From: Bacteroidota bacterium
GTDB lineage: Bacteria > Bacteroidota > Bacteroidia > Bacteroidales > FEN-979
Direction of reading: 5' to 3'
Assembly (NCBI GenBank): GCA_026391775.1
Contig: JAPLDK010000007.1
Span: 1,065 to 65,064, forward strand
Length of the DNA: 64,000 nt
In this document: positions 1-64,000 of the stretch, piece by piece
How the letters are laid out: each line of letters opens with the position of its first letter
Position numbering within the stretch: position 1 is the first letter of the stretch
Translations under genes and position numbers: made by a program
Notes under the pieces: model-generated
What the model was told of the DNA's origin: nothing
Seen by the model: the letters and a program-made list of their open reading frames with translations, nothing else
Databases searched by the model: none

Positions 1-538
1 TCACGTTCATCGAAACCATCATAGCCGCACCATGGGCATATGGTGTTTCCTTGTCGATATCGTACTGGCCTTTGTCTTTTTCACGATACCCGATTGCAAA
101 ACTGCGCATTGTACGGTGATCAATGGGGGTGTAACCGGCAAACTGAATGACAGATCGGTCATAATAAAAACGAAGTTTGGAGCTGACACATCCTATATTC
201 GGGTCGGATTGCATTTTTCTGACCAGTGGTTCAAGAAAACCCTTTTCAACAATTGTATCGTTATTTAAAAGCAGAACATATTCACCTCTGGCCCGCATTA
301 TCCCAAGGTTATTCCCTCCGGCGAAACCCATGTTAATATTACTTTCATAAAGCACAACCGAAGGAAACCTCTCTTTGATTATACGGGGATTGTCATTTTC
401 GGAATTATTGTCCACGACGATTATCTCAATATTGGGATATGAGATCCTGGTCAGGGAATCAATCATCTCGAGGGTATCTTCCGATCCATTGAAATTTACC
501 GTGATGATAGAAACAAGAGGATATTGTTGTGGTTGCAT
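1..538 (-). CDS. Glycosyltransferase family 2, partial (3' end lies beyond the window start)
   Basis: Absent from the ORF track because there is no stop inside the window. Hand translation of the minus strand from the ATG (complement of 536-538) gives MQPQQYPLVSIITVNFNGSEDTLEMIDSLTRISYPNIEIIVVDNNS...GFAGGNNLG...LLLNNDT. This is collinear with the adjacent GT2 at 540..1463. Confidence 0.8.
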   Translation of the reverse strand, partial: MQPQQYPLVSIITVNFNGSEDTLEMIDSLTRISYPNIEIIVVDNNSENDNPRIIKERFPSVVLYESNINMGFAGGNNLGIMRARGEYVLLLNNDTIVEKGFLEPLVRKMQSDPNIGCVSSKLRFYYDRSVIQFAGYTPIDHRTMRSFAIGYREKDKGQYDIDKETPYAHGAAMMVSMNV

Positions 539-539
539 T

Positions 540-1463
540 TCAGTCTAGGTTTGGACTTCTGTGCAATTCCCGGTTGAATGCATTACTGACTTGCCAGCCG
601 ATTGCATTTTTATAGGCCCGGCAAAGCTTGAATTGTCCTTTAAGCAGAAAAACGAGAATATTTTTTGGAACAGCTATCAGAAACTGGTACATCAAAGCCA
701 GTAAGAACAAGGGACCATGAACATTACGCCTGAGGTAAAGCAGGCGGTTGCGGTTAAGATAGTAGATTTTCAGTGGACTCATTGTACCTGTAGTAACGGA
801 GTCCTTATGAAAGATCAGAGAATTGTGCACATATCCAATCTTATAACCGGCATCTTTTATTCTGTGGATCCAGTCCATTTCTTCATAGTACAGAAAAAAG
901 ATATCAGCCATTAAACCGACTTTTCTAATCACCTCAACAGGGATCATCATGGCTGCACCATAGGCGTATTCTGTGTATGAGTCCTGATCATACTGTCCTT
1001 TATCAACTTCCTGAAAGCCGATCCCTTTATTTCTGGCAGTGATGGGATTAATTGTAGTAAATCCTGCATATTGTATAAGTTCCGGATGGTAAAAATACCG
1101 GATCTTCGGGCTAACAACACCAAGTTTTGGATCTTGCTGAAGCTTGGCTACAAGAGGTTCCAAGAATTTCGGGTCTACCTCAGTATCGTTATTGATCAAT
1201 AGATGGAACTTTCCTTTTGCAATTCTTATTCCAAGATTATTTCCTCCCGCAAATCCAAGATTTTCCTTGCTCTCGATTAATATGATCTCAGGATGTTTCT
1301 CTTTAATTATTGCAGGTTTTTTGGTCGGGGATGCATTATCAACAACAATGATTTCATAAGAAGGATAAGTAATATGTCTGATGGAGTCCAGAAAAGCAAG
1401 TGTAACTTCTGGCTGGTTATAATTTACCGTGATAATAGAAACCAATGGATATGCTTCCGCCAT
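540..1463 (-). CDS. Glycosyltransferase family 2
   Basis: 307 aa. GT-A motifs PLVSIITVNYN, IIVVDNAS, NLGFAGGNNLGI and LLINNDTEV. Tandem paralogue of the partial gene at 1..538. Confidence 0.85.
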   Translation of the reverse strand: MAEAYPLVSIITVNYNQPEVTLAFLDSIRHITYPSYEIIVVDNASPTKKPAIIKEKHPEIILIESKENLGFAGGNNLGIRIAKGKFHLLINNDTEVDPKFLEPLVAKLQQDPKLGVVSPKIRYFYHPELIQYAGFTTINPITARNKGIGFQEVDKGQYDQDSYTEYAYGAAMMIPVEVIRKVGLMADIFFLYYEEMDWIHRIKDAGYKIGYVHNSLIFHKDSVTTGTMSPLKIYYLNRNRLLYLRRNVHGPLFLLALMYQFLIAVPKNILVFLLKGQFKLCRAYKNAIGWQVSNAFNRELHRSPNLD

Positions 1464-1502
1464 ACACTTTTTCGTTTGGTAGTATTGTTATCCTTCAGAC
1501 CC

Positions 1503-1637
1503 TCAGAAAAGAGACTTCTTGTTTTCCTCTTCGCGTTCCAGCTCCCTCCTGTGTTGTAGAAATCCAACGATAAACCCCAGTGGAGTAAATAGTAAAAGTC
1601 CGATTATCATATGTACTACTACACCCGTCATCTGCAT
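1503..1637 (-). CDS. Possible 44-aa single-pass membrane peptide
   Basis: Below the ORF-track size cut-off. Hand translation gives MQMTGVVVHMIIGLLLFTPLGFIVGFLQHRRELEREEENKKSLF. It has one hydrophobic helix and a charged tail. It fills the only gap between the Wzy-like gene and the GT2 on the same strand. There is no family recognition. Confidence 0.25.
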   Translation of the reverse strand: MQMTGVVVHMIIGLLLFTPLGFIVGFLQHRRELEREEENKKSLF

Positions 1638-1643
1638 GTTTAA

Positions 1644-3116
1644 TTAACTAATTTGGGTTTGTATTTTATCTGTTGTATCACTAAGCTGTTTATCCAGGGA
1701 TGGAGCCATAAACACATAGGCCATACTTGTATAAACCAGCAAGCCTGTTGGAAACTGGCCGAGGACCGCATTTCCGTAGCTTGCGACCAGGATGCCGAAA
1801 ACACCGCATAAAAGTGCGGCGGTTTTAACCTCCAAATCTTTATTCTTTATTTGAAACATGCTAATATACAAGCCTTTGCCTGTAAACCAGCCAAGGACTA
1901 ATAGATGCAGGTACAAGCCGATTATCCCGGCTTCTGCCCAGATCAGAACGAACCAGCTGTCGGTAGCAACGCCTGAAAGAAAGGTTTCTCCGGTATATGT
2001 GATAGCACGGCTGCCGGCATGCCCGATACCCCCACCGAAAGGTCTTGTTTTAAGGTAAGACTCAAAAATTGCCTGGTTCTTAAGCCTGACCTGGAAAGAC
2101 GCATCATCTTCCATTGCAAAGGCAGAGCGCATCCTGTAAATCTGATAACTGCTGTTACCAATTGTTGTATAACGGAAAAAAGAATATATGAAGATGAGAA
2201 ATATTGCACCAATTATGATTACCCTTAAATTCTTTCTTATGATCAGATATAATGCACCGCCGGCAAAAGGTACAAAGATTGCACCCCTTGTACCCGAACT
2301 CGACATACCATAATACCCTGCAATAAAGACTACCAGCCAGAACAACCTTTGTTTCCACCGCTTCTCATAGAAAAACATGATCATTGCAACAATCCCGATT
2401 TGCCCCTGGGCAGCCCCAAACTGACCAGCGTCAGAGAAAAACGAGAAGGCACGAAGATTCCCCCATAAAATATGTGTAACAGCTCCGAAATCATCCAGCC
2501 ATTTCTGCTCCCAGGGGTCAACGCCAATGTTCAACTGAATCCAGGCTTTCGCAGATGCAATAATTGATATTACTGCCCATATCTTAAGAAAACGGTCAAG
2601 GTGTTTGGGCTGGTTATAAAGAAGCTGTACCAGGGGTATAACCAGAATCATATACAAGCCTATACCACGCATGGATGCAAACCAGGCTGTTTTATTCAAT
2701 GCCTCCGGATTGAACATTTCAAGAAAAACATAAATGAACCAGACTAACGCTAAATAAGTGAGGTCATTATTGATCGGTCGTAGGTCAAGCTTCTTATCAA
2801 AATAATGAAAGAACATTGCAATGTAGGTGGAAATCAGGGTTATATCCATTAAATACCCCAGTTTCAAGGGAACATAACGGGAAATGCCGATAATAAAGAA
2901 GTTAATTATCAGGGCAAAGGTCAATCCGATTTCCGGCTTTAGAATCAGGCGATAGAATGAATAGAAAAGGATTGGAATGGCAATAACTACGGCCGCGGTT
3001 ATAAATCCCCCAAGGGCCATTGCATAACCCAGAACAATCGCAGCAATCAGCATAATTCCAATCAGAAATGGATTTCTGAGTAGTTCAGCTCCTGTCGGAA
3101 TATGGAATGGGTTCAT
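1644..3116 (-). CDS. O-antigen polymerase/ligase family membrane protein (Wzy-like)
   Basis: 490 aa with about 10-12 hydrophobic segments. Central SSSGTRGAIFVPFAGGALYLII region is typical of the O-antigen ligase/Wzy_C family. Located in a polysaccharide locus. Confidence 0.65.
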   Translation of the reverse strand: MNPFHIPTGAELLRNPFLIGIMLIAAIVLGYAMALGGFITAAVVIAIPILFYSFYRLILKPEIGLTFALIINFFIIGISRYVPLKLGYLMDITLISTYIAMFFHYFDKKLDLRPINNDLTYLALVWFIYVFLEMFNPEALNKTAWFASMRGIGLYMILVIPLVQLLYNQPKHLDRFLKIWAVISIIASAKAWIQLNIGVDPWEQKWLDDFGAVTHILWGNLRAFSFFSDAGQFGAAQGQIGIVAMIMFFYEKRWKQRLFWLVVFIAGYYGMSSSGTRGAIFVPFAGGALYLIIRKNLRVIIIGAIFLIFIYSFFRYTTIGNSSYQIYRMRSAFAMEDDASFQVRLKNQAIFESYLKTRPFGGGIGHAGSRAITYTGETFLSGVATDSWFVLIWAEAGIIGLYLHLLVLGWFTGKGLYISMFQIKNKDLEVKTAALLCGVFGILVASYGNAVLGQFPTGLLVYTSMAYVFMAPSLDKQLSDTTDKIQTQIS

Positions 3117-3124
3117 CGTTATTA

Positions 3125-4522
3125 TTAAAATAAGGGTTCTTTGTTCTTAAGACGCTTATTAAGTTCCTTATAAAACGTAAATCCCTTAGAGAATATCAGG
3201 GAGAATGAAATGTCTATCTCTTTTTTCAAAAAATGATATCCGATAAACAAGCCTATAACGGAAAACACTATCGAGGCTACAGCAACAAAGAAAAGAATCG
3301 TAACAGGAGGCATTGCAGGGAATAAGTAATGAAGTCCGAAAACTGCAAAAATATCACCCACTATGTTAGCAAGCGTCATGGCAAATACCTTCTGGAAATT
3401 TTTATCAGGTCTGTTAAGGCTGTCCAGTGCAACTCCGGTAAAGCGGTCGAGTGGCATAAGCATTCCATAGAGTATAAACACCATTAAGACATAGGTAATG
3501 TTCGGCGAAGTAGTAAGATACTTTACTCCACCCAGAATGAGAATGAAATATTTATTCAAAATCAGGCTAACCAAGGCAATTACAATAAAAATATAAACAA
3601 TTGGGCCGGTGTAGCCATAATAAATCCGTTTGAAGCCATCCGTATTATTTTCCATACTCATTTTTGAGAGTTTAGGGAAGGCCGTTGTAGCAAAACTCAA
3701 GAGTGGAATCTCGATAAATTCAATATATTTTAATGGGATAGCGTATAATGCAACACTGGCAGGTCCCATAAAAGCGCTAAAAGAAATTATAAAGCTGTCT
3801 GCTCCTTTCAGCAGGCTACTTCCAATACGGGTTGCCATGGAATATCTCCCATATTTCAGGATATCCATGACTTTACTTTTATTAATATGACCCATGAACT
3901 GAAGCCCTGTCCACTTTTTAAACATGCAGAATAATGAGGTGGCAAGGTTTGTTGCGATATATATGAATACCACCATTACCACATCAATTTTAAGATACAG
4001 GTATGCAACAAAAATGATTACAAGAAAAGAACAAAGATTAAAGAACCTTATCCATAAAATTTTACCAAAATCAATGTCGGCCTGGAAGATTGACCAGGCG
4101 TAATTCCATGGAAGGGTAACGAGCCCGAGCAGGGGATACCAGATAAAAAACAATGAATAGCCGCTATCTTTTAATGGTTGGGGTATCAGCAAGGCGACTG
4201 TCCATAAAATCACTGTGATCCCTGCAAGAATAAGCAGGCCTACTATCCAGGCTGAACCGAGATAATATTTTCTTTCCTCAGCATTGCTTCCAGAAAGGTA
4301 TCTCACAAGGGCTTCTTTTGTAACTCCGAACCTGAGCATGTCGATTAATGAGGCTGGCGTGGTAAACAGCACCCATATTCCAAAATCGTGGATAGACAAC
4401 ATTCTCAGAAGTATCATAAAGGAAAATAGTCCGGCAAGTGCAGTCGACAGATTACCCGCAAAAGAAAGGAAATTCGCGTCTCTTACTATCTTAAACGTTG
4501 TTTGTTTTAAGAATGCCCGCAT
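3125..4522 (-). CDS. Polysaccharide flippase (MOP/Wzx family)
   Basis: 465 aa, multi-pass throughout, with the size and hydropathy of Wzx-type flippases. Sits between the Wzy-like and Wzc-like genes. Confidence 0.65.
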   Translation of the reverse strand: MRAFLKQTTFKIVRDANFLSFAGNLSTALAGLFSFMILLRMLSIHDFGIWVLFTTPASLIDMLRFGVTKEALVRYLSGSNAEERKYYLGSAWIVGLLILAGITVILWTVALLIPQPLKDSGYSLFFIWYPLLGLVTLPWNYAWSIFQADIDFGKILWIRFFNLCSFLVIIFVAYLYLKIDVVMVVFIYIATNLATSLFCMFKKWTGLQFMGHINKSKVMDILKYGRYSMATRIGSSLLKGADSFIISFSAFMGPASVALYAIPLKYIEFIEIPLLSFATTAFPKLSKMSMENNTDGFKRIYYGYTGPIVYIFIVIALVSLILNKYFILILGGVKYLTTSPNITYVLMVFILYGMLMPLDRFTGVALDSLNRPDKNFQKVFAMTLANIVGDIFAVFGLHYLFPAMPPVTILFFVAVASIVFSVIGLFIGYHFLKKEIDISFSLIFSKGFTFYKELNKRLKNKEPLF

Positions 4523-4545
4523 GATGAATCAAATTAAGGTCATCA

Positions 4546-7233
4546 CTAGGAAATGACATTGTCTTCACGAAATCTGAATGTCAGAATCCTTTTAACCGTT
4601 CTGCGAAACTTTGATCTTGGTTTAGGGATTTCTCCGAAAACCGAATCCAGGAACATCAGTTCAACTCCATTAAGGACTATTTGCGTAGGTTGTTTGGTGA
4701 CGGAAAGGAATCCGTTCAATGCAGACCTGTCGGCATCGGTCCAGGAACGATTGGCCCGCACAACGAGCAGGGCAAGATCAAATTTTTGAATCAGATCGAT
4801 CGGATAGGCATTATTAATTAGGGATGGGACTTCAATAAAAATGTAATCATAAGACTCCAGGTCAAGATGCTCGTAACCTCTCAGTAGTTCCTTTGTGTCC
4901 TTTGTTTCAAAGAAATTATCCTGAATAATGTACTGCACTTCATCCTCTGCAGGAGGGATGAGCTCGCCGTTACCAAATCTTTCATCCGGTCCAAGATTTT
5001 CCTTAATATAATTCAGGAAAAGCGCATTCTCTCCGAAAGATTTGAACTTTCTGCTGAGTTCTCTTCCTATCGTTGTTTTACCTTCTGAGTCACGGGTGCT
5101 GAAAAGCAGGATGACAATTGGTTTTTTTTCGGTGTTATTAAGGAATTTATGAAGGCTGATTTTAATATTCTGGGCCATTATTTCAACCAGTCTGGGCAAA
5201 ATAAACCCGATATCCACATTATAGATCTGCTTTACGATTTTTGGATAAAGCCCGGCGAGTTTAAGTTTGATAAAGCGTTCGGCCCTTTCCCCGGTTTTAA
5301 TTGTTGTGTCGAAGAATTCCAGGGCAAGCAGAACAATTATAACAAAAATCAAGCCAAGCAAAGCTGCCGCGAGTACCAGCAACATAGCTTTTGACCGTAA
5401 GGCGTGCAGGGGATAGAAAGGTGCATCAACAACTTTGAGGTTGGTTGACAATTCATCGTCCTGTTGCCTGAGTTTTGCAAGATTAAGATCGTGCAGAAGT
5501 TCAAGGAATTCGCTTTCAGTGACACCGATAAGCCTTTCAAATCTCTTTTGCTGGGCGCCAAGAGGTGCGAATATCTCATAAACCTTCTGGAAATACCTTT
5601 TTCGTTCAGTCAGAACCCTGAGTGCGGCTTTGCTTTCTTCGTATGCAACAACGTTTGTCAGCCATGCATTTAGGAGGTCTTTCAGTGGCAAACCTTCAAC
5701 AGAGTTGGTTACAAGATAAAGTTGGTCGATGTTGTCTTTTAATTCCAGTTTTATTGATTCGACCTTATTTTTAAGAGCAGTGAGTTGTTTTATGGTTGCA
5801 GAATCATTGCCCAGATCGATCTCAATATTGGCAATTTGCATGGTGGTATTTGTCAGTTCATTCCTCAACCTTAAAATTGCACTGGTATTCAGGGAAAGTT
5901 TGGCGTGATTTTCAAGTTTCTTTTCAATGATTTTTATTGCGGCATCGGATGATGCAAGGGCAATCTGCTTATTCTGGAAGTCAACATCAAGTTCTTCTTT
6001 TGTTGTTGCAATTACTTTGGTTTGCTCGTAAAAATTGATGATATTATTTCTTGAATTAAAGACCAGCAGATCTGATTCGGCTTTCTGCAACCTTCTCATG
6101 GCATCTTCAAGCTGGCGTCTGAAATAAGCGATTACGGCATCAGTTTGATTCTGCTTCAGCAATTTGAAGGACCGGATAAATCCTTTTGTGAGGAAAACAA
6201 GTGTTTGCTGGGCAATACCGGGATCTGTAGATTTATAAGTAAGTTTAAGCAGGTCGCTACTTTGGATCCTGAAAATCTCCACTGTCGACAAGGCACTGAG
6301 GCTGTAGAATGGGTCTTTTTGGGAACTCCAGAGTTCGTAAATGAAATTGTAATCATTCTGATGGCCATAGTTGATCAGTTGCTTTACCAATCTGTCAAAT
6401 GCTGTCGTATCCGCATAATTATGGTGTGAAGTGATTGCGGTAGTAGTATCAAATTGTGAGTAAAATTCTGATGGGAGGGAGGTTGTATCAACTATTCCTT
6501 CCGAGCCGCCGGTTCTGACAGGTGCAGGTTCGATTTTATCTGATTCCGTAGGATAGGAGGCAGGTTCCGGCATTTGTCCGGGTATATCAACCTTTAGTCT
6601 CTGGCCGGTAGAAATTTCATTGGATTTTAATCTGTTGTAGCTCATCAGCTTCCTGACACTCAATCCATAGTTACGCGCAATGGAGAACATAGTCTCACCT
6701 GGTTTAACAACATGAAACGACTCCCTGGTCTGTGGTGGTTCATATGCTGTTTTTTCTGAAGTATTCTGAGCCTCAGGTGAAGAATAAGAACTATCGGTCT
6801 TAGAAGTCCTTTTTGAAGGGGCTTTGAAAAATTTCGGGTTCGAACGTTTTGCTTTCCTCACGATATCCATTATATCGGGGGGTACCTTTGAGATCAGTTC
6901 ATCATAATGTTCTTTAGATATATACCGGTCATCATATTGATCCAATAGGAGATGCTGGGCAAGGAGGGAGACTGAAACTTCTTCAAGTGTTTGACGTGAA
7001 CGGATCAGATTGATCAGATTGTCGTATACCGTATTTTTTACCATAACATCGGTATATGCCTGTTGTTGCACGGAATAACCGGAAGTTACGCCTGTATATA
7101 TCGTTGTTTCCGAAATATAACTCCACTGGTCCTTACGGGTAAGGAAAAAGACGACTGCAGCAAGAAGCAGCGGGACAAGTATCAGGAGCAATACATGCCG
7201 CTGAAGAATCTTGACAAAGTAGATAATTTTCAT
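4546..7233 (-). CDS. Polysaccharide co-polymerase (Wzz/Wzc/GumC-like) with inserted LysM domain and degenerate P-loop C-terminal domain
   Basis: 895 aa. Has an N-terminal TM helix, a long coiled-coil periplasmic region and a second TM (AMLLVLAAALLGLIFVIIVLLALEFF). The C-terminal domain has Walker A-like STRDSEGKTT and Walker B-like YDYIFIEVPS. LysM signature HVVKPGETMFSIARNYGLSVRKLMSYNRLKSNEISTGQRLKV lies between low-complexity S/T/P/E linkers. Confidence 0.75.
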   Translation of the reverse strand: MKIIYFVKILQRHVLLLILVPLLLAAVVFFLTRKDQWSYISETTIYTGVTSGYSVQQQAYTDVMVKNTVYDNLINLIRSRQTLEEVSVSLLAQHLLLDQYDDRYISKEHYDELISKVPPDIMDIVRKAKRSNPKFFKAPSKRTSKTDSSYSSPEAQNTSEKTAYEPPQTRESFHVVKPGETMFSIARNYGLSVRKLMSYNRLKSNEISTGQRLKVDIPGQMPEPASYPTESDKIEPAPVRTGGSEGIVDTTSLPSEFYSQFDTTTAITSHHNYADTTAFDRLVKQLINYGHQNDYNFIYELWSSQKDPFYSLSALSTVEIFRIQSSDLLKLTYKSTDPGIAQQTLVFLTKGFIRSFKLLKQNQTDAVIAYFRRQLEDAMRRLQKAESDLLVFNSRNNIINFYEQTKVIATTKEELDVDFQNKQIALASSDAAIKIIEKKLENHAKLSLNTSAILRLRNELTNTTMQIANIEIDLGNDSATIKQLTALKNKVESIKLELKDNIDQLYLVTNSVEGLPLKDLLNAWLTNVVAYEESKAALRVLTERKRYFQKVYEIFAPLGAQQKRFERLIGVTESEFLELLHDLNLAKLRQQDDELSTNLKVVDAPFYPLHALRSKAMLLVLAAALLGLIFVIIVLLALEFFDTTIKTGERAERFIKLKLAGLYPKIVKQIYNVDIGFILPRLVEIMAQNIKISLHKFLNNTEKKPIVILLFSTRDSEGKTTIGRELSRKFKSFGENALFLNYIKENLGPDERFGNGELIPPAEDEVQYIIQDNFFETKDTKELLRGYEHLDLESYDYIFIEVPSLINNAYPIDLIQKFDLALLVVRANRSWTDADRSALNGFLSVTKQPTQIVLNGVELMFLDSVFGEIPKPRSKFRRTVKRILTFRFREDNVIS

Positions 7234-8021
7234 TATTCTATTTTGTTTATAACGTTGAATTTAAAACCACACAACTCCTGTAATATCATATATGAGTTGA
7301 AGAATGCATTTCTTGATGTCTCATAATTATAAACAGCAACCCTGTACATTTCCATGATATAAGCAAGATCATAAAGGGTAGACTGGCCATTAAGAAACTC
7401 TTTATCCCCCATTTCTTTATTCATAGCCCCTGCAATAACGCTTTCATTGGCATTCTTCAGGATTTTCTGGTTAACGCTCAATTGATTGTATTGGGTTATG
7501 ATCTTTTGTCTAAGTTCAAGAATGACATTATCCTTATTGGCCATGGACTTTTCAATTTCCTTGGTAGCCGTTTTCATCTGGTTCTTGCGGTCCCAGAGAT
7601 CCTGCATAGGGAGGCGGATTTCGAGCTGACCTAATCCTCTGTAACTGTTCTGGAAGGAATACATGATGTTGTTATCACCCAGATTGCTTGCATTATTTGT
7701 TGTTGCATCCCACCAGTCGGTTTGAAGATATCCTTCAAGATAAAAATTTCTCATCCATACTCGGCTTGCCGATTTGACCCTGTAACGCCATGCCGAGATG
7801 TCAGCTTCATAATACTTAATCTGGGGATTGTGAACTATAGCGGAGTCGATAAGGTCTTCGAGAGGCGGAATACGCTGGGTAATTTCATCGATCAGAGGGT
7901 TGAAATAAGTTGTGTCCCTGAGCTGGCCAAAACCCAGTACCGGCGGGAGCAAGAATGCCATCAGAACAAAGTGCTGCAACACTTTCTTCAAATTATATTT
8001 TTCAGAATTCACAATTCCCAT
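7233..8021 (-). CDS. Hypothetical secreted protein, half-size TolC/outer-membrane-efflux-like
   Basis: 262 aa. Hydrophobic N-terminus (FVLMAFLLPPVLGFGQ). LEDLIDSAIVHNPQIKYYEADISAWRYRV resembles the TolC/OEP repeat. Its stop overlaps the Wzc-like start by 1 nt (TAATG). The function call is weak. Confidence 0.35.
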   Translation of the reverse strand: MGIVNSEKYNLKKVLQHFVLMAFLLPPVLGFGQLRDTTYFNPLIDEITQRIPPLEDLIDSAIVHNPQIKYYEADISAWRYRVKSASRVWMRNFYLEGYLQTDWWDATTNNASNLGDNNIMYSFQNSYRGLGQLEIRLPMQDLWDRKNQMKTATKEIEKSMANKDNVILELRQKIITQYNQLSVNQKILKNANESVIAGAMNKEMGDKEFLNGQSTLYDLAYIMEMYRVAVYNYETSRNAFFNSYMILQELCGFKFNVINKIE

Positions 8022-9257
8022 TTACATATTCTCCTTTTGAAATAAAGCACCGAACGTTCTGAAAATTATAACAAGGTCTCCCCAGAAGGTGTTATGCTCG
8101 GCATAGTAGTTATCAAGTGCAAATCGTTCTTCTTCCGACATAGGTCCGGTTCTCCCTCTTTTTTCAACCTGCCAGAGCCCTGTAAGACCAGCAGCGGACC
8201 TGAACCTGCGGCTCCATTTTTTTTTCGTGAGGGCTTCAGCTTCATTCAAAGGCAAAGGGCGGTTCCCGACGATCGACATATCGCCCTTCAGCACATTGAA
8301 AAGCTGAGGCAATTCATCAATACTGGTCATCCTGATAAGCTTGCCTACCCTGGTTATCCTCGGGTCGTCTTTAATCTTAAGAAATGCCTTTCTTGCGCTC
8401 CTGCGTTTGTTTGCTATTCTTTCGCATACCTGTTCGCCGTCATAATATACAAGAGGCGAACAATATTGACCTTCCTGTAATTTGGCACATTCTGTACATG
8501 TAATTTCGACAGTTTCGCTTATATACTGGTTGAGATGCTCGACTTCCTTTAATCTTTTATCGGCATCAGGATACATTGAGCGGAACTTGTAAAAATCAAA
8601 GATCTTATAATTGGCTCCAACCCTTTTTGAAAAATAATATACTTTCCCCTTTGATTCAAGCCGGATTGCAAGCATGGTAATGATCATCAGGGGGGAAAGG
8701 ACAACAAGTGCGGTTCCTGCCACGAGGATGTCGAATGTTCTCTTTATGAACGGAGTTTTATATGCGTTAAAACTAACACTGGTATCCACCGCAATGGTTT
8801 TATTCTCAAATTCCGATTTGAACTTCTTTAAGAGCTTGATCCTGTTGAAAATATTTTCAGGATGAATCCCCTGGTGATAGAAATCATCGATGCCCAACGA
8901 ATAGGCATTCTTTTTTGCACTGTAATCCTTAAAGAAAGAAATTACTATAAAAGGTGTTTTCTGGTATAGCTTGTTTAGTTTTAAACGCCTGAAAAACGAA
9001 AATGCATTGATCCCCGGCAACAACAGTTCACAAACAATTGCATCAATGGACTGTTTTTCCTCGTATTTAATATCGAACCTAGTATCCTTATCAAGGTCAA
9101 AAATTTTAAATTGATTATCGGTAAGCCAATATATTGCAGAAAGTGGATTTCCCATGACCGTAACATTAAAGTACCTGGAATTACGGAAGAGATCAGCCAC
9201 TGACTGATCTTTACCGATATACAGGATATTTAATAATGTCGTGTTCTCTTTCTCCAT
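8022..9257 (-). CDS. Priming sugar-phosphate transferase (bacterial sugar transferase family) with N-terminal receiver-like domain
   Basis: 411 aa. FDILVAGTALVVLSPLMIITMLAIRLESKGKVYYFSKRVG and DDPRITRVGKLIRMTSIDELPQLFNVLKGDMSIVGNRP are the classic WbaP/EpsL-type motifs. The first roughly 135 aa have a CheY-like pattern but with E at the phospho-acceptor position (DAIVCELLLPGINAF). Confidence 0.85.
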   Translation of the reverse strand: MEKENTTLLNILYIGKDQSVADLFRNSRYFNVTVMGNPLSAIYWLTDNQFKIFDLDKDTRFDIKYEEKQSIDAIVCELLLPGINAFSFFRRLKLNKLYQKTPFIVISFFKDYSAKKNAYSLGIDDFYHQGIHPENIFNRIKLLKKFKSEFENKTIAVDTSVSFNAYKTPFIKRTFDILVAGTALVVLSPLMIITMLAIRLESKGKVYYFSKRVGANYKIFDFYKFRSMYPDADKRLKEVEHLNQYISETVEITCTECAKLQEGQYCSPLVYYDGEQVCERIANKRRSARKAFLKIKDDPRITRVGKLIRMTSIDELPQLFNVLKGDMSIVGNRPLPLNEAEALTKKKWSRRFRSAAGLTGLWQVEKRGRTGPMSEEERFALDNYYAEHNTFWGDLVIIFRTFGALFQKENM

Positions 9258-9262
9258 CGGGT

Positions 9263-9664
9263 TTACTGGCTGCTTTTGCTGCCTGAAAAGGCTACAGATG
9301 TTTCAATACGTCGTTTAATTCTTACAATAAGTTCCCTGGGGTTAAACGGCTTCACAACGTAATCATCAGCACCCATTTCAAAACATTTAATCTTATCAGA
9401 ACTTTCCTCTTTCCCCGATAACATGATCAAAGGTATTTCATCGAAAAAACCACTTTCACGAATTCGTTTGATGAACTCAAATCCGTTCATTACCGGCATT
9501 TCCACATCACAAATAATAACATCCGGGAGGTTCCCCGACTGGATGTAATACAATGCATCCATTCCGTTGCTCAGGGTCGTAACTTCAAACTCCTTATTGA
9601 AGGTATTTTCTATGATGAACCGGATACTCTTTTCATCGTCTATTGCGAGTATCTTTCTTTTCAT
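9263..9664 (-). CDS. Single-domain response regulator (CheY-like receiver)
   Basis: 133 aa. Has ILAIDDEKS, PDVIICDVEMPVMNGFEF (phospho-Asp), MLSGK and YVVKPFNP, so all canonical receiver positions are present. Confidence 0.9.
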   Translation of the reverse strand: MKRKILAIDDEKSIRFIIENTFNKEFEVTTLSNGMDALYYIQSGNLPDVIICDVEMPVMNGFEFIKRIRESGFFDEIPLIMLSGKEESSDKIKCFEMGADDYVVKPFNPRELIVRIKRRIETSVAFSGSKSSQ

Positions 9665-9684
9665 TCAGATACATTTTTGGTAAG

Positions 9685-9717
9685 CAAATATATTCGAATT
9701 TGCCCCAAACTGTCAAA
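9685..9717 (-). promoter_or_regulatory. Candidate Bacteroidota sigma-A promoter (-33 TTTG / -7 TAnnTTTG)
   Basis: On the minus strand, TATATTTG (complement of 9685-9692) lies 20 nt upstream of the response-regulator ATG. TTTG (complement of 9714-9717) lies 21 nt further upstream. Confidence 0.45.
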
Positions 9718-9777
9718 ATAGATATTAACAATAAATCGAAAGTTATTAAGAAGAGTACTGACGGACGTTTAATGATT

Positions 9778-11799
9778 TTAAGCTTCCGGAAGTGCCTTTT
9801 TTAAAGCCGCAAGCTCATCACGCAATCTTGCAGCTTCAAGAAAATCAAGCTGTTTGACAGCTTCCTCCATTGCCTTGGCAGACTCCCTGATTAATTTTTG
9901 TATTTTAACTTTCGGCAGATAAGCGATTACGGGATCTGCAGCATTGTCTAGGTTTTCCTTCTCAATGTACGGACGGCCTTTACCTGAACTTCTATCTTCT
10001 CTCATCCTGAGATCGAAAACATTTCTCATTTCCTTTGTAATCTGTACAGGAATGATATTGTGTTTTTCGTTATAGGCTATCTGTTTCTCCCTTCTTCTGT
10101 TAGCTTCAGAGATCATCCTTTTCATCGAGTCAGTTACTTTGTCGGCATAAAGGATTACCCTGCTGTTAATATTTCTTGCAGCCCTTCCAGCTGTTTGAGT
10201 CAGGCTGCGTTCCGATCTGAGAAAACCTTCTTTATCGGCATCAAGGATTGCTACAAGAGAAACTTCCGGGAGATCAAGCCCCTCCCTCAGCAGGTTTACA
10301 CCAATTAGTACATCGATAGTCCCGCTCCTGAGATCATGTAGGATATCCACCCGGTCCATCGTGTCAACATCCGAATGGATATACCTGGATTTTATATTCA
10401 GTTTGATAAAGTATTTGGCGAGCTCTTCGGCCATCCTCTTGGTCAGGGTTGTCACAAGCACTCTTTCATTAACAACTACACGTTTATCGATCTCATCCAG
10501 AAGATCATCGATCTGGTTCAGGCTTGGCCTCACTTCAACAATGGGATCAAGCAGTCCTGTGGGGCGGATAAGCTGCTCCACGACAACACCTTCAGCCTTT
10601 TGAAGTTCAAAATCCGCAGGAGTTGCACTTGCGAAAACAATCTGCCCGACAACTGCTTCGAATTCATCAAACTTCAGAGGCCTGTTGTCCATTGCTGATG
10701 GCAGCCTGAAGCCGTATTCAACAAGCGTCTGTTTACGTGAACGGTCACCACCGTACATTGCCCTGATTTGAGGAACGGTAACATGGCTTTCGTCAATGAC
10801 CATCAGAAAATCATCAGGAAAATAGTCCAGCAGGCAGAAAGGTCTGGAGCCGGGAGCTCTACCGTCGAAGTATCTTGAGTAATTCTCGATACCGGAACAA
10901 TAACCAAGTTCCCGCATCATTTCCATATCATACGTGACCCGGTCCTCGAGTCTTTTGGCTTCAAGGGCTTTTCCATCATTCCTGAAGTAATCAACCTGAC
11001 GGAATAAATCATCCTGTATATCGGTAAGCGCTTCCCTCATTTTATCCTGCGAAGTGACAAAAATATTCGCCGGGTAGACCTGTATAAACTCAAGTGGCTC
11101 AATCGTTCTGCCCGATACCGGATCAAAAGACTCCAGTTTCTCGATTTCATCTCCCCAGAAAATAATCCGGTAAGCAATATCAAGATATGCCGGGAATACA
11201 TCTACCACATCGCCCTTGATCCGGAACTTCCCCCTTGTGAATTCCGCTTCTGTCCTTGAATACAGGCTGTTGACAAAGCTCAGTAAAAGGCTGTTCCTGC
11301 TTACAAGATCACCCAGTTTAAGTTTTACGATATTACCGGCAAAATCATCCGGGTTGCCAATACCATAAATACAGGATACTGAGGAAATAACAATAACGTC
11401 GCGCCTTCCTGAAAGCAGGGCAGAGGAAGCACTCAGGCGCAGCTTTTCAATTTCCTCATTGATAGAAAGGTCTTTCTCAATGTAAGTGTTTGTTACAGGG
11501 ATGTATGCTTCGGGCTGATAATAATCATAATAGGAAACAAAAAACTCAACCGCATTCTCCGGGAAAAATTCACGAAATTCATCGTATAGCTGAGCCGCAA
11601 GAGTTTTATTATGGCTTAAAACTAGTGTGGGCCTTTGAACCTTTTCAATAACATTAGCAATTGTGAATGTTTTCCCTGATCCGGTAACTCCTGCAAGTAC
11701 CTGTGCCTGGTCACCGCGGTTCAGCCCTTCCACAAGCTCCCTTATGGCTTCAGGCTGGTCTCCAGTGGGGACGAAATCTGTTGTCAGGCGGAATTCCAT
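9778..11799 (-). CDS. uvrB: Excinuclease ABC subunit B
   Basis: 673 aa. Has Walker A GVTGSGKTFTIANVI, helicase motifs and a C-terminal UVR motif (LEAARLRDELAALKK). The N-terminus MEFRLTTDFVPTGDQPEAI is typical of UvrB. Confidence 0.97.
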   Translation of the reverse strand: MEFRLTTDFVPTGDQPEAIRELVEGLNRGDQAQVLAGVTGSGKTFTIANVIEKVQRPTLVLSHNKTLAAQLYDEFREFFPENAVEFFVSYYDYYQPEAYIPVTNTYIEKDLSINEEIEKLRLSASSALLSGRRDVIVISSVSCIYGIGNPDDFAGNIVKLKLGDLVSRNSLLLSFVNSLYSRTEAEFTRGKFRIKGDVVDVFPAYLDIAYRIIFWGDEIEKLESFDPVSGRTIEPLEFIQVYPANIFVTSQDKMREALTDIQDDLFRQVDYFRNDGKALEAKRLEDRVTYDMEMMRELGYCSGIENYSRYFDGRAPGSRPFCLLDYFPDDFLMVIDESHVTVPQIRAMYGGDRSRKQTLVEYGFRLPSAMDNRPLKFDEFEAVVGQIVFASATPADFELQKAEGVVVEQLIRPTGLLDPIVEVRPSLNQIDDLLDEIDKRVVVNERVLVTTLTKRMAEELAKYFIKLNIKSRYIHSDVDTMDRVDILHDLRSGTIDVLIGVNLLREGLDLPEVSLVAILDADKEGFLRSERSLTQTAGRAARNINSRVILYADKVTDSMKRMISEANRRREKQIAYNEKHNIIPVQITKEMRNVFDLRMREDRSSGKGRPYIEKENLDNAADPVIAYLPKVKIQKLIRESAKAMEEAVKQLDFLEAARLRDELAALKKALPEA

Positions 11800-11801
11800 A
11801 C

Positions 11802-12935
11802 TCAGTGATTAAATGAAAATTCCGAAATAACCGGGTAATGGTCCGACATATTAACTTCTTTCTTCTGATACGATATGGCTGTAAAAAAATCATCATACAG
11901 CATATAATCTATGCGGAAAGCGGGGAAACGGCCTGCATAGGTACTTCCGATCCACTCATTTCCCGATTTGACAAATGCGTCATTCCTGCCCTTTGACAAA
12001 GTATGATAGGCGAAAGAAGAAGGTGTATCATTGAAGTCCCCACAGATCAGAACCGGATAAGGGCTGTATTTCATATGCGCAGTAAGCATTTCAACCTGTA
12101 TGGCCCTTAAGGTAAAAGCTTTTTTCAGTTTCCAGATCATCTTCCTGGAACCTTTAGAAAAGTTTTTTTCATCAGCCGCCGGGTCAGTGAGATTGGAATA
12201 AAAGGAATAATCATCATTGCCAAGACGGATTGATTCAAGGTGCAGGTTGTAAACCCTGATGGTGTCTCCCTTTATCGCGATATCAGTAAAAATTCCGAAT
12301 GTGCTCTTGTCTCCCAGCCTGAAAAATCCCTGATCCACAATTGGATACCGTGAAAACGTGGCAATGGCGTTTATTTTTGTTTTTTGCCAGAAGTCCCTGT
12401 AATTTTTGAAAAAGAAATACCCAAGGCGGATAGAACGTGAGAATTTATGAAGGGTTTTCATGTATTCTTCACCAATGGCATAAAACTCCTGCACACACAC
12501 CAGGTCAGGGTTTTCCGAAGCAAGAAAATCCGTTACCTGGCTTCTCGTTTCAGGCAGAACATTATCCGCCTGGTTACCGTAAAGACTGTGGACATTGTAC
12601 GTGGCCACCCTTAAAGAATACTGACTATGTGCTTTTTGAGAACCAAACCTAACAGGAACAATGGTCCTTAGATTGCCAATACCTACAAGCATCGTCAGCA
12701 ATGATAAATAAATGAATTTATTCCAAAGGATCAGCCAAACCAACACAAACAGCAGATTAATGATCAGGATGACGGGATAGGCAATCCCAAAGAATGCCAA
12801 TGGCCAGAATTTCAAGGGGCTGATGTAAGCTGCTGCATAAGAACATAATAAGGCTGCAGCGGCAATATAATTCAGGATCAGGAGAGAAATCCTGACCCAC
12901 CGTCTTTTCTTGGTTGTTTTAGTTATTTTCCCCAT
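11802..12935 (-). CDS. Endonuclease/exonuclease/phosphatase (EEP) family membrane protein
   Basis: N-terminal TM helices followed by EEP motifs VATYNVHSLYG, CVQEF, GDFNDTP and SDHYPV. Start set at the ATG at 12935 (MGKITKTTKKRRW). The ORF-track start at 12980 would overlap the rhomboid gene by 41 nt. Confidence 0.8.
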   Translation of the reverse strand: MGKITKTTKKRRWVRISLLILNYIAAAALLCSYAAAYISPLKFWPLAFFGIAYPVILIINLLFVLVWLILWNKFIYLSLLTMLVGIGNLRTIVPVRFGSQKAHSQYSLRVATYNVHSLYGNQADNVLPETRSQVTDFLASENPDLVCVQEFYAIGEEYMKTLHKFSRSIRLGYFFFKNYRDFWQKTKINAIATFSRYPIVDQGFFRLGDKSTFGIFTDIAIKGDTIRVYNLHLESIRLGNDDYSFYSNLTDPAADEKNFSKGSRKMIWKLKKAFTLRAIQVEMLTAHMKYSPYPVLICGDFNDTPSSFAYHTLSKGRNDAFVKSGNEWIGSTYAGRFPAFRIDYMLYDDFFTAISYQKKEVNMSDHYPVISEFSFNH

Positions 12936-12939
12936 GCGT

Positions 12940-13854
12940 TCATCGTTTACCCGACGATCTGAACAGGAAATCCTTCTCATCCCTGGTCAGGCTATCATAT
13001 CCCCCTTTTGAGATTTTATCAAGTATACTGTCCATCCGCTTTTGTTTTTGAGCTTTCTGCACATTGTATTCTTCGTCGCTAATAGGTCGGCTGGTGTTAT
13101 CATTAGCAGTAACTTTCATTGTTTTCTTTCGGAAAAACCAACCCTTTCGTTTATATGCCCCGGATACGGAGCCATTTGAACGTACTACCAATTGAATATA
13201 GAGAAAACCGAACAGGGCACCGCCGATATGCGCAATATGGCCTCCTGCATTTCCGGTAGGGATCATGAAGAAGTCGAATATAAACAATGCAATAGCAAGG
13301 TACAGAATACGGATCCTTCCGAAAAACAGAAGATAAACCGAATAATTTGGGACCTTGAATGAGATAGCCGTGACAATTGCCATCACTGATGCCGAAGCTC
13401 CGAGAGCATAAGATATGGGCAGGGATGGTGAGAAGACCGGGAAAATATTAAATGCGAAAATATATACCAGGGCTCCCGAGATACCACCCAGAAAATATAC
13501 TACCATGAGCTTCCTGCCTCCAAGGTATTCCTGGAAAATTTTTCCGAACCAGTACAGCCAGAGCATATTAAACAGTACATGCCATATATCGATATGCAGA
13601 AACATGTAAGTCAGGACGGTCCATGGTTTATTGATCAGTGAAGTGAGTGAAGCAGGAACCCCAAAGATTCTGATAATCGATGTTGTGGCTAATGCAGCAT
13701 CAGGCTGGTTATATAAGAAGAAAATAATCCTGAAAACCTGAACCAGTAACCATACAACAACATTGATGATGATCAGGTTTGCCAGGGCAGATCCTTCCCT
13801 GAAAAACCTTTTCAGATTGTCACCAGGACTCGGTTCGGTCATGTATGGATTCAT
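12940..13854 (-). CDS. Rhomboid family intramembrane serine protease
   Basis: 304 aa. Motifs WHVLFNMLWLYWFG, LGASASVMAIV (Ser) and AHIGGALFGFLY (His). Has a charged C-terminal tail. Confidence 0.85.
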   Translation of the reverse strand: MNPYMTEPSPGDNLKRFFREGSALANLIIINVVVWLLVQVFRIIFFLYNQPDAALATTSIIRIFGVPASLTSLINKPWTVLTYMFLHIDIWHVLFNMLWLYWFGKIFQEYLGGRKLMVVYFLGGISGALVYIFAFNIFPVFSPSLPISYALGASASVMAIVTAISFKVPNYSVYLLFFGRIRILYLAIALFIFDFFMIPTGNAGGHIAHIGGALFGFLYIQLVVRSNGSVSGAYKRKGWFFRKKTMKVTANDNTSRPISDEEYNVQKAQKQKRMDSILDKISKGGYDSLTRDEKDFLFRSSGKR

Positions 13855-14690
13855 TGTGGTTTAGATTTTGGCTTTCGTTTCCAGTACAGGATCAGGAAAA
13901 ATCCAAAGATCATGCCGCCAAGATGAGCAAAATGTGCGACATTATCGCTGGGGTTGTTTGAAATTCCCAGGAAAACCTCAATTGTCCCGTACCCTAGAAC
14001 AAGCCATTTGGCTTTTATGGGGAATAAGAAATAAATAAAGACAAGCATGTTCGGGAACATCATACCAAAGGCTAACAGGATTCCATATACTGCTCCGGAT
14101 GCTCCAATGGTTGCTATATCCATTTGCTGTTTTATCAGGTCATAGACATATATCACGGATTGCCTCTGATAATGGACATCATACAGGGAAGACTGCCATT
14201 GAGAGAGAAGGGCGTTCATCTGATCGAGAAGTTCCTGGCTCCTGGGCGGGCAAGTTTTAACAAAGGCGACAAAAGCATCAGGAGAAGGTGCCGATGAATA
14301 GGCCAGGGCTGCGGCTTCATATCCCGAAAAATGCCAGTAATTGATAGCTGTCTGAATAATAGCTGCCCCGATGCCTGTAATCATATAATATGTCAGAAAA
14401 CGCTTTGGGCCCCAAACGTTCTCAAGCAGGTAACCAAACATCCATAAAGCAAACATATTATAAAGGATGTGCTGTACACCCGCATGGAAAAACATATAGG
14501 TAACAAACTGGTAAGTCCTGAACAAATCCGACTTGAAATAATGAAGCCCGAAAAGATTTGTTAAATCGATCCTGAAGGTGCTTTCCAGCGATATTGTAGC
14601 AACATAACAGATAATGTTGATGATCAGCAGATTTTTGACAACAGTAGGCAAAAGCTTGAAGCCGGCAGGACTATATTGCTCGTAGCTCAT
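13851..14690 (-). CDS. Rhomboid family intramembrane serine protease
   Basis: 279 aa. Motifs HILYNMFALWMFG, GASGAVYGILLAFG (GxSG) and AHLGGMIFGFF. Has a 4-nt overlap with the downstream rhomboid. Confidence 0.85.
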   Translation of the reverse strand: MSYEQYSPAGFKLLPTVVKNLLIINIICYVATISLESTFRIDLTNLFGLHYFKSDLFRTYQFVTYMFFHAGVQHILYNMFALWMFGYLLENVWGPKRFLTYYMITGIGAAIIQTAINYWHFSGYEAAALAYSSAPSPDAFVAFVKTCPPRSQELLDQMNALLSQWQSSLYDVHYQRQSVIYVYDLIKQQMDIATIGASGAVYGILLAFGMMFPNMLVFIYFLFPIKAKWLVLGYGTIEVFLGISNNPSDNVAHFAHLGGMIFGFFLILYWKRKPKSKPQ

Positions 14691-14699
14691 AGATCGTGT

Positions 14700-16559
14700 T
14701 TAAGTTTTAAACTTTTTAGAAAGTTCATCGAATGATAGTACGAAAAAAGCAGGTTTTCCGTATGGTGATAATTCCGGTATTTTACAAGCAAACAACTTCT
14801 GATGGATTGCCTCCATTTCTTCCTTATTAAGGGGTTTCCCTCTCCTGATTGCAACGGTTTTGGCCATGGTTCTTGCAATCATCTGTTGTTTCCCGGCATT
14901 CCTGCCCGGGAGTTCATTCTTGATCGCTTCAAGCGCTTGTTCGACTGCACCGTGAAAATCGTTGTGTCCAAGATCATGAGGAATGGATTGAAGGACAAAA
15001 TCATTATTTCCAAATTCCGATATCTCAAAGCCCAGGGCATTGAAGTCCCCAAGAAGATCTGTAAGTAAAAGTGCATCATCAGGTGAGAACGAAAGTGTCT
15101 CCGGCATGATGCTTGACCTCAGGTTATTACTTCCTGCTCCTGCTTCCAGCATTTCCTCGTACAAGATTCTTTCATGGGCTGCCTGCTGGTCAATAATAAG
15201 AAGGCCTTTGGGGGCTTCAGTTACTATATATGAATTTGCGATCTGAAACATGGCGTGAGAAGCATTATCGCACGCAAGGTTCAGCTGCACTTCTTCCCCT
15301 TCATTAAGTTTATCGATAAGATTCGCAAGCGGACCGGAGGGAATTGTACCCGGTTGATTGAACGCCGGCTGAAAATTGTCTTTCCGAGCATCACCGGTCT
15401 GGATCCTTCCGGGATTTTCAAATCTGAAACTCGGTTGAAATTCTTGTTTCTTTTCAAAGGGATTGTAGCCCGGGTTTATTGTGATCTGTGGAGGGCGTAT
15501 CGTTTGTCCGGGTTTCAGGGGAGGAATATCCATGCTTTGTTCTTGTTCGAAATCCAGGACTGTTGTAAGGTTATACTTCCCCAACGATTGTCGGATCGCA
15601 GCCTGTAAGATGGCATATATACTTTTGCTGTCGGTGAAATTTATTTCCGTTTTTGTAGGATGTATATTGACGTCAATATTACCGGGATCAAGTTCAAGGT
15701 AAAGGAAATAGGATGCGAATGAATCTTTCGGGATAAGCTCCTTGAAGGCTGCTTCAACAGCATGGTGCAGGTATGGGTTCCTGATGTACCTTCCGTTGGC
15801 AAAGAAAAACTGTTCACCCCTTGTCTTTTTGGAGAATTCGGGTTTGCCAATGAAACCGCTGATGTTCACCATATTTGTCTGTTGCTCAACCGGTATCAGC
15901 CTCTGGTTGTAATTCGAGCCAAAAAGAGCAACAATGCGCTGGCGCAAATTAGCAGAAGGAAGCTGGAACATCACTTTTTCCTGGTTGTACATCGTGAATG
16001 CGATATCAGGATGAACCAAGGCGATACGGTAGAATTCATCAAGAATATACTTTAACTCTGATGTGTTTGATTTAAGGAAATTCCTGCGGGCTGGTACATT
16101 AAAAAACAGGTTTTTTACCTGAATGCTGGTTCCATTGGGAGTGTTTACCGGACTGTGATTCCTGACTTCGGTCCCTTCAATAATAAGCTGTGTTCCGATC
16201 TCATCTTCAGCTTTCTTTGTCCGGAGTTCCACCTGGGCAACTGAAGCGATGGAGGCGAGGGCTTCTCCGCGGAATCCAAGTGTACGGATTGAAAGGAGGT
16301 CATGGACTGTCTGTATCTTTGAGGTTGCATGCCGTTCAAAACACATCCGGGCATCCCTTTCCGACATTCCACAACCGTTATCAATAACATGAATAAGGGC
16401 TCTGCCAGCTTCCTTTATAACCAGTTTGACTTCAGTCGCTCCTGCATCAATCGTATTTTCAAGCAATTCCTTGACAGCCGAAGCAGGCCGTTGCACGACC
16501 TCTCCAGCAGCTATCTGGTTCGCGACTGATTCAGGAAGCATCCTGATAATATCCGTCAT
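14700..16559 (-). CDS. mutL: DNA mismatch repair protein MutL
   Basis: 619 aa. GHKL ATPase motifs IAAGEVVQRPASAVKELLENTIDAGA, VIDNGCGM and TLGFRGEALASI. Has the C-terminal dimerisation region. Confidence 0.97.
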   Translation of the reverse strand: MTDIIRMLPESVANQIAAGEVVQRPASAVKELLENTIDAGATEVKLVIKEAGRALIHVIDNGCGMSERDARMCFERHATSKIQTVHDLLSIRTLGFRGEALASIASVAQVELRTKKAEDEIGTQLIIEGTEVRNHSPVNTPNGTSIQVKNLFFNVPARRNFLKSNTSELKYILDEFYRIALVHPDIAFTMYNQEKVMFQLPSANLRQRIVALFGSNYNQRLIPVEQQTNMVNISGFIGKPEFSKKTRGEQFFFANGRYIRNPYLHHAVEAAFKELIPKDSFASYFLYLELDPGNIDVNIHPTKTEINFTDSKSIYAILQAAIRQSLGKYNLTTVLDFEQEQSMDIPPLKPGQTIRPPQITINPGYNPFEKKQEFQPSFRFENPGRIQTGDARKDNFQPAFNQPGTIPSGPLANLIDKLNEGEEVQLNLACDNASHAMFQIANSYIVTEAPKGLLIIDQQAAHERILYEEMLEAGAGSNNLRSSIMPETLSFSPDDALLLTDLLGDFNALGFEISEFGNNDFVLQSIPHDLGHNDFHGAVEQALEAIKNELPGRNAGKQQMIARTMAKTVAIRRGKPLNKEEMEAIHQKLFACKIPELSPYGKPAFFVLSFDELSKKFKT

Positions 16560-16599
16560 AAGAAAAATTTGTAGCTGATCCGGTAATGGATTACCCTTG

Positions 16600-16607
16600 C
16601 AAAAATA
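16600..16607 (-). promoter_or_regulatory. Candidate -7 element (TATTTTTG) for the mutL operon
   Basis: The complement of 16600-16607 reads TATTTTTG, which matches TAnnTTTG. It lies 40 nt upstream of the mutL ATG at 16559. Confidence 0.35.
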
Positions 16608-16649
16608 CCATTTTTTCGAAGCCGGAATTTCGATTTTGGAGATAAAGAG

Positions 16650-16657
16650 TACCTTTG
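16650..16657 (+). promoter_or_regulatory. Candidate -7 element (TACCTTTG) for the GroES-like gene
   Basis: TACCTTTG matches TAnnTTTG and lies 20 nt upstream of the ATG at 16678. This supports 16678 as the true start rather than the TTG at 16597 in the ORF track. Confidence 0.35.
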
Positions 16658-16677
16658 GAATAGATAATTATCAACAC

Positions 16678-17058
16678 ATGAATGACAGTGATGCCAAGTT
16701 AAAAAAACTCATTGTTGTAGGGGACAGGGTTTTGATCAAGCCCAAAAAGATATCAAACAAGACAAAAGCAGGCTTGTTTCTTCCGCCCGGATATCAGGAA
16801 AAGGAAGAGATCCAGACAGGATTTGTAGTGAAAATCGGTCCCGGATATCCAATTCCATTGCCATCAGACGACTTTAATGAAAGCTGGAAAAAGAGTGAAG
16901 AAAAAATTAAATATATCCCCCTACAGGCAAAAGAAGGGGATCTTGCAATTTTTCTTCAAAAAGGAGCCATTGAAATAATTTTCAATGACGAAAAGTACTT
17001 TATTGTGTCTCAGAATTCCATCCTGCTCCTCGAAAGAGAGGAGGAGATGTTTGTCTAA
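16678..17058 (+). CDS. GroES/Cpn10-like protein (orphan, extended)
   Basis: KLIVVGDRVLIKPKKISNKTKAGLFLPPG...GFVVKIGPG...EGDLAIF follows the Cpn10 pattern. It has an insertion and a C-terminal extension. No groEL is adjacent. Start moved to the first ATG (MNDSDAKL). Confidence 0.6.
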   Translation: MNDSDAKLKKLIVVGDRVLIKPKKISNKTKAGLFLPPGYQEKEEIQTGFVVKIGPGYPIPLPSDDFNESWKKSEEKIKYIPLQAKEGDLAIFLQKGAIEIIFNDEKYFIVSQNSILLLEREEEMFV

Positions 17059-17615
17059 AACCTCGACCTGTCAAGTACAGGAAACCTCATCTGAATCAGA
17101 TAGAAGGCTCCATAGAATACGGCGCTGAAAAACGTTGTTCCAAGGATATCATTCAGAAAAAATGAGAACCCGTAAGTTGTATCCCTAAAGAACACCAGAC
17201 CAGCGATATAACACTCGATCAGGCCCATGAAATTTTTAGGATACAAACCCATGGCAAGCCATGAAGAAAAGTTGGTGATCAGGAAAAAGATCATGGCGGA
17301 TGCAACAGAAGCCATGAGTACTGATCCAACCGTAACTTTCTTCCGGATAGACATACCCAGAACAACCGTAATGGCAAAACTAAGATAAACGGCAGGCATG
17401 TTTGCGTGCAGACCTAAAATGAGGTCGCTGATGAACATCGCGGCGACCGGAATGGCGAAAGCGTATTGCTTTCTGTCGAAATAGGTACCTGCAAACAAAG
17501 CCATAGCCGCAATCGGTGTAAAGTTTGGCCAATGCGGGAGCAACCGTAACAGGGCTGCAGTAAGAATTACTGAAAAAACAACAATAAATCTAGGTGTAAT
17601 AGATTTATATAGCAT
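17055..17615 (-). CDS. Multi-pass membrane protein (resembles the DUF6580-type putative transporter component of Bacteroidota, from memory)
   Basis: 186 aa with 5-6 hydrophobic helices (LLRLLPHWPNFTPIAAMALFAGTYF). Its stop codon overlaps the convergent GroES-like stop. Confidence 0.5.
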   Translation of the reverse strand: MLYKSITPRFIVVFSVILTAALLRLLPHWPNFTPIAAMALFAGTYFDRKQYAFAIPVAAMFISDLILGLHANMPAVYLSFAITVVLGMSIRKKVTVGSVLMASVASAMIFFLITNFSSWLAMGLYPKNFMGLIECYIAGLVFFRDTTYGFSFFLNDILGTTFFSAVFYGAFYLIQMRFPVLDRSRF

Positions 17616-17638
17616 TAATATATCGTGTTAATATCTTA

Positions 17639-17646
17639 CAAAAATA
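17639..17646 (-). promoter_or_regulatory. Candidate -7 element (TATTTTTG) for 17055..17615
   Basis: The complement of 17639-17646 reads TATTTTTG. It lies 23 nt upstream of the ATG at 17615. Confidence 0.35.
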
Positions 17647-17691
17647 TAAAAACATTTGTATAAAAGTCAAGTTTTTGCAAAAATTGTTTTC

Positions 17692-17699
17692 TACATTTG
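17692..17699 (+). promoter_or_regulatory. Candidate -7 element (TACATTTG) for the amidohydrolase gene
   Basis: TACATTTG matches TAnnTTTG and lies 31 nt upstream of the ATG at 17731. Confidence 0.35.
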
Positions 17700-17730
17700 A
17701 ATATTCTTATCAAATTCAGCTCATTGGCTC

Positions 17731-19377
17731 ATGAAGAAAAAGTTATTAACACTGAGTTTACCTCTGATATTTCTGTTTTATTCCTGCAACCTGATGAAAA
17801 CCAAAGCCGATTTGATCCTTTATAATGCAAAGATCTATACTGTTGATTCGGTTATAACGGTTGCCGAGGCCATGGCTGTGAAAAACGGGAAGGTACTAGC
17901 AACAGGTTCAACAAAATACATTCTTGAAAAATTCGGTTCGGAAACATTACTTGATGCAGGAGGTAAACCTGTGTATCCCGGGTTTATCGACGCTCATTGC
18001 CATTTTTATGGATATGCTTTGAATTTCAGATCTGTAGCTCTTAATGGTTGCTGTTCATTTGAGGAGGTCCTCGACCGCCTGAAAAAATCAGGAGAGTACA
18101 AACGCGATGAATGGATTGTAGGAAGGGGATGGGATCATAACCGGTGGAAGGAAAAAGTCTTTCCTGACCGTACGAAACTGGATAAGCTATACCCCGAAAA
18201 CCCTGTTGTCCTTACGAGGATTGACGGACATGTTGTGCTTGCAAATAACAAAGCCCTGCAAAAAGCCGGAATTGATATTCATCATTCATTCACTCCCGCT
18301 GAAGTGGAAATAAAGCAAGGTACGCTTACAGGAATCCTTAGTGAGAATGCTGCAGATCATATGCGGAATGCCATCCCGAAACCTGATCCTGCCGGGCTTC
18401 TAAAACTCCTTGCCCGGGCCAGGGAGAATTGTTTTGCAACCGGGCTGACGACTGTGAGCGATGCAGGTCTGGATGCAGCAACTGTTGGCCTGCTGGCTGA
18501 ATTATCGTCGGGACAGGATTCATCGCAGATGATACGCATATATGCAATGCTTGACCCGAGCGTGGAAAATATTAGAAAGTATATCAGGAACGGGCCTTAT
18601 AAGACCTCACGCATACACATTAGTTCAGTTAAAATCTATGCTGATGGCAGCCTGGGTAGCCGTACAGCCCTCCTGAAGCAAGCTTATTCCGATATGCCCT
18701 GCCAGCATGGAATTCAGGTGATATCTGCCGATTCCTTAAGAGAAATCTGTAAACTGTGTCTTGAGTATGGGTACCAGGTCAATACTCATGCCATTGGAGA
18801 TTCAGCAAATAAACTGGTACTTGATATCTATAGTGAGTATCTGAAAAAACAAAATGACCTGCGCTGGAGAATTGAGCATTGCCAGGTGGTTGATCCGGCC
18901 GACCTGTCTATGTTCAAAGATTATTCCGTCATTCCCTCCATCCAGGCTACACATGCTACTTCCGATATGGATTGGGCTGAAGGCAGGCTTGGACCTGTAA
19001 GAATTAAATGGGCCTATGCTTATAAATGCCTGCTGAAGCAAAATGGCTGGTTAGCCAATGGAACCGACTTCCCGATAGAAAATATATCGCCTATACTCAC
19101 CTTTTACGCGGCTGTTGTCCGTAAGGACCTGAACGGTAAGCCTGAGACCGGTTTTCAACAGGAAAATTCACTAAGCAGGGAAGAAGCCCTGAGATCGATA
19201 ACTATTTGGGCTGCAATGGCCGACTTCTGGGAGAATGAAATCGGTAGCCTTGAAACAGGGAAGAATGCTGATTTTGTGATACTGGACCATGATATCATGC
19301 AGGTTGATTGTCAGGTAATCCCGAAAACCTTGGTTTTAGAGACTTTTGTTGACGGACATTCTATGTATAAAAGATAA
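17731..19377 (+). CDS. Metal-dependent amidohydrolase (YtcJ-like, amidohydrolase 3 family), secreted or lipoprotein
   Basis: 548 aa. Signal/lipobox-like N-terminus (LIFLFYSC). Has the HxH metal motif GFIDAHCHF, then HAIGD, EHCQV and NGTDFP. Confidence 0.8.
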   Translation: MKKKLLTLSLPLIFLFYSCNLMKTKADLILYNAKIYTVDSVITVAEAMAVKNGKVLATGSTKYILEKFGSETLLDAGGKPVYPGFIDAHCHFYGYALNFRSVALNGCCSFEEVLDRLKKSGEYKRDEWIVGRGWDHNRWKEKVFPDRTKLDKLYPENPVVLTRIDGHVVLANNKALQKAGIDIHHSFTPAEVEIKQGTLTGILSENAADHMRNAIPKPDPAGLLKLLARARENCFATGLTTVSDAGLDAATVGLLAELSSGQDSSQMIRIYAMLDPSVENIRKYIRNGPYKTSRIHISSVKIYADGSLGSRTALLKQAYSDMPCQHGIQVISADSLREICKLCLEYGYQVNTHAIGDSANKLVLDIYSEYLKKQNDLRWRIEHCQVVDPADLSMFKDYSVIPSIQATHATSDMDWAEGRLGPVRIKWAYAYKCLLKQNGWLANGTDFPIENISPILTFYAAVVRKDLNGKPETGFQQENSLSREEALRSITIWAAMADFWENEIGSLETGKNADFVILDHDIMQVDCQVIPKTLVLETFVDGHSMYKR

Positions 19378-19440
19378 TTCAATTTAGTATATTTGCTCTC
19401 TGATCAAAGAATCAATTCAATAACTAAAACAATAACTTTT

Positions 19441-19857
19441 ATGGACAAGCAGGAAATTTTAAAATACCTGAATGATTGCAGGATCTTTTTTTTAGCAACA
19501 GCAGAAGGCAACACCCCTCATCTCAGGGGTTTATTCCTTCATAAAGCTGATGAGACTGGTATTTCCTTCACTACAGCCAAATTCAGGGACCTTTATAAAC
19601 AACTTAAAGAAAACCCAAAAGTTGAATTGATCTTTTGGCAGGATAAATCATCGATAAGGGTAAGTGGCAGAGTTGTAGAATTGGATGAAAACCTTGACCT
19701 GAAGAAAGAAATTGTTGCGGCAAGGCCATTTATGAACCCATGGATCGAAGCTGCAGGATATTCTCCGATGGCAGTTTTCAAAGTAGTTGATTGTATAGCA
19801 ACAACGTGGAGTTTCGACAAAACCCTGGCCCCAAAAACATATGTGCCATTATCCTAA
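19441..19857 (+). CDS. Pyridoxamine 5'-phosphate oxidase-like FMN-binding protein
   Basis: FFLATAEGNTPHLRGLFL and the split-barrel size class. Start moved to the ATG at 19441 (MDKQEILKYL). The ORF-track start is a non-ATG codon. Confidence 0.55.
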   Translation: MDKQEILKYLNDCRIFFLATAEGNTPHLRGLFLHKADETGISFTTAKFRDLYKQLKENPKVELIFWQDKSSIRVSGRVVELDENLDLKKEIVAARPFMNPWIEAAGYSPMAVFKVVDCIATTWSFDKTLAPKTYVPLS

Positions 19858-19928
19858 GCTTTGAATTACTTGCCAGGGAGTTGGGGATGAAAAAACAAAA
19901 GCCAGGGGCAATAATCTCCAGGTAAGCG

Positions 19929-20540
19929 TTATTTCAGGTTCTTGCAAATCAGTTTGCCGATATCATCGCCGGCTCTGTCAAAACAACTCATAACCCTGGA
20001 ACCGGTATCATAATCATATCCCATCATATTGACACTTTGGCATTTAGGATATGAAATTATAGCCAGGGGTTTGTCCGGTGCTTTTGAATCTACAATATCG
20101 ATCACCAGATCAATATATGCAGGCTTGCTAACTCCGATACCCGATTGAAAACCTTGTTCAAGAGCGGTTACATGAAGGATTAAGGTATACTGTGCGTCGG
20201 TGGCATTAGACTTCCCTTCAAGGCCACATTTATTAAGCTTGCCATTTAAATTTGTTTCAAACTTGGGCTGGAAGCGGGTTCCCTTATCTGTTCTCCATTT
20301 TGCAGCCCACTCTTCACCGCTGCCTTCTTTTTTCTTGTTCCTGTCGGCAGTGCCGTCAGCAATATATTCCTCTTCGCTCACGTATTTACCGACTTTCATT
20401 TTTGAGTAATCATACTGAAGATTGATCACCTTCTGACCTTTCAATAGCGATAAATCCCCCGATTTAAGTTTCTGGGAGAATACGCTGCTTCCTGCAAGTA
20501 AGAAGAAGCATGTTAATAAAAGAATGCCAATTTTTTTCAT
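19929..20540 (-). CDS. Secreted hypothetical protein
   Basis: Signal peptide MKKIGILLLTCFFLLAGSSVFSQ. No family recognised. Start set at the ATG at 20540, since the ORF-track start at 20546 is TTG. Confidence 0.5.
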   Translation of the reverse strand: MKKIGILLLTCFFLLAGSSVFSQKLKSGDLSLLKGQKVINLQYDYSKMKVGKYVSEEEYIADGTADRNKKKEGSGEEWAAKWRTDKGTRFQPKFETNLNGKLNKCGLEGKSNATDAQYTLILHVTALEQGFQSGIGVSKPAYIDLVIDIVDSKAPDKPLAIISYPKCQSVNMMGYDYDTGSRVMSCFDRAGDDIGKLICKNLK

Positions 20541-20581
20541 ATGCAATCGGTTTAAAGTTCTGAATTGTTAACTTAACATGG

Positions 20582-20589
20582 CAAAACTA
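20582..20589 (-). promoter_or_regulatory. Candidate -7 element (TAGTTTTG)
   Basis: The complement reads TAGTTTTG. It lies 41 nt upstream of the ATG at 20540. Confidence 0.3.
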
Positions 20590-20641
20590 TAACAAAAAGT
20601 GGATTTTTCCAAATTTTATCCAGTCTAAATTCAATAGTGGG

Positions 20642-21958
20642 TCAGGAGTGTGAAACATTGTTTCGTTTATCGATGAATTTAATGGCCTTACGGTTGCCTT
20701 CAGGGAATTGAACTTTAATGATGTCTTCAGGTTTATGGAATTTTACCTGGGGTGCTACCCTTAGCCGGGCCCTGAAATGATCCTTAATATCCTTCTCCAG
20801 TTCAGAATTGAACTGGTTTGTACCGGCATTGATTATTATTTCGTCAGTTCCTATCTCATTGGTATATACCTCCACATAATAATTTCTGATGTACGGGATA
20901 TTATCAAGGATATCATATAATGCAGGAGGATAGAGAGTAGTGCCCTTGAATTTTATCATCTGTTTCCTGCGTCCGATCACCGGGCCAAGCCTCATTGTAG
21001 TCCTGCCGCAGGCACAGGGCTCTGTATAATGATAACACACATCTCCTGTTTTAAATCTCAGAAGGGGCATTCCCTTCACCCCAATAGTGGTAATGGTGAC
21101 TTCGCCTGCTTGTCCTTCCTGAACGGGATTGCCATTGTCGTCCAGGAATTCAACGATGATCAGTTCAGGGTGATGATGGCCACCAGTCCCTTCTCTGCAT
21201 TCAGTAAAAGTAGTGGCCATTTCGGTGGAGGCATAGGTTGAATATAGTTTCAAAGGCCATTTTCCCAGTATTTTCCTCCCAAGAGCATTCATACTCAAAT
21301 CAGGATTCCTTAAGGGCTCACCAATGCAAACAGCTTTTGTAATGCTGGATGATCGATAGTCTATCCCGTTTTGTTCAGCATATTCAATGATTTTAAGAAT
21401 AAAAGAAGGGACGACTATGATGGCATTGGGGCGGATGCGGTTTATTGTATCCCATTGAAGTTCAGGGATGCCATTGCCCACTCTTACGATTGATGCACCC
21501 AGCATTCTTATACCAAGGAAATATGCCATACCAGCCATAAATCTGCGATCAAGGGTTGTCATTAGCTGGTACAGGTCATCCACAGAACCATCGGCACAGG
21601 TAAAGGAAATGGCTTCATTGTATGCAAGCCGGTCCAGGTCACTGTTGGTCATCGCCACAGTAACCGGATCTCCCATCGTGCCTGAAGTTGTTATATAATC
21701 AACGATATTGTTTTTGGGAACACAAATGAAGTCCTCGTTAAACTGCTGAAGGTGGGCTTTGTCTGTAACGGGAATCCGTATCAGGTCTTCCAGGTGGCTG
21801 ATCTTGCTTATATCAATCGAGTGTTCTCTGAAGAGACTTTTGTAAAAGGCGGAATTAGCACCAACATAGTTTAGTAAATCTCCCAGGGATTCTTCCTGGA
21901 AATTCTTTATCTCTTCAAGTGATTGACGCTCAATAGCAGGAAAAAAGGATCTGGCCAT
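20642..21958 (-). CDS. Phenylacetate-CoA ligase-like adenylate-forming enzyme (PaaK / F390 synthetase family)
   Basis: 438 aa. AMP-binding core TTSGTMGDPV, then YASTEM, RFKTGD and KGTTLYP. The short single-lobe architecture is typical of PaaK-like ligases. Confidence 0.75.
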   Translation of the reverse strand: MARSFFPAIERQSLEEIKNFQEESLGDLLNYVGANSAFYKSLFREHSIDISKISHLEDLIRIPVTDKAHLQQFNEDFICVPKNNIVDYITTSGTMGDPVTVAMTNSDLDRLAYNEAISFTCADGSVDDLYQLMTTLDRRFMAGMAYFLGIRMLGASIVRVGNGIPELQWDTINRIRPNAIIVVPSFILKIIEYAEQNGIDYRSSSITKAVCIGEPLRNPDLSMNALGRKILGKWPLKLYSTYASTEMATTFTECREGTGGHHHPELIIVEFLDDNGNPVQEGQAGEVTITTIGVKGMPLLRFKTGDVCYHYTEPCACGRTTMRLGPVIGRRKQMIKFKGTTLYPPALYDILDNIPYIRNYYVEVYTNEIGTDEIIINAGTNQFNSELEKDIKDHFRARLRVAPQVKFHKPEDIIKVQFPEGNRKAIKFIDKRNNVSHS

Positions 21959-21975
21959 CTGTTTCTTCGTGAATC

Positions 21976-22677
21976 CTAGATTTTAATCCCTACCAGGATC
22001 CTGAATGTGGAAGTATCCAGCCAATATTTTGGGTTATCATCCTGGTTATATGTAAATCTTACCTTGCCCCAATTATACTGGAAAGCAAACAGCATTATTC
22101 TGTACCTGATGCCAAGGCTGACTTCATTTAGTGTGTAATTTGAACCCCACATGCTGTTGTACCATGCTGCAGTCGCATTAACCTTGTATGATAGGTCAAT
22201 CATCAGGTAGTCGACAGGGTTGATGGTCAGGACAGGGCCGAACTTCTGGCCTCCGAAATAATACCAGTATTCATATTTCTTTGATGACTTGGAATTTGGA
22301 GGCAGGGCCTGATCTGTCGGGTTGAAAGATGCCGTAAGAAATGTGGCATCAATTCCGGCTCTCAAATGATGATTGGCAAATGAAGGGCCAATGTATATCA
22401 GGTACCCCAGTTCAAAAACAAATCCGAATTTTGCCTGGTTGAATTTAATTGTATCTATCGTTCCTTTATACGGGTAATAATTCATATGCTGGTTGGCAAA
22501 ATCAACCATAGGGAAAGAACCGCCAAACTTCATGTAAAACCCGCTTTTAATGTGACTTGTAAAAGTTTTTGGTTGAGTAACCGTCGGTTGTGTTTGTCCC
22601 TGGGGAGGCTGATCCTGGGAATAGAGGAAAGTACTTGTAAAAAACACGAATAAAAAAGGCAGAAAAAATTTTTTCAT
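21976..22677 (-). CDS. Putative outer-membrane beta-barrel protein
   Basis: 233 aa. Signal peptide MKKFFLPFLFVFFTSTFLYSQ, a Q/P/T-rich linker and alternating aromatic/polar strands with many Y/F/W/G. No specific family recognised. Confidence 0.45.
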   Translation of the reverse strand: MKKFFLPFLFVFFTSTFLYSQDQPPQGQTQPTVTQPKTFTSHIKSGFYMKFGGSFPMVDFANQHMNYYPYKGTIDTIKFNQAKFGFVFELGYLIYIGPSFANHHLRAGIDATFLTASFNPTDQALPPNSKSSKKYEYWYYFGGQKFGPVLTINPVDYLMIDLSYKVNATAAWYNSMWGSNYTLNEVSLGIRYRIMLFAFQYNWGKVRFTYNQDDNPKYWLDTSTFRILVGIKI

Positions 22678-22726
22678 AATGGATGGTTTATCTCGGGGTT
22701 CATAGGTTTATCGTTTTACAAAGATA

Positions 22727-22734
22727 CAAATGTA
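22727..22734 (-). promoter_or_regulatory. Candidate internal -7 element (TACATTTG)
   Basis: The complement reads TACATTTG. It abuts the sulfotransferase stop codon and lies 49 nt upstream of the ATG at 22677. Confidence 0.3.
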
Positions 22735-23817
22735 TCAGGAATAGGAATATTTCATCATATAGGCTTTTAATTCAGTCTTGATAGCTGTTTTATCATTCTC
22801 TGACAATGAAAAACTGTTTTTCTTGAAGTTGCAGTTAATGGCCATGTATTCCCTTATTTTACTCTCCTGGCGTTCAGAAAATATTAGTCCCAATGCCGAA
22901 TAAATCTGTTTTACGGTCATTACCGGATCATTCTCCAGGTCTTCGAACCGGGTTTCAGCATAAACCCCTGCCGGCAATGTATGCGTTTCGGCACTGATCT
23001 TCTCCATTATAAGGTTAATTACCCTGCATATCTCCGCAATGTTATATTTATGAAGCTCATTGTTCAGGTTATTCTCCTTCTGAAGAATCTCCCACATATT
23101 TATAGTAGATGGAACTACAGAAAACGGATGCCTGTATATCTGAATGAACCTGGCCTTGGGAAAAACCTCAAGAAGCAACCTGATCCTTAATGAATGGAAT
23201 GGGTTTTTAGAGAGGATGATGCCTTTTTGATTATAACCTACTTTGGTAAAAAAGGATTTCAACTGTTCTTTGAGGACTTCGTTTGCTTTGAACGAATTCA
23301 CCTTCTTTACCCATTCCTCTATGAAATAGCGTTCGCTACTTGGAAACAGCAGTTGTTCAAGAGGCGAATAGCCTGTAAGTCTGAAAACTGCATATTCGTC
23401 CTCCTGGGGTTCATCCATTCCTATTTTTACATTATCCATAGGCCTGGTTTCCCTGACGAGGGCTTTCATTATTGGTTTATAATAGGCATGAGAAATAAGC
23501 ATACTGTCAGGTTCAGCAACCTGAAACAAGGTAGGGGCTTTGAACTGTTCATCCAGACTCATCAGTTTAAACAATAAAGTAGTACCTGTGCGCCAGTGTC
23601 CGATAATAAAGACTGGATCCACAGGGCATGGCATTGTTTTAAGACGCTTGCCGTAACGTATATTTTCAATGGAGGCAAAAAGGCTTGACCATGCCGAACT
23701 TTGCAATAAAAAGAGAATTCTCCCTAAACTTCTGGGATTCCAGCTTATTTTATTCCTGGACAGGATACTTATCAGCCGGCCGGATGACATCCCGGCAGTT
23801 ATGTAAGAATGTTTCAA
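22735..23817 (-). CDS. Sulfotransferase family protein
   Basis: 360 aa. PAPS 5'-phosphosulfate loop-like IIGHWRTGTTLLFKLM and 3'-phosphate motif-like QIYRHPFSVVPS. Confidence 0.7.
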   Translation of the reverse strand: MKHSYITAGMSSGRLISILSRNKISWNPRSLGRILFLLQSSAWSSLFASIENIRYGKRLKTMPCPVDPVFIIGHWRTGTTLLFKLMSLDEQFKAPTLFQVAEPDSMLISHAYYKPIMKALVRETRPMDNVKIGMDEPQEDEYAVFRLTGYSPLEQLLFPSSERYFIEEWVKKVNSFKANEVLKEQLKSFFTKVGYNQKGIILSKNPFHSLRIRLLLEVFPKARFIQIYRHPFSVVPSTINMWEILQKENNLNNELHKYNIAEICRVINLIMEKISAETHTLPAGVYAETRFEDLENDPVMTVKQIYSALGLIFSERQESKIREYMAINCNFKKNSFSLSENDKTAIKTELKAYMMKYSYS

Positions 23818-23829
23818 GAATCAGATAAA

Positions 23830-24114
23830 TTATGAATGTTTTCCTTGTTCGGAAACAAGAAATTCTGCAATGCTGTTAATTGACCTTATCACTGAACGAG
23901 CCAGGTTCTGATCGGCTATTCTCAGGTTATATTTACGCTGTATTGCCATGATGATCTCCAATGCGTCGACGGAATCCAGCGTCAGGGCATTTTCCCCGCC
24001 AAATAGTGGTTTGTCATCATCGATTTCTTCAGGCTTTATCCCTGTTATTCCAAGTGTTTCCATTATGAGATTCTTGATCTCCGTCCTCAGTTCTTCCGTC
24101 ACTACCTGGTTCAT
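23830..24114 (-). CDS. Acyl carrier protein
   Basis: 94 aa. Phosphopantetheine attachment motif LTLDSVDALEIIMAIQ. Confidence 0.85.
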   Translation of the reverse strand: MNQVVTEELRTEIKNLIMETLGITGIKPEEIDDDKPLFGGENALTLDSVDALEIIMAIQRKYNLRIADQNLARSVIRSINSIAEFLVSEQGKHS

Positions 24115-24124
24115 GTAAGTTGAT

Positions 24125-25132
24125 TTAATTAATAGTTTTTGACAATCGTTTAAAAAAGTCCTCTTCCAAACCGGCCCTCTGGTAAAGAAGGTCGCTCATC
24201 TGTTTGAATTTATCAGGGCCAAGGTCACGGTTCTTGCCGATCTTTGCTGCAAAAAGTGAGAATTCCCGCCAGCCGTCGCCGATCTCCATAAGTTCTCTTG
24301 CAAAATCTTTCAGTTCGGGTTTGTTTATAATCTCAGATGCCTGCTGAAGAAACGTAGCATACATGAAACGGAATCCCGCTCCACCGGTTCCCTGGTCCTC
24401 GAGAAGAATATTGATCTTCATGACCTCATGTGACAGATGCTCAGTATCTCTGGCAATAGCAGGCCACTCGGTTATTTTTTTAGCAAACAGCTTCATCCCT
24501 TTGATGCCAAGAAAGGGAATGGGTAAACTTAACATGTAAAAGCATGCCTTTTTTATTCCCTTGCGGATGGCTTTATCGTAATCGAAGGTCTCAGGAACGT
24601 ATCTTGGATAAAAAATAGAGCCTTTCGGGGACATGCTCCCCTGGGCGAACCTGCCTTTGTTCATCGATTCGACCGGAAGGTCAACAAGCTTGGGAAAGTA
24701 AGAGTCGCTTACTTTATAAACATCCCCTTCTTTACCAATCGCCACAATGAAATGCACATTTATATGGACGCGTTCCCAGGAAGGCACATAATCCAGATAA
24801 AACATATCGACCTGAGTGGCTGTGGGAATCCCCTTTGAAATAAGCAGGTCAAGTGCTTCCTGGCCTGCTGTCTGGTTTTTGAAATCCTTTGTGAAAAACT
24901 TTACACCAGTCCTTTTTTCAAGATTTTTTCTCATTTGACCAGGTTTGTTCCTGACAATGAAAGTAGGGAAAGCAAAGGATTTCATTTTATGAAAATAACC
25001 GAAAAAGATTCCGCTGGAGATCCCGAATATCATGGGTTCGGTGATCTTCATCCCGGCATGGTTAAGTAAAGAAGTAATGGATCCCGATTCACAATGGGCC
25101 GCCATTTTATGCTGATAATTCTCTATAATCAT
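24125..25132 (-). CDS. BtrH_N-like / DUF4872 two-domain protein (papain-like fold, putative ACP-dependent acyltransferase or hydrolase)
   Basis: The N-terminal AAHCESGSITSLLNHAGMKITEPMIFGISSG pattern matches the butirosin BtrH N-terminal family as I remember it. The C-terminal half (GTGGAGFRFMYATFL) is paralogous to 63468..64000. Start moved to the ATG at 25132. Confidence 0.6.
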   Translation of the reverse strand: MIIENYQHKMAAHCESGSITSLLNHAGMKITEPMIFGISSGIFFGYFHKMKSFAFPTFIVRNKPGQMRKNLEKRTGVKFFTKDFKNQTAGQEALDLLISKGIPTATQVDMFYLDYVPSWERVHINVHFIVAIGKEGDVYKVSDSYFPKLVDLPVESMNKGRFAQGSMSPKGSIFYPRYVPETFDYDKAIRKGIKKACFYMLSLPIPFLGIKGMKLFAKKITEWPAIARDTEHLSHEVMKINILLEDQGTGGAGFRFMYATFLQQASEIINKPELKDFARELMEIGDGWREFSLFAAKIGKNRDLGPDKFKQMSDLLYQRAGLEEDFFKRLSKTIN

Positions 25133-25136
25133 TTCT

Positions 25137-25532
25137 TTATTTTCTGTTTCCTGATTGCCTTCCTGCAACCTCTTCCACCGAAACGTTGAACACTACAGAG
25201 TATTTTTTTAGTGCAGATTCATTGATCCTGGAAAAATTGCCCGGTTTAAGATGCTTTCTTACGATCCACTTCATAATCCCAGCACGTGCCGCAAGTTCTG
25301 AAATAGTAAGGTCTTCCAGTATCATATAATACTCAATGGCATTAATCTCACCTTTTTCTATCCTCTCCCGGAGAGCCTTTTCCAGGTTACGCCGTTTGAA
25401 AAAGTAATCGTCAATATAATTAGCTGAAAGGTAGGAGCCGGTTTGCATGGCCCCATACTTTCCGTCCTCCTTTTCCACATACAGTATTACCTGCTGTTCA
25501 GGGCATTCAGAATATCCATCCTTTTCTTTCAT
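25137..25532 (-). CDS. Hypothetical protein with C-terminal helix-turn-helix-like segment
   Basis: 131 aa. LTISELAARAGIMKWIVRKHLKPGNFSRI resembles an XRE-type HTH. No confident family. Confidence 0.4.
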   Translation of the reverse strand: MKEKDGYSECPEQQVILYVEKEDGKYGAMQTGSYLSANYIDDYFFKRRNLEKALRERIEKGEINAIEYYMILEDLTISELAARAGIMKWIVRKHLKPGNFSRINESALKKYSVVFNVSVEEVAGRQSGNRK

Positions 25533-25552
25533 CGGATCACCCGGTTTGAAGA

Positions 25553-26743
25553 TTAAGCTTTTCTGACTGCAAAAATATAAATGCTGCTGATCATTGCAAA
25601 AATGAAGAAGACAAAGAGCAGCAGACTCCTGGGCAAAATTGTCAAAATACCACCTCCGCGAATAAATACATCAAGGTAATTGTCAATTCCCCATCGCATG
25701 GGAGAGATCAGGCTGAGGTTTTGTAACAGTTTCGGCATCACGTGCACCGGAAGGAAAGTACCGCTGATTACACCAAGCAATACTACCATCACAGAACCGA
25801 ACAGAGATGCCTGAGCCATCGTCTCTGAGGCTGAGCCGACAAGTATTCCGAACCCAATTGCAGCAAGTGATGAAGCTGCTGTTGCAAATAAAATGGCTGC
25901 AACATTGTTCCCAACCTGAAGCTGAGGCAGTCCGAGGAAGTTCGGGAAAACCCAAAGTCCGACCAGCATCATGAGGAAGAACTGGATGAGACATACCATG
26001 AAATAAACAAAAACCTTTGACCCAAGAATCACTCCAAACCCGACAGGCAGTGTTCGCAGCCTCTGGAATGCCCCTTCATGTTTTTCATTGATTATGCTTG
26101 CCGCAAGAGGTATTACAATAAAAAACATTGCGAAGAGAATGAAGCCCGGAACTATGTTTTGAATGGCGGTGGGTTTTATTTCCTGCATTTCAGAGCCTGC
26201 AAAAGATTCCTGCACAACAGGCAACTTATTTGTGCTTTCTTCAATTGACTTATCGATAAGAGGTTTCAAGTCACCCGAGGATATGGCAAGCATGTTCTCC
26301 ACAATATTCCTTGTTTGTGTGCCTTTTATAAGGTATTTCAGTGGCATGATGAGGTTCGAACGGTATGGCCCTGAAACAGCCGGGTCCGAAATAATCTCGA
26401 TAGCAGAATCACCGCGCCCTATATACAGGCCGATCTGATATTTTCCTGAATTGATCAGATCAATGGCGATTTTCCTCGATATGACTAATCCATCAGCTAC
26501 AGTATCTGTTTCAAAAAATCCGCTTGATACGAGATTTTCACGCAGTGATGTTGAAAAACCGGAATGGCTGTCGTCAATGAACACCAGCCTGGTCTTTCCT
26601 ATCTCATTACGCAGGCTATAATCCTGAGCCAAAATGACAACTGTCATCAGCAAAACAGGCATCAGGAAAAGGATCAGAAGGCCGGGAACATCCCGAAAGA
26701 TAATGAGGATCTCTTTTTTTGCCGAAAACAGAAGCTTGTTCAT
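25553..26743 (-). CDS. ABC-2 type transporter permease
   Basis: 396 aa. Has an N-terminal TM, a large extracytoplasmic loop and a C-terminal 5-TM bundle. Same architecture as 61395..62696. No ATPase is adjacent to this copy. Confidence 0.7.
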   Translation of the reverse strand: MNKLLFSAKKEILIIFRDVPGLLILFLMPVLLMTVVILAQDYSLRNEIGKTRLVFIDDSHSGFSTSLRENLVSSGFFETDTVADGLVISRKIAIDLINSGKYQIGLYIGRGDSAIEIISDPAVSGPYRSNLIMPLKYLIKGTQTRNIVENMLAISSGDLKPLIDKSIEESTNKLPVVQESFAGSEMQEIKPTAIQNIVPGFILFAMFFIVIPLAASIINEKHEGAFQRLRTLPVGFGVILGSKVFVYFMVCLIQFFLMMLVGLWVFPNFLGLPQLQVGNNVAAILFATAASSLAAIGFGILVGSASETMAQASLFGSVMVVLLGVISGTFLPVHVMPKLLQNLSLISPMRWGIDNYLDVFIRGGGILTILPRSLLLFVFFIFAMISSIYIFAVRKA

Positions 26744-26757
26744 CCTGCAAAGGTAAA

Positions 26758-27849
26758 TTATTCTCCGACTGTTTCCAGGATTGAGAGAGGCGCAATGGTA
26801 GGTATGATTCGTCGTAGCCTGAACCCGGAATTATTAAGCATGGTTTCAAAATTACGCCTTGTCCTTTCTTTTCCTCCTTGCATGATTGCAAGCATCTGGA
26901 TATCCACCATTTTTGCATAGGAGGGGATATTTGGGCCTGGTAAGATCATTTCAAGGATCAGCAAACGCGAACCCTTTCCCATTGTTTTCCTCAGATTCCC
27001 CAGTATTATCCTGCAATGTTCATCATCCCAGTTATGTAATACATTTTTCATCAGGTAGAGATCAGCTTCAACATTGAAAGGTTCCAGAAAACTGCCCGGT
27101 GAAAAGCTCATTCTCAGGTTCAGGCCGCAAGAATGAATAAAATCTGCAGCTTTTCCGGCATTTTCGGGCAAATCAAAAAGAATACCCTTTACAGCTGCAT
27201 ATTTTTCAAGGACCTTTGCAAGCAAAAACCCTTCACCTCCTCCAATATCTGCTATAGTCTTAAATTTCGAGAAGTTGAATCGTGAGAGCACGGGATTCAA
27301 AGCCAGTGCAGAAAGATCCGACATGGACTTTTCGAATCGCTGCAGTTCATCATGGTTCTGCTGAAGGTAAGGGTAAATGTCCATTCCGAACAAACCGGCA
27401 AACGCGCTTTCCCCTGTTTTAACAGTATGAAGCAGGTTTCCGCCGGCCAACCAGTTGATCCGGCCAAGGTGGTGAATGATCATATTCCTCATGCTGCCGT
27501 CACCATCAAGCAATGCTTTGGCGCGGGAATTCAACCTGAAACGCCTGCCGTCCATTTCTTTAAATATCCCTGAGGAGGCAAGGGCTCTAAGTATCCTGTA
27601 CAATGCTTCCTCCTGTGATTTTGTTTTATCGGCAAGTTCTTCCACGCTTAGTGGTTTTTCTCTCAAATGTTCCGCAATATTAAGTTCGGCAGCAATAAAA
27701 AGAGGCTGCAGCAGCCAGAATGACTGGAACTGCTCATACAGCACAACTGAACCCGGAAACAGATTCCTGTGAAGTTTCAGAAGCAGGCCCCTGAAGACGT
27801 TAAGGGCTTTCACAAAGCCATAAGGTGGAAGTTTTTGAATACTGCTCAT
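26758..27849 (-). CDS. SAM-dependent O-methyltransferase (family 2, with N-terminal winged-helix dimerisation domain)
   Basis: 363 aa. LSVEELADKTKSQEEALYRILRALASSGIF (dimerisation wHTH), IADIGGGEGFLLAKVL (SAM motif I) and LMKNVLHNWDDE. Confidence 0.8.
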   Translation of the reverse strand: MSSIQKLPPYGFVKALNVFRGLLLKLHRNLFPGSVVLYEQFQSFWLLQPLFIAAELNIAEHLREKPLSVEELADKTKSQEEALYRILRALASSGIFKEMDGRRFRLNSRAKALLDGDGSMRNMIIHHLGRINWLAGGNLLHTVKTGESAFAGLFGMDIYPYLQQNHDELQRFEKSMSDLSALALNPVLSRFNFSKFKTIADIGGGEGFLLAKVLEKYAAVKGILFDLPENAGKAADFIHSCGLNLRMSFSPGSFLEPFNVEADLYLMKNVLHNWDDEHCRIILGNLRKTMGKGSRLLILEMILPGPNIPSYAKMVDIQMLAIMQGGKERTRRNFETMLNNSGFRLRRIIPTIAPLSILETVGE

Positions 27850-27859
27850 TTATTTCTGT

Positions 27860-30250
27860 TTAAAACTGAATTCTCCATGTTGCCATTGGGAAAAATCCCA
27901 TGTTAAAAAAGTTCCTTATCTCACCTGTTTTCGGATCGATCCGCTGAAGATACACATTTGTATAATTTGTCCTGTATTGCAAATCAAGAATGAATTCGAT
28001 ATTATAGCCCGGAAGGTTTCTTTTAAGCCCAAACCGTAAAGAAGCCCTCTTGTAATCCGGGTACCTGACTGTGAATGATGCGGGCCAGTCCATCATGGTC
28101 TCGCCCGAAGCTACCGTGGCATTCACATCAAAGGGTATATAAGGATTTCCGCCGGCATAGGTAGCTCTCAGGCCCAGGGAAAGGATTCCCCACCGGCGTT
28201 TTCCAATAACGAAATCATATCCGCCAACAGCATTCAGCACATAATTAACCCCGAATGCTGAATTCCTTCTTACATTATCATATGCAGTATAAGTTGACTG
28301 GTATACAGAGGCTGTGAACAGGAAGTAATACTGTTTATTATAATATCTTTCAAAGGTAAATTCAATACCATAATTTGAGCCGGTCCCCTTATTGATGAGG
28401 CTGTCGGAATATTGTCTGTTCAGAAAGAAGTCATGGCCCTCATTGATGAGAGAATACTGCGGAATCGAGGATTTTACGGGCAGATCGTACAAGTATTGAT
28501 AATATACCTCGGTTTTTAAATGAAGTATTTTGGTCGGTCTGAAATCATAGGAAAGGGCTGACTGAACCGACCTGATAAAATCCAGGTTCCTGTTCGGCTG
28601 AATCATTGCACCACCGGGCAGTCTGTTAATCTGGAAATAAATTACATGGGGTGGCATCTGGCTGTACAGCCCGGCACCGAAATTCAAGGTATGTTTATCC
28701 GAGATCCTCCAATCCAGGCCTATTCTGGGTTCTGCAGACCAGGAATTGTTCAAAAGAAGCCAGGATCCGTAAATCCCTGCTTTAAGATCAACTGAAGGTG
28801 CAAGACTCTGAAGCCATTGACCGTAAACCCTCACAAAATCCATCTGTTCCTTCGTTCCGGTATGAACCTGGAATGAACTTTTAAACATCATGCTGTCGGA
28901 GAATTGCATAAAAAAATGGTCATAGCTGAGACCTGACTCCATAGAGCTTTTGGTGGAAAATTTTTTGTAGACTCTGGAGGAGAATGAAAGTTTTACTTCC
29001 GAACTTCGTTCACCTGCCCATAGAGAGGGGGTCGTAACCACATTCGAGAAGGTGTCAATACTGGTGTAAACAAGCGAACTTACTGCATACAGCATAGTCT
29101 TCATCCTTAATCCGGGCTTTAATGCTGCCTGGTGAGTCAGCCCCAGGACCGCGAGGTTAGAACCGTTGGCAAGATTCTCGCCGTAATCGGGGAACATCCA
29201 TCCGGACTGTTCCTTTCGGCTGTCGAAAAGCTGTATATAACTCAATCCTCCCATCCCGGTAATGGTCAGGATACCAGTTTTCCGCAGAGGAATGTTCACT
29301 TTAAAGCTAAGATCCTGGTATTGGGGCACAACATTCATTTTGACCCCGGTATAGCTTAATAGTTGCAGCATTGAGACCCTGTATGAGAAAATGTACGATG
29401 CAGCGCTTTTATTTGAGAACGGGCCTTCAGAGCCAAATTCCAGGCCGTTCCATCCAAGCCCGAACCAAAATTCGTGATGATCGCTGTTCCCTGTTTTCAG
29501 CCGGAGGTCGAACACCCCGGCTGTTGTGTTGCCATATTGGGCCGGGAAAGAACCAGTAAGGAAGTCAGAATTCGTCAGAAGATTATCATTGAGCATCGTG
29601 ACCGGCCCGCCGGTAGTGCCCACTGCTGCAAAATGGTTGGGGTTTGGAATTTCCATATCATCAAGCCTCCACTGAACACCTGAAGGGGAGTTGCCCCTTA
29701 CAATGATATCGTTCCGGTTATCAATGCCAGAAGTAACACCAGCAAAATTCTGTGCCATTCTTGCAGGATCATTATATGTACCTGGGAACCTGAATGTTTC
29801 GTCAACACTGAAAGGACGAATGCTAACAGAAACCATCCTGTTAAGCGCTTCTCCTTTCCTGTAAACTCCTTTAACTTCAACTTCCTTTCCGTTTATACCT
29901 GTTTGTTGTAGATAAACAGTTATATCGGCCTCTTTTCCGCTGCTTATTACCAGAGGGTCTGAGATCAATGTGGCATAGCCGATAAAACTGACTTTAAGTT
30001 CTGCACTTCCTATAGGAATACCTTTCAGCCCGAAATGGCCAATTTCATCGGTTGAACAAGCCAGGGGAGGGTCAGAATTAACCAGCAGGATACTGGCGCC
30101 GGCAAGGGGCTCCAGGGATTGTGCATCAAGAACTATGCCTTTTACAGAGGATCTGAGCACGGGTTGCGCCCTTACCTCATCCGCAGACATAAACAAAAAG
30201 AAAAAACAAGTACAAAGAGCAAAAGATAATCGGTAAACAAATCCTGGCAT
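27860..30250 (-). CDS. TonB-dependent receptor with CarboxypepD_reg-like N-terminal domain
   Basis: 796 aa. Has a signal peptide, VKGIVLDAQSLEPLAGASILLVNS (CarboxypepD_reg), plug-like DIIVRGNSPSGVQWRLDDMEIPNPNHF, a long beta-barrel and a C-terminal ...TWRIQF. Confidence 0.8.
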   Translation of the reverse strand: MPGFVYRLSFALCTCFFFLFMSADEVRAQPVLRSSVKGIVLDAQSLEPLAGASILLVNSDPPLACSTDEIGHFGLKGIPIGSAELKVSFIGYATLISDPLVISSGKEADITVYLQQTGINGKEVEVKGVYRKGEALNRMVSVSIRPFSVDETFRFPGTYNDPARMAQNFAGVTSGIDNRNDIIVRGNSPSGVQWRLDDMEIPNPNHFAAVGTTGGPVTMLNDNLLTNSDFLTGSFPAQYGNTTAGVFDLRLKTGNSDHHEFWFGLGWNGLEFGSEGPFSNKSAASYIFSYRVSMLQLLSYTGVKMNVVPQYQDLSFKVNIPLRKTGILTITGMGGLSYIQLFDSRKEQSGWMFPDYGENLANGSNLAVLGLTHQAALKPGLRMKTMLYAVSSLVYTSIDTFSNVVTTPSLWAGERSSEVKLSFSSRVYKKFSTKSSMESGLSYDHFFMQFSDSMMFKSSFQVHTGTKEQMDFVRVYGQWLQSLAPSVDLKAGIYGSWLLLNNSWSAEPRIGLDWRISDKHTLNFGAGLYSQMPPHVIYFQINRLPGGAMIQPNRNLDFIRSVQSALSYDFRPTKILHLKTEVYYQYLYDLPVKSSIPQYSLINEGHDFFLNRQYSDSLINKGTGSNYGIEFTFERYYNKQYYFLFTASVYQSTYTAYDNVRRNSAFGVNYVLNAVGGYDFVIGKRRWGILSLGLRATYAGGNPYIPFDVNATVASGETMMDWPASFTVRYPDYKRASLRFGLKRNLPGYNIEFILDLQYRTNYTNVYLQRIDPKTGEIRNFFNMGFFPMATWRIQF

Positions 30251-30270
30251 GATGTAAAGATAGGGAGATT

Positions 30271-30657
30271 TTAATCTTCCATCATCCTGTCAACCTGTTC
30301 CTTTGTAAGCCTTGTCCAGACCGGGTTTGAAAATTTTCCGCCACTCCATTCGAATTCCACCCTGTCGAAAGATTCTCCATAAAAAGTGAGTTTACTTCCA
30401 AGGTCAGGGGTATGTTCAATGAAAATAAAGCTTTCGGGAGTTTCACCGTTTGTCTTCAGAATCTGGGTAGCCAGGTATTCAACGACTTCAGTGACAGGTG
30501 AACCGGGATTCTGCCGGTAGATCTCGGTCGCAATGGCAAGCGTTTTCCCATCTTTTCTCTTTACCAGCTTCAACCCGCATTTAGAAGGGCTGCCCCAATG
30601 GCCAAGGTAATCGAAGTAGCTGTCCATGTATTTGTTAAAGGCAGGATTGGTTTCCAT
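30271..30657 (-). CDS. Hypothetical protein
   Basis: 128 aa, soluble, no recognisable motif. Co-directional and tightly spaced within the cluster. Confidence 0.5.
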   Translation of the reverse strand: METNPAFNKYMDSYFDYLGHWGSPSKCGLKLVKRKDGKTLAIATEIYRQNPGSPVTEVVEYLATQILKTNGETPESFIFIEHTPDLGSKLTFYGESFDRVEFEWSGGKFSNPVWTRLTKEQVDRMMED

Positions 30658-30659
30658 AA

Positions 30660-30691
30660 TGAAATAGCGAAGTAGTGAAATAGCGAAGCAG
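30660..30691. repeat. Tandem 16-nt direct repeat (2 copies, 15/16 identical)
   Basis: tgaaatagcgaagtag / tgaaatagcgaagcag. It fills most of the 46-nt gap between the rSAM stop (30704) and the ATG of 30271..30657. The proximal copy ends 2 nt from that ATG. Confidence 0.9.
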
Positions 30692-30703
30692 AGACAATTT
30701 TAA

Positions 30704-31978
30704 TTATACAATATCGGTTACTTTTTTCCCGAAGCTGATATCAGCAAGGTCGCGGCGGCGGGGTGTATATGTACCGTCGGCCAATTCCCTTGCCATAACC
30801 CTGTTAATGAGGTTGAACATTTTCATGGTCTGGGGTTCGTCCTTATAGAAGGTATCCCAGGCATAATGATACAGTTCGGTGAGCCTTTCAGGGCTCATAT
30901 GTTTGGGATAGTACACAACTTTACCTGCATTATAATGATTCCAATCCTTATCAAAGATCCGGTTTTGTTTCAACAGGTCGCTGTATGCTTTTGTATGAGG
31001 AAAAGGCGCCAATACAGTGAATTCGGCAAGGTCCAGGTCGATCTCCAGGAGAAAATCGATAAGTCGTTTTATATCATCTTCGGTTTGGTTATCCAGGCCC
31101 AGGAGTATAGTGCCTTCAACTGCAATACCGTAATCATGATACTGTTTGATGCGGTTACGGATATAATCCGATGTGTCAAACACTGCCTGGTAAACATACC
31201 AGGCACCTGCCTGGGCAGCAAGGTCCAGTACTTCATTCTTGTCTTCAATGGTATGGCTTACCCATTTCTTTTTAAGAGGGATCATTGCCCTGAAAAGCTT
31301 CTTTTCCCATTCCGTATCAAGAGCCAGTGAATTGTCAACGATGAATAGGCGGTTGTTATCCATCTGCGAAAGTTCCTCAACTACACGGTCAATTGGGCGT
31401 GGGCGAAAACCTCGGCCGCCGAGATATCTTACGGCGCAGGGGTAACAGTCATAAATACATCCCCGCGAGGCATGGAACAGGTCAACCATCCTGAAACCTT
31501 TATGATAATAAAGGTCTTTTTTCAGGATGTCCCTGTTTGCCGGACCGATCAGATTCATATCAGGGGGCTTGCTGAGGTAGTTATAGATCTTCTTAAGATC
31601 ATTCTTCCTGAAGTCTTCAAAAACCAGTTCAAGGCGGCCTTCTACTTCGCCAAGGAAGACTGAATCGGCATGAAGCATAGTCTCTTCGGCATGAAGCATA
31701 GTTGAAATACCTCCGAAAATAACCTTCTTGCCCAATGAACGGTACTGGTCCGCAATTTCCCAGCCACGTTTCACCTGGGTGGTCAGCATCATCGAGATGC
31801 CCACAAAGTCAGCAGAATCATCTATTATGAGTTCTTCGACGTTCTCATCGGTAAAATCGATTTCTATGCCTTCAGGCACTTCCGCAGCCATTACTACGGG
31901 TCCATGAGGAGGAAGGTAAAAGATTGTTTGTCCTTCCAGTTTTTCCCAACGGGGATATATTAGTTTAAACTTCATCAT
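30704..31978 (-). CDS. Cobalamin-binding-domain radical SAM protein (class B-like)
   Basis: 424 aa. N-terminal B12-binding-like Rossmann segment (FVGISMMLTTQ...VIFGGI). CX3CX2C cluster motif FHASRGCIYDCYPCAVR. Confidence 0.8.
   Translation of the reverse strand: MMKFKLIYPRWEKLEGQTIFYLPPHGPVVMAAEVPEGIEIDFTDENVEELIIDDSADFVGISMMLTTQVKRGWEIADQYRSLGKKVIFGGISTMLHAEETMLHADSVFLGEVEGRLELVFEDFRKNDLKKIYNYLSKPPDMNLIGPANRDILKKDLYYHKGFRMVDLFHASRGCIYDCYPCAVRYLGGRGFRPRPIDRVVEELSQMDNNRLFIVDNSLALDTEWEKKLFRAMIPLKKKWVSHTIEDKNEVLDLAAQAGAWYVYQAVFDTSDYIRNRIKQYHDYGIAVEGTILLGLDNQTEDDIKRLIDFLLEIDLDLAEFTVLAPFPHTKAYSDLLKQNRIFDKDWNHYNAGKVVYYPKHMSPERLTELYHYAWDTFYKDEPQTMKMFNLINRVMARELADGTYTPRRRDLADISFGKKVTDIV
31665..31702. 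repeat. In-frame 21-bp tandem duplication inside the rSAM gene
   Basis: tcggcatgaagcatagt occurs at 31665-31681 and again at 31686-31702, giving a 21-nt period. It encodes TMLHAEE-TMLHAD in GGISTMLHAEETMLHADSVFLGE. Confidence 0.9.
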
Positions 31979-32045
31979 TTTTGGTTTAGTCCTTACTCAT
32001 CATGCAGAATCACTTCAAAGCATGACTCAACCGGTTCTTTCCGGT

Positions 32046-33752
32046 TTAATTAATTTTCAATTCCGTATTGCACTCGGCAATCCGCCGGATAATTTTTTGT
32101 TTTTCCTGCCATCTCGGCACTTCACACCTCAAAGCCCGATAATAACATGATCTGGCTTCAGCAGGTTTTTTCCGGGCGTTGTAATATTCCGCAGCCAGGA
32201 ACCAGGATTCATAGAATTCCGGATTCGTATGTGTAAAAGCAGAAATAAAAGAACATTCATTGGACAGTACCCTGTCATTCTTTATACAATCATGAAGGAT
32301 TCTCTTCATAGCCCTGAACTCAATAAAAGCTCTGTATCCGGCTGATTTCAGGAAGATGTCGGGTGGTATCTCTACCTCCTTCACTTCTATTTCCACACTC
32401 TGGTCTGAGCCTGCAAAATTATGAAAAATTTTTTTCAGGTCGAAGCATTTATAAGCACCCAGTTGCCATGGACCTGTAGAAACCCAGACAAGCCTTTCGG
32501 CAGGCCTGAAAATAATGGAGTGATGAGCAATAAGCTGGTTCATCGCTTTTTCATTTCCCATACCGATATCCCGGCCGTTTAAACCGGCCCGGTCTCTAAG
32601 TATCCAGGCTGCTTTTTCCACATTCAATGGTGATTGCCTGATGATATCTTCCTGTAGACGTTGGTATCTGTACATTGATGCATTGTCCCTGATATTTTCT
32701 TTATTCACAGGGTCCCTGGCAAACTCTGCAGATTGAAAATGATTTGCACATAGAATTGTGTTTCCCTTAGGTTCAAGTATGGCGGTTATAAAAGGTGATT
32801 TTTCAATCACAACTGCATGCCTGTCCTTTGCGGAGCCAATGAGAAGGGATTCGGAAACGAATGTGTGACGTTTCTCGGCAATGGCATATGCCTCGTAAAT
32901 TGTTGAGGCATATTGCAGTATCTCTCTCGCCAGTAGAGAGATTGGTGTACGGGCCGATAATGGGATTTTAGACCGCGCGGCATTTATTGTCACAGTAAGG
33001 CCTTCTTCATTCATGCCTGAGACAGCGCCTATCATACTTCCCCAGGTGACCATCATGAAGGCATGGCCGGTGTCGGGCTGCTCAAAGCAGATGATCTTAT
33101 TCCTGGCAAATTCATCCCCCATATAGAAATCAAAGTTCCTTCCCAAAATCAGGTTGCCATCGGCACTTGAATTACCCCAGGCCCCAAATGAAGTGCAGCC
33201 CACCAAACTAAGCTGCTCCAGCGCATGGCCAATATCATGCGCCGAATGATAGTTAAGCATCCTCTGGTAATTTGTGCCGATATAGGCAAAATCATCACTG
33301 GCTGAATAACTTATTCCATAGATCTCCTGCTTATATTCCAGTGGAATATACTTATCGAGATCCCTGTTGAACCAGTAAATAAAGTATTTCAGGAAACGGA
33401 GATAAAAATCGGAAGGGATCATTTTCCTTATCTGACTTATAAAAGCTTTTTCCTGCTCATATATCAAAGCTTTCGCAAGTTTCCCGTTTGCAAGGCCACG
33501 TTCATATGGGCTTCCTTTAAGGTACATAAGCCAAAGGCCTGAAGTGTCTTTTCTGAGCCAGGATTGCCCGCAGCGTGTGAAATCTTTGGAAATAACTGAA
33601 ACTTCTGCCGTGTCGGCAGAACGGTCGGCTATTACAGGTGGGTTGATATTAATGGATATCCTGAACCATGCCCACAAACTGAGCAGGATTGCTGCCATGA
33701 TGAACAATGCAAGCCAGACCCTGTTTTGCTTGCGGTTTTCCTTATTCTGCAT
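32046..33752 (-). CDS. Peptidase C45 / acyl-CoA:6-aminopenicillanic acid acyltransferase-like Ntn enzyme with C-terminal TPR-like region
   Basis: N-terminal membrane anchor. The putative Ntn nucleophile context LVGCTSFGAWGNSSADGNLILGRNFDF is characteristic of the C45/AAT family. The helical C-terminus (YYNARKKPAEARSCYYRAL) is TPR-like. Start chosen at the ATG at 33752. The ORF-track start at 33797 would overlap the upstream gene by 56 nt. Confidence 0.65.
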   Translation of the reverse strand: MQNKENRKQNRVWLALFIMAAILLSLWAWFRISININPPVIADRSADTAEVSVISKDFTRCGQSWLRKDTSGLWLMYLKGSPYERGLANGKLAKALIYEQEKAFISQIRKMIPSDFYLRFLKYFIYWFNRDLDKYIPLEYKQEIYGISYSASDDFAYIGTNYQRMLNYHSAHDIGHALEQLSLVGCTSFGAWGNSSADGNLILGRNFDFYMGDEFARNKIICFEQPDTGHAFMMVTWGSMIGAVSGMNEEGLTVTINAARSKIPLSARTPISLLAREILQYASTIYEAYAIAEKRHTFVSESLLIGSAKDRHAVVIEKSPFITAILEPKGNTILCANHFQSAEFARDPVNKENIRDNASMYRYQRLQEDIIRQSPLNVEKAAWILRDRAGLNGRDIGMGNEKAMNQLIAHHSIIFRPAERLVWVSTGPWQLGAYKCFDLKKIFHNFAGSDQSVEIEVKEVEIPPDIFLKSAGYRAFIEFRAMKRILHDCIKNDRVLSNECSFISAFTHTNPEFYESWFLAAEYYNARKKPAEARSCYYRALRCEVPRWQEKQKIIRRIAECNTELKIN

Positions 33753-35241
33753 CACGGATTTTATTAAACAAGTATTCCAGTCCAAGTATTTCAGCACAGG
33801 TCATGATTGCGCCTATGGTAACACCGGGGGCCCCATGCATATTCAGGTTTTGTCCTGTAAAATAAAAACCAGGTATTTTGGTATGTGGCAAAATCATTGT
33901 TTTAAGGTAGTTCCCCGATTCCTTCCGTATGCCGTACATGGAACCTTCCGGGGTACCTGTAAAATCTCTCCAGGTGAGGGGAGTTGAAATTTCCACAGAG
34001 TTTATTGAAGAATTTATGTCCGGGAATTTTCGTTCGACCAGCTGTAGGAGTTTCCCTGCATACCTGGTCTTGAGTTCCATGTAATCCTGGCCCCGCCTGG
34101 AGGATACAGTGCCTTCCCATCGTTTAACTTCGTCAAAACGCATATATGAAAGAATGCAGAGGGCGGAGGTATGATCGCCATGTCTCGCTGATGAAGGTGT
34201 ATACAGGAAATACATCCCGGGCCATTGTTCATCTTTACATTCCTGTCCGTTCCAGACATCCCGGGAAGAATGATAATATATATTATAATCCAGGTAAGGG
34301 AAACTTCCGGGTTTAAGGCCAAGATACAATCCGAAGGACGAAACCGAATTTTCCATACTCATGATCCTTGACTGGAATGATCGTTTAACCAGGTATGGCT
34401 CAAGCAGGCCGATAGCAGTTTGGGGATGGATTCCGGCGATAATCCGGCCTGCAACAAACAATTCATCTCCTGAAGTCTCAACCTGGAATTTGTTTTTCAA
34501 TGATGAAATTTTTCTGACTTCCTTTCTAATCATAACCTTGCCTCCTGCAGAAGTTATGGCAGAAATGAGATGATCGGCGATTTGCTTGCTGCCATGCCTC
34601 AACCTCCAGGCACTGCTGATAAAGGAATGATTGATGAGGGCATACTGATGCCAGGGGGTGGATACCTTCCGCCCTGCATACAGGAAATTATTGCCTGAAA
34701 GCACTTCCAGTAGTTTGAGGTTTTCCGTACCTTTTCCTGCCATTGTATACAGAAAATCCCAGGCATTGGTTCTCATCCAGGTGTTTTTGGTATGCCTGTC
34801 GGTGAGCTGAAAATTGTATAAAGGAAAAGCCGAAACTGTTTCTTTCAGAGCCGAAACATACTGCCTGAGAAAATCGCGGGATGCAGGGAAATGGGCTGCC
34901 AGATTTTCAATAAAATTGTTGAAACCCTGGGCGAGTGGAAAATCCCTGCCATCCAGTGAGATCAGATCATAACAGTCCTTATTCAGCGGTTCCAGAGCCA
35001 GGGACTGCGACAGGCCGAAGTATTTCCAGTAAGAGTGAAGTGTCTGTCCCGGCATCATACTACCAATATAATGGATCCCAGTGTCAAAAGAATTCTCACC
35101 TCTCTGAAAACTCTGCAGACAACCACCTGGAACCGAATGCTTTTCAAGTATGCATACACTGAATCCTTCCTTGCTTAGAATATAACCGCAAAGCAAACTG
35201 CCTAAGCCTGATCCAATGATAATGACGTCATAGCGGTTCAT
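33742..35241 (-). CDS. FAD-dependent oxidoreductase, phytoene desaturase (CrtI)-like
   Basis: 499 aa. Dinucleotide fold YDVIIIGSGLGSLLCGYILSKEGFSVCILEKH and C-terminal FYFTGQNLNMHGAPGVTIGA. Has an ATGA overlap with the upstream gene. Confidence 0.75.
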   Translation of the reverse strand: MNRYDVIIIGSGLGSLLCGYILSKEGFSVCILEKHSVPGGCLQSFQRGENSFDTGIHYIGSMMPGQTLHSYWKYFGLSQSLALEPLNKDCYDLISLDGRDFPLAQGFNNFIENLAAHFPASRDFLRQYVSALKETVSAFPLYNFQLTDRHTKNTWMRTNAWDFLYTMAGKGTENLKLLEVLSGNNFLYAGRKVSTPWHQYALINHSFISSAWRLRHGSKQIADHLISAITSAGGKVMIRKEVRKISSLKNKFQVETSGDELFVAGRIIAGIHPQTAIGLLEPYLVKRSFQSRIMSMENSVSSFGLYLGLKPGSFPYLDYNIYYHSSRDVWNGQECKDEQWPGMYFLYTPSSARHGDHTSALCILSYMRFDEVKRWEGTVSSRRGQDYMELKTRYAGKLLQLVERKFPDINSSINSVEISTPLTWRDFTGTPEGSMYGIRKESGNYLKTMILPHTKIPGFYFTGQNLNMHGAPGVTIGAIMTCAEILGLEYLFNKIRDAE

Positions 35242-38200
35242 GTATGCTGTATTGTTTTAAGATTTCTCTTTAGCAGATAATACGTGTTCGAACTGTATGT
35301 CTTTGAGCCTATTATCTCTAGGCTGAAGCCAGTCTGTGATGCAATTTGTCTGATCCTGTCAGTGGATATAAAGTGAAGCCTGCTTGTTTCGCCATAGGTC
35401 TTATTAAACTTCATTCCGGTGGAAAACAGTTCGGTAAGTCTTGAACGCGAATGTCCTTCTTCACGGTTTGCGTCAGCATCCCTGATGATGACAATCCCGT
35501 CCTGCTTCAGGTTTGTCATACATTTCATCAGGAGTCGTTCCTGGTCCGCCGGAAGAATATAATGCAGGACATCGCTTAGTATGATGCAGTCTTTGGGAGA
35601 AAATTCATACAACCTGATATCGGTTGCCTTGAAAGTTACCTGGAGTGATTTGATAAACCCGCCTTCAGCCACCCTGATCTTATCATCATCATAATCAATA
35701 CCGGTAATCATTCTTTCTGCGGATGTGAGGGCAAGCATATAGCTTATGAACCCGTATCCGCAACCCATATCCAGTATTTCGCCCTGGCGGGGCACATATT
35801 CATTTAGCAGAGAATAGTTCTTCTCAAGCATCAGTTTGATCTTAAGGTACCATTCCAGTACCGGACCCTTATAAATATAATTAAGGACAAGTTTGCGGCG
35901 GTAAAATGAAGCGTTGCCCTCTTCGGCCCGGAAACGGTCATATTCCTTTATATACCATCTCCTGGTTAACCTGGTCCTTTCTTGATAACTTGTCCCGAAC
36001 GAGCTGTCATCCGGCTTAATCCTTGGATATATCCTTTGCCTGAACATATTAGGCCTTCCCCAGAATGCACCATGCGCCAGAAATTCCCCGGTGCCAAACA
36101 TCATCACCGGCAGGATGTCCAGTTGTAGCTTCTCCGCTATATAAAAGGCCCCCCTGTGAAATCTCTGAATCTTATGGTCGGTCGAACGGTGAGCCTCCGG
36201 AAAGATAAGGAGGGAATACCCCTCGCTGACTTTCTTTTTAAGCTTTTCCATAATGTAATCCAATCCCTTATCAACATTGTAGAAATTTGCGAGCCTGGCT
36301 ATGGGCCCAAACACAGGGGAATTATAAACCCAGGTATTGGTAAGTATAATCATCTTAGGATATAGCCGGAGCATTGCCGGTGTTTCAACAAGTGACTGAT
36401 GGTTACTGATGATTAGTGCAGGTTTTTTAAAATCTTCGCCAATTGGGTTATACAACCTGCGGTTTGGAAAGGCAAGGAAAATATACAGCCTTGAAAGGCT
36501 GCAGAACAAATTGTGGAAGATGTTCTCCTTCCAACTGCGTTTCAGAGGGAGCAGGAAATACATCAGCCAGCCGGTAACAGTAAGGATTATAGCGATCAGA
36601 ACGATATTTCCCCAGGTGATGATGGTTTTGACAAAAATCCTCGCGGTTACGGGGAATTTGTTTCTCCTGAGCCTTTCGGTCATAAACCAGCCTACAACCA
36701 AGGGCTGTATGCTGAAAGTGATCAGGACAAGCACGAGGATTCCAAACACTGAGATCAGTGCGATCGAATGAAGGGCCGGATGACGGGCCGTAAATAAAGC
36801 GGCAACACCGAACAACGTTGTGGACGAGGATAACATGATGGATATTCTGTATGATGAAATGTTCTGTGACCTGTACTTGTAGTCCTGCATCAGGCCCCTC
36901 ATCATCAGGATGCTGTAATCGACCCCAAGTCCGAAAATAAAGGATGAGATGATAATGTTGAAAATATTGAACCTTATACCTGTAACGCCCATAAAACCAA
37001 GTGTAATGATCCAGGAGAGGTACATCGGTATGGCTGTGAACAGGGCTAATTCAATCCGGCCGAAAGAGAACCATAAAAGCAGGCTTACAAAGAGCATGGA
37101 AAGCAGAACAAGCCTGTCGAAATCTTTCCTTACACCTTCAACAAAACGATCTGTGAGTTTCTGCCTGTCGAAGACCACAACACCCGTCATGCTGCCGAAT
37201 TCTTCATAAATTTTCACAACATTCGCAGGTTTCACCTTTGCAATGGATGTAATCATGGACATCCCCTGGTTGAAATTTATCCATTCAGAAAACAATGCAT
37301 TTTCAAACCTGGATTTAAGCTTAGGGTCCAGGAGTTCATATGATTTTCCGACCATTTTGTCAAACCCATTGAAAGCCCCGGGAGTAAACCCTGTTTGTGA
37401 CGCAGCCCTATCGATTTTAACGATCATATTACGTGATTTTTCAGCAGGGAAAGCCGCTTCCCATTTGTTAATACGTAACCCGGAAAGAGAATCGGACAGT
37501 AGAAGAGACCTGATCCCTGAAACTCCTGCAACAGTCCGATTCTGAATCATGGCGTCAAGGCGCAACTGTATCCTTTCGTTCAACCTGAGAGCTTCTTCCC
37601 GGCAAGCTCCCGTCGCAACAATGTAAATATTTTTAAATTTTCCGTTGGATAAGCTGTCCAGTTCGTCCCCTGCTTTGCGCAGGCCGGATTCCATATAATT
37701 CAGGGTATTCATATCCGTTTCAAAACCGGCTTTCCTGAAGAAAAACAAGCTGGCAAAGCAGAGCAGGCCTAAAATAACGATGAGGATATAATTTCTTTCA
37801 AATTGCAGGCTGCCGATACGGTCTATGAATGTCGAAAATGCAGAGGGACGTTTTTCACGGAAGCGTTCCGAGAACATCTGTGGAAGGAAGACCAGTGCAA
37901 ACAGTGCCGCTCCAGTAACACTAACCGAGGCAAACCATCCAAGGTCATGAAGTACGCTGGATTTAAGAAAAACCAGGCACAGAAAGGCTCCTGCAGAAGT
38001 AAGTGCACAAACTACAATGCTTTGTGACATTTCGCGCAGGGTTTGCCTTACATCCCCGCATCTTCTGTACTGGTTGATCAGGTACAATGAATAATCAATG
38101 ATCAGCCCCAGGATCACTGAACCGATGCCCAGGGCAATAGCCGATACAGAGCCTTTAACAAAAGCAAGGACAGCAATTGCCAGCCCTCCTCCGAAAACTG

Positions 38201-39143
38201 CAGGAAGCAGGCCGAGCAAGGGAACCAGCACTGATCTGAAATAGAAACCAAGCAGAAGGAAGATCGCCAGGAAGGCGATCAGCAGGGTAAGAATGATGTC
38301 CTTTTTAATTCGTTCCGCATTGCCGGCTGCCACTGCGGCAGCCCCGAAATATTCCGCCCTGAAACTCTGTCCTGAATTAATTTTCAGGTCAATGATCTGA
38401 TCAAGTTTTTTAAGGAATTTCCCATTCTTACCAGTTTCTCCCGGTGGATTTGAAGGAGTAATAAAAATTAGAAGGTGGTGGTGGTCTTTGCTGAGGATAT
38501 ATCCATTGTACGATTCATACTGATCGCTCCCCTGCAAAGCCTGCAATTTCCTTAGGGCGAGTCCCTGAATTCCAAGCGGATCGTTGAGTATCTGATCCCT
38601 GATAACGATGGAGGCTGGGGATAACAATTGACGGTAAGCCTTTTTGACAGCCTTTTCTATATTTCCTGTGGATGTCATTGTATCGATCCGCAAATAATCC
38701 CCATCTTCAAGAAATAATGGAAGGTAGTCACGGGTGCAGACAATCAGTTCAGGCAATAACGAATCATCCGGTTTATAGAACATTTTCCTGATATATTCCT
38801 TGCATCCGAAATTAATTGCAGTTGCTAGTGTATCGGCCGCCATGCAAAGATATTCTTCCCTGCTAGCCATAGTAGTATCAGCAAAAGACAGATTGATAAC
38901 CAGCTTTTCAGCAAACTGGAAATGGCTGACCACAAAGTCAAACCGGTTCAACATTTCCACCTTTGAAGAGCTGCCAGAAATATCTTCAACAAACCGTATC
39001 CGGGAAACACCAAGGATAACAAAAAGAAAGACCGCTCCTAAAAAGAGCCAGAAAAGCCATCTTCTTGTGCTGAATAAGATATAAATATAGATAAAAAGGT
39101 TTGACATCTGAATAAGGTAATCATTCCATTTATAATAATACAA
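35238..39143 (-). CDS. Tri-functional fusion: MMPL/RND-type exporter + PlsC-type acyltransferase + class I SAM methyltransferase
   Basis: 1301 aa. Two MMPL-type TM bundles (GSVILGLIIDYSLYLINQY and FGLGVDYSILMMRG). Next comes LPLAT motifs ALIISNHQSLVETP and LLIFPEAHRS (about nt 35950-36450). The C-terminal part has GEILDMGCGYGFISYML (about nt 35241-35830). The real start may be the ATG at 39107. Confidence 0.8.
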   Translation of the reverse strand: MYYYKWNDYLIQMSNLFIYIYILFSTRRWLFWLFLGAVFLFVILGVSRIRFVEDISGSSSKVEMLNRFDFVVSHFQFAEKLVINLSFADTTMASREEYLCMAADTLATAINFGCKEYIRKMFYKPDDSLLPELIVCTRDYLPLFLEDGDYLRIDTMTSTGNIEKAVKKAYRQLLSPASIVIRDQILNDPLGIQGLALRKLQALQGSDQYESYNGYILSKDHHHLLIFITPSNPPGETGKNGKFLKKLDQIIDLKINSGQSFRAEYFGAAAVAAGNAERIKKDIILTLLIAFLAIFLLLGFYFRSVLVPLLGLLPAVFGGGLAIAVLAFVKGSVSAIALGIGSVILGLIIDYSLYLINQYRRCGDVRQTLREMSQSIVVCALTSAGAFLCLVFLKSSVLHDLGWFASVSVTGAALFALVFLPQMFSERFREKRPSAFSTFIDRIGSLQFERNYILIVILGLLCFASLFFFRKAGFETDMNTLNYMESGLRKAGDELDSLSNGKFKNIYIVATGACREEALRLNERIQLRLDAMIQNRTVAGVSGIRSLLLSDSLSGLRINKWEAAFPAEKSRNMIVKIDRAASQTGFTPGAFNGFDKMVGKSYELLDPKLKSRFENALFSEWINFNQGMSMITSIAKVKPANVVKIYEEFGSMTGVVVFDRQKLTDRFVEGVRKDFDRLVLLSMLFVSLLLWFSFGRIELALFTAIPMYLSWIITLGFMGVTGIRFNIFNIIISSFIFGLGVDYSILMMRGLMQDYKYRSQNISSYRISIMLSSSTTLFGVAALFTARHPALHSIALISVFGILVLVLITFSIQPLVVGWFMTERLRRNKFPVTARIFVKTIITWGNIVLIAIILTVTGWLMYFLLPLKRSWKENIFHNLFCSLSRLYIFLAFPNRRLYNPIGEDFKKPALIISNHQSLVETPAMLRLYPKMIILTNTWVYNSPVFGPIARLANFYNVDKGLDYIMEKLKKKVSEGYSLLIFPEAHRSTDHKIQRFHRGAFYIAEKLQLDILPVMMFGTGEFLAHGAFWGRPNMFRQRIYPRIKPDDSSFGTSYQERTRLTRRWYIKEYDRFRAEEGNASFYRRKLVLNYIYKGPVLEWYLKIKLMLEKNYSLLNEYVPRQGEILDMGCGYGFISYMLALTSAERMITGIDYDDDKIRVAEGGFIKSLQVTFKATDIRLYEFSPKDCIILSDVLHYILPADQERLLMKCMTNLKQDGIVIIRDADANREEGHSRSRLTELFSTGMKFNKTYGETSRLHFISTDRIRQIASQTGFSLEIIGSKTYSSNTYYLLKRNLKTIQHT

Positions 39144-39150
39144 TCAGGGA

Positions 39151-40341
39151 TCAGGAAGGTTTGGTTTTCCTGAAAATATTCAGCAGCAGGTAAGTCAAAC
39201 TGCCAAGGCTCACCGACAGTATACCGCCAAAAATCAAACTTCCCACAACATACTGAAAGAAATTTGCTTTGATCCATTGGTAATCAAATCCAGACGAGTA
39301 ATGGATCGCCGAGATTTTTGTTCCGACCACCCAACCTCCGGCCTCATAACTCAGATACAGTATCAGAGGCAGCATTGGAGGAATACTTATATTAGATGCA
39401 GCTAAGGTGACGAATTTGTTAAGCCGGAAAAAATGAGCAAGGCCGAATGCTATCACCATCTGCCATCCCCAAACAGGCAATATCCCAATATAAAGTCCAA
39501 CAAATACTGAAAGTGCGATCTTTGTGTTGGAATCGCTGCTGTCAAAGACATATTCTTTAATAAATCCCTTTATTGATTTTCGTTTCAGCCCCTTGGCAAA
39601 CATGAATGGCCTCACCCAAAGCAAAGCCATGAAAACAAGTATGGCATTCAGGATACTTGTACGGGTAAAATCAGGACCTTTCCTGAAATGGGAAACCCTG
39701 GTTTCCTTTGGAGCATAGTAAACCTCAATGGGGACAGAAAGAATTTTAACTCCCCGCCAGGCAAGGCGTGCAAGAATCTCCACCTCGAATTCATATTTGC
39801 CGGTGAAAAATCTCCTGATCTCACTGACTTTTTCAAGAGGGTAGAGGCGAAAACCGGTCTGTACATCTGCAATTTGCAATCCTGTCTCTATCCAGAACCA
39901 GAATATCGAAAATTTATGCCCGAAGCGACTGGAGCCTGGAACGGCCGGGTCATCCATGTTTCTCGCGCCAACAATGAGGCTTTCAGGTTCTTTCCCTATC
40001 AACTCTATAAATTTAGGAATATCAGCGACCATATGCTGACCGTCACTGTCAATTGTGATGGCATACCTGTAACCTTTCTCTATTGCCATTTCAAAGCCTT
40101 TCTGAAGCGCCCGTCCTTTTCCTCTGTTTGAAGGAAAAGCAAATGAAACGACTTCCGGAATCTGTTCCAGGATTACCAGAGTATTATCGGTTGAACCATC
40201 ATTCACAACAATTATATTTCTGGTAAGCGACTGAACATCGCGGATCAGCCCTTCAAGAGTTCTCCCATTGTTGTAGGTAGGGATTAAAACACAGCATCGG
40301 AGATCATCAATCTTCTGGCGGACTTCCTGGTTGGTTTGCAT
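39151..40341 (-). CDS. Glycosyltransferase family 2 fused to a C-terminal membrane domain (DUF2062-like)
   Basis: 396 aa. CVLIPTYNNGRTL, IIVVNDGSTD and AITIDSDGQH form the GT-A DxD core. Four C-terminal TM helices follow. Confidence 0.8.
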   Translation of the reverse strand: MQTNQEVRQKIDDLRCCVLIPTYNNGRTLEGLIRDVQSLTRNIIVVNDGSTDNTLVILEQIPEVVSFAFPSNRGKGRALQKGFEMAIEKGYRYAITIDSDGQHMVADIPKFIELIGKEPESLIVGARNMDDPAVPGSSRFGHKFSIFWFWIETGLQIADVQTGFRLYPLEKVSEIRRFFTGKYEFEVEILARLAWRGVKILSVPIEVYYAPKETRVSHFRKGPDFTRTSILNAILVFMALLWVRPFMFAKGLKRKSIKGFIKEYVFDSSDSNTKIALSVFVGLYIGILPVWGWQMVIAFGLAHFFRLNKFVTLAASNISIPPMLPLILYLSYEAGGWVVGTKISAIHYSSGFDYQWIKANFFQYVVGSLIFGGILSVSLGSLTYLLLNIFRKTKPS

Positions 40342-40372
40342 GTGCTGTGATATCGTTTCTGGCAGATCTGAA

Positions 40373-40380
40373 CAAAAATA
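40373..40380 (-). promoter_or_regulatory. Candidate -7 element (TATTTTTG) for the GT2/MMPL operon
   Basis: The complement reads TATTTTTG. It lies 31 nt upstream of the ATG at 40341, in the 62-nt divergent intergenic region. Confidence 0.35.
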
Positions 40381-40391
40381 ACAAAAAACTG

Positions 40392-40399
40392 TAAATTTG
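40392..40399 (+). promoter_or_regulatory. Candidate -7 element (TAAATTTG) for the plus-strand rSAM pair
   Basis: TAAATTTG ends 4 nt before the ATG at 40404. This implies a leaderless or near-leaderless transcript if the element is functional. Confidence 0.35.
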
Positions 40400-40403
40400 A
40401 CCG

Positions 40404-41744
40404 ATGAAAATACTGCTCATTAACACACCGCGCTCCCCGGAGAATAGGATACTTGAGTTCGCGCCTGAAGCTGCGAAGCCTTTTATTCATAAGAAACTGA
40501 TAGGTCCACCCCTGGGGCTCATGACAATAGCAGCTGTGGTGAAAGACCATGATGTGCTCCTGTTTGACACGAAAGGGGAGTTTGACCTTACGCCTGATCC
40601 GCCCTCCCTTGCCGGTCTGGTGAAAAGACTGGTTCATGAATTTAAGCCGGATATTGTAGGAAGCACTGCAATTACTTCCGAACTGTATTACGCTTTGGAA
40701 ATATTTACCGAAGCAAAAAAGGCAAATCCCCGTATTATTTCTGTTTTAGGCGGATTGCATCCTACCTTACTTCCATACGATTGTTTTCATCCGTCGGTTG
40801 ATGTGGTCTGTCAGGGGCAGTGCCCTCATATTTTCAGGGATGTAGTTCAGGCTCTGGAACGTAAATCCTCCCTGGAAACAGTACCCGGCATTTTATTAAA
40901 CAATGGATCCGGGCTAATACGAACCGAAGGAAAACCCCGTTCCTGGGACGCTGCCAATGCAGATTATCTTTTGCCCGACCGGGCGCCGCTGAAAAAATGG
41001 ATCAATGCATATAAGGTCGGTGGCAGCCCTGATCCAAGCACCTATATATTCACGTCCCTGGGCTGTCCCTATAAATGTACTTTTTGCTCGATATGGCCGC
41101 AGTTCAAGGGGAAGTATTACCAGAGGACAATCGAAAGCCTGATCGCAGAGCTGCACTCAATTCCCGATTATCCGGTTGTAAGGTTTGCGGACGCTAATAC
41201 AGTTGTTGACCTGGGTTTTATGAATGCCCTGTTCGACCGTATTCTGGAAGAAGGTATCCGTAAGACCATTATAATGGATATCAGGGCTGATGTGGCAGCC
41301 ATGCATCCCGGGATAATCAGTAAGATGGCAAGGGGAGGGCTTAAAGTGGTGATTTGCGGATTTGAGTCATACAGGGATGAGGACCTGAAAAAATACCGCA
41401 AAGCGTCGCCTGCCAGCGACATCGCAAAAGCCATTAAAGTTTTCCACGACAACGATATTATGATCAGGGGAAATTATGTTATCCCAAATGATTATTCTGA
41501 GGATGATTTTAAGGCCCTTGAAGAATATTCGGCAGGCAATCCTGTAGTTTATGCAGGCTACACAATTCTCACACCCATGCCAGGCACTGTGTTTTACAGC
41601 CAGGTGAAGAAGCAGATAACCGATCATGATTATCTGAAATATAACTTTTTTAATTCTGTAATGCGGACCACATTATCCTATGAAAAATTTCATGAACGGG
41701 TAGGCAGCCTCTGGCTTATTAAAAGTGGAAAAGACGTAATATGA
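40404..41744 (+). CDS. Cobalamin-binding-domain radical SAM protein
   Basis: 446 aa. N-terminal B12-binding-like fold (MKILLINTP...GPPLGLMTIAAVV...IVGSTAITS). CX3CX2C motif FTSLGCPYKCTFCSIW. Confidence 0.8.
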   Translation: MKILLINTPRSPENRILEFAPEAAKPFIHKKLIGPPLGLMTIAAVVKDHDVLLFDTKGEFDLTPDPPSLAGLVKRLVHEFKPDIVGSTAITSELYYALEIFTEAKKANPRIISVLGGLHPTLLPYDCFHPSVDVVCQGQCPHIFRDVVQALERKSSLETVPGILLNNGSGLIRTEGKPRSWDAANADYLLPDRAPLKKWINAYKVGGSPDPSTYIFTSLGCPYKCTFCSIWPQFKGKYYQRTIESLIAELHSIPDYPVVRFADANTVVDLGFMNALFDRILEEGIRKTIIMDIRADVAAMHPGIISKMARGGLKVVICGFESYRDEDLKKYRKASPASDIAKAIKVFHDNDIMIRGNYVIPNDYSEDDFKALEEYSAGNPVVYAGYTILTPMPGTVFYSQVKKQITDHDYLKYNFFNSVMRTTLSYEKFHERVGSLWLIKSGKDVI

Positions 41745-43165
41745 AAAAGTTACTTCTGGTAAATACAAACGCAGAAAAATCACCTTATCCGATTCCTCCG
41801 CTTGGGATTTGTTTGATTGCCTCTTTTCTGAATGGCCATTATGATGTCAAAATTTATGACGGGATGTTCGATGAAGGCAGAAGCCTGGGATCGGTGATCC
41901 ACAGTTATAATCCTGATTTTATTGGTTTCAGCATACGCAATGTAGATGAGGTGGTGCCGGAGCGATCCACTTTCTTCATTCAGGGCGTTTACCGGAACTT
42001 TATTGAGCCGGCGCGTAAATTCACCACCGCTCCTTTTATTCTGGGTGGAAGCGGGTATACGATCTTTCCGAGGGAAATATTGGATTATACCGGTGCTGAT
42101 TACGGGATTGCCGGAGAGGGGGAGGAACCCCTGCTAATCCTTCTTCAGAAACTTGAAAGGGGAGAAACTGTTACGCGAATACCTAATGTATATGCAAGAA
42201 AGGGAGAGGGGCCGCGAAAATTGAGAGCAGAAGGTGACTACAACCTAAGGCCTTACTCTGAGATAGATCTTAAACTGGATTTTAATCCTTATACCGACCG
42301 GGGGGTATACAGTATACAAACTAAAAGGGGTTGTGCGCTTCGATGCCTCTATTGTTCCTATCCACTTCTGGAAGGCAGGCAATACCGCCTGAGAGCTCCA
42401 CAGGCCATAGTTAATGAAATCGAAGAGGCTTCTGAAAGACTTGGGGAGAGTGTGACCTTCGAATTCGTAGATTCAACCTTCAACGAGCCCAAGGGCCATG
42501 CAGAGGAGATATGCAAGGAACTTATCCGCAGAAAAATCAGGGTCAGGCTGAGGACCATGGGTGTAAATCCCAGGAATACGAGTAAGGAATTGTTCGGTCT
42601 TATGACAGAAGCCGGTTTTGCCCAGATAGACGTGACCCCTGATTCTGCTTCAGTAACTGTTATCAAGAATCTTCTTAAGGGGTTTACCATAGATGACATC
42701 CGCAGAACAGCAATGCTGATAAGGGAGTTCAACTTTCCGTCTATGTGGTTTTTCCTGTTTGGAGGGCCGGGTGAAAACCGCGGCACTTTTAATGAAACTC
42801 TTAATTTTATTGATAATTTTATTAATCCCAACGACCTGGTATATATGTCGGGAGGCCTGAGGATCTACCCCGGAACCCCTCTGTTTGATGTTGCATTAAA
42901 GGAAGGTTTTATCTCTGATTCCGACAACCTTTTTAAGCCTTCGGTTTTTTATTTTTCGAAAGAATCCCCTCAGGCTGTACTCAGAGACTGGATAACAGAG
43001 GCCTGCCGGGACCGGCTGAACTGCCTGCCTTCATATGAAACAAACGCACCTGCCGAAATGCTTCGTGAAGCGGTTTCCACTCGTAGCAATCAGGGCCTTA
43101 CCGAACCTATGTTCAGGACACTATTACGCCTGAGAAGAGAGTGGAAAATTTCCGGAAAGTTGTGA
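41741..43165 (+). CDS. Cobalamin-binding-domain radical SAM protein
   Basis: 474 aa. N-terminus MKKLLLVNTN...PPLGICLIASFL...FIGFSIRN. CX3CX2C motif IQTKRGCALRCLYCSYP. Has an ATGA overlap with the preceding rSAM. Confidence 0.8.
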   Translation: MKKLLLVNTNAEKSPYPIPPLGICLIASFLNGHYDVKIYDGMFDEGRSLGSVIHSYNPDFIGFSIRNVDEVVPERSTFFIQGVYRNFIEPARKFTTAPFILGGSGYTIFPREILDYTGADYGIAGEGEEPLLILLQKLERGETVTRIPNVYARKGEGPRKLRAEGDYNLRPYSEIDLKLDFNPYTDRGVYSIQTKRGCALRCLYCSYPLLEGRQYRLRAPQAIVNEIEEASERLGESVTFEFVDSTFNEPKGHAEEICKELIRRKIRVRLRTMGVNPRNTSKELFGLMTEAGFAQIDVTPDSASVTVIKNLLKGFTIDDIRRTAMLIREFNFPSMWFFLFGGPGENRGTFNETLNFIDNFINPNDLVYMSGGLRIYPGTPLFDVALKEGFISDSDNLFKPSVFYFSKESPQAVLRDWITEACRDRLNCLPSYETNAPAEMLREAVSTRSNQGLTEPMFRTLLRLRREWKISGKL

Positions 43166-43170
43166 AAATT

Positions 43171-43190
43171 AAGTAATGAAATTACTTTTT
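43171..43190 (+). terminator. Weak candidate intrinsic terminator
   Basis: aagtaat-gaa-attactt forms a 7-bp, almost all A/T stem followed by a T-run. It lies 6 nt after the rSAM stop, in the 36-nt convergent gap. The stem is thermodynamically weak. Confidence 0.25.
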
Positions 43191-43201
43191 CATCACGATC
43201 A

Positions 43202-44122
43202 TCACGTCGTCACATTATCACGGATTAAGGTATTCCAGTTCACAAACTTCCCTGCACCGGGAATAAACTTAGAATTCTTCCGTAATGCCTGTGAGGGGCC
43301 GCATTCCGTGAAAAGGCGTATGCCTGAGCTGAACATCTGCACCTGGGTTGCCAGCCAGTTAAAGGGGTTATGGATATTATTCACGACCTCCATTCTTGCT
43401 CTTTCCGCATTAATTATCAGGTTCTGGCTGAGCGCTGAGATGATTGGGATTTCCGGAGCCCGGACTTCTGCAGTATAGACTGTTTCTGATAATTTTATTG
43501 CCGCTTCCGACAACAGGTTTGTATGATAGGGCACAGTCACTCCCAATGACCTTGCATGAAGGGCCCCTTCTTCCCTGGCTTTCAATAGGAAAACATTAAT
43601 GTGAAAACTATTGCCTGCCACAGTAAAAGAATAATCGCTGTTGCGGTTGACGATCATCAGATTCAGATTGTGCTGTCCTGCTATATCCCTGATGTCTTTT
43701 TCGCTCAGGCCTATCACACCCCCCATGCCGTACTGGCCGTGCGGGAGGACTTTCCTGATTGCTTCATAGGCTTTCTGAATAAAAAGCAATCCGGTTTCAA
43801 ATGAAATAGAGCCGGCTGTGTAAAGGGAAGCATAGATTCCCATGCTGTAACCTGCGGTCATGGCCGGCTTAACCCCTGATTTCATAAGGATCCCGGCACA
43901 ACTGCAGCCATAGATGTATGAAATGTACTGGTTTCGAAGTTCATCCTGCAGCATAGGATTTGATTCCGGATGAAATGAAAGCAATTCTTTGTCAACTGAA
44001 TCAGCCGCCCTTGAAAGATAAGCCTGAAAAACTTTCGAAAAACCAAGAACCCCGTGGGAAGGGTCATCCCGGTGGTCACTAATAAAAGCAGGAAAAACGA
44101 AAGCAATTGTATCTTCTGCCAA
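43202..44122 (-). CDS. Divergent FabD-like acyltransferase (malonyl-CoA:ACP transacylase family)
   Basis: 306 aa. Nucleophile elbow GYSMGIYASL (GHSxG with H to Y), VNRNSDYSFTVAG and VPYHTNLL. The N-terminal FPAFISD replaces FPGQGSQ. Confidence 0.65.
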   Translation of the reverse strand: MAEDTIAFVFPAFISDHRDDPSHGVLGFSKVFQAYLSRAADSVDKELLSFHPESNPMLQDELRNQYISYIYGCSCAGILMKSGVKPAMTAGYSMGIYASLYTAGSISFETGLLFIQKAYEAIRKVLPHGQYGMGGVIGLSEKDIRDIAGQHNLNLMIVNRNSDYSFTVAGNSFHINVFLLKAREEGALHARSLGVTVPYHTNLLSEAAIKLSETVYTAEVRAPEIPIISALSQNLIINAERARMEVVNNIHNPFNWLATQVQMFSSGIRLFTECGPSQALRKNSKFIPGAGKFVNWNTLIRDNVTT

Positions 44123-44130
44123 ATGCGGAA

Positions 44131-44439
44131 TTATTTATCCAGTTCCAGCAGCCGGTTTTCGTGTTCGATGATCAGCATCTGCATCTCAATCAACTGGCCT
44201 ATGGTATCAACAGGATGTTTAACAGCATATTTGCCGATGGTTTTCAGTTCAATATCGAGATTGTATTTCTTTTTGAAGATCTCTATCAGTTCGAGGAACA
44301 TCAGCGAATCCCCATCCAGGTCCTTGATAATATTTGTGTTATCGGTGATCTGTGATTTATCTGCCTCACATTCTTCAGCAAAGAACGCAAAGACAATCTC
44401 TCTGACTTCATTCCGGGTGCTCTCTGTGATTTTTGCCAT
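44131..44439 (-). CDS. Acyl carrier protein (with C-terminal extension)
   Basis: Phosphopantetheine site DLDGDSLMFLELIEIF. Start set at the ATG at 44439 (MAKITESTRNEV), which leaves a 25-nt gap after the KS. The ORF-track start overlaps the KS. Confidence 0.75.
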   Translation of the reverse strand: MAKITESTRNEVREIVFAFFAEECEADKSQITDNTNIIKDLDGDSLMFLELIEIFKKKYNLDIELKTIGKYAVKHPVDTIGQLIEMQMLIIEHENRLLELDK

Positions 44440-44464
44440 TTCGAGTGTTTTTTTTGCAAAAGTA

Positions 44465-45688
44465 TTAATTTCCGGGATATTTTCTAAATACCAGGGTGGC
44501 ATTATGGCCTCCAAAGCCGAAGGAATTTGAAAGTGCAACATGTATTTCCTTCTGCCTACTCACGTTGGGGACATAATCCAGGTCAAGGTCGGGATCGGGA
44601 TCAGAATAATTAATTGTTGGAGTAAGGATGTTGTTTTTCAGGCTCAGAATTGTGATGATCCCTTCAATAGCTCCTGCAGCCCCAATTGTGTGGCCAATCA
44701 TTGATTTGGATGAAGACACAGGGATATGATAAGCCTGCTCGCCAAAAACTTTTTTAATTGCCATGGTCTCATACCGGTCGTTGAGTTCGGTCGAGGTTCC
44801 ATGAGCATTGAGGTAACCTACTTCGCTTTTATCAACACCTGCGTTCTGTAATGCTTTTTCAATTGTAGCTGCCATTCCTGCACCGTCTTTCATAGGGGCC
44901 ATAATGTTATATCCCTCGCTGGTCAGGGCATAGCCTGCCAGCTCGCTATGAATGATTGCATTTCTCATGAGAGCATGTTCTTCCGATTCAAGGATTACCA
45001 CTCCGGCCCCTTCACCTATGACAAACCCATCCCGTTTTGATGTAAAAGGCCTGCTTGCAGCTTCGGGTGGGTCATTGGCAACTGACAATGCATATAAGGC
45101 GTTAAAACCGTTTATTTCCTCAGGGTTGATGATGGAATCGGCTCCTCCGGCGATGACAACATCAACCATATTGTTTTTAATCATCTGCATGCCAATTGCA
45201 ATGGCATAGGCTGAAGATGCACAGGCTGTATTGATTGCAAAATTTGGGCCGAGAAGTTGGTATTCAAGTGATATCCATGCAGGCATGGAGTTGGTCATGC
45301 TTTTGAATACCGTGTTCTGGGGGGAAGTGTCTTTTTCTACGCTGGAATTCCCTGTATTTACCACTCCCATAATGACAGCACAACGTGTCTTATCCTCTTT
45401 CTCAAAATCCAGTCCGGAAAGGGTAACAGCCTGTTTTGCTGCGACCAGACACATCCTGGTAACCCTGGTCATTTGCCCGGCTGCACGCTTTTTGACGAGG
45501 CACCTTGAATATTCTTCAAATTCATGAGGTACTTCAGCGGCAATCTGAGTTGCACAGGAAGAGGCGTTAAAAAGGGATATCTTTTTTACACCGCTTTTGC
45601 CTTCAACAAGGTTTTTCCAGAACGTTTCTAAATCATAACCAAGGGATGATACAATGCCCATCCCACTAATAACTACTTTTCCAGCCAT
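44465..45688 (-). CDS. Beta-ketoacyl-ACP synthase (FabF/KAS II-like)
   Basis: 407 aa. Cys-His-His triad contexts INTACASSAYAIAIG, LNAHGTSTELND and SMIGHTIGAAGAIE. Confidence 0.9.
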   Translation of the reverse strand: MAGKVVISGMGIVSSLGYDLETFWKNLVEGKSGVKKISLFNASSCATQIAAEVPHEFEEYSRCLVKKRAAGQMTRVTRMCLVAAKQAVTLSGLDFEKEDKTRCAVIMGVVNTGNSSVEKDTSPQNTVFKSMTNSMPAWISLEYQLLGPNFAINTACASSAYAIAIGMQMIKNNMVDVVIAGGADSIINPEEINGFNALYALSVANDPPEAASRPFTSKRDGFVIGEGAGVVILESEEHALMRNAIIHSELAGYALTSEGYNIMAPMKDGAGMAATIEKALQNAGVDKSEVGYLNAHGTSTELNDRYETMAIKKVFGEQAYHIPVSSSKSMIGHTIGAAGAIEGIITILSLKNNILTPTINYSDPDPDLDLDYVPNVSRQKEIHVALSNSFGFGGHNATLVFRKYPGN

Positions 45689-45697
45689 CCTCAGAGA

Positions 45698-46120
45698 TTA
45701 ATTATTCAGTGCCTTGGCCCAGTTTTTAATCAGGTCAACCTCAGCCTGGGTGGGAATATTGCCAGGGTTATTCTTACGCCATTTTCCCGGTGGCATTGAC
45801 CCTTTTGAAACCTTTTTGCTGATGTCATTTGCTTTGTCGGCCTGTCTTTTAGTGTCGTAAGTATTCCAACTGGAAAAGTTGACACGCATTTTAGCCATGC
45901 TGTTTCCGTCTGCACCATGACAATCCATGCAGGCTTTTTGTATGATTTTCGCCACTGAATCCGGAAGTTCGGGGTTCCCTTCGGCATATTTTACTGAACC
46001 GGATGCGTTTACAGGCCTGAAAGCCAGGACCAGAAAGAACACCACTGCAAATGATATCCATAGAAATGCACTTGTTTTTCTCATAAATTTCATGTTAATG
46101 CTTAAAACAAAAATACGCAC
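45698..46120 (-). CDS. Small secreted haem-binding-domain protein (single CXXCH)
   Basis: 140 aa. Has a signal/anchor (FLWISFAVVFFLVLAF). CMDCHG is followed by VNFSSWNTY, as in the 'haem-binding domain' family of small c-type proteins. The start may be the ATG at 46093. Confidence 0.6.
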   Translation of the reverse strand: MRIFVLSINMKFMRKTSAFLWISFAVVFFLVLAFRPVNASGSVKYAEGNPELPDSVAKIIQKACMDCHGADGNSMAKMRVNFSSWNTYDTKRQADKANDISKKVSKGSMPPGKWRKNNPGNIPTQAEVDLIKNWAKALNN

Positions 46121-46122
46121 AA

Positions 46123-48699
46123 TTATTCAAAGGGGCCTAATTCTGTTCCAAAATATTCTTTCAATGCCTCATTAAGTTCATCAATGGTTAGGCCCGAATG
46201 AGTGATAAACCTCCGGGCTGCATTTTTATATGTGAACTCCAAATGATTTCTTAATTCTTCGATTTTCTCAGGTACAGCTGCCGCTGGATTTCTTTCGGTT
46301 GCATTTCCGGAATAATCATAAAAGCCACGGCCCGACTTCCTGCCAAGATGACCTTCGGAAATCAGTTTTTTAAGTTTGCTGATGAGAGGAGTATAGTATT
46401 CGGCATGGGGGTATTTGACCGTATAATTTGTTATGCTCCTTAGCATGGTATCAAGGCCTACATGGTCAAAGAACTCAAAGACACCGGCAGGGAAGAGCGT
46501 TCCCTTCACGGCCTGGTCAATTTCGCTGCATGTTGCCTGGCCCTGATCGACAATACGGTAGGCCTCATTCTGCACATCGAGGAAAATACGGTTGAGAATA
46601 AAGCCCTCCTCTTCGGTCAACAGAATAAATCTGCGTTTGATTGTATCGAGAAAAACAATCAGCTTTTCAACGGTATTACCGGAAGTGCCCGGCCCCCTGA
46701 TAATCTCCACAATGTTTACCAGGTTTACAGGATAAAAGAAATGAAGTCCTGCAAATTTTTTTTCCCTTGCTTTAGATGGGCAAAGGACCGAAGGATTGAT
46801 CGAAGATGAGTTGGTAACAAGGATTGCATCCGGATGTAATATTGTATCTGCTTGAGCGAGAACCTTCTTCTTGAGCTCCTCGTCCTCGGTGATGGCTTCT
46901 ATAACAAGCGTACAGCCGGACAAAGCTGATATCTCAGGAGAAATTACAGTTAGTTTAAGCTTATCGTATTTCGCTTCTGATATTATACCGTTCTCAAGGA
47001 GTCTTCTGGTCTTTTTTTCAATGTTCTTGCGGATCTTCGCCAAATCGGCCTGGGAACTGACGACCCACCGGATATCAAGGCCTGATTCAATAAAATAATG
47101 AGCAAGGTTTGTTCCCATCTTACCTTCCCCGATAATACCAACTGTTGCTGCTTTCATAAGTTGTTGATTCCACTTCCCCATATCTTGCGCTATCACCAGT
47201 TTGCGGTATTCATCCATCCTGAGGTGATGCTGGCGTATATGCCTGTTGTAACCCAGCATGGACAGGATAAAGCCCAGGCCTTTGTCAATGGCGATCTGTT
47301 TCGCACGGATAAGATTGAACATGAAGATGAACAGGGCTTTGCGGTCCTTATCGGATGTGAGAATAAACTCTTTGAAAGTTATCCAGGAAAGACGGGCCTT
47401 AATCCAAACGGGGATATTGCCTCCGGGCCTCGTAAAAGCCCCGTTGCTGAAAAGAGCTTCAGCTTTCTTTCTGATAACAGGGAAAGAATACAAGCGGGTG
47501 ATTGTTTCCATGTATTTGTCGAAGATCTCGATCTGAGACATGTTCATGTATTGAATAGTAGGGAAGTGGCCTACTCCCATTTCCGGATCGCAGTTCATGA
47601 GCCTTCCTTCCGCCTTCAGTTTCTTATTGGTTTCGGTGCCAGGAGGAGCATTTAACAGGTGAAGGTTTACATTCGGAAGATTATGTTCCAGGGTAAAGTT
47701 GAAAATCCGCTCAAACTCATCCGCAGTATCATGATCAAATCCGACTACAAAACTTGCATTAATCTGTATACCCGCTGCATGTATTTTACTTATGGCTTCC
47801 TTGTAAATAGACCCACCCCGGTTGTGATGTTTCCGTGTTTCGTCAAGACTGTCACGATTCAAAGATTCAAACCCAACCAGGATGTTAAAACAGCCGGCAT
47901 CCGCCATAAGTTGTAAAAGTTCGTCATCGGTAGCCACATCCAGGCTGCACATGCAGCCCCATGAAATGTCCAGGGGTTTGATAGCCTTCATCAGTTCCTT
48001 GGCATAGCGTTTATTAATAGTCAGGTTGTCATCAACAAAAAAGAAATATTTTGAAGGAGCGGCTTTGATTTCATCCACCACATTAGCAATCTCGCGGTAC
48101 CTCATTTTACGGCCGAAATTCTTGGAGACAAGGCAGAAATCACAGTTAAACGGGCAGCCTCTTGAAACTTGTATTGCCACCTGGAAAATCCTCTTCATGT
48201 TAACCAGGTCCCAGCGGGGTGGTTTTTGATGGTGGTATTCGGTGTATGTTGTGGATTCGTATACCTGTTTAAGTTCTCCTTTCTCAAAATCGGCAAGGCA
48301 TTGTTCCCATTTACCTTCAGCTTCACCAACAACAACTGCGTCTCCGTGTTTCAGGGCCTCATCGATAACAAAGGAGGCATATGGCCCTCCGTAGACCACT
48401 TTAGCCCCCATGGAGCGGTAATGGTCTCCAAGTTCGAAAGCCCGCTTCGCTGTGGCTGCCAGGGTCGTGATGCCAACAATATCGGGCCGGATACCTGAAG
48501 GAATATCCTCTATCTCTTCATCATAAATCGAGATCCTGTAATGAGTGGGGGTAAGCGAAGCAATTGTCGGGAGTGCGAGGGGCACCATGAAACGTTTCTT
48601 CCCGAACATTCTTGCCATTTCAGAATGAGCAGGATAGTTGATATACTTCTGTCTAGGGCCTAATAGAAAAAGATTATATTTTGGTTTCTCTTCAGACAT
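46123..48699 (-). CDS. Fusion: cobalamin-binding-domain radical SAM + 3-hydroxyacyl-CoA dehydrogenase (Hbd/HADH-type)
   Basis: 858 aa. The N-terminal half has IVGITTLAATA...VVYGGPYAS (B12-like) and QVSRGCPFNCDFCLVS (CX3CX2C). From about nt 47160 downward there is VGIIGEGKMGTNLAHYF (NAD Rossmann) and GLHFFYPVNLVNIVEIIRG (the HFFNP-type HADH signature), plus the C-terminal HADH helical domain. Confidence 0.8.
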   Translation of the reverse strand: MSEEKPKYNLFLLGPRQKYINYPAHSEMARMFGKKRFMVPLALPTIASLTPTHYRISIYDEEIEDIPSGIRPDIVGITTLAATAKRAFELGDHYRSMGAKVVYGGPYASFVIDEALKHGDAVVVGEAEGKWEQCLADFEKGELKQVYESTTYTEYHHQKPPRWDLVNMKRIFQVAIQVSRGCPFNCDFCLVSKNFGRKMRYREIANVVDEIKAAPSKYFFFVDDNLTINKRYAKELMKAIKPLDISWGCMCSLDVATDDELLQLMADAGCFNILVGFESLNRDSLDETRKHHNRGGSIYKEAISKIHAAGIQINASFVVGFDHDTADEFERIFNFTLEHNLPNVNLHLLNAPPGTETNKKLKAEGRLMNCDPEMGVGHFPTIQYMNMSQIEIFDKYMETITRLYSFPVIRKKAEALFSNGAFTRPGGNIPVWIKARLSWITFKEFILTSDKDRKALFIFMFNLIRAKQIAIDKGLGFILSMLGYNRHIRQHHLRMDEYRKLVIAQDMGKWNQQLMKAATVGIIGEGKMGTNLAHYFIESGLDIRWVVSSQADLAKIRKNIEKKTRRLLENGIISEAKYDKLKLTVISPEISALSGCTLVIEAITEDEELKKKVLAQADTILHPDAILVTNSSSINPSVLCPSKAREKKFAGLHFFYPVNLVNIVEIIRGPGTSGNTVEKLIVFLDTIKRRFILLTEEEGFILNRIFLDVQNEAYRIVDQGQATCSEIDQAVKGTLFPAGVFEFFDHVGLDTMLRSITNYTVKYPHAEYYTPLISKLKKLISEGHLGRKSGRGFYDYSGNATERNPAAAVPEKIEELRNHLEFTYKNAARRFITHSGLTIDELNEALKEYFGTELGPFE

Positions 48700-48716
48700 T
48701 TTGTTTGATCGTCGAT

Positions 48717-49859
48717 TCAGAATTGACGCCAGCTCATGACATATCCGGCTTGCATGAACTTGCTGACTTCCGTGACAAAGCTGAGTACGATGTCCTTATC
48801 GACCAGTTTTTCTTCTTTTAAAATCCTATCGAGGCATAAAAATGCCATTGGTGGGCCCAAGTATCCCATAGCCGACATTTTTGAATACAAGGTATAGCGC
48901 GGTATGCCCAACCCGGCACACTCATCCATGACAAGCTCCGAGATATGTTTTGAGGGAAAGTTAACCTGGAAAAACCTGATAGCTTCCATATCGACAGGGT
49001 GTTGCTTTAACATGCGTTTTAAGCCGTTCAGGAATACCGACCCGTCCGGCTCATGAAAATTCTGTCGCAATTCCTCCTGGAACATCTGGGCAAGGTGGTG
49101 ATAGCCTTTCTCATATTCTTCCTTTGGATTCATCCAGTAAGCAGGCCGTTTGTTACCCATGGCCGAAGGTTTGTTTCCACCCACCGATTCCATATAGACA
49201 TGTTCAACATACAGTCCGTTTGCCTTTTCGGGTGCTGCTTTCAGGAAGAGAGCAGAAGCCCCGTCCGAGAGAAAATATCTCAGGAACAACTCTTCTTTGG
49301 TTACCAGGGGCTGGTTGTAATATTCTGCAACAAGTTCCGAAGATGACATGCTGGACGAGATTACCAGGGCATTGTCATAACGGCCATGCCGGATCATGTC
49401 AGAAGCAACAAGCAGTGACTTATAGGCAGATGTACAGTTGGCATGAATGGAGAGCTCTCCGCAATGTTCAATCCCGAGACCTTCCTGTATTCTCACCGAA
49501 GCTGTCGGCATCTGGTCCTGGTGTGCGCTGCCATAAACAATAAGCTGAACATCTTTAGGTGTCATTCCTGCAACCTGAAGTGCCTGCTCTGCAGCTTTGA
49601 CCGACATACTCACATTATCTTCTGTAAACTTTCTGCTGACCGGGTCCAGCGCAAAATGGTAATATTCGACTTCAAGCAGTTCAGCCATCAGTCCCCTTAT
49701 TCTTTGAAGCCATTTTCGTATCTTGAGGGGAGCTTCGGTGAGTTCGCCAAGATAATAATCGACTTCCGTCTTGGGAACCGGCTTTCCAGGTAGGAATGAA
49801 CCGCTTCCGGTAACCATTACAGCCCTATGAAATATATAATTTGTATTATGTTCTTTCAC
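48717..49859 (-). CDS. Thiolase-fold KAS III-like enzyme with atypical catalytic residues
   Basis: 380 aa. Cys context SIHANCTSAYKSLLVASDMIRHG. By eye, the positions that align with FabH HQAN and GNTSAAS read FFQVN and SAMGYLGPP. This suggests the His/Asn of the decarboxylative triad are not conserved. Confidence 0.6.
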   Translation of the reverse strand: MKEHNTNYIFHRAVMVTGSGSFLPGKPVPKTEVDYYLGELTEAPLKIRKWLQRIRGLMAELLEVEYYHFALDPVSRKFTEDNVSMSVKAAEQALQVAGMTPKDVQLIVYGSAHQDQMPTASVRIQEGLGIEHCGELSIHANCTSAYKSLLVASDMIRHGRYDNALVISSSMSSSELVAEYYNQPLVTKEELFLRYFLSDGASALFLKAAPEKANGLYVEHVYMESVGGNKPSAMGNKRPAYWMNPKEEYEKGYHHLAQMFQEELRQNFHEPDGSVFLNGLKRMLKQHPVDMEAIRFFQVNFPSKHISELVMDECAGLGIPRYTLYSKMSAMGYLGPPMAFLCLDRILKEEKLVDKDIVLSFVTEVSKFMQAGYVMSWRQF

Positions 49860-50545
49860 GAAAGATATTTCTTGATATATAATGCCCTCTTTTCGACCCT
49901 GAAATCCTGCATCACCTCCTTTGCAAAATCGCTTGAAGTGGAAAGCAACGCTTTTTTGGGAACTACCTTATCAACGATCCTGTATTTCATGGCGTCTATT
50001 GATGTGAATGTGCTTCCCTTCAGCACACGTTCAAGGGCAAGAGCCTGTCCTGATATACAACACAGTTTGTAGATCCCGCCCAAGCCGGGGACAAGGTTGA
50101 AAGAGGCTTCCGGGAGGCCAAAAACTGCATCTTGTCCACAAAGCCTGAAGTGGCTGAACAGGGCGAGCTCCAGAGCCGAACCGAGGCAAACCCCACGTAT
50201 GGCAGAGATCACAGGGATTCTAAAGCTTTCAAGCATCAGCAGGGATTTATAATTATTGGAAAGAAAATCGGGCACTTTCGTCAACCTGCCTTTTTTATCA
50301 GTCTCGGCTTTATCAAGAATTTCCCTCAAAAGAACCGGCACATCGGCACCTGAAGAAAAATGTCTTCCGTGTCCACTTATAATCAGAGCACGAAACGCAT
50401 GGTGATTCTTTACAAATTCCAACACCGATGTGAATTCCGTGAAGAATTCCATGGTCATGGCATTCGAAGGCGGGGTATTCAGTTCCAACTGTCCTATCCC
50501 TTCTTCAAGGACTAAGCGAATTGTTGAATAATCAGGTATCTTCAT
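49856..50545 (-). CDS. Enoyl-CoA hydratase/isomerase (crotonase) family protein
   Basis: 229 aa. Oxyanion-hole pattern GHGRHFSSGADV and FGLPEASFNLVPGLGGI. Has ATGA-type overlaps on both sides. Confidence 0.75.
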   Translation of the reverse strand: MKIPDYSTIRLVLEEGIGQLELNTPPSNAMTMEFFTEFTSVLEFVKNHHAFRALIISGHGRHFSSGADVPVLLREILDKAETDKKGRLTKVPDFLSNNYKSLLMLESFRIPVISAIRGVCLGSALELALFSHFRLCGQDAVFGLPEASFNLVPGLGGIYKLCCISGQALALERVLKGSTFTSIDAMKYRIVDKVVPKKALLSTSSDFAKEVMQDFRVEKRALYIKKYLS

Positions 50546-51303
50546 TTCTGTATCTCCCGGGAACCATTCCTCCTTTTGGCCTCAGCAAGTGCCAGCTCGC
50601 AGAACATCCTGGTTTCCTCTTTCATAGCCTCTTCGATACTAAGGGATCTGGCGTTTTTCAAAGCCTTCATTACCGCATTGATAACAGGTAAAGGCCTGTC
50701 CCTGGTCAGTTTCTGCAAGAGGTTGAAGGAAAAATCAAATACCTTCTGTTTACTTACAATAAAATCCACGAGGTGCATCTCCTGTGCGTCCTCTGCATTG
50801 ATCATATCACCGCTCATGATGAGTTTCATCGCTTTTGGGAAACCGGTTTTTCCAAAACACCTGACGGTTCCTCCCAAACCGGGTATGACACCATGGTTGA
50901 TCTCGGGGAAAGCAAATAAGGCATTTTCGGAGCAGACCCTGATGTGACTGGAAAGAGCAACCTCCAGCCCCCCTCCGAAACAAATGCCCTGGATTGCTGC
51001 AACTACGGGTATTTCTAAATTTTCAAGATGTTCAAGCACAGCTTTCCCTTTCTCCATGCTCTCAGTAATGTTCTCCTTGTCTCGGATCATTTTGAACAGG
51101 TTCTCAAGCTTGCCGCCACCCGAGAAATGTTTTCCCGCACCACATATTATGATTCCTTTCAGGTAATCATAGGAGGTCCATTTTTTAAGGGTTTCAAGTG
51201 GTACAAATCCCGGCTGAACTAGATAGTTTTCAGGGGGATTGTCAAGTGTTATAATCCCAATATCACCTCTGATCTCCCAGCTTATTTTATCGATTGTTTC
51301 CAT
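50542..51303 (-). CDS. Enoyl-CoA hydratase/isomerase (crotonase) family protein
   Basis: 253 aa. GAGKHFSGGGKL and FAFPEINHGVIPGLGGT. Confidence 0.75.
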   Translation of the reverse strand: METIDKISWEIRGDIGIITLDNPPENYLVQPGFVPLETLKKWTSYDYLKGIIICGAGKHFSGGGKLENLFKMIRDKENITESMEKGKAVLEHLENLEIPVVAAIQGICFGGGLEVALSSHIRVCSENALFAFPEINHGVIPGLGGTVRCFGKTGFPKAMKLIMSGDMINAEDAQEMHLVDFIVSKQKVFDFSFNLLQKLTRDRPLPVINAVMKALKNARSLSIEEAMKEETRMFCELALAEAKRRNGSREIQK

Positions 51304-51317
51304 TCAGTTTTAAATAA

Positions 51318-51707
51318 TTATAAAGTGAATACAGGCTCAATGCGGGAAGGGATATCATGGGAGATCCTCTGGACATCCACGAATACAGTCTTAACCCTTG
51401 CCCTGGCAACGGCCTGCCCTCCCGGCACAAGCCTCATCCTCTGTTCAAAAATAATAAACGGCTCATCTTTCTTTACTGCTGTAATGATTTCCACTTCATC
51501 GCCAAGCCTTACTTCATGCTGGTAACGTATATTAACCTCAACAACAACCAGGAACAGGCCCTGGATGGTAAGCTGATCAAGCAAGCCTTTGTTTTGGAAC
51601 AACTCCCAGCGGGCTTGTTCAAAATAATTGAAAAATACAGCATTGTTTACATGTCCATATGAATCCAGTTCATATCCTCTTGCGGTGATCCTGCTTTGAT
51701 ACATCAA
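51318..51707 (-). CDS. Hotdog-fold acyl thioesterase (4HBT/YbgC-like)
   Basis: 129 aa. YELDSYGHVNNAVFFNYFEQARWELF is the 4HBT signature region. Confidence 0.75.
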   Translation of the reverse strand: MMYQSRITARGYELDSYGHVNNAVFFNYFEQARWELFQNKGLLDQLTIQGLFLVVVEVNIRYQHEVRLGDEVEIITAVKKDEPFIIFEQRMRLVPGGQAVARARVKTVFVDVQRISHDIPSRIEPVFTL

Positions 51708-51709
51708 CT

Positions 51710-52108
51710 TCAGGCTTTAAACTCTTTAAAGATTCCCTTCATTTTCATAAATACTATGTCACCGGCTGTGATTTCAGCAGAAACATTAAATTCATCCCGA
51801 TCAGTATCATTGATTCTTAAATTCAGCTGGAGCAAGGGATTCAATGCAGGATTGATCACGCTGAAATATTTAATCTGGCCTGCCTGTGAGAGCATGAACT
51901 TGCGGCCGAGGATATCCTCTACAAGTTCCCTCACCATTTCGACCTGACAAACACCTGGTAAAATAGGGTTGCCCGGGAAGTGGCCTTTGAAAATATCGTG
52001 GCTGCTGTCAAGGTTGACCGATACGGTATACTTTTGCCCGACTGAAAGTTTCTGATCTTGCAACTGCAGCTCTATTGCATTGACCTTATATAATTTACCC
52101 TTTAACAT
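51710..52108 (-). CDS. FabZ/FabA-like hotdog dehydratase
   Basis: 132 aa. Catalytic His context FKGHFPGNPILPGVCQVEMV. Confidence 0.75.
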   Translation of the reverse strand: MLKGKLYKVNAIELQLQDQKLSVGQKYTVSVNLDSSHDIFKGHFPGNPILPGVCQVEMVRELVEDILGRKFMLSQAGQIKYFSVINPALNPLLQLNLRINDTDRDEFNVSAEITAGDIVFMKMKGIFKEFKA

Positions 52109-52212
52109 CTTTTGCCGTTCCGGTTTCTGATTGTGTAAAAATACGAAATTATGTTAAAAATGCCCGATTACCCGGGGAAGGGAGCCGCTGAAACAGGAGT
52201 TCTTAATCCTTC

Positions 52213-52890
52213 TCAATGCCCTAAAAAGTTAAAGGTCAGTATCATTTTGATTTTAGGATTCACTATCCTGATCTCGTTTGGGAACCCATGGTCATATTCT
52301 TTGAAACTGACGATAACGGCATCAACGTAGTTACTCCATCCAACCAGCCCCGTCAAAGTGTTCTGTTTCGTATCCATCCAGGCATATAATTTAAGTCCCA
52401 GGTAGAGGTAGACGACTTCTCCTGAGCCCTTCTGTAAATACTTTCGCAGGGGTTGTTTGCCCGGTGATTCACTGAAAAACAGTATTGCAAAATCTCTCTG
52501 TAAAATCTTCAGGAAGGATTTTTTGTTTATAGGATCGAAAATATAATCAGGTTTATATTTATTCCTGAAGATTTCCATATCAAAATAGGTCATTCCGATC
52601 TCATTAGCAAATGTGAAGTGGAAACTGCTGTCGGAGGTTCTTTTGATGATAGAAATACCGGTAAGGTGCTTGTCGGCTACATCCAGAGATGTACGGAATA
52701 ATGCCTTCTCAAAATCCTTTAAAAAAGGTGAGTTCCAGGCTGGCGCTTTGTATGAGTTTTCCGGGCTTGTACTTAAAGTTGATTTTTTAACCGGGTCACA
52801 GGCCGATAAAAACAGTATTAAAACTAGATTAAGGAATATTAAACTTTGCATCTGGAACATTCTGGTTAATCTTCTTACCGCTGAATTCAA
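52213..52890 (-). CDS. Lipoprotein of unknown function (positionally equivalent to the DUF3261-type lipoprotein of aryl polyene clusters)
   Basis: 225 aa. Signal peptide with lipobox LILFLSAC. No motif-level family recognition, so the equivalence rests on position only. Confidence 0.5.
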   Translation of the reverse strand: MNSAVRRLTRMFQMQSLIFLNLVLILFLSACDPVKKSTLSTSPENSYKAPAWNSPFLKDFEKALFRTSLDVADKHLTGISIIKRTSDSSFHFTFANEIGMTYFDMEIFRNKYKPDYIFDPINKKSFLKILQRDFAILFFSESPGKQPLRKYLQKGSGEVVYLYLGLKLYAWMDTKQNTLTGLVGWSNYVDAVIVSFKEYDHGFPNEIRIVNPKIKMILTFNFLGH

Positions 52891-53479
52891 TCCTGGTATA
52901 ATCCCCGGAGACCTCCCTCATAACAAATTTGTCAACAGTGTAATCCGTTTTATTGAAATACAGGATTATTTCGCTCAGGGTCTCCTTGATACGCAGGTTT
53001 ACAGGTACCATTGACGCCAGGTACTGGTCATGCAGATCGGATATATTGCACTCGAAGTTCTTTGTGTCCGACAACAGGGTCCCCTGAACTGCTCCTATGA
53101 GGATATTGTTGACTTCCCTGAACACCTTGTTTGACTGAAGGCTGATATGGTTTTCCTTATCCTCGTCTTTCACGAAAATTTTATCGTTGTTGAAAATAAT
53201 AAGGTAGGGAAATGGTTCCGTATATTCCCATCTGAGAAGCTTCTCCTTTTTAAAGTAAAAATTTCCTTTTGAGACAATCTTCTCCTTTATCACACTCAGT
53301 TCTTTCGTTTGTGTGAACTGGGCTTCTAATGAACCGGTTGTTTTTGAGGCATCACTGATCCTTTTTCTGACCTCCAATGCATCGGCTGGAGAAAGTGGTT
53401 TGGTCTGGGCCTGAACCTGAACTACCATGCATAAGCACTGCAGGATAGTGACTAATATAAGACTCTCAGCGGTTTTCAT
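52829..53479 (-). CDS. LolA-like outer-membrane lipoprotein carrier family protein
   Basis: 216 aa. Signal peptide, then GSLEAQFTQTKELSVIKEKIVSKGNFYFKKEKLLRWEYTEPFPYLIIFNNDKIFV, which follows the LolA pattern. Confidence 0.7.
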   Translation of the reverse strand: MKTAESLILVTILQCLCMVVQVQAQTKPLSPADALEVRKRISDASKTTGSLEAQFTQTKELSVIKEKIVSKGNFYFKKEKLLRWEYTEPFPYLIIFNNDKIFVKDEDKENHISLQSNKVFREVNNILIGAVQGTLLSDTKNFECNISDLHDQYLASMVPVNLRIKETLSEIILYFNKTDYTVDKFVMREVSGDYTRIEFSGKKINQNVPDAKFNIP

Positions 53480-54290
53480 AGGCTTGCAGCTTTAATATTT
53501 CATCCAGGGGAATAAAACTAAAACCTCTTTCCTGCAATGATACAATTATTTTTTCAAGAATTCCGGCTGTCAGAACCGAGCTATCATGAAAAAGCATGAT
53601 ATCACCGGGCTTTGTTTTAGTTATTGCTTTATTGAGCAGGGATGAGGGATTGGTGGCAGTAGTATCGAATGATCTGAAGCTCCATGCCACAACCTTAACG
53701 CCTGTTTTGTGGATCGCTTTTGCAACCATTGGATTGATGACCCCATAAGGAGGTCTGAAAAACTTCATCCTTTTGCCTGTTATCCTTTCCGTTTCCAGAA
53801 TATTCCGCTCAATGTCATCCGCCATCCTTAAAGAAGAATACAAATCCCATAAATAGCTGTGTGACCAGGAATGATTTCCGATAATATGGCTTTCAGCGGC
53901 TAATTTTTTCAGGATTTCTTCATTCCCGCTTATTTTTCTTCCGATAATAAAGAAAGCTGCTTTGATTTCGAATTTTGCGAGTATATCAAGGATCTGAGGA
54001 GTGGTCTCAGCGTCCGGTCCGTCATCAAAAGTCAGTGAAAGTATTTTTTTCTCAGTTTTCCCGTTGGAATAAACTTCACTGTAATGAAATCCCGAAGAAG
54101 GGACAAATGCCATGCCCACCGAGACTCCAAGGTAAACCGATACGAGTACCAGGTAAAACAGCCATGGCATGCTGCAAAAGCAAGAGATAAAGCATGTTCC
54201 GCAAGGGCATATGACAATCCTGCATGCCGTAAACAGTAAAAAAAGCAGCAGAAACAGGGTGGACGTATTTCTGAAATTCAGGATCTTCAC
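53466..54290 (-). CDS. Polysaccharide deacetylase (NodB homology domain) with Cys-rich N-terminal membrane anchor
   Basis: NodB motifs LTFDDGPD, GNHSWSH and FRPPYG. Start placed at the GTG at 54288-54290, which overlaps the upstream stop (GTGA). The ORF-track ATG at 54434 would overlap the CLF-like gene by 148 nt. Confidence 0.7.
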   Translation of the reverse strand: MKILNFRNTSTLFLLLFLLFTACRIVICPCGTCFISCFCSMPWLFYLVLVSVYLGVSVGMAFVPSSGFHYSEVYSNGKTEKKILSLTFDDGPDAETTPQILDILAKFEIKAAFFIIGRKISGNEEILKKLAAESHIIGNHSWSHSYLWDLYSSLRMADDIERNILETERITGKRMKFFRPPYGVINPMVAKAIHKTGVKVVAWSFRSFDTTATNPSSLLNKAITKTKPGDIMLFHDSSVLTAGILEKIIVSLQERGFSFIPLDEILKLQAYENR

Positions 54291-55360
54291 GGTTTCCGTA
54301 TCAGAATAAAGGAATGATTCAGGTCCAGGTAATGATTGTATAAAAGGATCGTATTTATGGGTCTGTCCCCACAGTTTCGAACTACCGCTGCTTCCGGTAC
54401 CTGCCCGTGTTTCATGATCATTGAAGCCATCCATAGCCCAAAAGCCGAGGAAGTCATATACTCCCCGCTCAGGTGCTTCCAGGCTGCAATGCCGGCATTT
54501 TTAACTGAGTCAGTAAGTTCTTTATATGGTTTGGCGGATGTGGAGTCACCGTTCATCCCGCATACTGCCAGGTCAATTTCTTCAGGCATGATACCTGATC
54601 TATTAAGAAAACCTGAAAGGATTGAAGGCAGCGACTTTACTGAATCCTTCCGGTTAAACGTAAGGATGTCGGTCAGCGCTGCATATGTTCCGTGAGAAGC
54701 AGTAGTTGAGAGAAGGAAAAAAGCCGATCCTTCACCTGCTATGCTTCCCCTTGAAGTAGATGTAAACAGTTCAAACGTATCCACCGGTTTTCTTCTCCAA
54801 TGGCCAAGCCGGCTTGTGATCTCAAAGGAGCCATTGGTAAGTTCGTCCATTCCTCCAGTGAGTACTGTTGAGGTTCTGCCGTTTCTCAATTGAATCACAG
54901 AGTCGAGTAAAGCCGATTCAAACGACCAGCCCCGATGAACATAAGTATAATTATAGTTGTGGCATCTCAAGAGCAGTGCAATCTGTGCTGAAACTGTATT
55001 ATGAGTCGATTGAATGAAAGAAGTCGGAGTGAGAAGCTCTTCCTTGTTCCTGATCAGGGTTGTAAGAAATTTTTCAGTGTCTTCAAGGCATCCCAGCCCT
55101 GTCCCTGTGATTATGGCATCCGGCATCCCGCATCCAGAATCTGCCAGGCAGATCCTTGACGAGGCCACGCCCATTTTGATGAGCCTGCCCATCCTTCGCA
55201 GGATATCTGGACTGATAAAATCCCTGTAATTCGGCTCAATGCATGCGAGACGGTTTGACTGAGTTCTGTTAACTTCATCAAGGAAGTGGTTGTTATCAGT
55301 TGTTTTTTGGGGAGATACATTTCCCAGGCCGTTGATATATATAACATTTACAGCTGTCAT
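54287..55360 (-). CDS. KS-like chain-length-factor-type protein (no active-site Cys)
   Basis: Thiolase fold. At the KS Cys position it reads FIQSTHNTVSAQIALLL. Start set at the ATG at 55360 (MTAVNVIYINGLGNVSPQ), which parallels MAYINGIGIISPQ of the paralogue. Confidence 0.7.
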   Translation of the reverse strand: MTAVNVIYINGLGNVSPQKTTDNNHFLDEVNRTQSNRLACIEPNYRDFISPDILRRMGRLIKMGVASSRICLADSGCGMPDAIITGTGLGCLEDTEKFLTTLIRNKEELLTPTSFIQSTHNTVSAQIALLLRCHNYNYTYVHRGWSFESALLDSVIQLRNGRTSTVLTGGMDELTNGSFEITSRLGHWRRKPVDTFELFTSTSRGSIAGEGSAFFLLSTTASHGTYAALTDILTFNRKDSVKSLPSILSGFLNRSGIMPEEIDLAVCGMNGDSTSAKPYKELTDSVKNAGIAAWKHLSGEYMTSSAFGLWMASMIMKHGQVPEAAVVRNCGDRPINTILLYNHYLDLNHSFILIRKP

Positions 55361-55364
55361 GGGA

Positions 55365-56579
55365 TCATCGGGGATTGTATTTTGAGAGAACAAGTGATGA
55401 ATTATTCCCCCCGAATCCAAATGAATTGGATAACACATGTTCAACCATAATATCCTTCAGAAGGGTGGTGACCGGACGGATATAAAGTTCTTTCATTGGT
55501 GTTGTCCAACGTAGATTGGGGAAAATACAATTATGCTGTATAGATAGCAGGGATATTACGGCTTCTATAGCTCCTGCAGCACCCAGGGTATGCCCTGTAT
55601 AGGATTTTGTCGAACTGAAGGGGGGTACATACTCTCCGAATAGTTTCTGAACGGCCATACCTTCACTAAGATCATTATTCTGTGTTCCGGTACCATGAAC
55701 GTTAATATAATTGATGTTGCCTGGCACGATACCACTCATCTCCATTGCTTTGGCCATAGCTAACCCTGCTCCAATTCCTTCCGGTGAAGAAGCTGTCTGA
55801 TGGTAGGCATCGTTTGCATTTCCATAACCACTCAGCAGACCAACTATTTTCTTCCCTTCCTTAAGGGCCAGTTCTTCGGATTCAAGAACAAGAAATGCAG
55901 ATCCTTCCCCAATCGTAAGGCCGGCACGGTTCTCATCAAAGGGGCAGCAACCTTCTTTATCAAGTATCATCAGGGTGTTAAAACCGTTCAGGGTAAAACG
56001 TGTCACTGCATCGGTTCCTCCTGCGATCACCCTGTCGAGCATCCCTGCTTTTATCAACTCCGAACCGAACATGATTGAATTTGCAGAGGAACTGCAGGCA
56101 GTACTTATAGTTGTAGTTAAATCACAGATACCCAGATATTCTGCAATCTTTTCTGTGCTGTCACCGCAGTCATGGTTAATTACTTCTGAGAGTTTGCCTT
56201 TTGCCAGGTTTTCAAGAAACAATGGATAAAAATCCTCGGTGCGGTCCATGCCGCCAACCGTGTTGGCCGAAACAAGACCTGTTCTATATGATTGGCCGGG
56301 TTTCACGCCGGCCATTTCTGTAGCCTGCCTGGCGGCAACAATTCCTAGAAGGGTCGTTCGGGAATACTTCTTTTTACTCTTCAGACAGCATAATTCCAGC
56401 AATTCTTCATTGGATCTCTTAACTTCGGCAAGGGGCAGTTTACCTTTGTGAATCGTTTCAAACTTTGTGATCTCCCCAATACCGGAAATTCCATCCATCA
56501 ATGAATGAAGCACTTCATCAGCATTCATCCCGATGGAGGAGATTATTCCGTAACCTGTAATCACAACACGGTTTCCCAT
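55365..56579 (-). CDS. Beta-ketoacyl synthase (type II PKS/FAS KS)
   Basis: 404 aa. TISTACSSSANSIMFG (Cys), NVHGTGTQNND and KSYTGHTLGAAGAIE. Confidence 0.9.
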   Translation of the reverse strand: MGNRVVITGYGIISSIGMNADEVLHSLMDGISGIGEITKFETIHKGKLPLAEVKRSNEELLELCCLKSKKKYSRTTLLGIVAARQATEMAGVKPGQSYRTGLVSANTVGGMDRTEDFYPLFLENLAKGKLSEVINHDCGDSTEKIAEYLGICDLTTTISTACSSSANSIMFGSELIKAGMLDRVIAGGTDAVTRFTLNGFNTLMILDKEGCCPFDENRAGLTIGEGSAFLVLESEELALKEGKKIVGLLSGYGNANDAYHQTASSPEGIGAGLAMAKAMEMSGIVPGNINYINVHGTGTQNNDLSEGMAVQKLFGEYVPPFSSTKSYTGHTLGAAGAIEAVISLLSIQHNCIFPNLRWTTPMKELYIRPVTTLLKDIMVEHVLSNSFGFGGNNSSLVLSKYNPR

Positions 56580-56601
56580 GATATCTGAACGATTGTGGCT
56601 A

Positions 56602-56609
56602 CAAATTTA
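56602..56609 (-). promoter_or_regulatory. Candidate internal -7 element (TAAATTTG)
   Basis: The complement reads TAAATTTG. It lies 22 nt upstream of the KS ATG at 56579, in the 47-nt gap between the two KS/CLF pairs. Confidence 0.3.
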
Positions 56610-56626
56610 GGAAAATTCCGGAGGTA

Positions 56627-57682
56627 TTATCTCCTGACCAGGATAAAGGAGTGGTCGGTGTTCCAGAAATGGTTGTGTATCAGTATGTTTTGAAGCTTTC
56701 CGGGAGATTTTGGAAGACACGGCAGGGAAGAAGGGATAAACTGCTTCCGGAGGATATTGGCTGCAAGATACAGGGCGAAACCCGAAACGGTATGGTATTC
56801 CCCGCAAAGATGCTTATAAACCATGTGGGATGCTGAAGGAAGGGCATGTTCTATAACATCATTGCAAATCCTGTCATGTTCCTCATTGCCGTTGTTGCCC
56901 ATAAGAACCAGGTCCACATCTTCAGGTTTAAGGCCATTTTCGGAAATAAACCGGACTACAGTTTCTGCAGTCTTGTCTGTTGATTCCGGTTTGTAAAGAG
57001 TCTCAACAGCTGCAAGGCATGCATAGGTTTTATCAGTTCTTTCTTCTGAAATAATGAAATAAGCTGCACCTTCCCCGGCAAGTGCGCCAGGCACTTTGCT
57101 TGACCATAAGTCAAGGTTCCGGATTGCTTCACGCTTCCAAAGTCCCAGCCTTCGTATAATCGAAAGGTGATTGAGGGTCATCTCGTCAATCCCGCCTGCA
57201 AGAACGTTTACGGCCGTGCCTTCCTCTATTTGTAAAAGTGCATCGATAAGGCAGCTTTCCAGGGAGAAACAACGATGCACATAAGTTGAATTATACTGAT
57301 GGCATTTCAGGTTGATTGCAATTTGTGAACTGATTGTGTTGTATGTAGACTGAATGAAAGGTGTAGGGTTTAGAAATTTCTCCTCTTTCGAAAGCTCGCC
57401 AAGTATTTTTTCTGTATCCTCCACGCTGCCCAGGCCGGTACCTGTAATAATTGCATCAGGCATTTCAATACCGGCATCCTGAACACAGATCTTTGCAGAG
57501 CTTATACCCATTTTAATCAGACGGCTCATCCTCCTTGATGCCATGGGATCTATATACGATTTGTAAACAGGTTCAATGGATTTCAGGAATTCGGAAGTAT
57601 GCTCTACAACCGGCTCTAAAAAATCCGAACCAGGCAGAGTGTTCTGAGGTGAGATAATGCCTATTCCATTAATGTATGCCAT
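56627..57682 (-). CDS. KS-like chain-length-factor-type protein (no active-site Cys)
   Basis: 351 aa. FIQSTYNTISSQIAINL sits at the Cys position. Paralogue of 54287..55360. Confidence 0.7.
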   Translation of the reverse strand: MAYINGIGIISPQNTLPGSDFLEPVVEHTSEFLKSIEPVYKSYIDPMASRRMSRLIKMGISSAKICVQDAGIEMPDAIITGTGLGSVEDTEKILGELSKEEKFLNPTPFIQSTYNTISSQIAINLKCHQYNSTYVHRCFSLESCLIDALLQIEEGTAVNVLAGGIDEMTLNHLSIIRRLGLWKREAIRNLDLWSSKVPGALAGEGAAYFIISEERTDKTYACLAAVETLYKPESTDKTAETVVRFISENGLKPEDVDLVLMGNNGNEEHDRICNDVIEHALPSASHMVYKHLCGEYHTVSGFALYLAANILRKQFIPSSLPCLPKSPGKLQNILIHNHFWNTDHSFILVRR

Positions 57683-58877
57683 GCTTCTTAAAAATCAGGG
57701 AACTGTCATTACCACCGAAACCAAAGGAATTGCTCATTACTACTTTCATATTAACGCTCCTGATCATTTCTCCGGCTGGCCGGAACTGTAGTTCAGGCAT
57801 AGGATTTGAGAAGTTCATGTTTGGCCAGATAATACCATTCTGCAGGCCGAGTATTGAAATTATTGCTTCGGCAGAGCCTGCGGCAGATGTCATATGCCCG
57901 GTAAACGGTTTGGTTGAACTCACGTATGGGACCTTCCCCGTGAACAGCTTTTCTATAGCCCTGCCTTCTGAAAGGTCGTTATTATCGGTTCCTGTTCCGT
58001 GAGCATTAATGTAATCCACAGTATCAGGCGTTTCTCCGCTCATATCAAGGGCCTTTTTCATAGCCAGGTATGCGCCGGTGCCATCAGGGGAGGAGGCGGT
58101 CTGGTGAAAAGCCTCGCAGGCATTTCCATATCCAACAAGCTCACAAATCACTGTATTGCCTGTTTTTTTATTGGTTTCTTCTGTCTCCATTACAAGATAT
58201 GCCGCTCCCTCGCCCAGGTTAATCCCGTTACGTGTTGCATCGAACGGGCGGCAAGGCTGTTTATCCAGAATTTTCAAAGCATTAAAGCCGTTAAGATGAA
58301 ATTTTGTCAGGGATTCTGTTCCCCCTGCAATTGCACAATCCAGTTTCCCTGCTTTCATCAGTCTGGATGCAAACATTATTGAATTGGCAGCTGATGAACA
58401 GGCCGTACTGATAGTGGTCATAAATCCTTTCAAACCCAGGTTGTCGGCGATTTTTTCAGTACTATCGGCACAATCATAAGTGCTGATGAAACTGTTTTTA
58501 CTGTCGTTTGTTAGAAAATCCTGATAGTATTTTTCACATTCATCCATGCCACCGACTGTAGTACCCGAAATCAGGCCAATTCTGATGCCTGGATGGTTAT
58601 TTAAACAGGCATGTGAAAAGGCTTCATTTGCAGCTACAATGCCCAGCAGGGTATTCCGGGTATAGACTTCGGTATTCTGCAATCCCGCATACTTCATCAG
58701 TTCCTCGTTTGTCATGAGAACTTCAGAAACCGCAAGTTCGTCCTTAAGGTTTGTTTCAATATGCCTTATAGGGCCGATTGCGGAACGAAGATTTAACAGT
58801 GAAGTAAGGTTTTCCTGAACATTGCTACCCATACCAGATATAAACCCTAATCCGGTAACAAAAATCCTTGAAGGCAT
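57669..58877 (-). CDS. Beta-ketoacyl synthase (type II PKS/FAS KS)
   Basis: 402 aa. TISTACSSAANSIMFA, NAHGTGTDNND and KPFTGHMTSAAGSAE. Paralogue of 55365..56579. Confidence 0.9.
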   Translation of the reverse strand: MPSRIFVTGLGFISGMGSNVQENLTSLLNLRSAIGPIRHIETNLKDELAVSEVLMTNEELMKYAGLQNTEVYTRNTLLGIVAANEAFSHACLNNHPGIRIGLISGTTVGGMDECEKYYQDFLTNDSKNSFISTYDCADSTEKIADNLGLKGFMTTISTACSSAANSIMFASRLMKAGKLDCAIAGGTESLTKFHLNGFNALKILDKQPCRPFDATRNGINLGEGAAYLVMETEETNKKTGNTVICELVGYGNACEAFHQTASSPDGTGAYLAMKKALDMSGETPDTVDYINAHGTGTDNNDLSEGRAIEKLFTGKVPYVSSTKPFTGHMTSAAGSAEAIISILGLQNGIIWPNMNFSNPMPELQFRPAGEMIRSVNMKVVMSNSFGFGGNDSSLIFKKHGIH

Positions 58878-59138
58878 TTATGCTTTCTTTTGATGCTCGG
58901 TAATATATTCGGCCATTGTACGGATTGAATAAAAGATCTTTTTCCCGTCTTTGGGGTCTTCTATCTTAATACCGTAATTCTTTTCCAGGAGGACAATAAG
59001 TTCCAGGGCATCGATTGAATCCAGGCCCAGGCCTTCCCCGAACAAGGGTGCATCGGGGTTAATATCATCCACAGAAATATCTTCGAGATTAAGCTGTGTA
59101 ATTACTTCTTTTTTAAGTTTGTTGATCAATTCGTCCAT
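58878..59138 (-). CDS. Acyl carrier protein
   Basis: 86 aa. LGLDSIDALELIVLLE. Confidence 0.9.
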   Translation of the reverse strand: MDELINKLKKEVITQLNLEDISVDDINPDAPLFGEGLGLDSIDALELIVLLEKNYGIKIEDPKDGKKIFYSIRTMAEYITEHQKKA

Positions 59139-59791
59139 ATTTTAGTTTCAGTTAAATTCATTAATTCATTAAGCGAAGCTTCAGTAAAAGGCAATGCGCT
59201 GAACCCTGTTTTCAGGACATCAGCATTTTCCTTTTCAACAAGGGAAACCATTGCCCTGAATGTATTGCCGAGAATTTCAACCCAACCGCAAATACAGGCC
59301 TCGGCACGGTTATTATCAAGAAGTTCTGAAACATGATTCTGCAGCTGCATGGGGTTGAACTTTTCGCTGATCAGAAATGCATTTTCCCCTTTCAGGCTGT
59401 GCCGTATACAGATTTCTCCGATGACGATATTTGCCAGGGTATAGACAAAAACCGAAGGGCTTGGGAAATAGGCCGATCTGTTTCTGATACTGGCCTGATG
59501 CGACAGGTCGGATTCCAGGCTGGAACTTGAATTAGCAAGCACCACCGCAAGCGATCCGGGTTTGAATCTACCGGAGTTTTCATGTCTGAGCAGCAATTCG
59601 GCAGACATAAATCCAAGCTTACTCAATGGATCCATTTTGTAAAACTTGGAATACGATATCTGCTCCTGCTTATACAGAGCCTTGATAAACTCGGCAAAAG
59701 TAGCAATTTTTTCCTGATAAAAGATAAGTCGCTTGTTAACAACTACTTTACCTTCCCCGATATAGGTATATGCCGTGATCAGTTTCTCCAT
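59126..59791 (-). CDS. Short KS N-terminal-like / chain-length-factor-like protein (ApeC-like size class)
   Basis: About 221 aa from the ATG at 59791, which is 2 nt after the upstream KS stop. Has a thiolase-like N-terminal half without a Cys nucleophile (LAVVLANSSSSLESD). Sits between a KS and an ACP, as in aryl polyene clusters. Confidence 0.55.
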   Translation of the reverse strand: MEKLITAYTYIGEGKVVVNKRLIFYQEKIATFAEFIKALYKQEQISYSKFYKMDPLSKLGFMSAELLLRHENSGRFKPGSLAVVLANSSSSLESDLSHQASIRNRSAYFPSPSVFVYTLANIVIGEICIRHSLKGENAFLISEKFNPMQLQNHVSELLDNNRAEACICGWVEILGNTFRAMVSLVEKENADVLKTGFSALPFTEASLNELMNLTETKIWTN

Positions 59792-59793
59792 GC

Positions 59794-60966
59794 TCAGGTT
59801 TTTTGAAATACCAGGGCTGCATTGCATCCTCCGAAACCGGAGGCCGTTTTCAGGCAGGTATTAACAGGTTTATGTATTGTTTCGGTCACAACATTGATTC
59901 GCTCAGAGACTCCGGAGACTTCAAAACCCGCTGATTTAAAAAGCACGTTCGCTTTCATTGACAATATGAGAGCTGCTGATTCCATAAGTCCCGATGCACC
60001 AAGCGTATGCCCCCAGTAGCCTTTAAAACTGTTAACATGCACGTGGTTCATTTTGCTCAGAGAAATAGCTTTTGCTTCCATCTCGTCATTGTAAGGTGTT
60101 GCGGTGCCGTGAGCCGAAATATAATCAATTGCCGGATGTTCAAGGCCTGATTCTTCGAGAGCTTTATTTATAGCCATACTGAGCTCTTCACCTGTTCTTG
60201 AAGGGCCGGAAATATGATTGGCATCATTGCTCACCGATCCGCCCATTACAAGAATCCTGTCTTTCCTGTCCTCATTGATATTAGCTGAAAGCACTATTGT
60301 TCCACAGCCTTCGCCCAGTGACAGGCCGGTACGGTGAAGATCAAATGGTTTACAGGGTTCGGGGCTTAATGCCTGGAAAGACTGAAAGCCGGAGATCACA
60401 AATTCGCTGGCAATATCTCCGCCTGTGACAACCGCAGTTTCATATTTGCCGTAACGCAATAATCGGCTGGCCGTTATCAGAGCCATTACCCCCGAAATAC
60501 ATGCATTGCTTATGATCAGCGGAGTGTTTGCAAATCCAAAGAAATCCCGGAGAACCGAAGCCACCGCCCAGAGATAGATACGTTTATGATCGAATTTTGC
60601 CATAAACCGGTCTTCAAGCAAGTCGATATTTCCTTTGGTTGTTGAAAGGACCAGTATGACTTTATCATTCTCCGGTTTTACCGGAATTCCCGCCAAGGTA
60701 TCCGCTAATGAAAGGATCAGCAGTTTCTCCAGCCTGGTGTAATAGCCCGGTTTCTGGTCTTTTTTATAACTCTCAAGGATGGCTTCAAATTTCTGTTCAA
60801 GCCTGGCCGTATCAACCAGGGAAAGGGGGACAGGCTGGGGAGAAAGGTTTCCGTCTTGATTTATCCTGATCCCTGTAGTTCCTGCAAGCAGAGATTCAGC
60901 ATTTTCCAGGGCTGTAAACCCCAGTGAAGAGATGATGTTTTCGGAAATGGCGTAAACGGTTTTCAT
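59794..60966 (-). CDS. Beta-ketoacyl synthase (type II PKS/FAS KS)
   Basis: 390 aa. IISNACISGVMALITAS (Cys), SAHGTATPYND and KGYWGHTLGASGLME. Confidence 0.88.
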   Translation of the reverse strand: MKTVYAISENIISSLGFTALENAESLLAGTTGIRINQDGNLSPQPVPLSLVDTARLEQKFEAILESYKKDQKPGYYTRLEKLLILSLADTLAGIPVKPENDKVILVLSTTKGNIDLLEDRFMAKFDHKRIYLWAVASVLRDFFGFANTPLIISNACISGVMALITASRLLRYGKYETAVVTGGDIASEFVISGFQSFQALSPEPCKPFDLHRTGLSLGEGCGTIVLSANINEDRKDRILVMGGSVSNDANHISGPSRTGEELSMAINKALEESGLEHPAIDYISAHGTATPYNDEMEAKAISLSKMNHVHVNSFKGYWGHTLGASGLMESAALILSMKANVLFKSAGFEVSGVSERINVVTETIHKPVNTCLKTASGFGGCNAALVFQKT

Positions 60967-60976
60967 TATTCAATAA

Positions 60977-61393
60977 TTATTCAACGCTCCACTTCCTTTT
61001 CCATCCTGTATAAAATTCAGGAGATGTTAATAGCAGATCGCCTTCAGGGGTCAGAAACACCTGGGTTGAACTGCCTGTTGCTACTACTTCGCCATCTTTC
61101 TTTCTTGAGATTTTATACTCGAATACAATCTTGGCCGCTTCAGTAGGGATATATTTTGTCTCGATGATTAGATCATCACCGTAAACCAGAGGTTTTTTAT
61201 AATCGCAGTTCACTTTAACGATAGGGATAATCACATTGTGCCTGTATACATCAAGGTAACCAAGGCTGTATCTGAGACCAAACGATTCACGCCCGTCCTC
61301 GAAATATTTCAGATAATTTCCGTGCCAGACGATTTTCATGGAATCGACCTCACTGAATCTGACTGTAATCTCTTTGCTGTCGGTTAGTGTCAT
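60977..61393 (-). CDS. Hotdog-fold acyl thioesterase (4HBT-like)
   Basis: 138 aa. VRFSEVDSMKIVWHGNYLKYFEDGRESF. Confidence 0.7.
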   Translation of the reverse strand: MTLTDSKEITVRFSEVDSMKIVWHGNYLKYFEDGRESFGLRYSLGYLDVYRHNVIIPIVKVNCDYKKPLVYGDDLIIETKYIPTEAAKIVFEYKISRKKDGEVVATGSSTQVFLTPEGDLLLTSPEFYTGWKRKWSVE

Positions 61394-61394
61394 G

Positions 61395-62696
61395 TTAGCT
61401 ATTTAATGGAGAATTTATCCGGCGGTAAAATAAGGCAATTGAGATCATGACAACAAAAAAGGCAAGAAGTTTGGCTAATGGCGGCAGTATATCCACTAAG
61501 GTAGCCTGCCTCAGGAAAAGGTCAATAAAGCCTACGTGTGCCCAGTTCAATGGGGACCATGTTGCAATAGTTCGCATGACTTCAGGCATTAAGTACACCG
61601 GGACCCATAATCCGCCCAGAGCAGTAAATACCACCACTGAAACAACACCAAAGGCAGCAGCCTGCTGATGTGTTCGGGCAATAGTGCCGACTGCAATTGC
61701 GAAACCCAGGGCTGCAAGGCTTGAGGCAATCATCATGAGCAGGATACCAAAATAATTTGAACCTATGGTCAGGGGAGGAATTTTTGCGAGTGGAAGCACA
61801 AACCTGCCGGCAAGCACCATCAGTATGAACTGTATGATACAAACCATGGTGTATACGCTTACCTTGGCCATAAAAATTGTAAGATATGATACAGGCATTG
61901 TGTATATCCTGACCATACTGCCTTCTTCACGTTCCTTGATCATACTGCCTGTCATCGGGATCACAATAAAAAACATAGCAAACAGAGCCCAGGCCGGAAC
62001 ATTATGCTGGGTGGTTGAAGGCACTGCATTCTCATCCTTGCCTGCAGGAAAAATCTCCGAGAAATAAACTGTTTCCCTGTAATCCGATTTTGGAGGCTGA
62101 TACTGAGGGAACATTTTCTTCAGCTCGGAATTAAAGGAATCGAATATCATTGAAGATTCGATAAACATGCTGTATTCCTTCATTGATGCCATAAAAGCAT
62201 ATTTAAATGTCCCCTTGATCCCCGGGTCGAAATAAACAGCAATATTTATCGAGTCGTTAGACTGAATGTCGAGAAAGGGATTATCGACCGGCATCATGAT
62301 TCCCGAAACGATCTGGGTCACCATCACCTGTACTTTATGCCGTATTATCTTTGTGGACCCTTTTGGTATAATAACAGCGATATTATAGGCTCCTTTCGCA
62401 ATTTCCTCTTTCGCCACCTCACGGGTCAGGTTTATCCCGTCAAGGCTGGTATATACTTTGAAAATATTGGAACTCCTGAGGCCTTCCTGTATTTTGGCAC
62501 CAAGCGTATCATGGTCCTCATCCACAAGCAAAACAGGTATGGATGGGTCCTTTGTAAGGGAGCTCCAGCCCTGTTCCTGGACAAGAGCCAGGATAACGAC
62601 CATGATCATGGGCATAACGAAGAGGATGATCAGTCCCGCCATATCCCTGATCAGGATCAATGATTCTTTTCTGCAAGCGGAAAAAAATTTGAACAT
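61395..62696 (-). CDS. ABC-2 type transporter permease
   Basis: 433 aa. Has an N-terminal TM, a large loop and a C-terminal TM bundle. Lies immediately downstream of the ATPase. Confidence 0.75.
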   Translation of the reverse strand: MFKFFSACRKESLILIRDMAGLIILFVMPMIMVVILALVQEQGWSSLTKDPSIPVLLVDEDHDTLGAKIQEGLRSSNIFKVYTSLDGINLTREVAKEEIAKGAYNIAVIIPKGSTKIIRHKVQVMVTQIVSGIMMPVDNPFLDIQSNDSINIAVYFDPGIKGTFKYAFMASMKEYSMFIESSMIFDSFNSELKKMFPQYQPPKSDYRETVYFSEIFPAGKDENAVPSTTQHNVPAWALFAMFFIVIPMTGSMIKEREEGSMVRIYTMPVSYLTIFMAKVSVYTMVCIIQFILMVLAGRFVLPLAKIPPLTIGSNYFGILLMMIASSLAALGFAIAVGTIARTHQQAAAFGVVSVVVFTALGGLWVPVYLMPEVMRTIATWSPLNWAHVGFIDLFLRQATLVDILPPLAKLLAFFVVMISIALFYRRINSPLNS

Positions 62697-62715
62697 TGCG
62701 CCTTTCTTATCCCTA

Positions 62716-63468
62716 TTAATCTCTTAGGTCCTTACCTGTAAGATGCAGGAAAATGTTTTCAAGGTCCTTGAACTCCGGATGTTCTGCGACAAGTTCGTGT
62801 GGATTTCCCATGGAAATGACTCTGCCCCGGTCAATTATAGCAACGCGTGTGCAGAGTCTCTCTGCTTCCTCCATATAATGCGAGGTATAGATTACAGTAG
62901 TACCCTTCTGGTTTAGTTCTTTAAGATATTCCAGGATAACAACCCTTGACTGAACATCTATACCGACGGTGGGCTCATCCAGAAAAATCACTTTGGGGTC
63001 ATGCAACAGGCCTGCGATCAGGTTGATCCTGCGTTTAATTCCACCCGAACAGTTTGCTATTTTTTTATCTGCATGTTTTTCCAGTCCAAAAACAGCCATC
63101 CCTTCAGCAATTTTCTGCTTCAGGCTTGCGCCTTTGAGGCCGTACATATTGCCGAAGAAAGTGAGATTCTCCCAGGCTGTCAGGGTAGGATAGAGGGCGA
63201 CATCCTGAGGTACCACTCCGATGATTTTCTTTATTTCATTGAGGTTTGAATGAATATCCATACCGTCAATCCTTGCACTTCCCTTGGTGGCCCGAAAGAG
63301 GCCGCATAAAATAGAAATAGTGGTTGTTTTGCCGGCACCATTCGGACCAAGCAATCCGAAGATCTCCCCCTGAAAAATATCAAGAGAGATCCCTTTGATA
63401 GCGGGTTCTTCTGATCCTTTATAAACTTTAACCAGTTCCCTTATTTCTATAATGACCTTATCTGACAT
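62716..63468 (-). CDS. ABC transporter ATP-binding protein
   Basis: 250 aa. Walker A GLLGPNGAGKTTT, signature CSGGIKRRINLIAGL and Walker B VIFLDEPTVGID. Confidence 0.93.
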   Translation of the reverse strand: MSDKVIIEIRELVKVYKGSEEPAIKGISLDIFQGEIFGLLGPNGAGKTTTISILCGLFRATKGSARIDGMDIHSNLNEIKKIIGVVPQDVALYPTLTAWENLTFFGNMYGLKGASLKQKIAEGMAVFGLEKHADKKIANCSGGIKRRINLIAGLLHDPKVIFLDEPTVGIDVQSRVVILEYLKELNQKGTTVIYTSHYMEEAERLCTRVAIIDRGRVISMGNPHELVAEHPEFKDLENIFLHLTGKDLRD

Positions 63469-64000
63469 CAGATTTTAACTTTTCCAATTTGCTTGAATAC
63501 CTGCTCCTCCATCCCTGCGATTTCCATCATCATATCTCCCAATGTTCCATAATCCTCAACAGGCTGTGATGACCTGTTCTTGCAATTTCTGGCACCAAGG
63601 TAAGTAAATTCCCTCCATTTATTGGCTGTACGGCCCATAAGATCGGCAGCATCAAGAATCTCCTTATTGTTAAATGTCTCTCCACTTTCCTTGAGAAACG
63701 AACCAAAGATATATCGGAAACCTGCGCCGCCGGTACCAAAATCCTCAGCCATCCTCAGTATCTGCCCAAGGTAAAATGCTGCTTTCTGGTTGCCATGTTT
63801 TTTAGGCCACTTTTTGATATCCCTGGCCATCACACGCATTCCTTTAATCCCGATGAGCCAGAATGGAACCTTAGTCATTTCATATACGCTTTTTTTGATC
63901 CCCAACTGCACACCGGTCCGGATATCCAGTTCTTTTGGCACATTGTTAATCCAGTACATTTTCCCCTTTGGAGCGAAAGGCCCTTTGGCCCAGCGAACTC
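63468..64000 (-). CDS. BtrH_N/DUF4872-like protein, partial (5' end beyond the window end)
   Basis: The ORF-track M at 63959 is internal. The frame stays open to the window edge (hand translation ...VRWAKGPFAPKGKMYWINNVPKE). The region aligns by eye with the C-terminal half of 24125..25132 (GTGGAGFRYIFGSFL versus GTGGAGFRFMYATFL; LIGIKGMRVMARDIKKWP versus FLGIKGMKLFAKKITEWP). Confidence 0.65.
   Translation of the reverse strand, partial: VRWAKGPFAPKGKMYWINNVPKELDIRTGVQLGIKKSVYEMTKVPFWLIGIKGMRVMARDIKKWPKKHGNQKAAFYLGQILRMAEDFGTGGAGFRYIFGSFLKESGETFNNKEILDAADLMGRTANKWREFTYLGARNCKNRSSQPVEDYGTLGDMMMEIAGMEEQVFKQIGKVKI

Follow-up and report, generated by a model that had tools for sequence, protein, structure and literature searches.

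A recurrent gene fusion of a radical SAM protein and a 3-hydroxyacyl-CoA dehydrogenase-family protein in a flexirubin-type cluster of Bacteroidales

AprD4 is a radical SAM 1,2-diol dehydratase that works with the NADPH-dependent reductase AprD3 in apramycin C3'-deoxygenation (PMC5461906). It has a Rossmann-like N-terminal domain yet binds no cobalamin (PMC12931638). For the ketosynthase (KS) DarB, beta-keto thioesters together with alpha,beta-unsaturated ones are described as substrates (PMC6836626), and the substrates of StlD require a KS, a ketoreductase (KR) and a dehydratase (DH) (bioRxiv 10.1101/2022.10.20.513026). These systems are compared here with an open reading frame (ORF) that encodes a radical SAM (rSAM) and a 3-hydroxyacyl-CoA dehydrogenase (HADH) half. 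The window, i.e., the whole stretch of DNA that was analyzed, comprises 64,000 nt of contig JAPLDK010000007.1.

The fusion gene and its domains

A preliminary description of this DNA had claimed the rSAM plus HADH architecture in one ORF, and this architecture is real: the 858-aa ORF is uninterrupted, each of the three quoted peptides is found in it (aa 177-192, QVSRGCPFNCDFCLVS; aa 520-536, VGIIGEGKMGTNLAHYF; aa 651-669, GLHFFYPVNLVNIVEIIRG) and the Pfam matches to Radical_SAM, 3HCDH_N and 3HCDH lie far beyond chance. The HADH onset, which had been placed near nt 47160, agrees with M515 at nt 47155-47157. The strand of the ORF, which had not been given, is the minus strand. All features are listed in Table 1.

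The protein starts with a Rossmann-like domain, which is followed by the radical SAM core and then by a helical domain, and it ends in a complete HADH. A true linker is missing, as the C-terminal helices of the rSAM half lead into the first Rossmann strand of the HADH within ~10 residues. AlphaFold had been named as a way to view the inter-domain interface; the geometry between the domains is not confident in the AF2 model of the fusion protein (pTM 0.63).

Table 1. Features of the fusion gene and its neighbors in the window
Feature	Position (nt)	Strand	Evidence
Fusion ORF, 858 aa: radical SAM aa 1-514 and HADH aa 515-858	46123..48699	-	ORF list, Pfam, homologs P0001-P0014 full-length
N-terminal Rossmann-like domain (~aa 8-140), B12-binding-like annotation	48280..48678	-	Pfam sub-cutoff, AF2
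Radical SAM core (aa 176-335), CxxxCxxC = C182/C186/C189 at nt 48133-48156	47695..48174	-	Pfam PF04055
All-helical C-terminal domain of the rSAM half (aa 389-505)	47185..47535	-	AF2 secondary structure, pLDDT ~90
Junction (aa 506-518, GKWNQQL-MKAATV), old HADH start ATG in frame at 47155-47157	47146..47184	-	DNA alignment, junction table
HADH NAD(P)-binding domain (aa 519-694), GxGxxG = GEGKMG, catalytic Ser (NSSS), His653/Glu665	46618..47145	-	Pfam 3HCDH_N
HADH C-terminal helical domain (aa 699-796), catalytic Asn703	46312..46605	-	Pfam 3HCDH, alignment, Foldseek
Conserved C-terminal tail of ~60 aa (aa 797-858, plus stop codon)	46123..46311	-	Invariant residues, internal-repeat matches
DarB/StlD-family cyclising KS homolog, directly upstream of the fusion	48717..49859	-	NCBIfam, PDB match
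Two crotonase-fold enoyl-thioester hydratases/dehydratases (49856-50545 and 50542-51303)	49856..51303	-	Pfam ECH_1
Small exported c-type haem protein, Haem_bd, CMDCH motif, directly downstream	45698..46120	-	Pfam E 3.8e-13
FabF-type elongating KS (44465-45688), ACP (44131-44436), malonyl acyltransferase (AT, 43202-44122)	43202..45688	-	NCBIfam, Pfam

By motif and profile, the rSAM half is assigned to the radical SAM superfamily. The Radical_SAM domain matches above its gathering score (E 1.1e-20, 74.9 bits vs. a cutoff of 29.5), and the three cysteines of CPFNCDFC are invariant across 84 homologs. The clade is very strongly conserved (59-88% identity across ~60 species) and its helical domain is kept in stand-alone rSAM homologs of ~514 aa. 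The N-terminal domain is modeled as a beta-alpha-beta fold (pLDDT >90), and a B12-binding match (PF02310, aa 61-130; 27.4 bits, under the Pfam cutoff of 32.1) merely hints that this domain may bind cobalamin. Because that match is sub-cutoff and the nearest structure, AprD4, is cobalamin-free, the former designation as "B12-type" is retained as a suggestion but is not established.

The HADH half is predicted to belong to the 3HCDH family with the full catalytic set of Ser, His-Glu and Asn. Both domains were detected (3HCDH_N with E 1.9e-41 and 142.4 bits; 3HCDH with E 7.9e-24 and 84.4 bits), and Foldseek aligned the half to Hbd/HADH structures with TM 0.82-0.85. NSSS, H653, E665 and N703 have aligned counterparts in 4j0e, 6aa8 and 6hrd, and their columns are invariant in the homologs. 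At the end of beta-2, the acidic residue is replaced by V-S-S (WVVSS in the query vs. LRD/LAD in the templates), with S548 being invariant; since the acidic NAD-ribose residue is missing there, the sequence suggests that NADP(H) is accepted. The tail carries the invariant residues H819, L820, R830, N843, E848-F850 and G855-F857 and, as indicated by weak internal-repeat matches, has a slight similarity to the helices with which a second 3HCDH C-domain would begin. Stand-alone partner HADHs (340-350 aa) align through residue 857/858 of the fusion.

The literature searches revealed no characterized rSAM-HADH fusion or pair, in line with the preliminary description. In the NCBIfam profile search neither half reached the cutoff of any model, neither has a close homolog that is characterized, and database entries for the fusion homologs bear generic names only.

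Fused and split forms of the pair

Among the GTDB species representatives, 10 fused and ~52 split forms were found (~62 species-level relatives). The single polypeptide is real, as had been claimed, and it is recurrent but not typical, as about five sixths of the related species have two genes. These split genes are adjacent and overlap by 1 or 4 nt (ATGA/TAATG) in many lineages. In a DNA alignment of the junctions of two split (L065, L023) and four fused loci (L008, L015, L005, L006), the fused forms have one nucleotide more than the split forms with an ATGA overlap; a single extra nucleotide before the old HADH start codon converts the split pair to a fusion.

In total, 15 fused protein clusters with 63-81% identity were collected from NCBI, ENA, JGI and Logan. 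One of them, P0004, occurs on 49 assembled contigs, and the sequence collection indexes it in 73 blocks. At least five distinct junction sequences and lengths occur and the fused forms are interleaved with split ones on the tree. On this evidence, the fused forms are regarded as polyphyletic and the fusion as having arisen repeatedly and independently.

It is very unlikely that the fused frame is an artefact, i.e., that a one-nucleotide insertion error in the window's assembly conceals two overlapping genes in the organism. Such an error would agree with several observations: the two states differ by exactly one nucleotide, the ancestral ATG is retained, the closest relative (L065) is split, the exact protein is recorded in no other assembly, and frame problems occur in the MAGs of this group, as in L086, where a KS is split, and in L065, whose rSAM has a 113-aa gap. 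The same strain is contained in the runs SRR20698651 and ERR15302224. However, the extra base is located outside a homopolymer run (CAACAACTTATG), and a check against other assemblies, as the preliminary description had advised, revealed the same fused frame at equal junction length in the sister lineages P0001/L008/L015 (81% identical) and in P0002-P0010, and likewise in many independent assemblies. Irrespective of an error in the window, the architecture exists in nature.

Judged from these comparisons, the ORF is a genuine Rosetta-stone-type gene fusion of a conserved, translationally coupled rSAM-HADH pair. Compared with the conserved state of two separate genes, this one-gene form is uncommon, and the fusion suggests joint action of both halves.

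The pair and relatives of its rSAM were also found in other contexts. In L058, rSAM, HADH and FabF form a minimal trio by themselves, without a DarB-like gene, and in L071 a distant rSAM adjoins a KS. In L064, where GH2 and GH39 genes lie around it, the gene of an rSAM paralog with 60% identity overlaps that of a non-homologous extended SDR; since this paralogous pair sits among glycoside hydrolases, a sugar-type substrate is hinted at for this branch. The proposed coupling of NAD(P)(H)-dependent hydroxy/oxo chemistry with radical chemistry fits the repeated fusions, the translational coupling and the pairing of a paralog with a non-homologous NAD(P) oxidoreductase.

The surrounding cluster and possible roles of the pair

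The most informative neighbor, which the preliminary description had missed, is the DarB/StlD-family KS. It matches NF005293 with E 2.1e-31 over positions 1-371 of 378 (109.3 bits vs. a cutoff of 450) and the DarB model NF053539 with E 1.2e-23 (83.9 bits vs. 550); its best PDB match is StlD (5gk0), with a full-length alignment and an aligned catalytic Cys. The two crotonases match ECH_1 with E 2e-31 and 1e-36, and each contains both catalytic Glu residues (GSALEL/LPE and GGGLEV/FPE). On the other side of the fusion, the c-type haem gene is kept at its position in most related loci, the FabF-type KS scores 451.6 bits against NCBIfam fabF with an intact Cys-His-His, the ACP has a DSL motif, and the AT matches fabD/mdcH. 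The order ECH-ECH-DarB-like-rSAM-HADH-cyt c-FabF-ACP-AT is kept in ~60 loci.

The surrounding cluster is classified as flexirubin-type from its gene content. LolA2_flexi and LolB2_flexi were detected with 209.1 bits (cutoff 125) and 90.6 bits (cutoff 60), respectively, and the window also contains KS/CLF pairs and an ApeI-like DH, whereas genes for a TAL-like lyase, an SDR KR and an ApeP-like DH were seen in syntenic relatives only. Furthermore, the cluster carries five rSAM genes, of which the neighboring one at 41741-43165 scores 308 bits against TIGR04072 (cutoff 360), as well as a GT2-DUF2062 gene, a polysaccharide deacetylase, CrtD-like flavin desaturases, a PaaK-like ligase, FabF paralogs and ACPs. 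The hosts are anaerobic freshwater Bacteroidales, and their MAGs stem from anoxic lake water, sediment and peat. By this synteny, the rSAM-HADH pair is assigned as a fixed part of a resorcinol-type sub-module in a flexirubin-like aryl-polyene/lipid cluster.

The window is cut inside the cluster; in close relatives, the genes immediately upstream of its last gene encode an adh_short/KR, a TAL-like lyase, a KS and an ACP. The earlier statement that the cluster lacks an SDR ketoreductase, leaving the HADH as the only candidate, was based on the window and does not hold beyond its end. With it, the proposal becomes highly improbable that the HADH serves the entire type II PKS-like chain building as its ketoreductase while the rSAM modifies the growing polyene or fatty chain beside the beta-carbon. 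Although adh_short domains are absent from all ORFs of the window and the catalytic residues of the HADH are intact, the syntenic relatives, including a contig with the fused gene, encode the KR together with TAL, KS, ACP and an ApeP-like DH upstream. Because the polyene part thus has its own KR, the HADH is assigned to the resorcinol sub-module. The substrate of FabZ/ApeI-type dehydratases is (R)-3-hydroxyacyl-ACP, in contrast to the (S)-specificity of HADH and crotonases; for this reason, the HADH is matched to the crotonases and not to the polyene dehydratases.

The most probable reading, which is adopted tentatively, is that of a two-step NAD(P)H/radical enzyme that acts on 3-oxo/3-hydroxyacyl thioesters feeding the DarB-like cyclase. 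FabF, ACP and AT, whose domains are all present, would make a 3-oxoacyl thioester. The HADH half, which has the required residues, would interconvert it with the (S)-3-hydroxyacyl thioester using NAD(P)H, the direction and the carrier being presumed. From family knowledge, the two crotonases would convert this intermediate to a 2-enoyl thioester, with the same (S)-stereochemistry as the HADH. Following the precedent of DarB and StlD, the DarB-like KS would then condense the 3-oxoacyl and the 2-enoyl thioester to a cyclohexanedione/resorcinol precursor; because this KS is itself distant (109 vs. 450 bits), the product may not be a cyclohexanedione. With its 5'-deoxyadenosyl radical, the rSAM would remove a hydrogen from the intermediate of its HADH partner, either at the C3 carbinol/oxo carbon or beside it; this would result in C-methylation if cobalamin is bound and otherwise in an AprD4-like elimination or a rearrangement. 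The fusion would be a tether between two existing partners that already act as a unit.

The HADH half diverges much faster (36-75% identity) than the rSAM, DarB-like, FabF and ACP genes (59-96%). This is unexpected for an obligate, tightly fitted partner and counts against the reading just given.

A further, rather unlikely reading is elongation-coupled radical tailoring, in which the HADH would make the (S)-3-hydroxy group as soon as FabF has elongated a chain bound to ACP or CoA, and the tethered rSAM would functionalize the carbinol carbon or its neighbor. The chemistry could be a C-methylation, by which a beta-branch would arise with no need for an HMG-synthase cassette, or a C-C ring closure. 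An enzyme of such kind has been postulated, but never found, for the step-wise ("type c") assembly of ladderanes (PMC10139942). If this were true, anaerobes would have a new route to lipid and resorcinol side chains that are branched or carbocyclic.

In the 43-54 kb block, no DarA-named model was matched and every gene is assigned to another family; the absence of a DarA/StlC aromatase is inferred only, because no DarA profile was confirmed in the libraries used. It is conceivable, though unlikely, that the rSAM replaces DarA/StlC as an oxygen-independent aromatase, which would turn a carboxy-cyclohexanedione from the DarB-like KS into a resorcinol by HemN-like radical oxidative decarboxylation, with the HADH as the module's ketoreductase or ring preparer. 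The result that no DarA/StlC-like gene was recognized beside the DarB-like gene, in a gene order that is shared by ~60 loci, speaks for this, as darA and darB are adjacent in canonical clusters (PMC3992019, PMC6836626) and the aromatization by StlC is accompanied by decarboxylation according to a review (PMC6836626). The anoxic habitats of the hosts and the several rSAM genes of the cluster point in the same direction. However, a DarB-like gene is missing where the pair occurs as a trio with FabF (L058) or with an SDR (L064), the cluster offers other candidates in its CrtD-like flavin desaturases and three further rSAMs, and a repeated fusion of an aromatase and a ketoreductase would be left without a reason.

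A head-group remodeling like that of AprD4/AprD3 or HpnJ is quite unlikely. In this case, the rSAM would act on a carbinol of a sugar, aminosugar or cyclitol and the HADH would reduce the keto group, resulting in deoxygenation or ring contraction. The head group would be put on by the GT2 of the cluster and de-acetylated by the polysaccharide deacetylase. AprD4 is the best PDB match by sequence (E 1.3e-13) and fold, and HpnJ is the best NCBIfam profile; both enzymes act on glucosamine rings. This reading is also consistent with the GT2-DUF2062 and deacetylase genes, with the L064 paralog, which is paired with a sugar-type extended SDR, and with the HADH-fold PDB matches lambda-crystallin (L-gulonate 3-dehydrogenase) and diketoreductase, which act on non-CoA hydroxy acids. 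On the other hand, the pair lies between the DarB-like/crotonase genes and FabF/ACP/AT and not next to the GT2 or the deacetylase, L058 and L071 tie the rSAM to an elongating KS, the HADH half is most like acyl-CoA-type Hbd/HADH, and the scores for AprD4 and HpnJ are far under the family cutoffs.

Significance and comparison with known systems

Within the flexirubin-type cluster of these anaerobes, an rSAM clade is firmly linked to three enzymes, namely a 3-hydroxyacyl dehydrogenase, an elongating KS and a DarB-like cyclase. From the repeated fusions, the working partner of the rSAM can be suggested and its likely substrates can be limited to 3-oxo/3-hydroxyacyl intermediates, which makes this rSAM family unusually approachable in vitro; the fused variants are convenient targets for expression as a single polypeptide. 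If the chemistry were solved, it would explain how anaerobes make or decorate resorcinol/aryl-polyene lipids without oxygen.

The cluster resembles the ladderane/Desulfotalea-type FASII clusters (Rattray 2009; PMC2649909) in its FabF paralogs, ACPs, rSAMs, CrtD-like desaturases, deacetylase, GT and PaaK-like ligase. In contrast to these, the rSAM half of the fusion scores only 58.8 bits against TIGR04072, the hosts are Bacteroidales and not anammox bacteria, and the term "hydroxyacyl-CoA dehydrogenase" has 0 occurrences in papers on such clusters.

With Hbd/Crt and FadB/FadJ, the HADH half shares the Hbd/HADH fold and Ser-His-Glu-Asn, and two crotonases are encoded nearby; FadB shows that an HADH tolerates fusion to a partner enzyme. 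Differences to Hbd/FadB are the conserved tail, the missing acidic NAD-ribose residue, an rSAM instead of a hydratase as partner, and the best NCBIfam scores to the Hbd/PaaH equivalogs, which stay below the cutoffs (191.9 vs. 508 and 189 vs. 408 bits).

The DarA/DarB and StlC/StlD systems, which are cyclase-aromatases for dialkylresorcinol (the DAR part of flexirubin) and isopropylstilbene, are similar in the adjoining full-length DarB/StlD-family KS, in the flexirubin markers LolA2 and LolB2 in the cluster and in the TAL of the relatives. The KS, KR, DH and ACP roles needed for the substrates are all encoded around the fusion. Here, HADH and crotonases take the place of FabG and FabZ, an rSAM is the neighbor and an aromatase was not recognized.

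The domain order of the rSAM half is shared with the class B rSAMs HpnJ, BchE, PhpK, TokK, CysS and MgmA. Its best profile matches are HpnJ (108.5 bits, cutoff 578), BchE (93.7 bits) and PhpK (86.5 bits), none of them at cutoff, and solved cobalamin rSAMs fit worse than AprD4 (TMq 0.52-0.58, rmsd mostly 10-14 Å).

Among solved structures, AprD4 comes closest to the rSAM half (TM 0.64-0.75, rmsd ~5 Å, ~460 columns), and in both an rSAM barrel follows a Rossmann-like N-domain. They are 20% identical, and NF033070 matches with 54.5 bits (cutoff 500) in the core region only (aa 174-360). By gene organization only, AprD4 with AprD3 parallels the rSAM half with its fused or overlapping HADH in ~60 loci or with an extended SDR in L064. 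At this level of genes, the partner differs in being HADH-fold and fused or coupled, and an acyl-thioester/KS cluster takes the place of the aminoglycoside pathway. If its chemistry were solved, the pair may turn out to be another case of the AprD4/AprD3 logic, a radical step combined with an NAD(P)H step, in a completely different pathway.

Domain composition of the fusion protein

The 858-aa ORF is a single unbroken reading frame that contains Pfam domains of both halves, by which the presence of a radical SAM (rSAM) module and a 3-hydroxyacyl-CoA dehydrogenase (HADH) in one polypeptide was confirmed, and all three peptides quoted in the preliminary description were found in it. The B12-binding match at residues 61-130 is weak (27.4 bits vs. 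a Pfam gathering score of 32.1), and the label 'B12-type' is unproven for the rSAM half. Curated NCBIfam models reached their cutoff for neither half. The top matches of the HADH half were Hbd-type models with 189-192 bits (cutoffs 408-508), those of the rSAM half were HpnJ (108.5 vs. 577.6 bits), BchE (93.7) and PhpK (86.5). An rSAM-HADH pair or fusion is not described in the literature searched. The family is uncharacterised and the database names are generic only, in line with the initial statement that no characterised example was known.

Coordinates of the fusion protein, its neighbours and features of related loci
Sequence	Feature	Position	Observation
Window	rSAM-HADH fusion	46123-48699 (-)	858 aa
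Window	Radical_SAM	aa 176-335 of fusion	Pfam, E 1.1e-20
Window	3HCDH_N	aa 519-694 of fusion	Pfam, E 1.9e-41
Window	3HCDH	aa 699-796 of fusion	Pfam, E 7.9e-24
Window	Former HADH start codon	47155-47157	M515
Window	C-terminal tail of HADH half	46126-46311 (-)	aa 797-858, ~60 aa
Window	DarB-like KS	48717-49859 (-)	380 aa, adjoining upstream
Window	Two crotonases	farther upstream	both catalytic Glu in each
Window	ApeI-like dehydratase	farther upstream	
Window	LolB2_flexi and LolA2_flexi	farther upstream	both exceed equivalog cutoffs
Window	Polysaccharide deacetylase	farther upstream	
Window	KS/CLF pairs, thioesterase, ABC exporter	farther upstream	
Window	Small exported c-type haem protein	45698-46120 (-)	between HADH and FabF genes; Haem_bd, CMDCH, N-terminal hydrophobic signal
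Window	FabF	44465-45688, downstream	Cys-His-His triad intact; fabF 451.6 bits
Window	ACP	downstream	DSL motif
Window	Malonyl transferase (AT)	downstream	
Window	Triple fusion, 1301 aa	35238-39143 (-)	MMPL-type transporter domain, glycerolipid-type acyltransferase, SAM-dependent methyltransferase
Window	Low-coordinate end of cluster	20642-27849 (-)	PaaK-like aryl-CoA ligase, sulfotransferase, BtrH_N/DUF4872 protein, second ABC-2 permease, O-methyltransferase
Window	B12-type rSAM	41741-43165 (+)	TIGR04072, 308 bits (cutoff 360)
Window	B12-type rSAM	40404-41744 (+)	HpnR/BchE-like
Window	Further rSAM	30704-31978	
L064	rSAM paralog	5998-8564	60% identical
L058	rSAM-HADH-FabF trio	5977-9857	
L065	Closest relative of the rSAM	76-1320	88% identical
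L085	Acyltransferase-rSAM	5729-8062	777 aa
L086	Acyltransferase-rSAM	4336-6669	777 aa
L086	Split KS	2811-4033	136-aa and 271-aa ORFs

The HADH half can be aligned with Hbd/HADH structures at the level of single residues, retains the catalytic Ser, His, Glu and Asn as well as the GxGxxG motif, and has the corresponding fold (Foldseek TM 0.82-0.85). Where the templates have an acidic residue that contacts the NAD ribose, this half has Val-Ser-Ser, a substitution suggesting that NADP(H) may be accepted. The conserved C-terminal tail is peculiar to this HADH subfamily. Its NRL..Y.NEA...GP[FL] pattern shows weak similarity to the initial helices of the 3HCDH C-domain, and the tail looks like a truncated second C-domain, as in PaaH/FadB-type enzymes.

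AlphaFold modelled the rSAM half alone with confidence (pLDDT 90, pTM 0.88). In the model of the whole fusion both halves are confident (pLDDT 88), but with a pTM of 0.63 no reliable inter-domain interface could be read and the model does not define how the halves are placed relative to each other. Membership of the rSAM half in a ladderane cluster was rejected on its score of only 58.8 bits to the ladderane-associated model TIGR04072 ('lipid biosynthesis B12-binding/radical SAM protein'). A score just short of the cutoff of this model was obtained by one of two further B12-type rSAM genes, which are oriented divergently from the cluster, and one more rSAM gene is located elsewhere in the window.

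Fused and split relatives

Among 5.8 billion proteins, 15 clusters with the identical fused architecture were found, originating from NCBI, ENA, JGI and Logan. P0001-P0014 are of full or near-full length and 63-81% identical to the window fusion, P0020 is a 622-aa fragment, and P0004 was assembled on 49 contigs. Stand-alone rSAM proteins of about 514 aa form more than 100 clusters with up to 88% identity to the N-terminal part of the fusion. In the GTDB species representatives, approximately 10 fused and 52 split loci were called from tblastn frames and stop codons. Nearly all hosts are MAGs recovered from stratified lakes, sediment and peat and classified as Bacteroidales, Prolixibacteraceae or Draconibacterium. 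No further family of rSAM+HADH fusions was present in the best 150 matches of a scan of 1.84 billion representatives, where P0343 and P0355, the two candidates matched over two stretches, proved to be HADH-HADH tandems. Beside the rSAM homologs of Lentisphaerae, WS1, Armatimonadia, Melainabacteria and Anaerolineae (24-38% identity) no HADH neighbour was found. The two-gene unit is widespread, and the single polypeptide is its less common form, differing by one nucleotide. The initial interpretation of the fusion was supported in part, and the main value of the fusion is as evidence for joint action of rSAM and HADH.

In the split locus L001, the last base of the rSAM gene is the first base of a 343-aa HADH gene in a different frame (TAATG). 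Overlaps of 1 or 4 nt are frequent in the split forms, others having short gaps or an in-frame stop, and at least five types of junction, differing in sequence and length, occur among the fused proteins. When the rSAM part was used for a neighbour-joining tree (calculated with no support values), fused and split forms were interleaved, which implies repeated fusion or fission. By DNA alignment, the fused genes of the window, L008, L015, L005 and L006 have exactly one nucleotide more than the split loci L065 and L023, located just 5′ of the ancestral ATGA overlap. The old HADH ATG is kept in frame in the window, while it is changed to AAG in L008 and L015.

The exact fusion protein has no record elsewhere, and the DarB-like protein of the window could likewise not be retrieved; in the search for the same strain, a 983-nt Logan contig with an identical ABC ATPase was the only find. 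The lack of a second record of the protein would be compatible with a one-base assembly error in this window. However, the inserted base lies outside any homopolymer, such an error is considered very unlikely, and the fused architecture occurs in nature regardless of the frame of the window. Frame errors or pseudogenes do occur in such MAG contigs, as a KS of 407 aa in L085, one of two relatives' contigs reaching beyond the window end, is split into two ORFs in the other, L086. In L065, about 113 residues of the rSAM core are missing (query aa 297-409), which is due either to degradation of the gene or to a faulty assembly; the name of the source MAG hints at about 7x coverage.

The surrounding cluster and its ketoreductase

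The fusion is located in a long minus-strand cluster that extends from about 20.6 kb past the window end. The adjoining KS is most similar to the StlD/DarB family (full-length match to NF005293, below cutoff, E 2.1e-31) and to the crystal structure of StlD, the catalytic Cys of which is aligned. An HMG-synthase beta-branching cassette (AT-ACP-KS-HMGS-ECH1-ECH2) was rejected, as the KS downstream of the fusion is a normal FabF and the HMG-CoA synthase match of the KSIII-like gene covers only about 100 residues (E 1.2e-07), vs. the full-length match to StlD/DarB.

The order crotonase-crotonase-DarB-like-rSAM-HADH-cytochrome c-FabF-ACP-AT is preserved in about 60 related loci, across which rSAM, DarB-like KS, FabF and ACP are 59-96% identical to the window and HADH identity falls to 36-75%. 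The haem protein is kept at its position in most of them, and the presence of a periplasmic cytochrome in a lipid-building operon is unusual. The parts of the 1301-aa triple fusion are present as separate or shorter genes in the related locus L003. The genes at the low-coordinate end suggest that the end product is aromatic and is sulfated and/or O-methylated.

The preliminary description regarded HADH as the only reductase candidate of a cluster lacking an SDR, and indeed no window ORF contains an SDR domain. The window boundary falls inside the cluster, however, and two relatives' contigs (one with the fused gene) followed upstream past this point carry, in sequence, a TAL-like aromatic ammonia-lyase, adh_short/KR, KS, ACP, an LpxL-like acyltransferase-rSAM and an ApeP-like dehydratase. 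By this gene content, the cluster is an aryl-polyene cluster of the flexirubin type that has an SDR ketoreductase of its own. HADH is thus not the only reductase candidate, and HADH as the sole ketoreductase is highly improbable. (S)-3-hydroxyacyl thioesters are handled by HADH and crotonases, the (R)-isomers by FabG and FabZ-type enzymes. For this reason, HADH and crotonases were both assigned to the DarB-like sub-module and not to the polyene machinery. The acyltransferase-rSAM, a second rSAM fusion in the cluster directly past the 64-kb window end, consists of a lipid A-type acyltransferase (Lip_A_acyltrans) and a B12-binding/Radical_SAM module.

Proposed function and comparison with known systems

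DarB/StlD joins a beta-ketoacyl and an alpha,beta-unsaturated thioester to a carboxy-cyclohexanedione, which is then aromatised by DarA/StlC (PMC6836626). For the unsaturated partner, Photorhabdus draws on a KS, the ketoreductase FabG and a dehydratase of fatty acid synthesis (bioRxiv 10.1101/2022.10.20.513026). Each of the KS, ketoreductase, dehydratase and cyclase roles has a dedicated gene around the fusion: FabF, ACP and AT would perform the KS step, HADH the ketoreductase step, the crotonases the dehydratase step and the DarB-like KS the cyclase step. The aromatase is the one role for which no gene was recognised around the fusion, and rSAM is the one gene left with no assigned role. The rSAM as an oxygen-independent stand-in for DarA is regarded as rather unlikely. 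Our tentative preference, held at slightly less than even confidence, is that HADH interconverts a 3-oxo/(S)-3-hydroxy thioester, while the tethered rSAM carries out a radical step (possibly methylation, elimination or ring closure) on the same intermediate before cyclisation.

Natural variants bear on this pairing. In L064, the stop of the rSAM paralog overlaps by 4 nt the start of a 336-aa extended SDR (3Beta_HSD/Epimerase), an NAD(P) oxidoreductase non-homologous to HADH; the NAD(P) partner is thus swapped. DarB-like and crotonase genes are missing from the vicinity of the minimal trio of L058, L066 has the order crotonase-crotonase-DarB-like-rSAM-HADH but not the FabF block, and in L071 (Lentisphaerae) a 36%-identical rSAM abuts a FabF-like KS. 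Members of this rSAM lineage are thus found time and again linked to an NAD(P)-dependent hydroxy/oxo enzyme and to a chain-extending KS. The L058 trio lies outside any large cluster, with an acyl-CoA dehydrogenase, an acetate/butyrate-kinase-like gene and an alpha/beta hydrolase close by on the opposite strand. The L064 pair is surrounded by GH2 and GH39 glycoside hydrolases and a SiaC-like gene. Such a carbohydrate context would fit remodelling of a sugar or cyclitol head group by the rSAM-HADH pair in the manner of AprD4/AprD3 or HpnJ, which is judged quite unlikely.

AprD4 is the best structural neighbour of the modelled rSAM half (TM 0.64-0.75, rmsd ~5 Å) and also its top PDB match by sequence, whereas the cobalamin-dependent MgmA, CysS, TokK, OxsB and TsrM fit more poorly (TMq 0.52-0.58, mostly rmsd 10-14 Å). 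In NCBIfam, the AprD4 model ranks 11th for this half with 54.5 bits (cutoff 500), and by the membership tests the fusion family belongs neither to the AprD4/AprD3 family nor to any other curated family. The diol dehydratase AprD4, a radical SAM enzyme, requires the NADPH-dependent reductase AprD3 (PMC5461906) and binds no cobalamin despite its Rossmann-like domain (PMC12931638). In working logic, AprD4/AprD3 is nevertheless the closest counterpart of rSAM-HADH.

Follow-up and report, generated by a model that had tools for sequence, protein, structure and literature searches.

The KAS III fold is a well-studied source of new C–C and C–O bond chemistry, with FabH, DarB/StlD, MxnB/CorB, OleA and CerJ as described examples. 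Initiation modules of type II polyketide synthases (PKS) in which a KAS III homologue is accompanied by an acyltransferase (AT) are also known (ZhuH/ZhuC and DpsC/DpsD), and KAS III enzymes of this type keep a His-containing triad. The best substrate pair of a DarB, according to PMC13748660, was 3-oxo-decanoyl-SNAC with dec-2-enoyl-SNAC. In the synthesis of 3,5-dihydroxyphenylacetyl-CoA for glycopeptide antibiotics, the thiolase-fold enzyme DpgA and the crotonases DpgB and DpgD form a thioester-bound resorcinol ring in an oxygen-independent manner, as described in PMC3849588.

A 64,000-nt stretch of the Bacteroidota bacterium contig JAPLDK010000007.1 (hereafter the window), to which all coordinates refer, was analysed around a locus that combines a KAS III-like gene with two crotonase genes (Table 1). 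Positions 48717–51303 are filled by three minus-strand ORFs, transcribed in the order ECH_A, ECH_B and KAS III-like gene, with 4-base stop/start overlaps at both junctions (ATGA between ECH_A and ECH_B, and GTGA between ECH_B and the GTG start of the KAS III-like gene). These junctions bear out the three overlapping genes proposed in an earlier note on this DNA, the title of which named the KAS III-like enzyme before the crotonases; that is the plus-strand order, and in transcription the crotonases come first. The upstream thioesterase gene is separated from ECH_A by 14 bases and the KAS III-like gene from the downstream rSAM-HADH gene by 17 bases. All the genes that the note had placed downstream are present, namely the rSAM-HADH fusion, the CXXCH protein, the FabF-like ketosynthase (KS), the ACP and the FabD-like AT. 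The HADH domain is closest to 3-hydroxybutyryl/3-hydroxyacyl-CoA dehydrogenases (PRK08268, 191.9 bits; PRK05808, 189.0 bits; both under cut-off) and is likely the keto-reductase or dehydrogenase partner of the crotonases. According to the alignment motifs, the active-site Cys and both His are present in the FabF-like KS, and the true start of the ACP probably lies downstream of the start of the ORF as listed.

Table 1. Genes of the cassette in transcription order, with their positions in the window and profile matches.
Feature	Coordinates	Strand	Profile evidence
Hotdog thioesterase (4HBT, YbgC/FadM-type)	51318..51707	-	Pfam 4HBT_2 70.7 bits; TIGR00051 65.0 bits (cut-off 68.7)
ECH_A, crotonase-fold enoyl-CoA hydratase/dehydratase, 253 aa	50542..51303	-	Pfam ECH_1 127.0 bits (cut-off 27)
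ECH_B, crotonase, 229 aa	49856..50545	-	Pfam ECH_1 109.7 bits (cut-off 27)
KAS III-fold enzyme (P0001), 380 aa, GTG start	48717..49859	-	ACP_syn_III 29.0 bits (cut-off 24)
B12-binding radical SAM/HADH fusion	46123..48699	-	Pfam 3HCDH_N 142.4, 3HCDH 84.4, Radical_SAM 74.9 bits
Small Haem_bd protein, one CXXCH (CMDCH at residue 64)	45698..46120	-	Pfam Haem_bd 50.0 bits
FabF-like KS	44465..45688	-	TIGR03150 451.6 bits (cut-off 493.75)
ACP, DSL at residue 78 of 136-aa ORF	44131..44541	-	Pfam PP-binding 28.8 bits
FabD-like AT	43202..44122	-	Pfam Acyl_transf_1 43.7 bits; TIGR00128 112.7 bits (cut-off 260.9)

The motifs that the note had quoted for the KAS III-like protein were found at residues 139 (HANCTSAY), 296 (FFQVN) and 329 (SAMGYLGPP), and the alignments with FabH and DarB/StlD-type enzymes that it had proposed revealed no intact Cys-His-Asn triad. 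Against E. coli K-12 FabH (b1091), whose triad we take to be C112/H244/N274 and whose sequence contexts were checked, C112 corresponds to C142, H244 to N300 and N274 to Y333. Against StlD, His302, which is mutated in entry 5gk2 (H302A), likewise corresponds to N300, and the Gly-Asn of StlD to Gly-Tyr. In each of the 14 DarB-like representatives, His and Asn occupy the columns that are replaced here, so the suspicion of a non-canonical triad was justified with respect to both FabH and StlD. With such a triad, the protein probably does not catalyse decarboxylative condensation. It has the thiolase fold and the Cys position in common with FabH but is approximately 60 residues longer.

The best NCBIfam match of the KAS III-like protein was NF005293 (StlD/DarB family), with 109.3 bits against a cut-off of 450, which eight of the 14 DarB-like representatives pass and six miss with 324–445 bits. 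Scores were 83.9 bits for the DarB model NF053539 (cut-off 550) and 65.1 bits for the FabH model TIGR00747 (cut-off 292.1), of which the N-terminal part only was matched; a separate FabH-like gene is carried by another contig (C49) of the same genome. Foldseek, run with the predicted structure (pLDDT 89.6), ranked StlD (5gk0) first with a TM score of 0.83, against ~0.70–0.76 for FabH, PqsD and OleA (FabH ~0.70–0.73), and the folds nearest to the model were those of StlD, AbyA1, PqsD and FabH. No entry titled DpsC or CerJ was found among the best 60 of 72 PDB sequence matches (E ≤ 1) or among the Foldseek matches listed; the His position is occupied by Asn, and the protein therefore has no His-containing triad of the DpsC/CerJ kind. 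In the tree, the KAS III-like clade joins the DarB/StlD clade with an SH-aLRT support of 99, apart from FabH-like proteins, the DarB group itself being supported at 100. An LRWxLSDGAGA motif is common to the KAS III-like clade and the DarB-like proteins and is absent from FabH-like proteins. Judged by tree and fold, the protein represents an unnamed family that is a sister of DarB/StlD rather than part of it, and no characterised member of the clade was found in the literature searched.

The substitutions are a family trait. C142, N300 and Y333 are kept in 80 of 80 full-length homologues from 80 loci in about a dozen phyla, as are H254, H255, Q258, R194, D199, E135 and K147; fourteen residues, Cys142 included, are invariant in all 80, although the invariance of N141, C142, E364, S366 and K367 is partly by construction, as these residues lie within the search patterns. 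The sequence His254-His255-x-x-Gln258 is a motif specific to the clade.

Each of the two crotonases has both catalytic glutamates, in the motifs GGGLE and FPE of ECH_A and SALE and LPE of ECH_B, which align to the same motifs of 3pea, the best PDB match of both proteins (E-values of 1.7e-27 for ECH_A and 6e-24 for ECH_B). Each Glu is retained in 62 of 63 ECH_A-type homologues, and the two are retained in 49/54 and 54/54 ECH_B-type homologues, respectively. ECH_B is short at its C-terminus, matching positions 3–195 of the 251 of the ECH_1 profile. The ordinary enoyl-CoA hydratase model PRK07658 gave 123.7 and 159.5 bits, the latter being the best NCBIfam match of ECH_A (cut-off 313), and the short-chain enoyl-CoA hydratase model PRK05809 gave 121.4 and 90.0 bits; neither crotonase reached an NCBIfam equivalog cut-off. 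The polyketide ECH model NF005496 yielded 81.3 and 96.1 bits (cut-off 215), below ordinary ECH models such as PRK07658. The best 60 PDB sequence matches of each crotonase were ordinary ECH-family entries, with no CurE, CurF or PksI chain among them. Both proteins keep the two glutamates of true hydratases/dehydratases and resemble ordinary hydratases. The note had held that its view would fall if an intact Cys-His-Asn triad and clustering among DarB/FabH starters were found together with ordinary crotonases: the crotonases do look ordinary, but the triad is not intact.

The order thioesterase, ECH, ECH and KAS III-like gene is kept in 12 of the 12 Bacteroidales loci fetched, so the arrangement of the trio is not due to chance. 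Among 47 well-flanked loci, whose KAS III-like gene has 5 kb or more of sequence on either side, an ECH gene is near in 42 and two or more are found in 34; an HADH gene lies within 10 kb in 38, and FabF, ACP and FabD genes are nearby in 37, 32 and 30, respectively. Within the cassette, profile searches detected neither an enoyl reductase nor an acyl-CoA ligase. In a Deltaproteobacteria MAG the cassette stands alone between unrelated genes and includes a second KS with Ser for Cys and Asn for one His, which is chain-length-factor-like. Such a KS agrees with an iterative type II PKS, where priming is the more usual task of KAS III-like proteins, and counts against a chain-joining role. The trio is the core of a conserved cassette of the lipid or polyketide type that is self-contained and comprises the thioesterase, ECH_A, ECH_B, the KAS III-like enzyme, HADH, FabF-like KS, ACP and FabD-like AT, often with a B12-rSAM. 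Among 185,579 species genomes it was found 357 times, largely in lineages that are anaerobic as judged by their names, and no description of it was found in the literature searched.

The cassette of the source lineage is part of a flexirubin-type cluster in which neither DarA nor DarB was found, and in which an LPLAT-rSAM fusion stands where a related genome has LPLAT, a 329-aa ORF and DarB. Searched with the DarB model, the genome under study gives the KAS III-like protein itself as its top match, with 82.9 bits against the cut-off of 550. A DarA/StlC-type aromatase was not found beside the KAS III-like gene: the one query, the 329-aa ORF beside DarB in genome G616, which is DarA by position only, gave no match at E ≤ 0.001, the genome being 90.7% complete. 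In a sample of 401 genomes of the order, 24 carry the KAS III-like enzyme; 14 of these have no DarB at E ≤ 1e-40, whereas the other 10 have a true DarB as well, so that the enzyme does not simply stand in for DarB. In three of these ten that were inspected (G616, G705 and G689), DarB adjoins DarG and DarH, with more flexirubin-cluster genes beside it in G616 (FlxA and FlxB) and G705, and the cassette lies elsewhere in each of these genomes. Flexirubin or APE markers of any kind accompany only 20 of the 47 well-flanked loci, and the pigment resorcinol therefore cannot be the general role of the cassette. The note's remark that such genes are unusual for flexirubin clusters was corroborated by a term search of the main text of PMC3992019, which deals with these clusters and in which "hydratase", "crotonase", "3-hydroxyacyl" and "radical SAM" occur zero times each.

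In the best explanation, which we put forward tentatively, the cassette itself supplies the 3-oxoacyl and 2-enoyl thioesters that the KAS III-like enzyme then joins without decarboxylation, in the manner of DarB. An acyl primer would be extended by KS, ACP and AT to a 3-oxoacyl thioester, part of which would be converted by HADH and one crotonase to the (S)-3-hydroxyacyl and then the 2-enoyl thioester. The KAS III-like enzyme, with the DarB/StlD pair of substrates (3-oxoacyl and 2-enoyl), would hold one chain on Cys142 and join the second to it head to head without malonyl decarboxylation, after which the second crotonase and the thioesterase would complete the product and set it free, through dehydration and hydrolysis. 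This proposal is consistent with StlD/DarB being nearest by tree, fold and NCBIfam, with a shared length class, motif and conserved Cys, and with the position of the gene in a flexirubin-type cluster beside enzymes able to make the two substrates. The differences from StlD/DarB are His to Asn, Asn to Tyr, the additional invariant His-His-x-x-Gln and scores far under the family cut-offs; the chemistry may differ from that of DarB/StlD because His and Asn are both replaced. The crotonase finishing step would be akin to the aid that DpgB and DpgD give to DpgA in resorcinol ring formation. This is a likeness of working only, in that one thiolase-fold enzyme acts with two dehydratase crotonases. 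DpgA differs in being a type III PKS that has a triad of its own, neither crotonase of the cassette is an orthologue of DpgD (NF042430, cut-off 400, gave 83.6 and 90.3 bits), and DpgC and a transaminase are absent.

A priming or acyl-transfer role is the alternative that survives best, and we consider it possible if somewhat unlikely. A starter acyl group would merely move from CoA to Cys142 and on to an acceptor hydroxyl or to the ACP or KS of the cassette. KS, ACP and AT, joined in some phyla by a chain-length factor, would then build a polyene or hydroxy lipid without enoyl reduction, with HADH as keto-reductase and the crotonases as dehydratases, and B12-rSAM enzymes would modify the product. 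The invariant Cys fits such a role, as does the loss of the His and Asn needed for malonyl decarboxylation, given that FabH variants without His or Asn still self-acylate. The gene content agrees as well, since a full set of KS, ACP, AT, reductase and dehydratase is found beside the enzyme with no enoyl reductase seen, and KAS III-like protein, AT, ACP and KS share an operon as in the ZhuH/ZhuC and DpsC/DpsD initiation modules, a resemblance that extends to the chain-length-factor-like KS paired with a KS in the Deltaproteobacteria MAG. Those modules, however, do not appear among the top matches listed for the KAS III-like protein by sequence or fold, reduction and dehydration here fall to β-oxidation-type enzymes (HADH, crotonase) rather than to FabG/FabZ, and all priming KAS III enzymes known to us keep a His. 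The closest kin by tree and fold are the chain-joining DarB/StlD and not priming KAS III enzymes, and the fourteen invariant residues, the new His-His-x-x-Gln among them, suggest a chemistry beyond simple transfer.

Reverse β-oxidation at the CoA level, one of two readings offered in the earlier note, is improbable. The KAS III-like enzyme would act like a thiolase in a non-decarboxylative Claisen reaction of acyl-CoAs, with which the loss of His and Asn is consistent, and HADH and crotonases would deliver a short 2-enoyl-CoA with which the KS and ACP would start. This reading is partly right as regards its Hbd-like and Crt-like components, in that the HADH domain resembles PRK08268 and PRK05808 and the crotonases match PRK05809; the cassette also has an acyl-CoA-type thioesterase (TIGR00051). 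Its thiolase-fold protein is no thiolase, though (TIGR01930, 21.8 bits against 240.55; Pfam Thiolase_N, 20.1 bits against 26.4), the enoyl-CoA reductase and acyl-CoA ligase are not seen inside the cassette, which has its own KS, ACP and AT, and the presence of at least two crotonases in 34 of 47 loci exceeds the need of one round. A non-catalytic role for the KAS III-like protein, as a scaffold or partner subunit akin to a chain-length factor, is very improbable: only one of the three canonical catalytic residues is retained and one of 35 aligned clade members (P0159) has Asp at the Cys position, but Cys is usually the first residue lost in dead subunits, Cys142 and the thirteen other residues are invariant across the 80 homologues, and the best 120 database matches are 72–88% identical. 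An analogue of the polyketide β-branching cassette, the note's other reading, in which an HMG-synthase-like enzyme, an ECH1 dehydratase and an ECH2 decarboxylase would install alkyl branches, is scarcely credible despite a surface likeness in gene content to PksG/HMGS-ECH1-ECH2 systems (one thiolase-fold gene, two crotonase genes, and ACP and KS near), and it fails because no HMG-CoA synthase is present (TIGR01835, 23.6 bits against 360.35, and NF003274, 31.1 bits against 244, with ~100 N-terminal residues matched; none among the Foldseek matches listed), while both crotonases are of the hydratase type, with the Glu pair that ECH2 decarboxylases, to our knowledge, do not have.

The favoured reading, non-decarboxylative joining of cassette-made chains, can be widened to a bolder proposal that we regard as rather unlikely in its entirety. 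An O2-independent route to a ring lipid, of the cyclohexanedione/resorcinol type or another carbocycle, would be widespread in anaerobes of about a dozen phyla. The DarB-sister enzyme, with its Cys, Asn, Tyr and His-His, would join the 3-oxoacyl and 2-enoyl chains, dehydration by the second crotonase instead of an oxidising aromatase would finish the ring, and B12-radical SAM enzymes would alkylate or rearrange it; in DarAB-less flexirubin-type clusters, the product would replace the dialkylresorcinol partner of the pigment.

A large and strongly conserved sister family of DarB/StlD with Asn and Tyr in place of His and Asn, together with His-His-x-x-Gln, would be a new catalytic solution on the KAS III fold. 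Because the cassette is found at so many places, largely in lineages with anaerobic names, and without a description in the literature searched, its product may be a common, unrecognised lipid of anoxic habitats. A member of the family is carried by the cultured Thiococcus pfennigii (locus L088), and the question is therefore open to experiment. Finally, the cassette may explain what DarAB-less flexirubin-type clusters attach to their polyene.

The KAS III-like protein of the window (P0001) represents, among KAS III-like/DarB–StlD enzymes, a new variant that is strongly conserved, and is encoded in an undescribed cassette; a search of main texts outside subscription journals returned no published description of either the family or the cassette. 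The earlier note had placed two crotonases and this protein in three adjoining genes at 48717-51303, which was confirmed, with 4-base overlaps (ATGA and GTGA) at the junctions. Its title lists the KAS III-like gene first, in plus-strand order; all three genes are present, with the crotonases transcribed first and the KAS III-like gene last. Gaps of 14 bases between the thioesterase gene and ECH_A and of 17 bases between the KAS III-like gene and the B12-rSAM/HADH fusion extend the unit on either side. The downstream neighbours that the note had listed were all found: the fusion is followed by a Haem_bd protein with a CMDCH motif, a FabF-like KS, an ACP and a FabD-like AT.

Features of the trio and its surroundings (window positions, except L005, contig sequence just past the 3' end of the window)
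Feature	Position	Strand	Evidence or remark
ECH_A, crotonase, 253 aa	50542-51303	minus	ORF; Pfam ECH_1 127.0 bits
ECH_B, crotonase, 229 aa	49856-50545	minus	ORF; Pfam ECH_1 109.7 bits
KAS III-fold protein, 380 aa, GTG start	48717-49859	minus	ORF
Hotdog thioesterase	51318-51707		upstream of ECH_A
B12-rSAM/HADH fusion	46123-48699		downstream of KAS III-like gene
DarG/DarH pairs, two in cluster	24125-25532; 63468-63959 continuing into L005:33-1474		DarH 325.8 and 391.1 bits, cut-off 300
LPLAT-like + 'lipid biosynthesis B12-binding/radical SAM' fusion, 777 aa	L005:1939-4272		TIGR04072 398.8 bits vs 360

The best solved relative in a PDB sequence search was StlD (5gk0), at E 1.8e-12 and with the alignment spanning residues 14-371. 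In this alignment the Cys is conserved, His302 becomes Asn300 and Gly-Asn becomes Gly-Tyr333; entry 5gk2 is the StlD mutant H302A, whose mutated residue matches Asn300. When the protein was aligned directly to FabH of E. coli K-12, C112 paired with C142, H244 with N300 and N274 with Y333. The comparisons with FabH and StlD thus bear out the non-canonical triad with a retained Cys that had been read from the sequence motifs, every one of which is present. An AlphaFold2 model was built from 13 family members (pLDDT 89.6, pTM 0.91), and Foldseek ranked StlD chains first against it (TM 0.83), followed by AbyA1, PqsD, FabH, OleA, BioZ, CorB and MxnB, while an ESM Atlas search returned generic "3-oxoacyl-ACP synthase III" clusters only. 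No curated NCBIfam family cut-off was reached by the protein, which scored 109.3 bits on the StlD/DarB family (NF005293; cut-off 450), 83.9 bits on DarB (NF053539; cut-off 550) and 65.1 bits on FabH (TIGR00747; cut-off 292.1). A His-His-x-x-Gln motif (H254-H255-x-x-Q258), which none of the DarB-like and FabH-like rows shown carries, aligns to FabH residues 203-207, presumably part of the lining of the acyl pocket and pantetheine tunnel.

A word-index search returned 1184 relatives, the best 120 of which are 72-88% identical, named merely KAS III family proteins and all from Bacteroidota MAGs; searching the 50%-identity representatives exhaustively yielded 687 matches, 34 of them at E ≤ 1e-30. 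Of 35 full-length representatives, 13 (the window's own among them) group in one clade whose Asn position reads Gly-Tyr and whose His position is Asn in nearer members and Ser, Thr, Asp or Gly in outer ones. The DarB-like sequences (n = 14) retain His and Gly-Asn, and on the StlD/DarB model their scores range over 324-526 bits. A maximum-likelihood tree rooted on E. coli FabH (quick search, LG+G4; two rows with odd composition) recovered the window clade at SH-aLRT 93 and the DarB/StlD clade at 100, and joined the two at 99 with FabH-like proteins outside. Peptide patterns from a 5-row alignment, scanned against 185,579 species genomes, located 357 places that encode a relative. By record titles, the best 80 of these 357 come from Desulfobacterota (several families), Myxococcota, Nitrospirota/Thermodesulfovibrionia, Spirochaetota, Leptospirales, Chloroflexota, Methylomirabilia, Aminicenantes, Planctomycetaceae, Lentisphaerales, Calditrichaceae, Bacillota, Gammaproteobacteria including the cultured Thiococcus pfennigii, and many Bacteroidales. 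Residues H254, H255, Q258, R194, D199, E135, K147, N141, C142, Y333, E364, S366 and K367 are invariant in the Gly-Tyr clade, and together with N300 they are unchanged in all 80 full-length homologues from these 80 loci. For N141, C142, E364, S366 and K367 this invariance arises partly by construction, because they lie inside the two peptide patterns that found the loci; the remaining residues lie outside the patterns and escape this bias. Clade member P0159, one of the 35 representatives, carries Asp at the Cys, Arg at the His and His at the Tyr position, and may have degenerated or been re-purposed.

Both crotonases pass Pfam ECH_1 and matched PRK07658, an ordinary enoyl-CoA hydratase, best among NCBIfam models and 3pea best in the PDB, with rat ECH (1dub) at 2e-21 and 6e-19; for both, generic hydratase models outscored the polyketide ECH model (NF005496) as well as that for DpgD. 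Each conserves two glutamates, in GGG-x-E and P-E motifs, which we take to be rat ECH Glu144 and Glu164. Among homologues from the 80 loci, each Glu is present in 62 of 63 ECH_A-type proteins, and the two occur in 49/54 and 54/54 of the ECH_B type. ECH_B is short at its C-terminus, matching profile positions 3-195 of 251, so that about 25-30 residues are missing relative to the profile. The final helical portion seen in ordinary crotonases is thus missing, and distant cassettes have ECH genes of similar length, such as one of 223 aa in a Bacillota MAG (L097).

In 12/12 Bacteroidales loci the genes run thioesterase, ECH_A, ECH_B, KAS III-like, with an rSAM and/or HADH gene after or near the unit in ten and FabF in eight. 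Wider context was surveyed by tblastn with the window's proteins (E ≤ 1e-8) in the 47 of 80 loci having at least 5 kb on both sides, and the resulting counts, which may miss divergent small proteins, were ECH 42 (at least two in 34), HADH 38, FabF 37, ACP 32, FabD 30, thioesterase 28 and B12-rSAM 27; any flexirubin or APE marker was seen in 20. In Deltaproteobacteria a Pfam scan revealed a stand-alone cassette of KS, KAS III-like protein, ECH, ACP, KS, a 318-aa protein and HADH, then FtsX, a LolA-like protein and another ECH, with unrelated genes on the flanks. The 318-aa protein had no Pfam match and is related to FabD by tblastn. The second FabF-like KS (L070:12299-13561) resembles a chain-length factor, with Ser replacing the active Cys and Asn replacing one His, so this cassette may use a KS/chain-length-factor pair. 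The Bacillota cassette includes B12-rSAM and an FAD oxidase (Pfam scan); after it come genes for a CDP-alcohol phosphatidyltransferase, a PPTase and a type II thioesterase (L097:18563-20664), neighbours hinting at incorporation of the product into a phospholipid. A type III PKS of the chalcone/stilbene synthase family and an acetoacetate-decarboxylase-like gene (L099:6739-7875 and L099:16486-17262) flank the cassette of a Thermodesulfovibrionia MAG. In the purple sulfur bacterium Thiococcus pfennigii strain Pfennig 8320 (NZ_NRRW01000005.1), a possible experimental organism, tblastn shows a family member 42% identical to the window's protein, and genes for FabF, FabD, ACP and HADH and several for ECH lie no more than 10 kb from it.

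Our tentative proposal for the enzyme's chemistry is a non-decarboxylative, DarB-like joining of two chains, suggested by the sister relationship to DarB/StlD, by the retained Cys and by the constant company of KS, ACP, AT, HADH and crotonases without an enoyl reductase. The KS/ACP/AT set with HADH and crotonases would supply 3-oxoacyl and 2-enoyl thioesters, the DarB substrate pair, which the KAS III-like enzyme would join without decarboxylation; the second crotonase and the thioesterase would then finish and release the product. In PMC13748660, the best reported DarB pair is 3-oxo-decanoyl-SNAC with dec-2-enoyl-SNAC. A thiolase-fold enzyme aided by two crotonase-type proteins, as the KAS III-like enzyme may be by ECH_A and ECH_B, also recalls DpgA, which with the crotonase-type dehydratases DpgB and DpgD gives a resorcinol thioester (PMC3849588). 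StlD and DarB are the nearest kin by tree and predicted fold and share the Cys; they have their own His and Asn, whereas the KAS III-like enzyme has N300 and Y333 and alone carries His-His-x-x-Gln. The replaced His and Asn may mean a reaction other than DarB's. The main rival, which we consider less probable, holds that the protein primes or transfers acyl groups in a line resembling a type II PKS. Decarboxylative condensation of the FabH type is unlikely, judging from the sequence, because His and Asn are both replaced. The two readings of the earlier note are mostly unsupported. In the CoA-level reverse beta-oxidation module, HADH and ordinary-hydratase crotonases are indeed present, but the thiolase role fails, a classical thiolase being excluded by family scores (TIGR01930, 21.8 bits vs 240.55). 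The beta-branching analogue falls for want of an HMG-CoA synthase (TIGR01835, 23.6 bits vs 360.35) and of a decarboxylase-type ECH, both crotonases being hydratase-type.

The trio lies on a 173-kb contig of a 3.19-Mb genome, 90.7% complete, in which no canonical DarB was found; the top match to the DarB model (NF053539) was the KAS III-like protein itself, at 82.9 bits vs a cut-off of 550. Flexirubin hallmark genes surround the trio (FlxY, LolA2, LolB2 and two DarG/DarH pairs), and FlxA and FlxB follow immediately past the window end. A related genome, G616, has LPLAT, a 329-aa ORF, DarB, a FabZ-like gene, DarG and DarH in series (L156); at the corresponding place the window's cluster has the LPLAT–B12-rSAM ('ladderane-type') fusion, then a FabZ-like gene, DarG and DarH. 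FlxY is separated from the first DarH/DarG pair by a sulfotransferase-family gene (22735-23817; Sulfotransfer_3, 106.1 bits). NF053538, NF053537 and NF053543, considered as NCBIfam DarA models, proved to be unrelated families. A term search of PMC3992019 gave 0 mentions of hydratase, crotonase, 3-hydroxyacyl or radical SAM for the Chitinophaga and Flavobacterium clusters.

An even sample of 401 genomes across the phylum, with just 7 other genomes of the order, held no orthologue beyond the window's own; the next best matches reached at most 202 bits and were DarB-like or FabH-like by length and score. Within the order, an even sample of 401 genomes contained an orthologue in 24 (62-75% identity), covering all four genomes of the window's family, and DarB in 50, 38 of them over the cut-off. 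Both occur in 10 genomes and neither in 337; 14, among them every genome of the window's family, have only the KAS III-like protein and 40 only DarB, counts taken over kin that are not independent. In the three examined of the ten genomes with both (G616, G705 and G689), DarB adjoins DarG and DarH, and the cassette lies about 600 kb away or on another contig; FlxA and FlxB adjoin DarB in G616 only, and KS, CLF and ACP genes do so in G616 and G705. A general replacement of DarB was therefore dropped: with 10 of 24 carrier genomes shared, the two families are not mutually exclusive. Since the KAS III-like family does not act as a stand-in for DarB, the cassette serves its own function, and its product is conceivable as the pigment's partner only in DarAB-less clusters like the window's.
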